Below are positions 1 through 64,000 of a DNA stretch of 64,000 nucleotides, one piece after another (positions within the stretch are counted from its first letter, which is position 1; every line of letters starts with the position of its first letter). The translations under genes were made by a program, and so were the position numbers. The DNA comes from Chrysemys picta bellii. Its lineage: Eukaryota. The stretch covers positions 84,258,001-84,322,000 of the forward strand of contig NC_088797.1 in assembly GCF_011386835.1 (NCBI RefSeq), written 5' to 3'. Below the pieces are notes generated by a model. It saw nothing but the letters and a program-made list of their open reading frames with translations. It was not told the DNA's origin and searched no databases.

Positions 1-139
1 CCTATTGTACCTTGTGTCTTTGCCAACATGTTTGTAAAACCTTATGAATTAATGCAAATTATTATTTTAGGTGTAAAAATAACGGACTCCTTATAAATGA
101 ATTTTTAAAAATTATTATTAAACAACCTATTACGTAACA

Positions 140-545
140 AACAAATGAAATACAAAGTAATGCATATTGGAAAACCTTATCCCAACTATATATATAAAAT
201 GATGGGGTCTAAATTAGCTGTTACCACTCAATAAAGAGATCTTAGAGTCATGGATAGTTCTCTGAAAACATCTACTCAATGTGAAGCAGCAGTCAAAAAA
301 GCGAACAGAATGTTGGGAATCATTAAGAAAGGTAATAAGACAGAAAATATCATATTGCCTCTATATAAATCCATGGTACGCCCACATCTTGAATACTGCA
401 TGCAGATCTGGTCACCCATCTCAAAAAAAATATTGGAATTCGAAAAGGTTCAGAAAAGGGCAACAAAAATTATTAGGGGTTGTGGAATGGCTTCTATATG
501 AGGAGCTATTAAGATTGGGACTTTTCAGCTTGGAAAAAAGACAAT
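140..545 (+). mobile_element. CR1 LINE ORF2 3' fragment, 5' part (split by a solo LTR)
   Basis: ORF 250-501 (AAVKKANRMLGIIKKG...LPLYKSMVRPHLEYCMQIWSP) is the typical CR1 ORF2 C-terminus. The sequence resumes collinearly at 1483. Confidence 0.9.
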
Positions 546-1482
546 TGCGGAGATAAAGGAAGAGGGAGGCAAGCGTCAGGACCCAAGTGCGCCCTGGGTG
601 ATCACTACTTCCCACCGCCCAACACAGATGTAATGAGATTGAGTAGTGCCCGTATAAGAAAAATTAAAACTATTGATTATTCCTCAAAAAAGGTTTTTAA
701 TGACTTTCGACTATAAAAGCAAGACAGACAAAATAAGAAAAGCAAGAACAAAGACCAGCACTGAATAAGGATTAATATAAATGGCAAGTTATACTGAAGA
801 CAAGCACAAGTACATGTAAAGTTATTATTCATTAGCTATTTACTACTATTCTTAACACTATAGTATCGACAAAACTTGAGATCAATTCTGCCCGAGCAAC
901 CAGACTTCTTTACACCATAATCTTACCCTGCATACCCCTGAGAATGCGTTACCCTTCAGTCGGCTATTTTCCGCACTGGCCAGGTACAGACAGTCGTGAA
1001 GTGGACGGCCCTTCGGTTCAGGGGGTGTGGGTCAGGTTTCCCTTATGACCAAAACACACACACACTCCCGTGCCTTTGTACTTTTTATCGGATCTGTCCA
1101 CCATGTCTTAAAACAGACCGACCAATTAGGGTCAGCCAAATCTTTATTGTGGTTAGCGTTGTTGCCTTGGCTGTATGCTTACTTATCTCCTTGTGTTGCT
1201 TTGACCATATACTTACTTATTTTCTTGTAGCCAGTTATTTTAATTGTGAGACAAGCTGTGCCCGGGGGCACAATTTATCTCCTTTTATAGAAGTTAGAAC
1301 GTGTTATCTGGTTGCAGTGCGTTTTGACCACAATTCTTAGCTTACTTCTGCAAAGCTTGCCCTCTTCACCTCTGCAAAGCATGCCCTTTTTACCTTTGCA
1401 AAGCGGAAGTTAGAGGCCTAACACTGACAATACCTTTGTTCATTTTAAGCTTGGCAATACTTTTGCTCAGAGATTAATCACA
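546..1482 (-). mobile_element. Solo LTR (ERV/Gypsy-like), 937 bp, inserted in CR1
   Basis: TG...CA ends on both strands, 5-bp target duplication ACAAT/ACAAC (541-545, 1483-1487), and it interrupts CR1 ...AAGAC|AACTAAGGGGGGATATG. Orientation is tentative, inferred from an ATTAAA on the minus strand. Confidence 0.7.
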
Positions 1483-1958
1483 ACAACTAAGGGGGGATAT
1501 GATAGAGATCTATAAAATCAAGACTGCTGCAAAGAAAGTAAATAAAGAAGTGTTATTTACTCCTTCTCATAACACAAGAACTAAGGGGTCACCAAATGAA
1601 ATTAATAGGCAGCAAGTTTAAAACAAACAAAAGGATGTATTTTTTCACACAATGCATAGTCAGCCTATGAATGCCTTGCCAGAGGATGTTGTGAAGGCCA
1701 AGACTAGAACAGGGTTCAAAAAGGAACTAGATAAGTTCATGGAGGATAGGTCCATCAATGGCTACAAGACAGGATGGGCAGGAATGGTGTCCCTAGCCTC
1801 TGTTTCCCAGAAGCTGGGAATGGGTGACGGGATGGATCACTTGATTCCCTGTTCTGTTCATTCCCTCTGGAGCACCTAGCATTGGTCACAGTCGGAAGAC
1901 AGGATACTGGGCTAGATGGACCTTTGGTCTGACCCAGTATGGCCGTTCTTATGTTCTT
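1483..1958 (+). mobile_element. CR1 LINE 3' end (ORF2 tail, 3' UTR, terminal repeat)
   Basis: GGGGATATGATAGAGATCTATAAAATC...FKKELDKFMEDRSINGY...GGATACTGGGCTAGATGGACC, ending in the CR1 terminal GTTCTTATGTTCTT. Confidence 0.9.
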
Positions 1959-2361
1959 CCACTGAAATGATAAACTAAAAAAAAAAAAAAAACTTGTCTA
2001 ATTACAAAGAACACTTTCATAAAACCAACAGTGAAAAAAAAACAGTAAAGTATAACAATGACGTGCAGGGCACAATGCAAGTGGGGTGTTGGTCTTAAAG
2101 TCACAGGCAAGTATACATCTTGGCTCTTACTCTTCTGTTTTGTGGGACTTCTGACATGGAAGTCAGAATTTAAATTTTAGAATGATAGAGGGATTAAAAG
2201 ACTGCTGGGGTCCCAGGTGCCATAGTTCTTGGTGTCCTGGGCTGGGAGGGGAATGTCCTCTGGGAGCAGTGGTGCAAGAGTAGGGAGGAAGGGGATGTTT
2301 GTTTACAGTAGTCTGTGCTGTCCAGGGGCTGCATAACATGGCTGGATGCTGGTCTGCAGTA

Positions 2362-2573
2362 CAGTGGAGTTGCATCATAGGCGCATTTAACTTACGTGAT
2401 TTTAACTATACGCACTAGGCAAAATAAAAGAGAAAAATAACAATTTAAATACTGTACCTGTAGTGTGGGCAATTCCGCCCGCCATTCCACTCAATGAGTG
2501 TTTGACTATACGTGATTTTCACTTTACGCACTGACTTCAGAACCTAACCCCCACGTAAGATGCGACTCCCCAG
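2362..2573. mobile_element. Tc1/mariner (Tigger-like) MITE
   Basis: Imperfect TIRs CAGTGGAGTTGCATCATA / TAAGATGCGACTCCCCAG, flanked by TA at 2360-2361 and 2574-2575. Confidence 0.65.
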
Positions 2574-2599
2574 TATTGCATTGCTGATAACATGCACTG

Positions 2600-5275
2600 C
2601 AACAGGGCCTTTTGGCTTTGCATTGCCTCTGCGTCTCCTTGTCTTTCTCCATACTGTCTTTGGCCATGGCAATGTTTTCTCTAGCACCTGCCATGCTATC
2701 CTTTGCCACTGCAATGATCTGCCTGGAAAGCTCCTGATCAGTTTCCCTCCCTGTCTTCAGTTATTGCTTCCACCTCTCCACTTTTTTTTTCTTTTTTTGA
2801 CTCTAACGATGTCTGCAAACATTTAATCACAAGTTTTCCCATTTTCTCCCTCTCACATTTGTCAGCTGCTCAGCCTTACTCCTCATTATCTGGCCAGTGC
2901 AGTGCCATAGCTATGGGGTTATTAAAAAAAAAAAAAAAGGCAAGCAGTTATTTGTTTATATTCTAGGAAGGCTGTGATAAGCATTCTTTTTTCATGCCTT
3001 TCTGGCTTTTCCATTCTGAGATTCCTCCCAGATTTGGGGGAATCTCAGAGACAGTAAGTGATGTGTGCACTGGGATTTTTGTCTGTGCTGTACATGCTGT
3101 GGGGTTTGCCATTGCGACTTGAAAGCTGGGGTGGGAATTATCTTCATGATCTGGGGATGGCATTGGGAATTATGTTCCCAGTCTGGCTTTGCTTTGCCTT
3201 GGAGGTGCTTATATGGTATAGGAGGGGTTATCAGGGGAATCTGGGGGTGAGCTTAATCGTAATCTCTACATCTCCTGTAGGCTGTCCTGACTCTGGATGA
3301 TGATACATTGAGATGTGTGACTAGCTGTCTGTGACTGGCCATATTCAAAAAGGGCATACCAGCAAGATACACTGTGAAATGATTCACCAAGATGGTTGAT
3401 CCTCTTCCCAACCTCCTCGCCCTCCCCCACCACCAGAAGTGGAAAGGAGTCATGAACTATACTGGAGAGAAAGGCTGTGCGACTATTCCTCATAATCTCC
3501 TAATAAAAAACAAGCAATTTCTTAGCCTTAAATTTTGCTTTATCTCCCCCGCAGACATGTTGAAAGTGCAGAGAAAAATAGATAGGGTCCTGCAATGATT
3601 ACTTGAAGCGTTCACTGATACCAGTCTGTAAGCACGCATGTTACAGAGCATTTACAGAAGAGCTGTACTTTTTGTGGCTTTGCAGGCATGCAATGTCCAT
3701 GTCTACTCATGTAAAATGAGAACACCAACCAAACTTATTTTCCTGTAACCACTTTCTGAATAAACTTTACATTTCACACAAAAATAATGTTTTCCTTATT
3801 TGAAACTCTTCTGGGAGCGGGTGGGGTAGAGACTGCAGTTGTGTCATCTTGCTGACCGCCATCTTGCGGTGGTGAACGTATTTTATTTTTGGTTGTGTAT
3901 GGTTTTGGGGGAGGGGGGCTCATCCACCAGGCACAACAGCTGAGGGAAGGGGGGAGGAAATAGATACATGTGCACATGCCTTTCTCAGCATGGGTCTGAG
4001 AATAGTTGGTAGTTGGGGCTTTAGCATGAGACGAAACCAGTTGTCCAGCTGGAGCAGCCATCACTTTGGAAAGGGGTACCAGTGGGGGAGGAGGAGAGGT
4101 GGGAGAAGGGACAGCATGGGCCAATGGAAGGAGGGAGGGAGGGACATTGGGCTTAGAAAGGCTTTGAGCTGGCGTTCACCTGCAATGGCTGCAGCCATGG
4201 GGCACCCAGAACAGAAGCTAGCATGACAGTATAGCATAATAATAATATTAATTAATTAATAAAACTTAAATAGTAAAATCATTAAAAAAATTAAAATGTA
4301 CATGTCAAGGTTCCCTCCATAGGATCAGCCTCCTCCGTCCTGGTTTGGGTTGCTTGCTGGGAATCAAAGTTGGTTGCTGCAGGGCAGGAATCAGTCTTCA
4401 GCCTGGCTAGCAGCAGAGTCCTGAGTCCCAACAGATCAGGGTTTCCAGGGAGATCTCTTCACTGGCCTCCTTGTGCTCATGAATCTTGCTGGTCATCCTT
4501 GAGGAGGAGGGGTGTGTGGAGTGAGATTGCAGCCAGCAGCTTTCACACGCTGCCTGGGGTAGGTGGTCCTGTAGTTTGATAAAATCCTGTCCAGCTCCTC
4601 AAAAAATTGACAGGTTACATGTCCCCTGCTAGATGTTTTCCTGCTGTCTCTCATTTTAATATAGGTGCTTCTGAGCAATTTTCTTTTTATCCAGCACCAT
4701 TTGGCATCTCAGTCATGGCCCCTAGCAGACATCGGCCTATCAATAACTACAAAAAGGTCTTTACTGTAGTGGCTGGCCACAAAGGCTTCCTGCCCCAACA
4801 ATTCTCCCCAGAAGGCAATGAGACCCAGAGTCTCGGTGAGGCTTCAAGCAGCTGCTCAAACCACATTATAAGGCTTCTGAAGTATTGCAGGTATTGTGAT
4901 TAAACAGGAATCCAGGAGCAAATAGACAAAATCTGACTATTCACCATCTTATAAATGGGGGAGAGGATAGCCGGGGATAATTTGGCTCCAGAGCAGGAGT
5001 GGAGGCACAGGTGAACCGACAAGTCAGTAACAGTCACCCGCAAAGCAGTGTAGGATAGCCAGTGGAAGACTGCCAAAGTAGTTCGCAGCAACATCGTGTG
5101 CACACAAACAACAGTCGCTTTGAAACAAAGGTTTGCACTTGAAACTGGACTTCAGAGTTTATGATAAATGCACAGTTAGTACACTACAATGAGTTAGGCT
5201 GTGTATATGAAAGCATTTTCAAAGTGGATTAATTTGAAAAGTTCCAATTAAACCAACCTTGTAGACAAGCCCTAT
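2600..5275 (-). mobile_element. Decayed PIF/Harbinger-related element with Myb/SANT-like ORF remnant; left boundary uncertain
   Basis: Harbinger-type terminus TGTAGACAAGCCCTA near 5260-5275 and a Myb/SANT remnant at 4560-4855. No second TIR was found. Confidence 0.5.
4560..4855 (-). pseudogene. Myb/SANT-like DNA-binding domain remnant (Harbinger accessory ORF)
   Basis: Minus-strand translation A*SLTETLGLIAFWGE...ARGHD*DAKWCWIKRKLLRSTYIKMRDSRKTSSRGHVTCQFFEELDRILS fits the Myb_DNA-bind_4/MADF pattern, with two in-frame stops. Confidence 0.75.
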
Positions 5276-5372
5276 GTCACCATGACCGCTTCCTTTCAAA
5301 GTGTAAGGGTATATTTTCCATCATTCTCAATCTTTCATCTACTGTTGATATCAGCTACATACTTTTTGAGAC

Positions 5373-5653
5373 TAGAGCTGGGCAAAATGTTTTTTAGAAA
5401 CATTTTTTTCTACAAAAATTGGCTTTAAACTCCAAATGGAAATTTGAAACTTTAAAATTCTCCAAGTTTGTGGATGAAATACCAGAAAATCAAAAAAGTT
5501 TTCTTGAAAAATGTTGGCTTTCCTGTTTCAAAAAATCTGAAAGAGTTACTGAAAATTTTTCAAATACTAGATATTTTGGGGGAGAAGGATTCAATTTTCT
5601 ACTGAAAAACTGGAATAAATTGTGCAAAATTTGGCATTTTTTTGGCCAGCTCA
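5373..5653. mobile_element. Old non-autonomous DNA transposon (MITE-like)
   Basis: Inverted ends TAGAGCTGGGCAAAA / TTTTGGCCAGCTCA around an AT-rich interior. No clear TSD. Confidence 0.45.
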
Positions 5654-6334
5654 CCTTGACACCACTTGGGCTTCTCGGTCTCGGTCCTTTCCTGAGTCAT
5701 CATCTGCCTTGCTATCTGATCCCTTGGCATTATATTCATTATTTCCTCCCCTCTTTTGGTACTCCCCAGGGCTTTTCCCTTGTTGTCCACTTTCCCACTG
5801 ATGACATCATCTGCTCCTCTAAACTTCCAATACCTTTATACTGATACTTTTCTCCTCTGACCTCTCCCACTTAGTCCATGTTCACGGTTTCTTATCTCTC
5901 TCTGATAGCTTCTCATAAATATGGTGCCATTTTCTTTCCCACTAAACATAGCAAAAACAACTCAGCATTCCCCTGCTCTCCCCACTACAGCTTCCACCAT
6001 TGCTACCCTGTAGAGGAGCTGCATCAATGGTAGACCAAAGTTGAAGAACTGCTAAAAATTCTCACAATTCTCAATGACTATGTCTTTTAATTTCTTTCTT
6101 TACAGGTATACATGTTATTGGTAATAAACACTATTGAGAGTTCTGCTTCTGTTGGCATCTTCTCTTTGAAATTAACTGTAATCCCAAAAGCTTTTATTTT
6201 GGTAGTTGTAATGTTCTGTTAAAAACTCAGCTCTGAATCCATAAGAACATCATTGTCAAATGGAGCTTCTTAAATACATTACAGCAAATAAGATAAAATA
6301 TTTTTTGCCCAAGTTACCAAAGTTACCATATTAA

Positions 6335-6680
6335 CCAATGGCGACTTCACAAAGGAAGAGACATCAAGGACAGGAAAGGTATCCACAACATTTACTGAAC
6401 TTAACATATGGAAATCAATGATATCCAGCATCAGAACAAAACTGAGGATTTTCAGCTCAGAGATAGCTGTATGTTAGCACTGAGACTATGAGAGCTGGAG
6501 ATCTACCAAAACATTTAGAGAGAAAACCAGACACCTTCAAAAATAAGTGCCTACAAAAGATTCTATGCATTGGTTGGAAAACCTTCATCACCAACAAAGA
6601 GATCCAAGAAATAACCAACCAGCAGCTCATTTCCACCAGAATCAGAAGGAAGCACTGGGGCATGTGTTTTGGATGCCAAC
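6335..6680 (+). mobile_element. RTE-clade LINE ORF fragment
   Basis: Frameshifted translation NGDFTKEETSRTGKVSTTFTELNIWKS...TKLRIFSS...FKNKCLQKILCIGWKTFITNKEIQ resembles the post-RT region of RTE elements. Confidence 0.65.
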
Positions 6681-7439
6681 ACTGTAGTGTTAGAATCAGC
6701 TACCCATCAGAATTACCTATCTTGCTGTTACAGAGCATGTTCAAGCAATCTGAAGTCCCAACAGTGTCAGGTTTAGATCATGTTTTGCAACCAGAGAAAG
6801 GTTGCAGCTAGGGTGGAGAAGATCATGCACTACAATTAATCCACCCAGTTTAGCTACGCACATCGAACCCAAAACACTATCAATCACTGGAGCCTTGTCC
6901 AGAAAATGTTTAACCCACACCCCACACATGTAACCCATATGCTTATATTGCAATTGTGTTTTGTTTTTTTCATAAGTCCAAAGAGACAGAAGAATTGGGA
7001 AGGAGAAATTGATTTCAGTTAGGATACTATGGCCCAGATCTTCAAAGGTCTTTAGGCTCCTAGCTTCCATGGAAGTTCGGGGGGGGGGGGGCGGGGGGGA
7101 TTTAGGGGTAGCTAAAGTTAACCTGTGTGTGTGTGTGGGGGGGCGGAATCAGTTCATTCTAACGGAGGAATATCCCATCCCTCAGAATAAACTACCCTAG
7201 GAGAAAGTTGGGAGTAGCTACTTAGGGAAGCAAAAACTGATTTACCGAGTCCAGCCAGCAATTTATTATTTAAATGTGAGTTTTGCCAGAGGGAAAACAC
7301 ATAGAAATTGCTCTTCCTGCAGCAAACAGCGTGGTTCTAAACCGCAGTAACTTTCCCCAGTTGTCATTTGCCCGACAAACAGCAAAGCACCGTGTGCTAC
7401 TCACCTCCCTCCACGGCAGCCAGCTCTCGATGGCCCCCT

Positions 7440-7805
7440 GACACCTCAGTACTCCACACCCCGCGCGCGCCTCCTACCGCCCCCACGCCGAGACCCGCCG
7501 CCGGGCAAGGAAAGCCCTCCCTCGCCCTGCCCGGGTTGGCTGTCTGGGCTGAGCGCCTCCAGCCCCTCCCGCGGGCTGCCCGGGAATGTCAGCGCGGTGA
7601 CCCCTCGACCGCCGCCGGACTCTGACCTTGCACCGGGGAAGGCACCATGGCTTCCAGGCTGCTGCTCCGCGTCCTCCAGCGCGCCCTGCCCGGCAGCGGG
7701 CGGGCCGCAACCCCCGCCAGAGCCATGAGCGCCGGGGGTGCGTACAGCCCGGGGGGCGTACGGGGCAGGCAGGACAGGTGCATAGGGCTGAGAGGAGGCG
7801 GGGGC
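7440..7805 (+). promoter_or_regulatory. CpG island / promoter and first exon region of the COX5B-like gene
   Basis: Abrupt GC- and CpG-rich segment in a CpG-poor background, containing the GCACCATGG Kozak start at 7647. Confidence 0.8.
7647..7737 (+). CDS. COX5B: COX5B-family (cytochrome c oxidase subunit 5B, likely COX5B2-type paralog) coding exon 1, mitochondrial presequence
   Basis: MASRLLLRVLQRALPGSGRAATPARAMSAG+g is Arg-rich and acid-free and resembles the COX5B MASRLL start. Kozak context is good; phase-1 donor GTGCGT at 7738. Confidence 0.85.
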
Positions 7806-7806
7806 T

Positions 7807-8258
7807 TAGGTGCATGGGGCGTGTGAGGGCTGGTAGGGGTGTGTAGGGGGCGGAGGATAGGTGCATGGGGCGTGTGAGGGCTGGTAGGGGTGTGTAGGGG
7901 GCGGAGGATAGGTGCATGGGGCGTGTGAGGGCTGGTAGGGGTGTGTAGGGGGCGGAGGGTAGGTGCATGGGGCGTGTGAGGGCTGGTAGGGGTGTGTAGG
8001 GGGCGGAGGGTAGGTGCATGGGGCGTGTGAGGGCTGGTAGGGGTGTGTAGGGGGCGGAGGATAGGTGCATGGGGCGTGTGAGGGCTGGTAGGGGTGTGTA
8101 GGGGGCGGAGGATAGGTGCATGGGGCGTGTGAGGGCTGGTAGGGGTGTGTAGGGGGCGGAGGATAGGTGCATGGGGCGTGTGAGGGCTGGTAGGGGTGTG
8201 TAGGGGGCGGAGGGTAGGTGCATGGGGTGTGTGAGGGCTGGTAGGGGTGCTTAGGGGC
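7807..8258 (+). repeat. 51-bp G-rich minisatellite, ~8.8 copies, in COX5B-like intron 1
   Basis: GTGCAT recurs at 7810, 7861, 7912, 7963, 8014, 8065, 8116, 8167 and 8218. Unit TAGGTGCATGGGGCGTGTGAGGGCTGGTAGGGGTGTGTAGGGGGCGGAGG(A/G); degenerate copies continue to ~8340. Confidence 0.97.
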
Positions 8259-9029
8259 AGGCAGAATAAGTACATAGGGCATGTAAGGGCTGGTAGGGTG
8301 GGCAATATACGGGCGTGTGAGGGCTGGTAGTGGGCCAGGCGGAACGGGGAGTGAGTGAGTGCGGGTGATCAAGCGATGAGAAGCTGGGGGCAAGGGATAA
8401 GGTGTCAGCCCCTTAGGGGTGTGTAGAGGATGAACAATCCTGGCAAAAGAGAGAAATTCCTCCACCACAGTTCTAGCCAGTTAGTTGGGGCGCTGAATCT
8501 ATGTTGGGACTAAAATAAGTCTTTTCATCCAGTGCTTTAGGAATGTGGCTTTATGTTTATTGCCATTCAGCCAAGCCAAGGGGGCCCGAAAGCCCTTCAT
8601 ACACACAAGTGGCATTAAGCTCTATTCCTTGTGTCTGGAGTGCCTCAGTGGCCGAGTGAGAGCTCATTGTGCTGCCATCAAAGGACAAGGGTTCAAATCC
8701 AGTTATTGATTTATAAATTGTCACACAGATGATTTAAGCTGGAAAATGGGCTAAAACTATAAAGCAAACAAATCAAAACAAAAATCAACAGATATGCTCT
8801 CTAGGGACATGTCTTCATTTGGGATTTCGCACTGGTGTAGTTGGGGCAAAAATCTATTCACATGGGATTTTCACAGGGGGATATTGGGAGGAATTTAAAG
8901 GTTTGAAGTTTCACAAATGACAGAGGGAGAAGTGTTTTAGTGGTTAATTTGTAACTGTTGTTTTCAATTTTTGTAAAAGAACAATACTTCAGTGTAGGAG
9001 GATAGTTCATTAGCTGATGGTGTGGAGCA

Positions 9030-9857
9030 AATATGTATAAATTTGTGGATGACACCAAGCTGGGAAGGATTGCAAGCACTTTGGAAAACAGTATTAGATT
9101 TCAAAATGATCTTGATAAATTGGAAAACTTGTCTGAAATTAATATGATGAAATTCAATACAGGCAAGTGCAGCATACTGATCTTAGGAAGAAAAAAATCA
9201 AATGCACAAATACAAAATGGGGAATAATTGGATCAGCAGCAGTACTGCAGAAAAGGATCTGGGGGGTTATAATGGATTACAAATTGAACACGAGTTAACA
9301 ATACAATACTTTTGTGAAAAGGGCAAATGTCATTCTGGGCTGCATTGACTGGTGTGTTATACGTAAAACACAGTTGGTAATTGTTCTACTGTACTCAGCA
9401 CTGGTGAGAGACCTCAGATGGATTACTCTGTACAGTTTTGGGTGCCACACTTTACAAAAGATGTGGACAAATTGGAGTGTCCAGAGGAAAGCAACAAAAA
9501 TTATTAGAGGTTTACAAAACACGACCTATGAAGTATAGTTGAAAGAATGGTGCATGTTTAATCTAAAGAGAAGGCTAAAGAAGGAAATAACTCTTTATAA
9601 CAGCCCTTGATGTATTTGAAGACGACAATGATCAATTGTTCTCCATGTCCACAACAGCTTAATTTGCAGCAAGCAAGATTTAGGTTAGATATTCGGAAAA
9701 ACTTTCTAACTATAAGGCGTGTTAAGCACTAGAACAGGGAGGTTTTTAAGAAGACGTTAGACAAGCATCTGTCAGTAGGTATACTTAATCCTGCCTCTGC
9801 CTGGGGAGATGAATCTTGAAGTCACTTGCAGCCCTACATTTCTGTAATTCTATGATT
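9030..9857 (+). mobile_element. CR1 LINE 3' fragment
   Basis: YKFVDDTKLGRIASTLE...DLDKLE...MKFNTGKC; KRANVILGCI; ends TTCTGTAATTCTATGATT. Confidence 0.9.
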
Positions 9858-10532
9858 GGCCTCTGTGACTGCTAACAAAAGGTGCCAGTTGTGGTGGTGG
9901 TTTCTATTAGGTGTGCAGTTGTCCACTAGGGACGGGACTGATGCTACCTTAAATGTTAACTTTTGGACACTATTAGCCAAGGCTGAAACTTACTTTTTCA
10001 TTAGAACAGGTGACAAAAAATGAAAATGTCTTAACTGGTGCATGGTCTCATCTGTGGAAGCAGTCATTGTGAGGGGATTCTATATGGCAAGGGCTGTAGC
10101 CTGTACTGCCCTAATTTGATAGCTTTGAACTATCCCTTTGTTATACCAGAAGAGGCCCCAGGCAATGTGAAAAGAACCACAGTCCAAAGTACAGTCAGAT
10201 GGAGTGGCTGTAATCTAACATCTAATGTGGGGGCCAGATTATCTCAAATTCAACTCTGGCAGGGTTTTCATACCTTTCTCCAAAAGCATCTAGTACTGAT
10301 CACTATTGGAGACAGGATACAGGATTAGATGGACCTCTCTCTGATCCTTATGGTAATTCCTATGTAATGTCTTATTTCAATCAAAAATGCTTTGCAACTA
10401 AAAATTGAATGGACATTTATTTATGATGCTGTCCAGGACATGGGTTTAATGGTTTGCTTCAGTCATTAGCTGAATCTGAATTTTGGATAAATAAATAGGA
10501 ATAAAATACAGAAGTATTCTATTCCTATTTAG

Positions 10533-10603
10533 GTGTTCCCAGTGATGAGGAACAGGCAACTGGACTTGAACGGAAAACTCTAGAGGCTATGAAAAAAGGA
10601 CAG
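10533..10603 (+). CDS. COX5B: COX5B-family coding exon 2
   Basis: TTTAG acceptor; (G)VPSDEEQATGLERKTLEAMKKGQ; GTAAGT donor. Contains the VPxDEEQATGLER signature of COX5B. Confidence 0.95.
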
Positions 10604-12386
10604 GTAAGTTTAATATTGAATAATTCATATTCAGACAAAATGGAAAGCATTACATTAGAGTTAAGGTTGTAAATATGTCAGTAACTTGAAGGAGGAAAAT
10701 GCTGAATAGAATATTTTAATTAAAAACAAACCAAAGTCTATAAGGCAAGACTCACACCCTGTAAGTATGAAAAAATTTGGGAAATGCAGAAATAAGGTCC
10801 CTTAAATCTTAACTTTGCATTCTTACCTCCTTACAGGAGGCTGTGAAGCATAATTAAATATACATTTGCGATTCTTGTATGAAAAGTTCAATATAACTGC
10901 AAAGTACCATTTTCTAATGAGGAAGCAGATCTGGAGAGTCTAAAGCCCTGATTCTGCAGCTGGATCCACATAGGCCATCACATATCCACATGGAGGGCTT
11001 TATGTTGGTCAATGATCCACACGTGCAACTCCAGTTGCAGGATTGGGACCTAAGTGAACTATCTGGCTGTGATGTGCTACATTGGATTAGGTATGAGACT
11101 AGGTGTTACACCTGTGTTTCAAACCTAGATTCATCACTGACTCTTTATGTGGCCTTGGACAATTCCCTTAACTCTCACTATGCCTGTTTTCTGGTCAGTA
11201 ATATTTGCCTCTCACAGGGATGTTTGAGGCATCATCAATGTTTTAAAGCACTTACAGAACCGAGGATGAAGGTTGTTTTATAGAAAATAAGAATTTATAA
11301 AGCTACCATGTGTGGCGGCGCAGCAAATAGAACTTAGAAGTTCCTTGCTCCTACCCCTCCATGCAATTCCCTGGACCACACTGCCTCTTCGTATATTTTT
11401 TCTCCCTGCTAACTCCCTCCCCACACAAACATACTATTTCTGTAGAGATCTCCTTCTCTCCCCCAAGGCCTAACTGACTTAATTTTTCAGTGATCCTTAG
11501 AGTGCTTTAGGAAGTTGGCATCTGGCTAGTGGACATATTAAGGCTTGTAAAGAATCACAAACTGCTTTTAAGAACTGCACCTGTGCAGAGCACAGTGCAG
11601 GATTGGGCCCCTAAATAACAAGCCCACCCCTCGATCTATTTGAAGACAGACCAACAGAACAAGACACACAGAGTTTCTAGAGTAAGCTGGTTTTAATGTG
11701 TGATGAGCCAAAACACCCTCACAGAAGTAAAAGTTACCAAACTCTTTACAAAAAGAGGAAGGAGAAAATCTCTTTTGGAAAAACTCTCTCAAATACTTTT
11801 TCATTTCTCTCAGGTTTCTCAGAATATTTCTATTTTAGCATAATATTGCTCATGAAAGTTCAGGCAGCTTGGCCTTTATTGGCTGATAGGAGGGGGAATC
11901 AAAATAATCATGTATTGGAGTACTGTGTTCAACCCTGACTAGGGAGAAACTAATGTGCCTTCATAAAAAGGCACTATAAATAGCATTTAACACCACAGTG
12001 CTTTAAGCAGCTAGTATGCTGTCATGAGTTCAGCATGTATTTTTAGTGGCACAAAAGCTGCCACTAATAGTTGATACTCTAAACTGATTCTTGCATGTGA
12101 ACTGACACCCTGTACAATAACTTCAACATATTAACTCCTTACCACTTGACAAATCAGTATCTAACACAGTAAGATTTGACATTCCTCATCGTCCCTTTTA
12201 TTAGTTTTATGTACCTGTATGCTGGTATTCTAAAGATAATCTGTGTTCGGATGATAGAACAGCAACAATTTAATTACCTTATATATAAAATATAGCATGT
12301 ATATAATAATGTGACACAATCTTTGATACTACTGGTTAATGTTCTTGATCTAGTAACTGAGATTCATGTTTTGTTCTTTTCTCAAG

Positions 12387-12486
12387 GATCCATATAGCAT
12401 ACTCAAACCCAAGGGATATGCAGGAACTAGAGAGGATCCTCATATTGTTCTGTCCATCAACAAGAAGAGGCTAGTAGGCTGTATCT
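12387..12486 (+). CDS. COX5B: COX5B-family coding exon 3 (100 nt)
   Basis: TTTTCTCAAG acceptor; DPYSILKPKGYAGTREDPHIVLSINKKRLVGCI+t; GTATGT donor. Phases are consistent with both neighbours. Confidence 0.95.
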
Positions 12487-13934
12487 GTATGTATCAGAAA
12501 AACTTTGTATGTTCTTTTAGGTCACATACTATCTAAAGTTATAAAACATGAATTGTTTTATAGTAGGTTTTTGTTTTAATACATCTACATTAATACTTCT
12601 AAAAGGTTCACTCTCAAAATTGATCCTCTTTTCTCTATGGGTATTCAGTCATATCTGCCTATTTTAGTGACAAAAATACATTTTCATTTTTTAATGCTTT
12701 TGCTAACATGGTAGAGTGAATATAGCTAAGAGGGAGTGAGCTGGCTTATTCCTTTGTGTGTATCAAAGCAGTTCTGATTTCAGGATTGGTTAACACCTTT
12801 GCAACCACCTTGAAGGAAAGAGGGTTGTACAAGTACCACTGAGCACATCATCTAAAAACAATAGGGGTTGTGTGTAAGTTAAGGCATAATTTGGACTGTA
12901 GAATTTATGTATCATTGCCTGGGAGAAATCATGTTGAGTTAGCAGTCTGGAGCATGTTAACTTACAAGTTGAGATATGACAACCTGCAAGGTCATTTTTA
13001 GTCATAACAGAGCACTTATTTGGGGCTAGTTATCCATAAGGAGAGTCAAAGCACTGGCATTAACAACTAGTGTGTTTCAGGCATTAAACTGATTTGAGGT
13101 TGGAAAACCAGTAAGTGAAGAGTCACACTCACTGCAAATAATGTGGGGGTGGCAGTTGCAATATGACGCTAGCAAAGGAATTTCCATAGTTAAGGAAAGT
13201 TGCTCGCTAGGCTTGGACCTTCATCACTGCAGTGGTGCTGAAGACATCTACCAGTACCAGACACAAATCAGCAAGGGTGTATTGTAATGATCAGCTTACA
13301 AAGTGGAAATTAGTATAACTAGTGTCTGAGGCATGACTGAATGAAAATCAAGGTACCCTATTCTATTTCCAGTTATGAAAATGGTCCCACTTTGAATAGG
13401 GGTTATAATCTCAAAAGATTATAGAAATCATGGTGGTCATGTTACTTTTACTGATTCCTTAAAAGCATATATTTTTCAGTAAGACAACAAAAGTATAATG
13501 GGGTACACCTGTACTATTTGAGTTCACTGGTACCTGCCCAGTGCAAGATTAAGCATTTTAAGGGATATGCAAGTTTTCCCAAAAGCTAGTTTTTTTCCCC
13601 CGTGAGAGTGATCAGTATGCACTTATTCAGCCACAAGTAAGCCTTCAAGTTAATCACTTGTTTCACCCCTCAAAAAATCCAACACATTGCACATTAAAAT
13701 ATAGACTAACAGTGATGGAAATTGCCATCAGAAAGGAATGATGAGACAGGGTTGCTCATTTTCTATGTTGATTCAATTACTGAACCCTTCACTGAAACTT
13801 TCTGTTAAGATGCCCACTAGGTTAAGAATTCTTGTCCACAGGGCACTGTAGAATGCACATGTGACAGAAGACTTGAATATGACAAATCAAAAGAGGCATG
13901 AACATTTAATTTTGCTTTTCCTTTCTCACACCAG

Positions 13935-14047
13935 GTGAGGAGGACAACTCTGCTGTCATTTGGTTCTGGTTGCATGCAGGAGAAAGCCAACGTTGCCCAT
14001 CATGTGGTGCTCACTACAAGCTTGTCCATCATGATGTCCCACATTGA
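13935..14047 (+). CDS. COX5B: COX5B-family coding exon 4 (stop TGA)
   Basis: CCAG acceptor; (C)[36 protein letters not shown]. All four Zn-binding Cys (CxC, CxxC) are intact. Total CDS is 375 nt. Confidence 0.95.
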
Positions 14048-14309
14048 AAATCTATGTTACTTAACTGAACCAAAGCGGATTTCACTGTGTCTAAACTGCA
14101 CAATATGATGTGCACTTAAATCTGCATGCAAAATATTTACTACCTTCATATTTGGTTTCTATTGGATTTAATTAAAAACACCAATCTTGTTGTTTTACCC
14201 TAGGTTAATTAAAACTAAATGCACAACACTGCAGAAATGTGTGTCATGAATTATCATCCTTCATAAAACTGAGGAGAGTTTAGGAAGAAGTATTCTACTA
14301 GTAGTGGTT

Positions 14310-14348
14310 AATAAATGTGGGTTGGTTTTTTCTCCCATCTCTAATAAA
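14310..14348 (+). terminator. Candidate polyadenylation signals of the COX5B-like gene
   Basis: AATAAA at 14310-14315 and 14343-14348, about 260-300 nt after the stop. An ATTAAA at 14171 is also possible. Confidence 0.5.
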
Positions 14349-14366
14349 ATTCCTTAGTCTTATGAC

Positions 14367-14866
14367 TAAAGCCCTACCAAATTCACAGCCATGAAAAACA
14401 CATCATGGACTATGAAAAATCTGGTCTCCCTTGTGAAATCTGGTCTTTAGAGTACTTTTACCCTACACTATATCTGGCATAGCACAGTATTGCCACCCTT
14501 ACTTCTGTGCTGCTGGTGACAGTGGTGCTGCCTTCAAAGGTGGGCACCCAGACAGCAGCTGCCACTCTGAGTGCATAGCTCTGAAGGCAGCAAAGTAAGG
14601 ATGGCAATATCACGAAACTCCCCCCCCCCCCCCCCACAACACACAGCCTTGTTACCCCGTGTTGGGTCAGGACCCCCACTTTGAGAAATGCTGAGTCTTA
14701 AGGACTTTACGTGTTTATATTTTGTTGTTTCTAAATACATAGTTGTGGCTTGTTACAACACCATGAAAATTAACTTTTAAATATCTGAAACCTTGCAATT
14801 CAAGATTTTAAAAATGCTATGATCGTGAAATTTACAAAAATGGACTGTGAATTTGATAGGGCCCTA
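14367..14866. mobile_element. hAT MITE, 500 bp
   Basis: TIRs TAAAGCCCTACCAAATTCAC / GTGAATTTGATAGGGCCCTA with a perfect 8-bp TSD CTTATGAC (14359-14366, 14867-14874). Confidence 0.92.
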
Positions 14867-15217
14867 CTTATGACTAAAACATTTTCATTGCTGTTGGTTT
14901 CTTAACTCTCATATGGTGGGAGTATGCCTGCGAACAGTAGTATGTGAAGAAAGTTAGAGGTCACACCTGAGCTATAGGCATGTGCATGTATAATGTCATG
15001 GCTGCAATCATACACCACCAGGAGATGGTTATAGCCTTATTTACGTTTTCCCTGTGTTGTGCTGAATTGTTTCAATACAACCGTCACAGCCAGGATGGCC
15101 TCAATATTCTAACTAGTCTTTTACTTAATGAAGTTACCTTCTGATTAAAGAAATATGCACGATATGTGCATCCATACATGAACATGTACATGAAGCAACA
15201 AACTTTCATTCAAGTAT

Positions 15218-15228
15218 TTTATTTTATT
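15218..15228 (-). terminator. Candidate distal HERC4 poly(A) signals (overlapping AATAAA x2)
   Basis: TTTATTTTATT on + with GU-rich sequence downstream on -, about 1.1 kb after the stop. Proximal candidates lie at 15914-15919 and 15927-15932. Confidence 0.5.
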
Positions 15229-16330
15229 TTAGCTTTGTTTTCACTGCATTTTAAAAATCTAAAAAAAAATAAATATTTGTTTCACAGATGAAAGTCACAT
15301 ACGTATCAATAAGACATAAGTATGTTGGAACTTAACCAGACCAGGAAAGTCAAATCTGAATACTTTCCATTAAGCACAGTCATCTCTGAGTACTTATATT
15401 AAAATTCAAAAGAAGTTCCAAAAAGGGTTAAAAGGGTATTTCAAATGCATTTTAGCTGGAAAAAGGTGAGCAAAAACTACACTTTCAACATTTAAAAATG
15501 AAATGTTTAAATTCCTGATAGCAACTGTCTTGCTCCTCATTTATGTTTTTAACCTATGGCTGTAGAGGTTGGATTCCCAATGCTAAATTAATCCCTTATA
15601 ATTTTATCAATTTAATTATACCATCAGTAATATGATGAAATGGCCTATTGCGTCTTCTCGTCCATCTTAACAGAAGCCAAATTTTCAGTTTTGCACCAGC
15701 ACGAATAAGTGATTGCGCCATTGAAATTGGACTGTACATCATAAAGGGCAGCTCATTTCAACCATCATTGTTTTCATTAAGTTTTCAAAAACAAAAAAAT
15801 CCCACCACTGGAAAAAGACATCTCCAGAATCACACTTTTGTTAAAAGCAATAAAATAAGCTCAAGTTTAATTACACGCAATAGAAACCATACTGCTATCA
15901 GAACTGAAACTATTTTATTACAAAGTTTTATTTACAAAATGAAAAATAATCAAATGGGACTATCATAATAGGAAAAAGTGTTTTCACGCTGTGATTGAAA
16001 AAAATTAAGCAAGTCTTTCATGCACTCACACGCTAAATTGTTTTTATAATATGTGTAATGTTGAAATTCATGTTTGTGAAACTTGAGTCTCATTCACAGT
16101 CTCATTTTTATTTTAAGATGACAAAAACATGGTTCTATACAAGTTGTGTATTAACAGTTCATTTTTGTAAGGACTTTTTGCCTTCCATGAATATTCATAT
16201 CACTGAACATTTTGTAAATAACCAGTTGTTACATTGTCAACTTGTTCACTGAACTTACCACCACAAGAAAGACACAAAGAATTAGTTTAATGCTCCCACA
16301 TTAAACAACTACAATATCTCATTTCTAAAG

Positions 16331-16539
16331 TTATACTAAACTGAAGCCTTCATTGTGATCTATTGCCTGGATCAGCTTAGATTTTAGGGTTTCTTTGTCT
16401 GTGTATTTTGGAAGATCAAGAAGATTAAAGCAAGTGTGAGATACTGGAAGATACCCTTCTCCACCTCCTGTTGGCTGGATGACTAGTTTAAGACACTTCA
16501 TTCCAAGAATAGGAATACGATCACTGCCTGTTAAAAACA
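16331..16539 (-). CDS. HERC4: HERC4 last coding exon (HECT C-lobe with catalytic Cys)
   Basis: TTGGCAG acceptor; FLTGSDRIPILGMKCLKLVIQPTGGGEGYLPVSHTCFNLLDLPKYTDKETLKSKLIQAIDHNEGFSLV*. The KLIQAIDHNEGFSL terminus matches HERC4 rather than HERC3. Confidence 0.97.
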
Positions 16540-17016
16540 CTGCCAAGGAAAACAGAAGAATGAAAGCTGAAGCTAAAGTGACTACTCTGTGTCACAATGA
16601 TAGTTCCATACAATATTACACTTCTAAATCACTATTTTCATTTTTCAATTCTTCTATTACATGGCTAGCTTTTTACATTAAAGTAGCATGGTTTTGAAAT
16701 TAAAAATAGTAAATGAATGCTGCTTTGTACATATAAACTCTGATTTATATATGTCTTATTCCGTTTATATTGTTAAATGTGCATCAAATAGAACAAAGTC
16801 CCTCTTATGCCAGGGTTTACTTATTTAAAGACCAGTGAGTTCACATCATTTTTGTGGACACTATCATATTTGCAGGTAACTAAGTAACCAGGTTCTAATT
16901 TGTTCAATGTCAATTAAATGTGTCTGCCCTGTATTTGAAATGACTGCATGAGCCATTACCAACAACTTTGTTTCTGAGTAAGGGAATTTCGTATGCAATT
17001 GTCCTCCTTTTATACG

Positions 17017-20000
17017 TTCCTGCAGCCCAGCATCTCCCACAATTCTGCAGTGCGTGGGCTATTCCCCTCCTGTGCAGTTCCAGCGGTGGTTTAAAGCTGC
17101 AGCACAGCCCATGCTGGCCACACTCCCTTTTCTCCAGCTTGCTGCCAGATCTGCTGCCTCTGCAGAAACAGTCAATCACAGTTCTCTTTGCTCCTGAACT
17201 TTCGTTAATCTCTTTTTCTTCTTCTTTTTTGGGTAGTAGTGAGGAGAATTCTTTGTTTTCTACTTCTCTCAGTCTGGGTAGTCAGCGGCTAAGCTCCTCT
17301 TTCAGTAATGGCACAAATAGCCACACAAGCACACGGATAAGCCCAAATAAGGCTGCCTCACAGATGGAGCACTAACAGGCTGCATGGAGGGTGAATTATG
17401 CTCTTGCTTCTCAGCCATCTGATCCTACCACCATGGCACAGCGTTTGAGTTGGATGGACATGTTAGGACCCATCTGCCCCCCCAAAAGCTACAACTCTAC
17501 CACAGAAAAGCCTGACTGAGGGAGACTGAGCAGAACTTGGAGAGGCTCTAAGCTTGAGGAAAATGTCATTCAGCAAGAGGCTGAGTCCTGGAGCAATTCA
17601 AGACCACAAGGATAAGTTCCTAGGAGGGAACCAAGTCCTGAAACGAGTTCCAAATGCTCTGGGGAAAGAAGCAGGGCTCAAAATTGGACCCCCCCCCCTC
17701 ACAGCTTGAGTCAGAAAACTCTTACAGTGAGTCCCCCATCCCGGGAAAGTGGGAATTTATAGGGGAGGACTCCAAGGGAGAATTTTCCAGAGGGCTCAGG
17801 CCCTGTGCAAGGCTAGCCATATGGCCAGACCAGTAAAGTGCATGAATTTTTTTAATGAAATCCAAAAAGAACAAAAAGGATAAGAAAAAGCCCAAAAGAT
17901 ATTAGTCCTCCAATTCAGACTTATACTTTACCAAGGAAGGAGAGCTACCAGACTGATTCTGAGCAGAACATAGACAAAATGCAGCATAGACTTTTTCCCC
18001 TGAGGACTCTGAAACAAGTGCATAAAGGTTGTATCAATTATGCACATCCAAACTGAGCAGCCCCTTGAGGACAAGCCTCAGAGCACATAACTTCCTGCTA
18101 AATCCTTTCCAGAGGCAGCATTTCTTTTGCACCATCCTTTGAGAGGGTAATCAGGGAGAAGTGGGAAGCTCTGAAAAGGACAAGCACATTAACAGGCACA
18201 CACTCAGATTCTACAAGCTCCAGGATCCAAAATGTCATAACTGATGTTCTTAAGGTCAATGCTGCAGTAGCATCTCTAGCTTATATGATTATTCCATCCA
18301 AAGGAAACTTCTTTCCCAAGAAGCCAAGGGATAAGGTGAAAGCTACCCACAGAAGGGACTTGATGCTTCCTCACCAACTTTCAGAGCATTTCTGACAGCC
18401 AATTGGTTTCCTTAAGTTACAATGTCATGGGGCTGGAGGACCTGAAAGCCCTTAAGGACAGAAACCAAACTTACTAAGTCTATACTTAAGAAGATCTCTT
18501 AAGCAACAGCATTAATGGCAGATGCTTTAATGGATGCTATGAGATTTTCTACCAGGACCGTGGCATCTAGCTTCCCAGCCAGGAGACACATGACTTTGTC
18601 TCTTGAAAGTAGACACTTCAAACATGTCCCGTGCTCTTCTAAATTCACAATATCTGTCTTCTTCAGAGAAAAACTGGACAAGACAGTGACTGAAAAAGTG
18701 ACTAAAACCAAATAGTTCTTCCCCACTCAACTTAGTACTCTAAGGGACTACAAACCACTACAAACCCCAGAGACGCTCCTTTTGTCCATCTTCCTCACAG
18801 AGGTCTCAGAGAAAACCAGATACAGATACCTCAAGGGAAAACCTTGGAACCAAGGAGCAAGAGGAAAATCTAGAGGAGCTCCTGCAACCTTCAAAAGCCC
18901 TTTACGACAACAAGCAAACGTGCCTCCACCCAGATCTAAGCAGCAGAATTTCCCATTTTCCAGATGAATGGTTTGTTTCAATCACAGAAAGGTGAGTGTG
19001 TTCCAGGAATACTCTCTTATGCAAAGGGTTCCACCACCATCCCTTCTTCATCCAATCTCCCGCGACCCTGCAAAAATGCAAGCTGGTCCAGAACAAGATC
19101 TCCCAACTTCTGGCCATGCAGCAACAGGAGGAGTTCCCGCAGGAGAGCATTGCTCAGGGTTTTACTCCATCTACTTCATTGCTCAGAAGCACACTAGAAG
19201 AGTCAGGACCATCCTCAACTTCAAAAGGCTCAACAAACAAATGAGGAAAATAAAGTTTCAGATAGAAACTAACTTTGATAGCGACATCCCTGTGTCAGGG
19301 CACTTACTAACCTCATTCAATTTGGCAGATGCATACCTTCAAACGCCAGTGTGCCCCTGCAGGCTTCTGAGATTTGCTGCTTATATCACGAATCACTATT
19401 AGTACCCAACACTTCCAATCGGTGTCAGCCCCCAGGGTATTTATGATGATGCTGGTGGTGACCATAGCCAGACTCAGGTCCCAGGGTATTCACCTGTACC
19501 CCCTTTTTGATGACTCCTTAATCAGAGCCCCATCTCAGGCGGTAGCACACAGCACCACAATTCAGACTCTGGATCTCCTGCAAGCGCACGGATTCATAAT
19601 AAACATGAAGTAAAGTTCCTTGAATCCGATATCCACACTGGCCAAGTGAAAGAGCTCACCTATCGTTCCCTGCCCTCAGCTACTGGGCCTCCTGGTCTCA
19701 CGCATAGGGGTCACTCATTGGCAAAAAAAAAAAAAAAAAAAAATCACACATCAGGTGCCTTCACGCTTTTCTTCTGAAAGCATGAGACTACTCCCCCAAA
19801 CTCATGCAACTTCACTTACACGTCCAAAACAGGCCCTCAACTCAACTCAATGGTGGAAAGTCTGGGGAAACATCCTCAGGGTTCTTTCCATATGCTTTCA
19901 AGACCTTAGGTTCTCACCATTAATGCCAGCATGAAGGGATGGGGAGCACATCTGTGACCTAGAAGAGTATAAGGCTGTAGTTCCTTTGCCTGGGGTTTCA

Positions 20001-22190
20001 GATGCATCTATCTCTTGGAACTCAGGGAAAACTAGCTCTTCTGAGATTTGAGAGCCACCTGGATGGAAATCATGTCCTGGTCCACTCTGACAACAGCTGC
20101 ATACATAAAACAACCAAGTAGGGACAAGGACTGCAGCTCTACATGCAGAAGTGATGGAGATAATGGAATGGGCAGAAATGACTCTCCTTTCCCTAAAGGC
20201 AATCAACATACAAGGGGAACTAAACCAAAAGGAAGACTGGTTCAGCCAGCGCAACGTCAGCAACTCAAAATTGTGCCTAAAACCAGGAAGTCTTCAACCT
20301 GATTTCACAGGACATTCGGTTTCATCAGTTGACCTGTTTGCCAATCACAAGAATGCAAAGCGGCCAAAATACTTCACCAGGGAAGCAGACCCTAAGTCTA
20401 TGAGGACAGATGCTCTGTCACACAGCTGGCCACAAGACCTGCTATATGTTTCCCCGCCCTTTCCTTTCACAAGGAAAGTGACCCAAACATAAGGTCAGAG
20501 GATGCAAAGGTGACAAGTGTTAACTCCCACACTGGCCAGGGATACCCTGGTTCTCTGACCTAACAAAACTATAGCTGGAACCACCATTGCAACTACCATT
20601 CTTTACCAAGGACCATTCTTCCATCCAGACCAGACCATCTTCATCTAACAGCCTAGCTATTGAAAAGGGAAGTACTAGCCATACTCAGCCTATCTTAAAA
20701 AGTGATAGGGACTTTGCTCTCTTCTAGGAGAACTTCCACTCTAAAAGCCTACCCATCCATCTGTAATAAATTCAGCCTTTCATGTCAAGAGCATAAAGCA
20801 AACTCACAGCATCCCAGGATTCAAGACTTATTCTAGACTTCCTTCAAGAACGAATGATAATGATGCTTGGCTGAAGTTCCTTTATGTGCCAGGTGTAGGC
20901 CTCAGTATTGTACTGTTCACAGTCTATTCAGGCTCCCTGGTCAAGAACCCTCAGATATCCAGGTTCCTCAGAGCAGTCATATTGGCCGAACCAGCACTCA
21001 GACATCTTTCCTAAACAGGAGCTACTCCAGGTGTTGACAGCCCTAACCACTCATTCTTTTGGACCTGATTTCTGCATAGCCATTTTACCTCTGCCTCAAA
21101 ACCTATTTTGTGGTGGCTATCACAACTGCCAGACAGATTTCAGAATGGGCACCTATCTATGCATGAAACTTACTACACTTTTCATGATAAGGTGGTGCTA
21201 AAGATTTCAGAAATGTTCTTGCCAAAGGTAAACTCTCTTTTCCATTCCTCACAGGGAAATGTCCCTCCCATTATGTCTGAAGCCAAAGTACCTAACTGAG
21301 AAGCTGTGGCACACTTTAGATGTCAGAAAAGCATTGAAAATTTAAATCAAGCACACAGAACCCACAAGAAAGTCAGGCGTTCTGCTTATCTCCTTCCATC
21401 CAGAGTCTCAAGGATTCAGTCCAAGCTCTCCTTGCTAGATGGATCAGGCTACGTATCGATGAGACATACACGGCAACCAATGTTCCTGTCCCAGAAAGAA
21501 TCAAGGTGCACTCCACAAGACCAATCGCAACCTTGTGGGCTGAAAGAGCATGTGCTTCCACCACAGATCTCCAAAGCAGCCAACATGGTCACTGGCTAAC
21601 ATCTTTACCAGATGTTGTAGAGTGGACTTAACCTTCTGCACAGGCCGCCTTTGGCAGGAAGGTGCTGGAGGCAGTGGTCCAATAATAACTTTGCTGCTTG
21701 AGCAATGCTGTAAAAAGGGAGGGGCTCCCCCCATTTTCCTTTTGTTTGTTCCCTTACCCTCCCCTACCCCTGTTCACTGGCTCACCCTTTCCCATGCATA
21801 GCAGAACTGTGGAAGATGCTTGGCTGCAGAATGGAAAATTTCTTACCCAATAATTTTCTTTCTGCTAGCTATGTCTCCTCCACAATTCTACCCATCCTGG
21901 ATTGCTCATCAGCCGATGGTCAACATTTTATTGTATAAGTTATCTTATAAGCAAGGTCTTCTGTGTATAGTTACTTGGTTGGCATTGGAATTATTGTTAC
22001 TATTTTCCACAAGTTTTTGCACAGCTTTAGAAAGAATCATCTGGCAGCAGCCAGAGAAAGGGCCAGAACAGGCTGTGCTGCAGTGTTGAACCACCTCCAG
22101 AACTGCACACTGGAAGGAAATAGCTAACATGTAGCAAAACTGTGGTAGATGCTACAAGCAGAAAGGAAATTATTGGATAAGTTTTCCATT
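17017..22190 (+). mobile_element. DIRS1-like tyrosine-recombinase retrotransposon #1, full-length but decayed, antisense to HERC4
   Basis: ITRs at ~17030-17160 and ~22010-22150. The ICR at 21791-21883 is complementary to both termini. Remnants of RT (RTILNFKRLNKQMRK, HLYPLFDD), MT (VDLFANHKN...LLYVSPPF) and YR (HSTRPIATLWAERA). Confidence 0.85.
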
Positions 22191-23271
22191 ATTCTCCTAT
22201 AGCTACAATCTTTTAGCGTTTACTATCAGTGATATCAAATGATATTTCCACCTAGGAAAAAAGTAAGTCTTGTAGGTAATGAAAAGGAGCCTATTCCGGG
22301 ATGGACAAAATTCCTAGATTTATTGGAAAGATGAGAATGGTGATTTCAGTCTTTTGCGGTTATTTTATGTTTACTGACTGCCATGAATAATAATCCAAAC
22401 ACTTCAGATTTCCCCAAGCACCTGTTTAAAAAGTTGAGCACTGCAACGCATTATGAAGGGCAACAAATTTGGACTATTACAAATCATTGAGTGAATGAGG
22501 AAATCAACAAGGGCTTTCTTGAGAAGCATCCTGATGACAGCTCCGTTACAAAACCAAAGGTGCTCCAGAGTGAGCACTTCAATTGGTCACAGCTGTAGCA
22601 ATACTGCATGAGGAGACAGAAGGGTGTAAACAGTTCTATCTGAATGTGCTTGATTTTTTTCTGTAAAATAACCTGAAATTTCTTCACTGAGGAGGGACTT
22701 ACATCAGCAAACCAAATGAGAACAGTCTGAATTAACCAGGCTATCCACCACCCAAAATAAATCCACTTATCAAGACTTGGTGAATGCAGTGTAAATGCCA
22801 TGGCCTACATATTAAAATAAATAAATATCAAAGTACATGGCAGTGCTGTTCTACCCTGTTGGCCACTATGAAGTGATCAAAGGGCCATTCAAATCAGGAA
22901 ATCCAGAACAAGCTACATGATTATCATTGCCGACCATCCACTCACTAACTAATGAAGCACAATAGATTGGTTGCCGTTGCTGATTACGCAACAACTAACC
23001 AAACGTGACGATAGCCCTCCGAATACCAACCCAGAGCCTCACAACTCAAACCTTTTGTGACTTTACAAGACTCCCACACAAAGTTATTGACAAAGACTCC
23101 CTGCTCAGACAGACTTCCTCCCCCATGATGCGTTCACCTTAAAAAATAGGTAGACATAATTATTAGTTATTCAAATTAGGTGCAATTTGTTTTGTCCCCT
23201 TCTAGAAAAGCATCAAGCTACAGTAATCCTACTAGGTTTCCTATTTCCATACACTAGTTTCAAATACTTAC

Positions 23272-23374
23272 ACAGAAACTGCTTTTTCTTTTCCAGTGGT
23301 AACTCGTGAAAAACATCCCAAAATATTTTAATTGTAGGATGGTCTGCCCAATATTCTCCTTTATATTCTGTATT
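23272..23374 (-). CDS. HERC4: HERC4 coding exon (103 nt)
   Basis: CTTCAG acceptor; NTEYKGEYWADHPTIKIFWDVFHELPLEKKKQFL+t; GTAAGT donor. Confidence 0.96.
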
Positions 23375-24668
23375 CTGAAGTGACCAAAATATGTGATTAT
23401 TAGTCAAATTCACAAAATATCAGGACACTGAATATGTAAATACTGTATGTAGAAAGAGACAACACATTGATACTGAGTTATACAAAACCACAAATGTCGT
23501 TGTTCTATACGCATTTTTATTTTTTTCACCAAGTTTACTTTTTTATGTTTTTATCTCTAAAGATACGTTTTCTCCCACATTGGATACCAGTTAACATCCT
23601 ACTACTAAAATAATTCTAACACTAGTAAATTCTAATCAGGGTATTTGCACTCTGCCTATATAAATACCTCTTGCACTTTCAGTTGAATACATTATTATTG
23701 ACCGGAACTTCTTGTTCTGAACTACTTGACTGTACACAGTAACATTGTTTAACTACCACCACATTTCAGTGGTGGATGTACAGTGACTCAAAAGATTTTG
23801 GGATCTTCCTGAAAGTTAGGAAATTTCTTGTGTGCATTTACTATAAAATCCTAGCTTCTAACAAAAATCCTAAAGCCTTCCCAGTAAAGTGTACATCTAC
23901 TACTCTGAACACTAGAACTGGGTGTCTTTTTCTGTTACTTTATCCAATATAAGCAGGATTTGTAGCATCACATGAGAAGTCTACGAAATATATCTGTATT
24001 ACCACTTGTTAACATCTACTGTTCTCAGCTATAGAACACAGAGTACAGGGATAGGCACCTCTTCTTCACCAAGCTTTTTATTCAAAAGACACAAAATGAA
24101 CCAAGAGACCTAGTGGAAAGTTCTACATTACAGCTATTGTTTTTAATACTATAAAACTACTGCCCCCATTTATTAATGGCATGAATTAGTATTTGTGGCT
24201 GTATAGGGAGAGATTTGAAAGAAAAGAAAAAGAAAATGAATGGCACTGGGATAAGGAGGAAATTCCACACAGCAGGGTTCTTGTGATACCAAACAACACA
24301 AATGGAAAAGACCGTTACCTTTTCGTAACTGGTGTTCTTCGAGATGTGTTGCTCATGTCTATTCCACAATAGGTGTGCATGCTCGCCACGTGCACCGGTG
24401 CCGGACGTTTTTCCCCAGCAGTACCCGTAGGGAGGGAGCGCCACCCGCAACCCCTGGAGTGGCGCCTGGCTGGCACGGTATAAGGGGAGCTGCGCCCTCC
24501 CACCACCCTTAGTTCCTTCTTGCCAGACAACTCCGGCAGAGAGGACGGAGGGCAGGATGTGGAATAGACATGAGCAACACATCTCGAAGAACACCAGTTA
24601 TGAAAAGGTAACGGTCTTTTCTTCTTTGAGTGATTGCTCATGTGTATTCCACAATGGGCGATTCCAAG

Positions 24669-25700
24669 CTATACCTGCTGGAGGTGGGTAGGAGTTCCCA
24701 AGTTCTCAAGACGGAGTACCGCCCTGCTGAACCCGGCATCATCCCTGGTTTGGGAGACTATCGCATAGTGCGAGGTGAACGTGTGAACCGAAGACCACGT
24801 GGCGGCCATACAAATGACCTGTATAGGGACGTGGGCCACGAAGGCAGCCGACGAAGCCTGCGCTCGAGTCGAGTGCACCCTCACAATGGGCAGTGGGAGG
24901 ACACCTGTCAGCTCATAACAGGAATGGATGCACGAAGTGATCCAGTTGGAAAGCCGCTGAGTGGAAATCGGTTGGCCTCTCGAGCGCTCAGCTGAGGCGA
25001 AAAACAGTTGCAGGGACTTTCTGAACGGCTTGGTCCACTCGAGGTAGAAAGCCTGAGCCCGCCTCACATCAAGCATGTGGAGACGGCGCTCCTCACTAGT
25101 CACGTGAGACTTGGGGCAGAGGACTGGAAGAAAAAAGTGTCCTGACCCATGTGGTAGGCGGAGATCACCTTCGGGAGGAACTCGGGGTATGGGCGGAGCT
25201 GGAGCTTGTCCTTATGAAAGACCGTATACGGCGGCTCGGAGGTCAGGGCCCTGAGCTCCGAGACCTGCCTGGCCAATGTGATAGCAACCAGGAAAGCCAC
25301 CTTCCACGAGAGGTGAGACCAGGAACACGTGGCTAACAGTTCAAATGGGGCCCCTGTAAGACGAGCTAGCACTAGATTCAGATCCCATTGTGGGACCAGA
25401 GGCTTAGAGTATGGGTAAAGCCAGTCCAAACCCTTAAGGAACCGGCAGTCATAGCACGGGAGAACACAGAGTGTCATTGCACCGGGGGATGGAAAGCCGA
25501 TATGGCCACCAGGTGCACCTTGACTGATGAGGGCGCCAGGCCCCGGGCCCTCAGGTGGAGGAGGTAATCAAGGATAAGCTGGATTGGGGCGGCCGTCGGG
25601 GACACACCTTGGTCTGCCGCCCACCTAGAAAACCGAGACCACTTTGCCATGTAGGCGCGCAGTCTACTTTCGAGGAAGACGCGCTGAACTTGTTCTGAGC
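24669..25700 (-). pseudogene. DIRS tyrosine recombinase, disrupted
   Basis: Pieces PQWDLNLVLARL...KVAFLVAITLARQVSELRAL and IVRVHSTRAQASS...ATWSSVHTFTSHY carry the HxxR, W and Y motifs. Frameshifts are present and the first catalytic Arg appears as Gln. Confidence 0.85.
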
Positions 25701-26483
25701 ATGTCCTTTCCTCGCCACCTAGCTACTGAGCAGCCACACTGAGGTGAAGAGCTGCCAGGTTGGGGTGGAGGAGGCGGCCCTGGTCCTGAGAGAGCAGGTC
25801 CGGGCGGAGTGGCAATGGCCACGGCGGAGTCACCGCCAGCCCGAGAGGGTCCCGTACCAGTGCTGCCTGGGCCACGCTGGGGCAATGAGGAGGACCCTGG
25901 CTTTGTCTGTCTTTATTTTCTCCAGGACCCTGCTCATCAGAGGGAATGGGGAAAAAGGCGTAGAGAAGCTGGCCTGACCAGGATAGAATAAAGGCATCAG
26001 AGATAGCGCCCTTCCCTAGGCCCGCCCCGGAGCAGAACCGGGGGCATCGTCGGTTCTGCCGGGTCGCAAATAGGTCTACCTGGGGAGTTCCCCACCTTCA
26101 GAAGAGCTAGTGGGCCACTTCCGGGTGTAGAGACCACTTGTGCTGAGAGGAAAAGTCTCTGCTCAAGTGATCCGCCCTCACGTTCTGGGCGCCTGGCAGG
26201 AGAAAGGCTTTTAGGTGGATGTCGTGGGCTATACAGAAGTCCCACAGACTGAGGGCTTCGTGGCAGAGGATTGGGCCCCACCTTGCCGGTTGATATAGAA
26301 CATTGAGGCCATATTGTCCGTGAGGATCCTGACTACCTTGCCCTTCAGATGTGAGCGGAAGGCCATACATGACGGTCACACTGCCCTGAGTTGACATTTA
26401 TATGAAGGGTCAGGTCTTGCAAAAACCACAGGCCTTGGGTCTGAAAATTCCCCATATGTAGCCCCCAGCCCAGGTCCGGTGCA

Positions 26484-27368
26484 TCAGACACCAGCTCCAA
26501 CGACAGGGCCCTGTCCCTGAACAGGACCCCTTGGAGCATGTTGCTTGGGGCGGACCACCACCGCAGGGAGGTGATCACCAAGTTCGGCATGGTGAGGACC
26601 TTGTCTATTCTGTCCGTGGTCTGGGAGAACTTCGAGGCCAGCCAGAGCTGGAGGGGCCTCATCCTGAGTCTGGCGTGGCGGACCACATACGTGAACGCCG
26701 ACATGTGACCTAGCAGCTGCAGGCAAGCCCCGGCTGTCGTCACTGGGAACCTTGCAATTGAGTTGATGAGCCCTTTCAGGGTCTCGAACCTGTCTGGGGG
26801 GGAGAGAGGCCCTGGCCGACGTTGCGTCCAGGAGCACCCTGATAAACTCTATGCGTTGGACCAGGACTAACATGGACTTGGTGTTGTTTACCAACAGGCC
26901 CAGGGCAGTGCATGTGGACAGGAGGAGTGCCACATGATCCCTCACCTGTGATCGGGAGTTGCCCTTGACCAGCCAGTCGTCCAGACACGGGAATATCTGG
27001 ACCCCCCGGTGCCTGAGGTAGGCCTCTATTACCAACATGCACTTTGTAAAGACCCTGGGGGCAGTGGACAGACCAAATGGGAGGATCGTGAATTGGTAGT
27101 GATTCTGTCCCACCACGAAACGGAGGAAGCGCCTGTGCCCTTTGAATAGGTGGATGTGGAAGTACGCATCCTGTAGATCGAGGGCAGCGTACCAGTCCCT
27201 AGGATCCAGGGAGGGGATGATGGAGGCCAGGGAAACCATGCGGAACTTGAGTTTCACCATGTACTGGTTCAGGCCTCGCAGATCCATGATGGGCCTGAGC
27301 CCCCATTTGGCCTTCAAGATAAGGAAATACCAGGAGTAATACCCCTTGCCCAGGAACTCCTTGGGCAC
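26484..27368 (-). pseudogene. DIRS reverse transcriptase, disrupted
   Basis: LRPIMDLRGLN...WYAALDLQDAYFHI...YQFTILPFGLSTAPRVFTK...FPCLDDWL. YLDD has become CLDD and the frame shifts near 26790. Confidence 0.9.
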
Positions 27369-28726
27369 CGCCTATATCGCTCCTAGTTCCAGGAGCCGTC
27401 CGACCTCCTGCTCGAGCAGAGCCTCGTGCAATGGGTCCCCCAAGAGGGACAGGGGCGAGGGTGGGGTGGGGTGTTGGGCAGGGAGGAGGTAAACTGAAGG
27501 GTATAACCTCAGGAGATGGTGTCGAGGACCCATTGGTCCAAGGTGAGCCGCGACCATTCTGGGAGGAAAGCACACAACCGACTGGAAAAAGGGAGCTTTA
27601 TTGGGGGTGGATCCCTGCTGAGAACTAGCGAGGTACCCCTGAGCATCCAGTCAAAAACGCCTTTTACCCGCCTGCTTGCCCTTAGAGAACCCAGGCTGGG
27701 GGGCAGGCCAAGACTGCCTCTGCAGGCGTTTTCTATAGTCCCGCTGCTTCTTAGGGGCGGCCTCGTACTTTGGAGGGCAGGAGCCTGCTGCAGCTTGCAC
27801 TTGGGTTTTGCCAGAGCAGGGACATAGAGGCCCAAGGTCTGGAGGGTCATGCGAGCGTCTTTCATGCCGTGCAGACTTGTGTCCGTTTCCTCAGCAAACA
27901 GAGCTTTCCCGTCGAAAGGGAGATCCTGCATTGATGACTGCGCTTTGCTGGATAGCCCAGAGAGCAGGAGCTTGAACGACTTGCAGATCTTGCACTTTTC
28001 GCTGATATGGGTTTCTTCCAAGCAGCGCAGACAGTCCACATGCAGGTCACTCCTTGGCATAGAACGCCTACAAGAGCTGCACGACTTAAATCTCGGGGCG
28101 CAGGGCACTAACTAACTAAACAAACAATGAACGAACAGTTCTGGGGACAAGCTGCAGCAAAGCTGGAGCTGAGCAGTTCTGACGCACCTTCACTGGCAGC
28201 AAGAAAGAACTGAGGGTCAGGAGAGCGCGCAGCTCCCCTTATACCATGCCAGGCAGGTGCCACCCCAGGGGTCATGGGGGGCGCTCCCCCCCCCCCCCCC
28301 CAACGGGTACTGCTAGGGGAAAAACTTCCGGCATCAGTGCACGTGGCGAGCATGCACACCTATTGTGGAATACACATGAGCAATCACTCGAAGAAGAACT
28401 TGTATAATGTCGAGAAGATATTTTAAGGATGTATAGTCCAAAAAAGGAAATGGGCTTTTTTTCAGTTTATAAAACACCTGGATAAACATTTTAAAATATT
28501 TTCATTTCCTTTCTGCCTGCATGACTTCATAAGGCACCACACAAAAGTAAAAGTAATTCAGAATATATAACTTGTTTTGACTACACAACCTTGTCATCAC
28601 ACCCATGCACTAAAATTTATTTGGCCACTTGTTGACTAATGCATTGCATATTATGATAAGGAAAATTCCTACTGGTTTGTGTGTCTAGATATTTATCTAG
28701 GCACTATTTAAACAAAAAACAAAAAC

Positions 28727-28756
<30 letters not shown>
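28727..28756. repeat. (CA)n microsatellite
   Basis: Direct reading. Other (CA)n tracts lie at ~31922-31958, ~55650-55670 and ~63866-63895. Confidence 0.9.
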
Positions 28757-28757
<1 letters not shown>

Positions 28758-29232
28758 CAAAAAAACCTCACATCTGGGTCACCTGCCAGTAAATGGAGCT
28801 CTGGGATGGTTTTTTTGAGTAGATGAAACTATCATTCAAACAAGAGATGTCTGAAACCACCAAAGACCCTTAAACCTAAATTCTTTGAACACAAAAGTTC
28901 ATGTGTTAACAAACATTTTTTTTTGTTAACTTTTTCTCCTTAAAAATTTAATGCATATGGTTCTCTCTCAGTTCTCTGCAAGGTTTGTCCAAGAGACTTT
29001 AGAGAGATCAGATATGAAACATTAAGTGTGAGGATGAATCTGTGGAAATTAAAGAGATTCCATTTACTGTTAGCAAAATTATGCTACCTCATCTTTAGGG
29101 AAACTGGAAAGCTTAATTTCAACATAGGAATGTGGGGGCAGGAAGTGCTGGAGAGGCAATACCATCAAGTGTTTTGCTTTTGCATTTTAAATGTATACCA
29201 GTTTAATATACTCTAACTAAACTAGTACTTAC

Positions 29233-29416
29233 CTTCTCCAGTTCTTTCCAATCATAATTTGTGTTCCCAATCACCATCGCCTGCAGCTCACTGGGCTGGA
29301 AGAGCTGAAGAACTTTACCACCACACACCTTATGAAAGCCTGTGTGGAATGCATTAAATAAGGAAGCCACTGATTTACTGAAGATGTAATCCACATAGGC
29401 ATCTACAAATTCTTGC
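29233..29416 (-). CDS. HERC4: HERC4 coding exon (184 nt)
   Basis: TACAG acceptor; g+QEFVDAYVDYIFSKSVASLFNAFHTGFHKVCGGKVLQLFQPSELQAMVIGNTNYDWKELEK; GTAAGT donor. Confidence 0.96.
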
Positions 29417-30644
29417 CTGTAGAGTGAAGACAAAAGCAAACACATTTTAAAAACTGAAGATATTTAAGTACCATTCTTCCATGAATAAATCAATGGTCAA
29501 CCTAGCACAAAATACGGATTTTAAGATACTGTATTCTGCCTACGGTCTTTGCTGTGGCCACAATGAAGATCCTTTGACCATGAGCAGAGCATTAATTCAA
29601 TTCTTCCCAAAACTGAGAGAGTATGGAGTGGACAAACAACAACATTAAATAATGCATTTCAGACAACATGAGCCTTTTAATTATTTGTACCCTCCATAAT
29701 GAATTGGCTCTTCCGGAAACTTGCACTGCCTCTTGTAATGCTGATTCTCAGTGTAGTGGTCTGAAACTCATTATTCAAGTCACTGTTCCTTTAATAAAAA
29801 GGGTTATTTTCAGTTTTAGGGAGTGATTGTGTATGCTCCGTGTTGGAAGACAAGTTCGTAACTCCCATGGATATCTCATGTTCTGTATAGTGTCTTGGAT
29901 CACACAGAAAGGGTTAATTATGGTTAGGGAAGGACTATGAGAACTACTCCTTGTTACTAAAGAGCATGAACATATCAGGCAAGATACTTGAAATGTTTGC
30001 ACTCAAATACAGATGGCAAAAATCCAATAATTTACTAGTTTACTTTTGACTGTGAATATTTTTACACCAGTTTAGTCAGCACTAAGTGGTTCAATCATGC
30101 TGCCGTTATTTCTGTTAGCAGATTACCAGTACCCTACCAATACATTTTCTTCAGGGAAATCCATAGTATTTTTGTGTATTATCAGGGTCATCATTTATCT
30201 CAGAAGGATCATTTGAATGCACCTTGCAAACAGCCTGGCATTTGTTTGGGTGGTTGCCACGCAAATCTTTACAACGCTACCTTTTGCCTAGGTAATGTTG
30301 CTGCAATATTCACAATATTATTAAGACTGTAATTGAGATTGCTATACAAAGGAAAATAAAAGGTGCTAAATGATAGAGGACTGTAAAAACTCTCAAAACA
30401 CAGTCAGTGTCAGACGATAATCAGTACTAACAAATTATTGATAAAGCACACCTTCCCAGTACACTTCAGGCAGTACCTGAATCTCTTGGCATGCTTCCAA
30501 TTCATGTAAATATACAACAATTAAGCAGGCAAACCAAAAAAGTGAATAGACATCTTCATGAAACAACAGGTACTTCCTTAACAATGAAATCCCACAAATA
30601 CTGGCAGCACCATAGTGATCCTTTACTATCAGCCAAGAATTAAA

Positions 30645-31921
30645 AAAAAGAGGCTACTCACCTGTAACTGGAGATTTTTCAAGATGTGCAGTCTACCTGT
30701 ATTCCACACATGGGTATGCGAGCACATGATCTCAGACCAGAAAATCTTGAAAATAATGTCTGTTGGTCTGTGCCTGCACCCTGTGCTTGATACTAATGGT
30801 ACAAGGGGAGGTACAGAGCAACTACCTCTCCAGTTCCTTCTCTACTACAAATCCAGTCGTGTCCAAAGCAGAGAGGAAGAAAGGCAAGTAGTGGGATATG
30901 GATCTGGACCGCACATCTCAAAGAACCTCCAGTGACAGGTGAGAATGCTAGTCCCTATGAGTATTTCACAGGTGGGTGACTGGCAAGCAGCAAATAAACA
31001 GGAAGGGAGGTGAGAGGATGCAGGAGTACAGATATCTGTAACATTGCAATTCTGCTTGTAGCAACACATAATACTCCTTGAAAGTGCAGATGGAATTCCA
31101 GGTTGCTCCCTTACAAATGTCTAGCAGAGGGACTTCTCAAAGAAATGCTACTGAGGTTGCCTGTGCTCTAGTAAAAAGGGCCTTCAGCCTATCTGGAGGA
31201 GGGAGATGCACCAACTGATAGCAAAGGAGGATACAACCAGATATTCACTTAGAGAGTCTCTGAGCAGATATCGCTTGTCCCCATGCTCGCTCTGCTATAG
31301 CAACAAAGAATCTAGGTGATTTTCTAAATGATTTCACTCTTTGCAGGTAGAATGCCAATGCTCATCTGATGTCGAGAGAACAAAGACTCCTCTACTCGCT
31401 GGACGCGTGAGGCAAAGAATATCAGTAAAGCAAATCAACTGGTTTATGTAGACCTTGGAAGTTACCTACAGGATGAATTTGGGTGAAGGCAAAGGAATAC
31501 CTTCTCTTTATGAAATGTAGGTGTATGACAGGTAGACCATGAGGGCCTCCAGCTCACCTTCTCTCCTGGCCAACATAATGGTCCTCTGGAAGGCAACCTT
31601 CATAGAAGATGGGACCTCAAGAACATGGTCGACGGTTTGAAAGATGGCCTGTTAAGTGTTGAAGGTATGAGTGTAAGATCCCACTGTGGCGCTGGCTTCA
31701 CTATTGGTGCGGAAATCCTAATCAGAATCTAGGAATTTGGTTGTTACCGGGTGAGTAAAAATAGAATAGTCATCTACTGGCAGATGGAACGTACTGATTA
31801 CTTCTAGTTGGATTCACAGCAAGCTAATGGAAAGCCTTGTCTTGACAGTGAAGACAGTCTAAAATAGAAGCAAGACCTGCTGGCCCTCATGATAATTGGT
31901 TCTGTTGCACCCAGAGAGAGA

Positions 31922-31960
<39 letters not shown>

Positions 31961-34900
31961 CTACCTCTATTTGGTTAGGTAACATTTCCTGCTGTAATTA
32001 TGAATAGTTTGAATGGCCTGCGAAGATGAATGCTCTAGGTCTGACACCCATCCAAATATCAAGCGATGAGAAAGATCAAGAGAGTCCAGGATGGGATCTC
32101 TGATACTTTCTTTCTCCTGAGTCAGCAGGTCCAGAAAGGACTAAATACTGATGGGTTGACATTCATAGGCAGACCAGAAAGCATAACTGTCTGGGCCAGT
32201 TGGGTGCGATGAGGATGACTTGTGCTTTGTCATGATAAATCTTTCACAGAACCTTAGGTAGTAGCGGGATGAGAGGTAAGTCATGACAGGAATGTCCACT
32301 GCCACAGAGTCCTGACCCTGTACTGCTCTGGAACAACATAAGTTGAACTTCTCGTTCATCTGGGAGATTAACGGGTCCCAAGATGGTGTCCCCCACTAAA
32401 CGATGCCATGTTCATGATGCTCATGTTCATGAACTGAATTCATGATGTTCATCACTGAATTGCATAACTCTCACTCGTGATCAATGACCAAATGCCTGCT
32501 GAGGCCATCCACCAGCGAGTTCTGAGTACCTGGGAAGTACATTACAGAAACTGTGATGTGGTTCCATATACACTAATTCCATAAATTGACCAACTCTACA
32601 CACGGTGGGGGGGGGGGGAGGGAGGGAGAGAGAGATTGTCATGTTGGGTGTCAGAGGTAGGAAAGGTATGCCAATGCACACATGTTCCAGGTTCATCTAC
32701 TAGGTCAGTGATACTCTGACATTGACAGGGATTGTCACTATGGTGTTCATGCTATGTCTGTCTGGCATATTACTAACCAGAGCCAGAGAAGCAGCCTAGC
32801 AAACAATGTTATATAAGTACAGAAGGCCATGTGGCCTAGCAAAGAAAGACAGACCTGGACTGTTGTTCAGGGTTTGAGAGTCACTTAGTTTATCAGACTG
32901 CTCATGGCATGGAGTCTGTTCACAGAGCATCCTGCTGTTAAGTCTAGGGTCATTCCTATAAAGTCTATCAGCTGCATGGAGGTCAGATTAGACATCTTCA
33001 CGTTCACACAGACTCCCAAGAATACCAGGAGGCAGAGCAAGGACAAGGTTGCCAACTGTACTTCCAGACAGTATTTACCTGTTAGAAGCCAGTCGTCCAA
33101 GTACGGGAAGACATTGTAGCCATTTTGTCTTATCTATGGTGCCACCATTGAGAAGTCCTTTATGAAGACCATAGGTGCTGTGGCCAGGCCAAACTGGAAT
33201 TCACTGAACTTGTAGTGTTACCTGTCCTACCAGAAACCTGAGGAACCTTCGCTGGAATGGGTGAATGTCCACATGAAAGTAAAAAGCAACAGAGGGTCCT
33301 GTGGCACATGAAAGTAAGCATCTTTCGTATTGAGAGCTGCAAACCATGTGTCTTTTCCAAGGAGGGAATTATTGATGCCAACATAACCATGCAGAATTTT
33401 AAATTGCAAATAAAAATATTTAGCTGAGTAGGTTGAGAATGGACCTTCATCCTCCCTTTTTCTTTGGATCTATGAAATATTTGGAGTAGAACCTTCTACT
33501 TGATGGTAAAATGGCACTTGTTCTATTGCTTCTCATTTGAGGAAAGAGTCCACCTCCTCTTGGAGGATCTCCTCATGAGTGGTCCCTCAACAGGGACTGG
33601 GAAGGAGTTATTGGAGAAGTTGGACAAAGAAACTCAATGGTGTAGCCAAAGTGGATGATATCTAGTACTCACTTGCCCATTGTTATAGCCCTCCAATTGT
33701 ATGAAAATAGGCTAGAGCTCAGCAAAGTTGACGTCAGAAACACGCAGGGATGGCATCACTGTTAGGTTGCAACTCAAGCGTCCCATCAAAAGTAACCTTT
33801 AGTCAGTGGATGAGGTTGGATGGCTGCCATAGAGGTGGATGGGGCTGAATACCTTGGCCTCTGCACTCCTTGATGATTATATGGCAGTTTGTATAATCGT
33901 TGCTGGTAGAAAGGCTGTGGAAGAGGCCTTGGCTTATACCTGTTTATGATGTTTTCTCTTCATAGCTAGGGTATAAATTCCCAGGGAGCGGAGGGTTGTT
34001 GTGGTGTCTTAAGTATAAAGACTCATTTGTTTTATTGTTAAAGAGGCTGGTTTAATTGAAGGGAAAGTCCTTGATGGTATTCTGAACCTCCCTGGAGAAC
34101 GCCAAAGAATGAAGCCATGACACTCGCTGCATTACTTTTGTGGTCAATGTAGATCTTGATATGGTATCCACCAGGTCCACTGTATCTTGCAGTGAGGTTT
34201 TAGCCACAAGTCTACCTTCCTCAACAAGGGCTTGGAATTGGCCCTGTCCACCTGGAAAAGTATCATCTGTGAACTCCAGGAACTTAGAGCAATTCATAAA
34301 CATCACAGTTCGCTAACAGGGCCTGTTAGTCAGAGATTCTGAACTGGAGGCTGGTGGATGTAAATACCTTCCTTCCCTGAAGGTCCAGTGTTCAGCTCCC
34401 TTGCCTGCAGGGGTGATCTTATGGTGCTGCTGCCCTGATCTTTCCATGGCTGCTTGTACTACTAGGGAATAGGGGGCAAGGTGGGTAAACAAGAATTCTG
34501 CTTTCACAGGCAAAAAGTAATGTTTCTCAGGCCTTTTAGAAGTAGAGGTATATGTTGCTGGTGTACACCTTACCACTCCAGCTGGTTCCTTAATGGCCTC
34601 ATTCACCAGAAAAGCTACCCTATTGGATCTGGTGGGCTGCAGGATCTTCGAGACATGTGCTGTGTATCTTGTACTACTTCTAATGGAATATGAAGTTCTG
34701 CAATAGTTCTTGACATTGCCTATGCTCATCTGGTGGGGATGGTGAAGATGGGGCAATTGCATCATCGGGTGAGGAACACAATATACAGGTTGGTACTGCT
34801 GGTACCAGCAAATGTGGCTTGTTGACTTCCTCCTCCAGGTACTCCTGTGGACTCCTGTGCTGCTGTCTAGAAAGAAGAGGGGGATGATATGACTCTAGTA

Positions 34901-36421
34901 GAGTGCACTGATCTGGTGTGTCATGCATAAGAATCCCATGGACCCAACAGAACCGGTATGAAGGATGAAAAACTAGTTGGGTGGGGGCCGCAAGGCATTG
35001 AGTACCAGTGATTTCTGGGAGGGTAACCACGCTTGAGTGGAGATTGAGCCCTAGAAACTCTGAAACCTGACTGGTCTAACCTCCCTGGGCTGTGGAGGCG
35101 ATGGTCCACCCTGGATATTGGATTCAGCCAACAAGAAAGCTGGATCCAGCTCCATCGGGGATACTGTTGTTGTCAGTGGGAGGAAGCTCCAGCCTAGGGA
35201 CTGTCTAGGGGAGTAAATCCTTATTGGGGTGGTATCCTTTTCTGGGGTCAAAGTGACCCTCAGAAGGACTGTGACTAAAAGAGGAGGGCAAAGATAACTT
35301 CCAGATTAGTTTATGTCTCTACTGATCCCAGAATACAAGGGGTCCCAGTTGACGGTTCTGCTGTGCCAGACTTAGTGGTTGGCGGGTCCTTATGGGGCCA
35401 AGTCGGTACTATTGCAAAGAGTGAGAGTCTTGTCTAGAGCTCTTGGTAGGTCCTGGCAGATATCGGTCCTGCGGCTTGCTAGAGGTCATCGTCTGCACTG
35501 GAGCTGCTACCACTGGAGCTTTGCTTCTGTGCACTCTCTCTTCACATTTGAGAGGCTTAGGCAGACCTAAATCTTTGGGACCTGCATGCAAAGACTCACC
35601 TGACCTGGAAGGAGTCAGAGAAGCATCCCTTTTCCTGGAAGCAGGTTTAGAGGGGGACCTGTTTTTATATCTGTGAAAGTGCCTCTTATTCTCATGAGAA
35701 GCCCGAGATGGTGGGTCTTCAGGATTTATCTGATCCAGCTTCTGCTACAGAAAGCACAAAGCTTGAAGACTGCTTCTGATGTACAGGGTGGTCTCCCTGA
35801 TATGGATCTGACTGGAGTCATGTGGCTTTCTCCATGAGGGGCTTCCTCACTTGGAGCTCTCATCTCTCTTGGGTCCAGGGTGGGAAGGAACAACAGATAT
35901 TACACTGGCAGAGACATGCCTCCTCTAAGGCAGTACAGGCAGCCCCGGTGGTCGTTGCTGACAGAGAAGCTGTGAGGACAAGAGAGAGTTTTAAGTCCCA
36001 AAATTTTGGGCACAGTCCTACTCCCGGGAAGAGAGAGACAGACAGGGTCCCTAAGGTGGGGAAAAAACTAAGCTTCTCTATGTAAAATTTAAAAAAATAC
36101 ATTAAACTACTTTAAAACAAACAAACAAAACAAAACACACAACAAAAACACTAACAAACTATGTACAATTACATTTGCAAAGGTAAAAGTAAGGTGAGAA
36201 TAACTGTGGGCACAGAGGACTCCGATTCAGGCCATGCGGAGGTAAGAAGGAAATGGAGAGGCGGTCAGTCTGTACTTTGCTTTATACTCTTCGTGCTAAG
36301 CACGGGGAGATCCAGGGTGCAGGACCAATGGATACTACCGGAAAGATTTTTCTGGTCTCAGGTGTACGAGATGCATGCATACCGACATGTAGAATATATA
36401 GAGGGACCAGCACTCAAAGAA
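30645..36421 (-). mobile_element. DIRS1-like retrotransposon #3, full-length but decayed (~5.8 kb)
   Basis: Diverged ITRs at ~30690-30870 and ~36230-36400, partly deleted ICR ~30905-30970. RT remnants (FAALNTKDAYFHV, DDWLLTG), gag remnant (SWLHSLAFSREVQNTIKDFPF) and YR region ~31000-31950. Confidence 0.85.
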
Positions 36422-39298
36422 CTGAGAGATTACAGGTGCTGGTGCTATTACCTTCCCATAACTGCTAACCTCACAGTAAAGTAGTTTAGTGTATTTTTTT
36501 TCCACACAACATAAGCCATCAGCTAGAATCGTTAAATATATTTTAAATATTCATTTTTAGAAAAGGATTCTTATTGGTTTCAGAAAAGGAAGCATCTTTT
36601 GATTAAAAAAAAAGTGTTCATCACAATGTTTCTGGGCTCATGTACATAAATTATTAAAAATAGCACTAATAAGATGGCCTATATCTAACTAAATCTAAAG
36701 AAACAATTTCAATCAGTTATAGACAGATATGTCCCACTAAGCCATAGACAGAACATCTAATGTTTATACAGTATTATTCCTTTGACATATGTGAAGCTGA
36801 CTCATCTAGTCCATTCATCTTCAGGGGACAATGAATGCAACAACTCCACCACCAAGAAGGCGCAAAAGGGACACTCTTGATCACAACAAAGATGTAAATT
36901 TAATTTCCATACTGGATCGCCAATCTTGAAGCAAAATGTGGTGAGTTATATAGGCAGAGTCTGAGGTTACCTGGAATGGGTCCATAGTTGTTACAGCAGT
37001 CATGAGAGCCCAAGTCAACTACAAGGATATGTAATCCAAGAAATGTAAGGTGCAGTAGGACAACCTATGCATCATTGCTATTCTTAATGTAACCATATTC
37101 CACGACTCAAACACAAGGTTAATATTCTCAAATGAAACTATTATTGCATAAGAAAAGCACCTATACCTGAAGTCATAGACAAATAGCTAGAATACCCCAA
37201 GGAACACTCTTAATTCAAACTGAACTAGGTCACTGCCTACAGAGAGTTGAATTAACTAAGGCCTTGATGTATCATCCACTCGTGTATTTATACTGCACCC
37301 ATCAGATATCTGTTCTAAAAGAAAGTCAGACGCCTCTCTCATGATAGATGGTGATCAATTTACTAGTGAACAACTCTGCACTGAACAGCATGGACTGAGT
37401 AGTGTCGCAATCAGCCAGTGCCCTAGGTTTCTGATGGGAGACCTGTGGAATTGCTGACAAAGAATCACACACCTGGTCTGCACCTGAAAAGAGAATCCTT
37501 CTTGCTTGTTTTCCCACCAGCAGCTCTACAACAGGGGTCATAGCATCAAAGTTCTCAGAAGCTTTGACACTATTTTACTTCATAGGAAAAAAGATTTGTC
37601 TCTCACAAGAGGACTGGGAGAACTGGCTCCAATATTAGAGATATATAATAATTATGGATGCAATTTTTACTGAAAGTTACGGGCTTCTTACGGAGGTTTG
37701 ACGTGATCGGGGTGAGGCACAGGACTACTAAAGAAGCAAAAGCAATGCTTAGACTTATGGATGCTGGAAAAAGAGCACATTAGAACAATTATGCATTACA
37801 TTTCCTGAAATATATGGTGTTTAGGAGCATCAGAACACACAGCCACCACTTCTGGCTCTTTCCTACTGTTGGCAAAAGCAATCTTGGAGCACTATATCAT
37901 GTATTTTATTTTCACATACAAGTAATCTGGAAACTCCAATATCCTATCAGTATTTGAATTTTTGCCTTTTGGAGAGAGAGGAAGAGGTAAGGGAGTAGAA
38001 GGATTGAGAGGCAGGAAGGACTGTGGTGCAGTGCTCCCCCCAATTACATAGCTAGAACACAGACATCAAGCAAACATGGAAGTTATAATTTTACTCCACG
38101 TTTCCCCACCAACCTAGGGTCCAGCCCTCCTGGTGGTGGATGCCAGATTAGGGTGAGGAAAAAACTGATTCACTGTGGGATATCTTCACTGCAAAGACGG
38201 TCATAGCTATGGTGAAACGAGTGGATAGCTCCCTCAAAGCCTCCAACCTTTCCTCTTTACTCGCCCCTAATAGATCCAGTTGCAGAAATAGCTTTCAGAT
38301 ATCGGGCTATAGGCTCAAGCAGCAATCTACCCAGCCAAGCATATTTTCCCTGTCCTCAAACACTTAGTCCAGCTGTAAGCACATGTCATGGTCTCAAGGA
38401 ACATGTCCTCTGATCCACCTGTCCATGAAAAGGAAGAAAAACAGGAGCATGCTAAAAAGAAAAACTAAAGAAAGATGAAAATACACAAAAAAGCCAAAGG
38501 GGAAAAGAGAACAAACAAAAATATAGGGGAGGGGAAAGAGAGAGAGAATGGACAGTGCGGGGGGGGGGGGGGTGGAATTGGTAGCAACTAAATCAGGGCC
38601 CTCCACAAAGGGACAAGTGGTGTCATCCCCATCTGCCAATACATTGAAAGAAGTGGAGTGGGAATTAATAAAAAAAAAGTTTGTTTTAAAGAGAAGTAAT
38701 AGAATCCACGACTTCCATAACAAAAATCTCTGCCTGAGAATGCTACAAGTTCCTTACCATCAGACTCATTCACCTTTTCTTCAAAGGGAAAAGATGTCCC
38801 CAGAACTACATTTCCCAAATTGGGGGAGGCTACAAAACTGCATCAAAAAGGAGGCTTTGATTGCTACTCAGCAAATTCTAATTATACTCAAGTTCCTTGC
38901 AGATCAGTATAGTTTTGTTTAGGTTAATCATTTAGCAGTCTAAGGCCATTACTAAGAGATATGAGTTGTCTTCTCTAGGGAGGCATATTTAGCAAACAAC
39001 CTAACCTTATAAAACGAAGAGAATTGTCTAAATAGGCCCTACATAGCTTTCAAGTTAAAAATTCGAGTTGAAACAACATACTTCAAATAGCAACTAATAA
39101 ATTACCGCACGAATTATGTTCTCTCAGCAAGTGGAAGAATTCATCATGTTAAATAAAAGCTTTTTTCCCCCTATACCAAATATGCTAATTTCTGTATCAG
39201 AGCAAGTTATGTTTAGCAGTCAAGTTATTCCTTTCTGAAACAGGCTAAAATTGAAACACTAAGTGACCACTACACCCGCACTGTTACAATTCACTTAC

Positions 39299-39381
39299 CT
39301 ATTTTGTTTGACCACAGGAATGTCGGCACCTTTAGGAACCAGCTCTTTTACTTCTGTTGTTCCAAAATTTTCCACAGTGAT
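39299..39381 (-). CDS. HERC4: HERC4 coding exon (83 nt)
   Basis: TTTTAAACAG acceptor; ITVENFGTTEVKELVPKGADIPVVKQN+ag; GTAAGT donor. Confidence 0.95.
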
Positions 39382-39447
39382 CTGTTTAAAATTAAAACGC
39401 AGAGTACACTTCATTCACTGTTCCAAAAGACCATTTCCCTCAATTCA

Positions 39448-39720
39448 GGGCAGGTCTACACTACTGCCTAAGTCGATCTAACTTACGTTGCTCGGGGGTG
39501 CAAAAAAGCACCCTCTCCCCGAGCAACACAAGTTTTGAGCTGCTCACACTGGTGCTATGTCGGCAGGAGATGCTCTCCCACCGACGTAGCTTACGCTTCT
39601 CGATGAGGTGGAGTAATTACGCCAAAGGGAGAGCACTCTCCTGTCAGCACAGCACGTCTTCACCAGATGTCCTACAGAGGTGCAGCTACACCAATGTAGC
39701 GCTGTAGTGTAGACTTGCCC
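39448..39720. mobile_element. Harbinger-type MITE (273 bp)
   Basis: TIRs GGGCAGGTCTACACT / AGTGTAGACTTGCCC with a 3-bp TSD TCA. Confidence 0.88.
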
Positions 39721-39890
39721 TCAGCCATGGGCAGTGTTTCACAATCAGCTTAACATTAAAATACCAACTGAATGCAAAATTCTAATAGGAGAGCAGCTAG
39801 TGTTTTTGGTAACACATATTCTGCTAGAGGTAATCATAATGGATAGTGAAAGCGACATGTAAAATACTTAAAAAAAATTCAAAAGCTTAC

Positions 39891-39957
39891 CGTAAAGTTG
39901 AGACAAAATGTCTCCTCTATGTCATCTTCTGGATAGTCCAGTAACTGCTGCATACTT
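39891..39957 (-). CDS. HERC4: HERC4 coding exon (67 nt)
   Basis: TTTTGCAG acceptor; a+SMQQLLDYPEDDIEETFCLNFT; GTAAGC donor. Confidence 0.95.
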
Positions 39958-41432
39958 CTGCAAAACATTACATTTTGTCTTCATCTTAATGCATTGAAAA
40001 ATTAACATATGTTGAGTATGTGTTCTCAGTATTTTGTCAGTTCTGTATCTTTCTACAGTTATCTTCTTTGAATTTCTCACTTAGATGACTAGCATTTAGA
40101 AGTGCAAAGTTAGGAAACCCTCCACTGATTCATGTTTCATTTAAGTTGAAATGCACCACAAAGCTTGGTGAACATTTTCTTGTTTTCCCTTCATTTCTGA
40201 GAGGCCTTAATTCCTTCCAATTGTCTACTCTAGAAGCAAGGTGAGAGGGTTCTTATTTTGGAGTTGGAAAGGAGCAAGAGGGCTCACAGAATAGGAAAAG
40301 AGGTAGGGTACTGAGAGAAGTAGAATGATAGCAGCCTGATCCTTCGTCTCAGTACCTGAAATATATGTTTCAATACTGTTTATGGAGTAAGTGAAAAGTC
40401 TATAGAAGAAGAAAATATTTAGTAATAAAAGGCAAGTTCTACAAAAAGTCTCTCATTGACTTCAATGGGAGCTCAGCATTTCAAAATCCATTCAAGCTTA
40501 CTTACGAAACTAAATATAGATTTAGGAGCTTAAACTTTAGGTCCTCTTTTTAAACTTTGCAATGGGATTTATATTGTTGAATTCTGATTCCTCATTTTGA
40601 TATGACCTTATATGCCATTACATTTCTTAAAATATTTTCTTTAACTCTTTTTCATTCCTAGCAATCTGGCTTTAGACCTAGGCATAACACAAAAGACGGC
40701 ACATATTCCTTTGATTGATGGAAGATGGCAGAGCTGCAACTCAAAAATATATCTTAATCTCCCTTAATTGCCTTGCACATGTCGAACAGAGGTGGATGGG
40801 AACATGGGACACTACAGTTATGAGCCATTGAGGAAAATGTATAATAGCCCATCAAGGACCTTTGGATCCTCCTCAAAAGAGTATGGTTTGCCAACTGATC
40901 AAAATGTTGTGTTTTATTTTTGTTTAATGAAGATGGGAACAATATACACACATTAAAAATAAATGGTTTTCTCTGAATTTTCTGGTCTCAAATACTCCAA
41001 AAATTGATATTAACTATATATCCTCAAATGAAAAAAAAGTTCAAATTCATAACATGTACTTGTTTTTGAAATATGCAAATCAATATGTCCTCATTAGAAA
41101 CTGAATAAATTGCCTAAAACAGATTATGTTCAAAGTAAGATGAGTTGTATTTACAACACACACATCTGAACCTAAAAATTTCAAAATTTGGGGACATTAA
41201 GTTCCAAACAGGAAAGAATTCTTAATCCCAAACCTAAGCATCTGAAACTATATAAAACAGTAGCGTAAATCCAAACTCAACTTTTAAGCCTAACTAGTAT
41301 AGTTAGAGCTTTTTGTCTATTTATTGAGATATTATTTATTCAATTTCTTGTACATTACAGGAAACTACATCGTGCATTTAATAAGAAAGATGATACACTG
41401 GTTATCCTGTCATTCAATTTATATCGGCTCAC

Positions 41433-41599
41433 CTGCCAACATCAGGCATTAACTCTTTTAAGTCATCTAGAGAAGGCTTCTTATTCAACAGCTTCTTGTA
41501 CAAAGCCAAGGGGAACTGAAGGTCCACAATTGTAAAATTATATATTGCGAGCCCACAGACAACACCAATCAAATGGAACAAGTCACTGTCTTCAAAGGT
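41433..41599 (-). CDS. HERC4: HERC4 coding exon (167 nt)
   Basis: TTCATAG acceptor; [55 protein letters not shown]+ag; GTGAGC donor. Confidence 0.96.
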
Positions 41600-42048
41600 C
41601 TATGAAGAACAGAAAATACAAGAGTTAAGAGTTAAAACATTTGTCAACTGAAAAAAAAGTTCAGATTTTTAATAGGTTTATATTCTATTTCATTTACATT
41701 TCCTATAAACAAAAATATAATCTTATTTCACAGACACTGTTAAAACAGGTACGTTTTTAACCAGTTGAGTAAGACTGAAATCCAAGGAGAAAAAACGGTT
41801 ACCTAACCTTTCGTAACTGTTCTTCAAGATGTGTTGCTCAGGTCCATTCCATTCTAGGTGTGTGCACGCCCATGTGCACAGTTGTCGGGACTTTTGCCTT
41901 AGCGGTATCCGTAAGGCTGGCTGTGGCACCTCCAGGAGTGCTGCGTTCATGCATTGGTATATCAGGCGCCACAGGCTCTACGCCCTCTCAGTGCCTTCTT
42001 GTCAGCAACTCCGAGAGGGGCAAGTAATGGAATGGACATGAGCGACAC

Positions 42049-43140
42049 TGACCTGTCTTTCCATATTCTTTATGGAAATATGCTTATGATATGAATGACA
42101 TAACTGAGATAAACTTCATGCAAGATGGCTCATGTGAGCTATCACTAGAAAGTTTATGATTAACTGAATGCGATTATCCTATTTGTATGCATATATCATT
42201 TCTGTATCTGAAATTAGGAATAGTGACTGTATCTGTATTTCAACTATGTTACTTTGGGTGACGGCCACTGCCAACACTTCAGATACAACAATAGAAAAGC
42301 CAGACAGGGCGGATGGCCCATCAACAGGGACAATGGACTGTAAAAGAGCTTAGTCTTCCTGTGAAGAATGGCTACAAAGGTACAGAGTCAGGTGGTCTTG
42401 TCACCTGATACTAAAACATTATCTGGGACTTCTTGTAACTTTCCACTGTAAGGGACGGGGAGTCAAACTAGAAAACGAAAGACTCCCGCCTTATGCAAAT
42501 CCTATTTAAGGGTGGGGAGTGAGGTAATCCTGGTCGTCAATTCTCCCCTGCTACCCCACCCAAGATGATTGCTGGGAACAACTAAGACCGACCGGGGGAA
42601 AGAACTTGGTCCAGGCTGGAAGGGCGTCTGGTCTGTGAAGAAGTTTATTAGAACCACATTTAGGGTGAGAACTCACATGTAACCAGTGTATTAAGCTTAG
42701 TTTGCGTGCTCTGTTTTATTTTCTTAGTAAACTGCCTTGTTCTGTCTGCTACCTCCTTAACTACTTAAAATACACCTGTTATAGTTAATAAATTTATTTC
42801 TGGTTTATAATACAACCCACTGTATATGATTTCTAACTGGGGGGGGCGGGAAGGGAGGGGCGAGAAATTGTGCATACCATCTTCCACATTGAGAGAAGAG
42901 GTGAATATAATAGATCTTTGGGTCTGTACTCCAGGGGAGGTGGACATCTGAGTGCTGGAGCAAGTCCCGCACGCTAAGTCTTCCCAGAGCTGGTGGGTGG
43001 GTGTGGGTGTGTTTTTTACAGGAGATTTTAAGAGCCTGGCTCAGCAAGACAGGTTAAAGGGGGCCCACACTGGCAGAACACGTTAACTCTGTGGTATCTC
43101 AGCACATCAGGTGACTTCCCAAGGGGTCCAACCCATTACA
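42049..43140 (+). mobile_element. Solo LTR (1092 bp) inserted in the ICR of DIRS #4
   Basis: Begins TGACC and ends ATTACA, with AATAAA at ~42787. The ICR sequence GAGCGACAC|ACACGTCTCAAAGAAC resumes after it (ACAC duplicated, plus an extra GT). Confidence 0.8.
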
Positions 43141-44727
43141 GTACACGTCTCAAAGAACAGTTATGAAAAGTAGGTAGCTGTTTTTTCTTCAAGTGTTTGC
43201 TCATGTCAATTCCATTCTAGATGGCTCACAAACAGTATTCCTGGAGGTGGGCTCAGAGTTCACAGTTGAGCGGCTTGTAATACCACTCTACCGAAGCCAG
43301 CGTCATCTCGGGCTTGCTGGGTAAGCACATAGTGAGATGTGAACATATGGATGGATGACCACGTGGCAACCCTGCAGATATCAGAAATTGGCACACGGGC
43401 CAGGAAGGCCGCCACCGAGGCTTGTGCTTTAGTTGAGTGGACTGTTACGATCGCTGGTGGAGGTACCTTTGCCTGATCATAGCAAAATTGGAAGCAGGTT
43501 GTGATCCAAGATAAAATTCTCTGGGTGGACACTGGATGACCTTTTATCCTATCTGCCACCGCAACGAACAACTACGTCGACTCGCAAAATGGCTTGGTCC
43601 TCTCAATGTAGAAGGCTAGCGCTCTCCTGACATCTACGGAGCTCAACCTACATTCCTTCTCGGACGTATGAGGCTTTAGGCAGAAAACTGGCAAGAATAT
43701 GTCCTGGCTTGTGTGAAATTGGAAACCACCTTCGGCAGGAAAGCCGGATGTGGCTGCAACTGGACCTTGTCCTTGAAGAACACCGTATACAGCGTCTCCA
43801 ATGTAAATGCCCTAATCTCGGAGATCCTTCGGGCAGAAGTTATCGCCACCAGGAATGACATCTTCCAGGAGGGCAGAAGAAGGGAACAGAATGCCAAGGG
43901 CTTGATGGGAGTTTTCATGTGCCACGCAAGTACCAGATTCAGGTCCCACGGGAGGACTGGGACCCAGACTTGGGGGTAGAACCATTCCAGACCTTTTAAG
44001 TACCGGACCGTCATGCAACCCTGGAGCTTGAGATGCATAAGGCAGTCCAGAATCAGCTGCAGCGAGGCCTGCTCAGGCTAACCACTTGGGCCGAGGCCCA
44101 GCACGTGAATCGTTTCCATTTGATGAGGTAGGTTGCTCTAGTGGAGGGCTTTCTATTCCTCAGTAGGACCTGTTGGACTCGGGTCGAACATTCCCACTCC
44201 TCAGTAGTTAACCATGGAGCAACCAAGCTGTGAGGTGGAGTGCTGCCAGATTTGGGTGCAGGAACTGGCCATGATTCTGTGACAGGAGATCCGGCCAGTG
44301 GGGCAGTGGCATTGGGATCATCACTGACAGGTCCATGAGCGTGCTGAGCACTTTTGCTGGCGAGGCCAAGCCAGGGCTATTAGGATAATCTTGGCCTTGT
44401 CCTGCTTGATCTTCATGAGGACTTTGTGAAGCAGTGACACCAGTGGGAAAGCTTACATCAGAGCCCCCAACCAAGGAAATAGAAAGGTGTCCAACAGGAA
44501 GCCCCTGTTGACCCCCCAAAATGAGCAGAACCGGTGGCACTTCCTGTTCTGGCGAGTCACGAACAAGTCCACCTGGGAAGATACCCACTTTCGGAAGGTC
44601 TGCTCAACCACATTGAGGTGGAGAAACCATTTGTGGCGAGACGAGAAGGTTCTGCTGAGGCGATCTGCCAACATGTTCCTGGTTCTGGGGAGGTGCGTTG
44701 CCATGATATGAATGGCATGCTGCACGC

Positions 44728-44844
44728 AAAAAAAAAAAAAAAAAGATGAGAAATTCTGTCTGTGAGCCCAACAGCCATTTGGGAAAAACCAAGTTAAAGC
44801 CTTAGTAATAGTAATAATAACTAACATTGCATGCATGAAAAAAA
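44728..44844 (-). other. Local duplicate of a HERC4 intron/exon junction (source 51244-51342) inserted in DIRS #4
   Basis: Direct alignment to 51244-51342 shows 5 substitutions, one 4-bp deletion and one 3-bp insertion over ~100 bp, preceded by an A17 run. Confidence 0.93.
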
Positions 44845-44904
44845 TCTGAGGGTTTCCTGGCAGAGGGCAGATGGCCTGGCTCTGCCCTGGTTGTTGATAT
44901 AAAA

Positions 44905-45908
44905 CAGGGGTAGGCAACCTTTCAGAAGCGGTGTGCCGAGTCTTCATTTATTTACTTTAATTTAAGGTTTCGCGTGCCGGTAATACATTTTAACGTTTTT
45001 TAGAAGGTCTCTCTCTATAAGTCTATATATTATATAACTAAACTATTGTTGTATGTAAAGTAAACAAGGTTTTCAAAATATTAAAAAAAAAAAAACTTCA
45101 TTTAAAATTAAATTAAAAGGCTGATCTTACGCCACCAGCCTGCTCAGCTCGCTGCCAGCCTGGAATTCTGTTCACCTAGACCGGCAGCGGGCTGAGTGGG
45201 GCCTGACCTCTGAAGCCCCCCACACCCCCAGAAGGGTGGGTGTGGAGGGCTTCAGAGGTCAGGGCAGAGGACTAGGGGTGTGGGGGGGGTGCAGGGCAGA
45301 AGGCTGGGGGTGGGGTGGGTCAGGGCAGAGGGCTGGGGTGTGTGTGGAGGTGCAGTGCAGAAGGCTGAGGGTGGGGTGGGTCAGGGCAGAGGGCTGGGGT
45401 GTGTGTGGAGGTGCAGTGCAGAAGGCTGGGTGTGGGGGAGGTTCAGGGCAGAGGGCTGGGGTGCTCGGCTCGTGGGGGTGCTCCCAGCCCCCTGCCCTCT
45501 GCCCTGAGCGGCTCATGGCAGGGGGCTGGAAGGGATATATCCTGTTCCACCCCCTGCCCCAAGGCCCGTCCCTGCCTCTTCTCTGCCTCCTTTACCCATG
45601 GCCGGCCTTAGCAAGGGGCTACCGCGCGCCGGCTGGAGCTCCGTCCGGGAGAGCCGGGCCGTTGGGCTTTTGCAGAGCAGCGAGCACGGGGCAGGAAAGC
45701 AGGCTGCACCACGGCTGGGGGAAGGAGGGGGGGGGGGAGCTTGGCTGCTGCAGGACAGAGCTTCTACCTCCTGCCCCAGTAGGGGAGAGCAGTGGGTGGG
45801 GGGGGCTGAGTGCAGCTGGGGGTCGGAACCAAGGCAGGCAGCCGTGTACCATTCAAAATTGGCTCCCGTGCCGTGTTTGGCACGTGTGCCGTAGGTTACC
45901 AACCCCTG
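44905..45908. mobile_element. hAT non-autonomous element (1004 bp) nested in DIRS #4
   Basis: TIRs CAGGGGTAGGCAACCT / AGGTTACCAACCCCTG and a perfect 8-bp TSD ATATAAAA (44897-44904, 45909-45916). Internal G-rich tandem repeats lie at ~45260-45460. Confidence 0.92.
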
Positions 45909-46448
45909 ATATAAAACATTGCGGTGGTGTTGTCAGTCAGGACTCGAACCACTTTGCCTTTTAACTGGGACCGAAAAATCTGGCAGGCCAGGCGAACAGC
46001 TCTGAGCTCCCTGACATGTATGTGGAGGTAGCGGTCGACCACTGACCAGCGGCCCTGTGTACTGACCTCGCCCAGGTGGGCTCCCCAGCCTAGGTCCTAG
46101 GCATCGAACACCAGAGTTAGCGACGGGAATGCACAGGGAACTCACTACAACAACGATGCGGGGTCCTGCCATCACGCCAGTGATGCCCAGATGGGGCCCG
46201 ACACGTTTACTACCACGTCCAGGTCATACCTGTTTTACTGGAAACCCGGGAGGTGGGCAGGCACAAGCCCACCCACTTCTAAAGGCCCCTCCCCCAGCCT
46301 AGCAGGAGGGACCACTGGACCCAGGGACCAAATGAATGCGGGGGACAACAAATGAGAAAGCCAGAGAGTGAGGTGAAGGTCATAGGTTTAAAACGAGGGT
46401 ATCAGATAGGGACACCGAGCAGAGAACCTTGTCGTGCCTGATGGGGAT

Positions 46449-47200
46449 TTAGACCAACGCCAACCACACCTGCCGCAGCCAGAGGTGTAGCCAGGCATGA
46501 CGGACCACATAAGTACAAGCAGCCATGTGGCCTAGCAGCCGCAGGCAAGTATAGGCAGTGGTGAGCGGGTGGCCCCTCACATCTGACATGACTCGGAAAC
46601 GGGGCTCTGGAAAGAATGCCCTAGCCTGTGTGGAATCAAGAACCGCCATGATAAACTCTATCCATTGCACTGGTACAAGGGTCGATTTATTTTTGTTCAC
46701 TAACAGGCCCAGGTCGTGGCATGTGGACTGCACCAGATTGAGGCTGCTCTGCACTTGATCCCGTGATCTGCCCTTGATGAGCCAATCGTCGAGATAAAGA
46801 TAGACCTGGATCCCCTGACACCGCAGGTAAGCAGTTACTGGGACCATGCATTTTGTAAAGACCCATGGGACCAAGGAGAGGCCAAAGGGGAGCACTGTGA
46901 ACTGGAAATGGTGCTGGCCCACCATAAAACGGAGGAAATGTCTGCATCCTTGGAAGGTAGAGGTATGGAAATAAACGTCTTTCAAGTCAAGAGTGGCGTA
47001 CCAGTCTCTCGGATCCAGGGAAGGAATGATGGAGGCCAGGAACTCCATGCGAAACTTCAACTTCTTGAGGTACTTGTTGAGTCGTCGCAGGTCCAGAATC
47101 GGTCACAGGCTCCATTTTGCCTTCGGGATCAAGAAATAGTGGGAGGAAAAACCTTTCCCCCTCATCTCCAGAGGGACCTCTTCCATCACCCCCAGTTGTA
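46449..47200 (-). pseudogene. DIRS #4 reverse transcriptase remnant
   Basis: WYATLDLKDVYFH...FQFTVLPFGLSLVPWVFTK...QVYLYLDDWLIKG. Confidence 0.88.
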
Positions 47201-60767: not shown

Positions 60768-60807
60768 GCATCCGAAGAAGTGGGCTGTAGTCCACGAAAG
60801 CTTATGC
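60768..60807 (+). ncRNA. Minimal type-I hammerhead ribozyme motif (U4C core variant)
   Basis: GCAUCCGAAGAAGUGGGCUGUAGUCCACGAAAGCUUAUGC, identical to the minus-strand copy except for a CCGAAGA core. Confidence 0.6.
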
Positions 60808-61350
60808 TCTAATAAATTTGTTAGTCTCTAAGGTGCCACAAGTACTCCTGTTCTTCTTTTTGCGGATACAGACTAACACGGCTGCTACTCTGAAACCTGT
60901 CATTAGTAGAAGGACAGGCAGATAACTTTAGAAGAGATCTAAAGCAACCACTAAGGGCATGTGTTCGTAATATTCCTATTATGGAAATCAAAACAGACAG
61001 CACAGCTGTAAAGATTTCAATCAGGCTGTCTTTTTGAACATTAGTCTGCCATTCCAATTAATGCCCTGCACAGAGTCTGCTCTATGAAATCTGGAATTTC
61101 CTGTGAAGCAACAAGGGGCAGTGCAGCAGTAAAAACTACCATTGCACTTCTTTCACAGAGAACAGTAATATAACACCAAAAAACATGAACTGAAGATGTA
61201 AAGATCTCCAAAACTAGATGTACTCTGGGGGTCTCAGAGTACAATGGTTCTCATAAGGGATGCAACACTGTGCTGATTAAAGGTCACTGAACATCTGAGA
61301 AGGGAAGATGGAGATCTGATCAGATCCAAGGGTTTATGAAGGCAGCAAAA

Positions 61351-63555
61351 GAAAAAAAATGTTTATTCACCTTAATTGAAGTTTTAGTAGTTTATAAGAA
61401 CACACACTCTCCAAACATACCTCCCAACCTCTGCAAAACTTTGGCTACTGGGGGCTGTGAAGACTTCCACTTGAAGCTACAGAATATTTTAGGTAATGTT
61501 ATAAAAGGAGGCGTGGTGGCAATGGAGAGTAAGCCCTGTACTGTGCACTGACCATTTACTCAAAGAAATCCAATTACAGGTAAGCAACTTATTTTTCTTC
61601 TTTGAATATTGTTGCTGTCATTGGGAGATTGACAAGCATTGAGCTCTCTCTAAAGAAGTGAGTTTGACAAGAGTAATTCAACAATGACTGCAGAACTGCT
61701 TTCCCAAACATAAGATGATCAGTTTAAGTGTGTGGGGGGGGTCAAATTATTGAGGGGAAGCCTGGTACAATAGGTCTGCCTTCCAAGAATTTAGGAGTAT
61801 GGTGTCAATAATAAAGTCCCAATCAATTATGCCAGGAACTTATAAATTTGCACAGTCACTGGCTGACTGTGCCAGCATGTCAAACCAATCTACAATTTCC
61901 ATGAGTAGTGGAAGCTCAAAACCCTGCTACTCTGGAGAAAAGGTCTTGGAAGAGTTTAAAATCTTCTGGTGGAGACACAGATGTCTTTCATAACATCTTC
62001 CATGTATTTCATCTTCCTTATGGACATTATATATATTATTCATTAACCAACCATGGAACAGGAAAGACAGATACCTCAACAGGTTTCAAGGTTGACCTTT
62101 CAGGTGCATATGATGGAAAAACATTAGAAAGTCATCTCCACTCCTGTGCTACCTCACTCCATAACAAATAATACCACCTTGCTTTTACATAACACTTTTC
62201 ACCAGTAAATCTCAAAGCACTTCACAATTTTACAGATGGGAAAACTGAAGCACAGAGAGGTGATATGACTTGCCCAATATCATCCAGCAGGCCAGTGGGA
62301 AAGGCAAGAATAGAACCCAGGTTTCCCCAAGTCCAGCACTCTATCCACTAAGCAACGCGGTCATCTCTCTCAGAAAGGAGGTCTAATTTGAGAAGCAGGA
62401 AACCAAGGACCCCAACTCCATCTCACATGGCAACAAAGCAGACTCCAGAAACCCTCAGATCTGACATAAATGGGGAGTGTTTGGTGATGGGCTTCTACTC
62501 AGCTGAACAGACTATGAAGCCTATAATGGGAAAGAGTAAATATAGTCCTCCATGTCCTCCCTCGAGAACAAAGACCAAACTAGGAAAGGTAGCTTCACTG
62601 GAGAAGATTAGCTTTTACTTGGTACCAGGAGAGGAGACTTAGCCTTCTGAACTGGGAATAAAGACTTTTCCCTCTGAACTAGGCGCACCAAGAGCAGGAA
62701 CCTCTACTTCAGCATCTTACAGTTCCACCAATTGGTGCCAATTTTCCTGGAACTGCTACTCTCAAGGGGAAAAAAAGTGGGACTTTGCAATCTCCTTTTC
62801 TCACTCTTGATTCCGAGAAAACATGTTTTGGTGCTGAGCCCAATGCTACCTTTGGCTTCTCAGACCCTCTTATAACTGGACTTAGATTCACCCCAAGATC
62901 GGAACTTAGAAGACCTAGAGATAGTTCCAACTCTCCATTTACTCTGAAAGCTTTAAGAATTGTACTATCATGGACTTCAACAAAGATTCACAGCTCCTGC
63001 AGGCCTGGACAGTGAACATCATACATGGAACTTCTGCTGGGTAAATATCCTTCAGCAAGCAACAAAGGCTTTACCTATGGGGGATCTGTAATGGACATCT
63101 TGTCCCCACAAGAAGGGTGGTCCTTAAATGTAGTCTTATTCCAAAGTACTGTCAATACCACAGAAAATTAACTCAACTGGGTGAGTCAGGAGGACAGTTT
63201 CTAAGGAAGAAAAACATTTATCTGCCTAAGGATTTATGTAAAACATTAATCACTGTTCAATTAACTATTAAACTAAAAGCAGCCTAAAACAGGAAGATGA
63301 AAACCAAAAAGAGGCAGATGAATTGAAAGTCCAGAGACCAGAGAAGTTCAAACTTGCTGCTTTGGCAGCTGTAAAGAATCAAGGATGGGCAAGAGTCCTG
63401 TTTCCATATATAACTTGGCCTGGAATGTCCCACAGCTAGAGACAAAGCCTAAACTGCCCCCAAGAGTCTCAACTTTTTTGGAAAGTTTCCAGGCTTTGGT
63501 GCAGTGTACAGGCACACCTCAAAAGTAGGTCTCTCCGCTAATAATATTTGAAATT
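61351..63555 (-). mobile_element. Ancient, internally deleted DIRS1-like remnant #5
   Basis: Terminus GAAAAAAAATGTTTATTCACCTTAA, ICR-like CAAAGAAATCCAATTACAGGTAAGCAACTTATTTTTCTTCTTTGAATA, gag Zn-finger remnant (FKDHPSCGDKMSITDPH..LCCL) at ~63030-63150 and PEDFKLFQDL at ~61950. Confidence 0.6.
62170..62355 (+). mobile_element. MIR/CORE-like SINE
   Basis: TTTTACAGATGGGAAAACTGAAGCACAGAGAGGTGATATGACTTGCCCAA...AGAATAGAACCCAGG core. Confidence 0.75.
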
Positions 63556-63614
63556 AAGGATTCAACTGGCTCTCCACATCAAATCTCAGGCACGGACGCC
63601 CCATAATATTTCAT

Positions 63615-63783
63615 GATATAGCTCAGTGGTTTGAGCATTGGCCTGCTAAACCCAGGGTTGTCAGTTTGAGGGGGCCATTTAGGGATCTGGGGCAAAAATC
63701 TGTCTGGGGATTGGTCCTGCTTTGAGCAGGGGTTGGACTAGATGACCTCCTGAGGTCCCTTCCAACCCTGATATTCTAGGATT
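63615..63783 (+). mobile_element. Tortoise Pol III SINE (tRNA-derived head plus CR1 3' tail)
   Basis: ATAGCTCAGTGGTTTGAGCATTGGCCTGCTAAACCCAGGGTTG...GGACTAGATGACCTCCTGAGGTCCCTTCCAACCCTGATATTCTA. The B-box region is deleted. Confidence 0.9.
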
Positions 63784-64000
63784 TTATTTTTTTAAATTGT
63801 TATTAAATATACATAGTGCACAAATGGCCCAAACAAGATAGAGGCCTGAATACGGTAGATGTTGCACGCACACACACACACACGCACACACACACTCCTT
63901 GCCCCAAAGAGCATATAAAGACAAAATGCAATGACAGAGTAATGACAGAGTAGTGAACTAAAGAAAGGGGGAAAGAAAGACTATGATAGCTAATAAGACA

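What the first reader, a model, noticed from the sequence alone, without database searches (positions are those of the whole stretch)
44728..44844. A piece of HERC4's own exon/intron junction was copied into a DIRS element 6.4 kb away, and its splice acceptor was then inactivated
Seen: 44745-44844 matches 51244-51342 (38 nt exon plus 61 nt upstream intron, same orientation) with 5 substitutions and 2 small indels. It replaces about 10 bp of DIRS RNase H sequence, has no TSD, and both junctions fall in A-runs. The acceptor CCCCAG|ATG has become CCCAA|ATG. The A17 run is on the wrong strand for a retro-poly(A) tail, and the intron is retained. Inference: a locally templated insertion made during break repair (polymerase-theta/MMEJ or template switch, from DNA or nascent pre-mRNA). 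The decoy acceptor, lying downstream in the same pre-mRNA, may have been selected against. The copy currently reads AHRQNFSS in frame with DIRS RH/MT (ORF 44453-44947).
Basis: partly seen in the sequence, partly recalled or inferred. Interest (0 to 1): 0.75.

Follow-up and report, generated by a model that had tools for sequence, protein, structure and literature searches.

The report
Nearby gene piece patched into transposon
A 100-base copy of a nearby HERC4 intron/exon junction sits as a single-copy patch inside an old DIRS jumping gene in a later intron of the same gene; it is most likely the scar of a repaired DNA break, a known kind of mutation with no sign of function.

Summary
Window 44745-44844 is a same-orientation copy of 51244-51342 (61 nt of intron 3' end plus the first 38 nt of a HECT/HERC4 exon). 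It differs by 5 substitutions, a 4-bp deletion and a 3-bp insertion, and its acceptor AG now reads AA. It interrupts the RNase H region of a decayed minus-strand DIRS element (41789-50067, with inverted terminal repeats). Contigs of public runs show the DIRS flanks at multi-copy depth and the patch at single-copy depth. Paralogous DIRS copies run straight through the site with about 13 nt where the patch and the A17 run now sit, so about 9 bp were lost and there is no target-site duplication. A contig from another species label bridges the left junction exactly, so this is neither a dispersed repeat nor an assembly error. The best reading is a templated "filler" patch laid down during break repair or template switching, primed at short A/T microhomologies. 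It is closest to class 2 templated sequence insertions. Polymerase theta in particular fits poorly (100 nt in one tract, from 6.4 kb away). Whether the template was DNA or nascent RNA is open. Selection against the decoy acceptor is unsupported: the chance of a random hit is 0.16, and a CAG lies 19 nt downstream. This is a tidy example of a known mutation type, of low interest.

The parts
44745..44844 (-). The patch: a copy of 61 nt of HERC4 intron 3' end plus the first 38 nt of the exon, in gene orientation; the acceptor AG now reads AA
   Evidence: single-copy depth
44728..44744 (.). A17 (T17 on the gene strand) at the left junction. Up to 4 A come from the DIRS (paralog reads CAAAAG) and up to 6 from the source (AAAATA); the rest are slippage or untemplated additions
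   Evidence: (table 5c)
51244..51342 (-). Template (source) segment: exon start 51244-51281 and intron 3' end 51282-51342, flanked by T5 and TATTTTT on the gene strand
51114..51281 (-). Source exon of the HECT E3 gene (HERC4), CAG|ATGGCT acceptor, AAG|GTATAG donor; encodes MAVDQAHRQNFSS...KKPLK
   Evidence: orthologous ORFs all diverge just upstream of ...Q|MAVDQ
50800..50943 (-). Next exon (VIFVGEEAVDAGGVRKEFF...FSDK; approximate bounds), lying between the source exon and the DIRS-bearing intron
   Evidence: aligned with L002
41432..41599 (-). Following HECT exon (approximate bounds), about 200 bp beyond the DIRS end
   Evidence: (Pfam HECT, E = 2.6e-11)
41789..50067 (-). DIRS-A, the decayed DIRS1-like retrotransposon that hosts the patch. 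Inverted terminal repeats at 41834-42000 and 49900-50067; RT at 46449-47273; RNase H/MT-like at 46009-45909 and 44904-44447; tyrosine-recombinase-like region at 43260-44038
44905..45908 (+). Nested non-autonomous hAT-like element, TIRs CAGGGGTAGGCAACC.../...GGTTACCAACCCCTG, 8-bp TSD ATATAAAA at 44897-44904 and 45909-45916; it starts 61 bp from the patch
   Evidence: depth of 1e5-3e6 and loose ends at 44905

Best explanation
An old DIRS retrotransposon in a HERC4 intron suffered a break (or a stalled fork) in the germline, within its RNase H region. One 3' end paired at a short A/T microhomology with the HERC4 intron/exon junction 6.4 kb away on the same chromosome (or the sister chromatid). 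About 100-110 nt were copied in one tract. The new end then re-paired with the other broken end at a second short microhomology and was sealed, with the loss of about 9 bp of DIRS sequence. The result is a single-copy 'filler' patch with no TSD. Afterwards both copies drifted neutrally: the A/T run at one junction grew to 17, and the patch picked up a few substitutions (one of them AG>AA) and two small indels. The patch has no demonstrated function. Shown here: the copy, its single-copy status, the uninterrupted ancestral DIRS site, the microdeletion, the junction sequences, and that the patch is younger than the DIRS. Inferred: the break, the microhomology priming, the polymerase, and DNA as the template.
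For: The match is real and unique in the window. In one search the DIRS flanks have summed contig depths of about 500-9000 and the hAT-like element 1e5-3e6, while the patch bins 44742-44843 have 7-20 (X1), 17-56 (X5) and 0-10 (X7). Exact-match single-copy contigs in the same runs have depths of about 10-60, so the patch equals about one such contig. Paralogous DIRS contigs jump from 44665-44689 to 44845-44848. One of them (table 5c) shows ...GCTGCACACAAAAGTCCCATAG before 44845. The window's own second DIRS reads ACAGAAGTCCCACAGACTGAGGG at the same place, encoding the expected L-W-D-F-C. So the DIRS was continuous here and lost about 9 bp. On the gene strand the source segment is bounded by TTTTT and TATTTTT, and the DIRS site reads ...CAGAT / ...CTTTTG, giving 1-5 nt microhomology at each junction. 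Patch-to-source K2P is 0.055 (0.087 in the neutral intron part), against 0.173 between the two DIRS-A ITRs, so the patch is younger than its host. An organism C contig (X7, record 23) matches 44644-44804 with 0 mismatches and 1 gap, and so bridges the left junction. The features match class 2 templated sequence insertions: no TSD, no poly(A), microdeletion, microhomology (PMC5110952).
Against: No contig shown bridges the right junction, and in X7 the bridging contig's last 178 letters do not lie on the window beyond 44804, which is unexplained. The A17 run needs at least 6-10 extra A beyond what both parents can supply, so a further step (slippage or untemplated addition) has to be assumed. 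The break itself is not observable. The ITR-based age assumes the ITRs were identical at insertion. The ancestral site rests on one paralog contig plus one diverged copy in the window.
Confidence: 0.7

Rival explanations
1. Same patch repair, but templated by nascent HERC4 pre-mRNA rather than DNA. The plus-strand 3' end ...CAAAA at the break pairs with the U-run (UAUUUUU) just after the copied exon piece in the unspliced transcript and is extended by a reverse-transcribing polymerase. Stuttering on the U-run could give the long A-run.
For: The break site and the template lie in the same transcription unit, in the same orientation. The intron is retained, as in nascent RNA. The polarity works: the A-ending plus-strand end sits at the junction that carries A17. 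Class 2 TSIPs are argued to derive from RNA (PMC5110952).
Against: Nothing distinguishes RNA from DNA here. Both orientations are possible with either template. There are no editing-type A>G differences. DNA in cis or on the sister chromatid is the simpler template.
Confidence: 0.12
2. The patch was first fixed with an intact, strong decoy acceptor. The AG>AA change (and perhaps the T>A in the pyrimidine/branch region) was then favoured by selection because the decoy disturbed HERC4 splicing.
For: The last roughly 27 nt of the source intron are nearly identical between the turtle and a distant vertebrate contig (L001), so a constrained, probably strong 3' splice signal was imported. AG>AA arose in the patch. 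The patch lies in sense orientation inside a HERC4 intron.
Against: With 5 substitutions in 61 nt, P(at least one hits the AG) = 0.16. The polarity of the other changes is mixed: L001 and L002 disagree. A CAG lies 19 nt downstream of the mutated site, so inactivation is not shown. The 8-kb DIRS must hold many cryptic sites anyway. No RNA data were obtained: X9 has depth 0 on the patch.
Confidence: 0.12
3. Assembly artefact: reads from the exon junction were mis-joined into the DIRS copy.
For: The A17 run and the repetitive flanks are hard to assemble. No listed contig spans both junctions.
Against: The copy differs from the source at 5 sites and 2 indels, so it is not the same reads used twice. 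A contig from a run of another species label matches 44644-44804 exactly across the left junction. Runs under three species labels from several studies hold the stretch.
Confidence: 0.03
4. Retro- or transposon-mediated capture. Either a LINE-type retro-insertion of a HERC4 (anti)sense RNA fragment, or capture by the DIRS reverse transcriptase or a DNA transposon before this copy was made.
For: A-rich sequence at both junctions is reminiscent of L1-type target sites. The host is a retroelement, and a hAT-like element starts 61 bp away.
Against: There is no TSD; instead there is a deletion of about 9 bp. The long A-run precedes the plus-sense reading and follows as T17 on the gene strand, so it is not a 3' poly(A). 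The A7 on the other side is 5/7 templated. The patch is single-copy while the DIRS family is multi-copy, so it was not carried by transposition. The whole patch is accounted for by source sequence, with no transposon termini.
Confidence: 0.03

Closest known systems
Class 2 templated sequence insertion polymorphisms (TSIPs; Onozawa and Aplan, PMC5110952)
   Same: A short patch copied from a non-adjacent genomic place. No TSD, no poly(A), microdeletion at the recipient site, microhomology and possible untemplated letters at the junctions. Heritable, so made in the germline or early embryo.
   Different: Here the template is in cis, 6.4 kb away in the same gene and the same orientation. TSIP donors are described as distant, often on other chromosomes, and RNA-derived. 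This one is old and seen under at least two species labels, not a polymorphism.
Polymerase theta templated insertions (TINS) in theta-mediated end joining (PMC7165422)
   Same: Synthesis primed at short microhomology, then re-annealing to the other end; AT-rich junctions.
   Different: TINS are 3-30 bp, identical to DNA immediately flanking the break, and single tracts are rarely over 10 bp. Here about 100 nt were copied in one tract from 6.4 kb away.
MMBIR / fork-stalling template-switch insertions (MMB-TI; PMC8421209)
   Same: A polymerase switches template at microhomology and copies tens to hundreds of nt from a nearby template before returning.
   Different: The operational MMB-TI signature is an inverted copy of a template within 100 bp. 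Here the copy is direct and 6.4 kb away, and there is no further rearrangement.
Filler DNA at plant and animal end-joining junctions (own knowledge, not checked in a paper here)
   Same: Ectopic genomic sequence of tens to hundreds of bp inserted at a deletion junction.
   Different: It is mostly described at experimental or transposon-excision breaks. No excision footprint or other cause of the break is visible here.

Membership tests
Class 2 templated sequence insertion (break-repair patch) | Inserted sequence is templated from elsewhere in the genome and the donor is retained | tested here: met
   Source 51244-51342 is intact in the same window; 95% identity
Class 2 templated sequence insertion (break-repair patch) | No target-site duplication; microdeletion at the recipient site | tested here: met
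   The paralog contig and DIRS-B show a continuous site; about 9 bp (GTCCCATAG on +) are missing
Class 2 templated sequence insertion (break-repair patch) | Microhomology and/or untemplated letters at the junctions | tested here: met
   1-5 nt A/T (or AG) overlaps are possible at both junctions; surplus A in the A17 run
Class 2 templated sequence insertion (break-repair patch) | RNA origin of the patch | not testable with these tools
   The intron is retained; nothing separates nascent RNA from DNA
Class 1 TSIP / LINE-mediated retro-insertion | TSD of 5 bp or more, 3' poly(A), TTTT/A target | tested here: not met
   Deletion instead of TSD. The A17 lies 5' of the plus-sense reading and appears as T17 on the gene strand. 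The A7 is 5/7 templated
Polymerase theta TINS | 3-30 bp insertion identical to immediately flanking DNA | tested here: not met
   100 nt copied from 6.4 kb away, against the definition in PMC7165422
Dispersed repeat / part of the DIRS family consensus | Many genomic copies | tested here: not met
   Patch depth is 7-56, against 500-9000 for the DIRS flanks and 1e5-3e6 for the hAT-like element
DIRS1-like retrotransposon (host element) | Inverted terminal repeats | tested here: met
   41834-42000 against 49900-50067, inverted, 85% identical, and homologous to the ITRs of the second copy
DIRS1-like retrotransposon (host element) | Reverse transcriptase / RNase H pol | tested here: met
   Pfam RVT_1, E = 1.2e-17; RH region aligned with the second copy
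DIRS1-like retrotransposon (host element) | Tyrosine recombinase instead of an integrase | tested here: inconclusive
   Only a sub-threshold Phage_integrase hit on the second copy (E = 0.035, 14.3 bits against a cut-off of 27.1). The H-S-T-R ... H-Y motif is visible by eye in both copies
HERC4 (gene identity) | HECT exons closest to named HERC4 proteins | tested here: met
   Pfam HECT on two exons. The one HERC-named hit is UniRef 'Putative E3 ubiquitin-protein ligase HERC4', 91% identity.

The most novel reading that the evidence does not exclude
The patch is a fossil of transcript-templated break repair in a vertebrate germline. A break in an intron of an actively transcribed gene was bridged by reverse-transcribing the gene's own nascent, unspliced pre-mRNA from 6.4 kb upstream, and the A17 run marks the primed U-run junction.
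Probability: 0.1. Interest if true: 0.6.

Novelty: new member of a known kind. Interest (0 to 1): 0.25.

Why it matters
This is a clean natural example in which donor, recipient, uninterrupted ancestral site and both junctions of a templated repair patch can all be read within 7 kb. It shows that such patches can carry a complete, conserved splice acceptor into a downstream intron of the same gene. A genome-wide count of such cis patches, with donor strand and transcription status, could help decide between DNA and RNA templates. As a single case it does not change what is known about break repair or splicing.

Tried and rejected
(1) I tried to fetch orthologous patch loci from other species. 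A word search with the patch-spanning ORF (region 30-80) found nothing. Exact look-ups of four ORFs on or beside the patch were not on record. The patch therefore could not be dated across turtles beyond the three coded species labels.

(2) I tried to polarise the 5 substitutions with orthologous source junctions (L001, L002). Only AG>AA is clearly patch-derived, and CACG>CATG is probably so (CpG decay). For the other sites the two outgroups disagree or do not align.

(3) A PDB sequence search to name the gene gave only E6AP-type HECT hits for one exon and nothing for the source exon.

(4) Pfam on the recombinase ORFs of DIRS-A gave no hit.

(5) Helitron or Pack-type capture is rejected: no TC...CTRR ends, and the whole patch is accounted for by source sequence.

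(6) A link to the hAT-like element 61 bp away was considered. Its TSD is intact and the patch is not at its insertion site, so there is no evidence for a link.

(7) Mammal-like hits P0078-P0084 were deliberately not fetched, because they could include human contigs.

Full report
**Observation**

The two stretches were read and aligned (scripted global alignment). Window 44745-44844 matches 51244-51342 in the same orientation, with 90 of 95 aligned positions identical. The differences are five substitutions, a 4-bp deletion and a 3-bp insertion in the copy, and two extra A at its right edge.

Window self-BLAST gives E = 3e-32 for this pair. Two probes of 22-24 nt, with up to 3 mismatches, each find only these two places, against 0 expected.

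On the minus strand the source reads ...TTTTCCCCAG|ATGGCTGTTGACCAGGCTCACAG... and the copy ...TTTTTCCCAA|ATGGCTGTTGGGCTCACAG.... The A17 run is 44728-44744, and the right junction lies in A7 at 44838-44844.

**The gene**

Minus-strand ORFs at 41432-41581 and 29206-29445 hit Pfam HECT. The 80-aa exon finds many exon-sized ORFs from public contigs. The only hit carrying a HERC name is 'Putative E3 ubiquitin-protein ligase HERC4' (UniRef, beaver), at 91% identity.

The source exon is 51114-51281. Orthologous ORFs from other vertebrates all share MAVDQAHRQN... and diverge directly upstream of a Q (CAG). Two such contigs (L001, L002) carry CAG|ATGGCT.

A further exon (VIFVGEEAVDAGG...FSDK, about 50800-50943) lies between the source exon and the DIRS. 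The patch is therefore in the second intron downstream of its source, not the adjacent one.

**The host element**

- The patch lies in a decayed minus-strand DIRS1-like element, DIRS-A (41789-50067).
- Its inverted terminal repeats are 41834-42000 and 49900-50067.
- Its RT is recognised by Pfam, and it has RNase H and recombinase-like regions.
- A second copy, 65-70% identical, lies at 24305-28398 with its own ITRs.
- The tyrosine recombinase is supported only by a sub-threshold Pfam hit and by the HSTR...HY motif.
- A 1004-bp hAT-like element (44905-45908, 8-bp TSD ATATAAAA) splits the RNase H region and starts 61 bp from the patch.

**Single copy, and the uninterrupted site**

Contigs of four public runs were laid on 44300-45300 at 80% likeness or more. 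The runs carry three coded species labels and come from four studies.

| Region | Summed contig depth |
|---|---|
| DIRS flanks | about 500-9000 (many paralogs, 16-19% different) |
| hAT-like element | 1e5-3e6 |
| Patch bins 44742-44843 | 7-20 (X1), 17-56 (X5), 0-10 (X7), 0 (X9) |

Exact-match single-copy contigs in the same runs have depths of about 10-60, so the patch depth equals about one contig. The patch is therefore neither a dispersed repeat nor part of the DIRS family.

Paralog contigs jump from 44665-44689 to 44845-44848. One of them shows the letters in between, ending ...GAATGGCATGCTGCACACAAAAGTCCCATAG before 44845 (table 5c). The window's own second DIRS reads ACAGAAGTCCCACAGACTGAGGG at the same place and encodes the expected SLWDFC. 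So DIRS-A was continuous here. The patch plus the A-run stands in place of about 13 nt, of which about 9 (GTCCCATAG) are lost. There is no TSD.

A contig from organism C (X7, record 23) matches 44644-44804 with no mismatch and one gap. It bridges the left junction in independent data. Together with the 5 substitutions and 2 indels that separate the copy from the source, this excludes an assembly mis-join.

Two limits remain. No listed contig shows the right junction, and the last 178 letters of that X7 contig do not lie on the window beyond 44804.

**Junctions and mechanism**

On the gene strand the source segment is bounded by TTTTT (5') and TATTTTT (3'). The DIRS site read ...CTCAGAT|CTATGGGAC|TTTTGTG.... 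Each junction therefore offers 1-5 nt of microhomology. At the right junction on the + strand, AAAAAG/ATAGATC would also fit an AG overlap followed by G>A.

The simplest history has four steps:
1. A break or stalled fork occurs in the DIRS.
2. One 3' end pairs at the A/T run next to the exon piece.
3. About 100-110 nt are copied in one tract.
4. The new end re-anneals at the second microhomology and is ligated, with loss of 9 bp.

The A17 run needs 6-10 more A than both parents supply. This calls for later slippage or untemplated addition. The one-letter gap in the organism C contig could reflect length variation in the run, but its place was not listed.

**Comparison with known classes**

- **Class 2 templated sequence insertions** are the closest match: no TSD, no poly(A), microdeletion, microhomology (PMC5110952).
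- **Polymerase theta TINS** are 3-30 bp copied from the immediate flanks, with tracts rarely over 10 bp (PMC7165422). This specific attribution fits poorly.
- **The MMB-TI signature** is an inverted copy from within 100 bp (PMC8421209), which also differs.
- **LINE-type retro-insertion** fails on TSD and poly(A).
- **Transposon capture** fails on copy number and on the absence of termini.

Nascent pre-mRNA as template is polarity-compatible: the plus-strand end ...CAAAA-3' could pair with the transcript's U-run. It is indistinguishable from DNA with these data.

**Age**

Patch-to-source K2P is 0.055 overall and 0.087 in the intron-derived part, where both copies are free to change. The exon-derived part has no substitution. 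That is unremarkable: P = 0.26 if the source exon is constrained.

The two ITRs of DIRS-A differ by K2P 0.173. If they were alike at insertion, the DIRS is about twice as old as the patch. Given slow turtle substitution rates (own knowledge), the patch is probably tens of millions of years old. Its presence under species labels A and C, and probably B, agrees with that, but those species are very close to each other (0-1 mismatch per 200 nt).

**The acceptor**

AG>AA arose in the patch, since all orthologues keep CAG. CACG>CATG is probably CpG decay in the patch. The remaining three differences cannot be polarised, because L001 and L002 disagree or do not align.

The last roughly 27 nt of the intron are nearly identical between the turtle and the distant L001. 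The patch therefore did import a constrained 3' splice signal. Even so:
- with 5 substitutions in 61 nt, the chance that one hits the AG is 0.16;
- a CAG lies 19 nt downstream of the mutated site;
- no RNA evidence was obtained.

Selection against a decoy acceptor is possible but unsupported. The ORF that reads AHRQNFSS in frame with the downstream RNase H piece is an accident of the 4-bp deletion in an element full of frameshifts.

**Verdict**

It is a single-copy, cis-templated repair patch inside an older DIRS element. This is a new instance of a known mutation class, with no evidence of function.

Mammal-like protein hits (P0078-P0084) were not fetched, to avoid handling possibly human contigs.

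Noticed in passing
window 24305-28398 (-): A second, shorter DIRS1-like copy (DIRS-B) in another HERC4 intron, in the same orientation. It has ITRs at 24335-24523 and 28199-28395 (K2P 0.13), a 294-aa RT ORF and a recombinase-like ORF with HSTR...HY. It is 65-70% identical to DIRS-A.
   Followed up: partly
window 44905-45908: A non-autonomous hAT-like element with an 8-bp TSD (ATATAAAA), nested in the DIRS RNase H region. Its first roughly 180 nt belong to an extremely abundant family (summed contig depth 1e5-3e6 in all four runs). Its interior holds GC-rich tandem repeats of about 61-68 bp (45229-45463).
   Followed up: partly
window 44805-44843, run X7 (organism C): The organism C contig that bridges the left junction stops matching the window at 44804, although it has 178 more letters, and X7 depth is 0 at 44810-44843. 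This could be a species-specific indel or insertion in the TAA-rich part of the patch, or a contig or tool artefact.
   Followed up: no
window 7783-8298: A tandem array with a period of about 51 bp (about 10 copies, 90-94% identical), seen in the self-comparison.
   Followed up: no
L001:524-550 vs window 51282-51308: The last roughly 27 nt of the intron before the MAVDQ exon (CTAAGGCTTTTACTTGGTTTTTCCCAG) are almost identical between the turtle and a distant vertebrate contig whose intron is otherwise unalignable. This suggests a strongly constrained branch-point and pyrimidine tract.
   Followed up: partly
I did not examine it.
   Followed up: no
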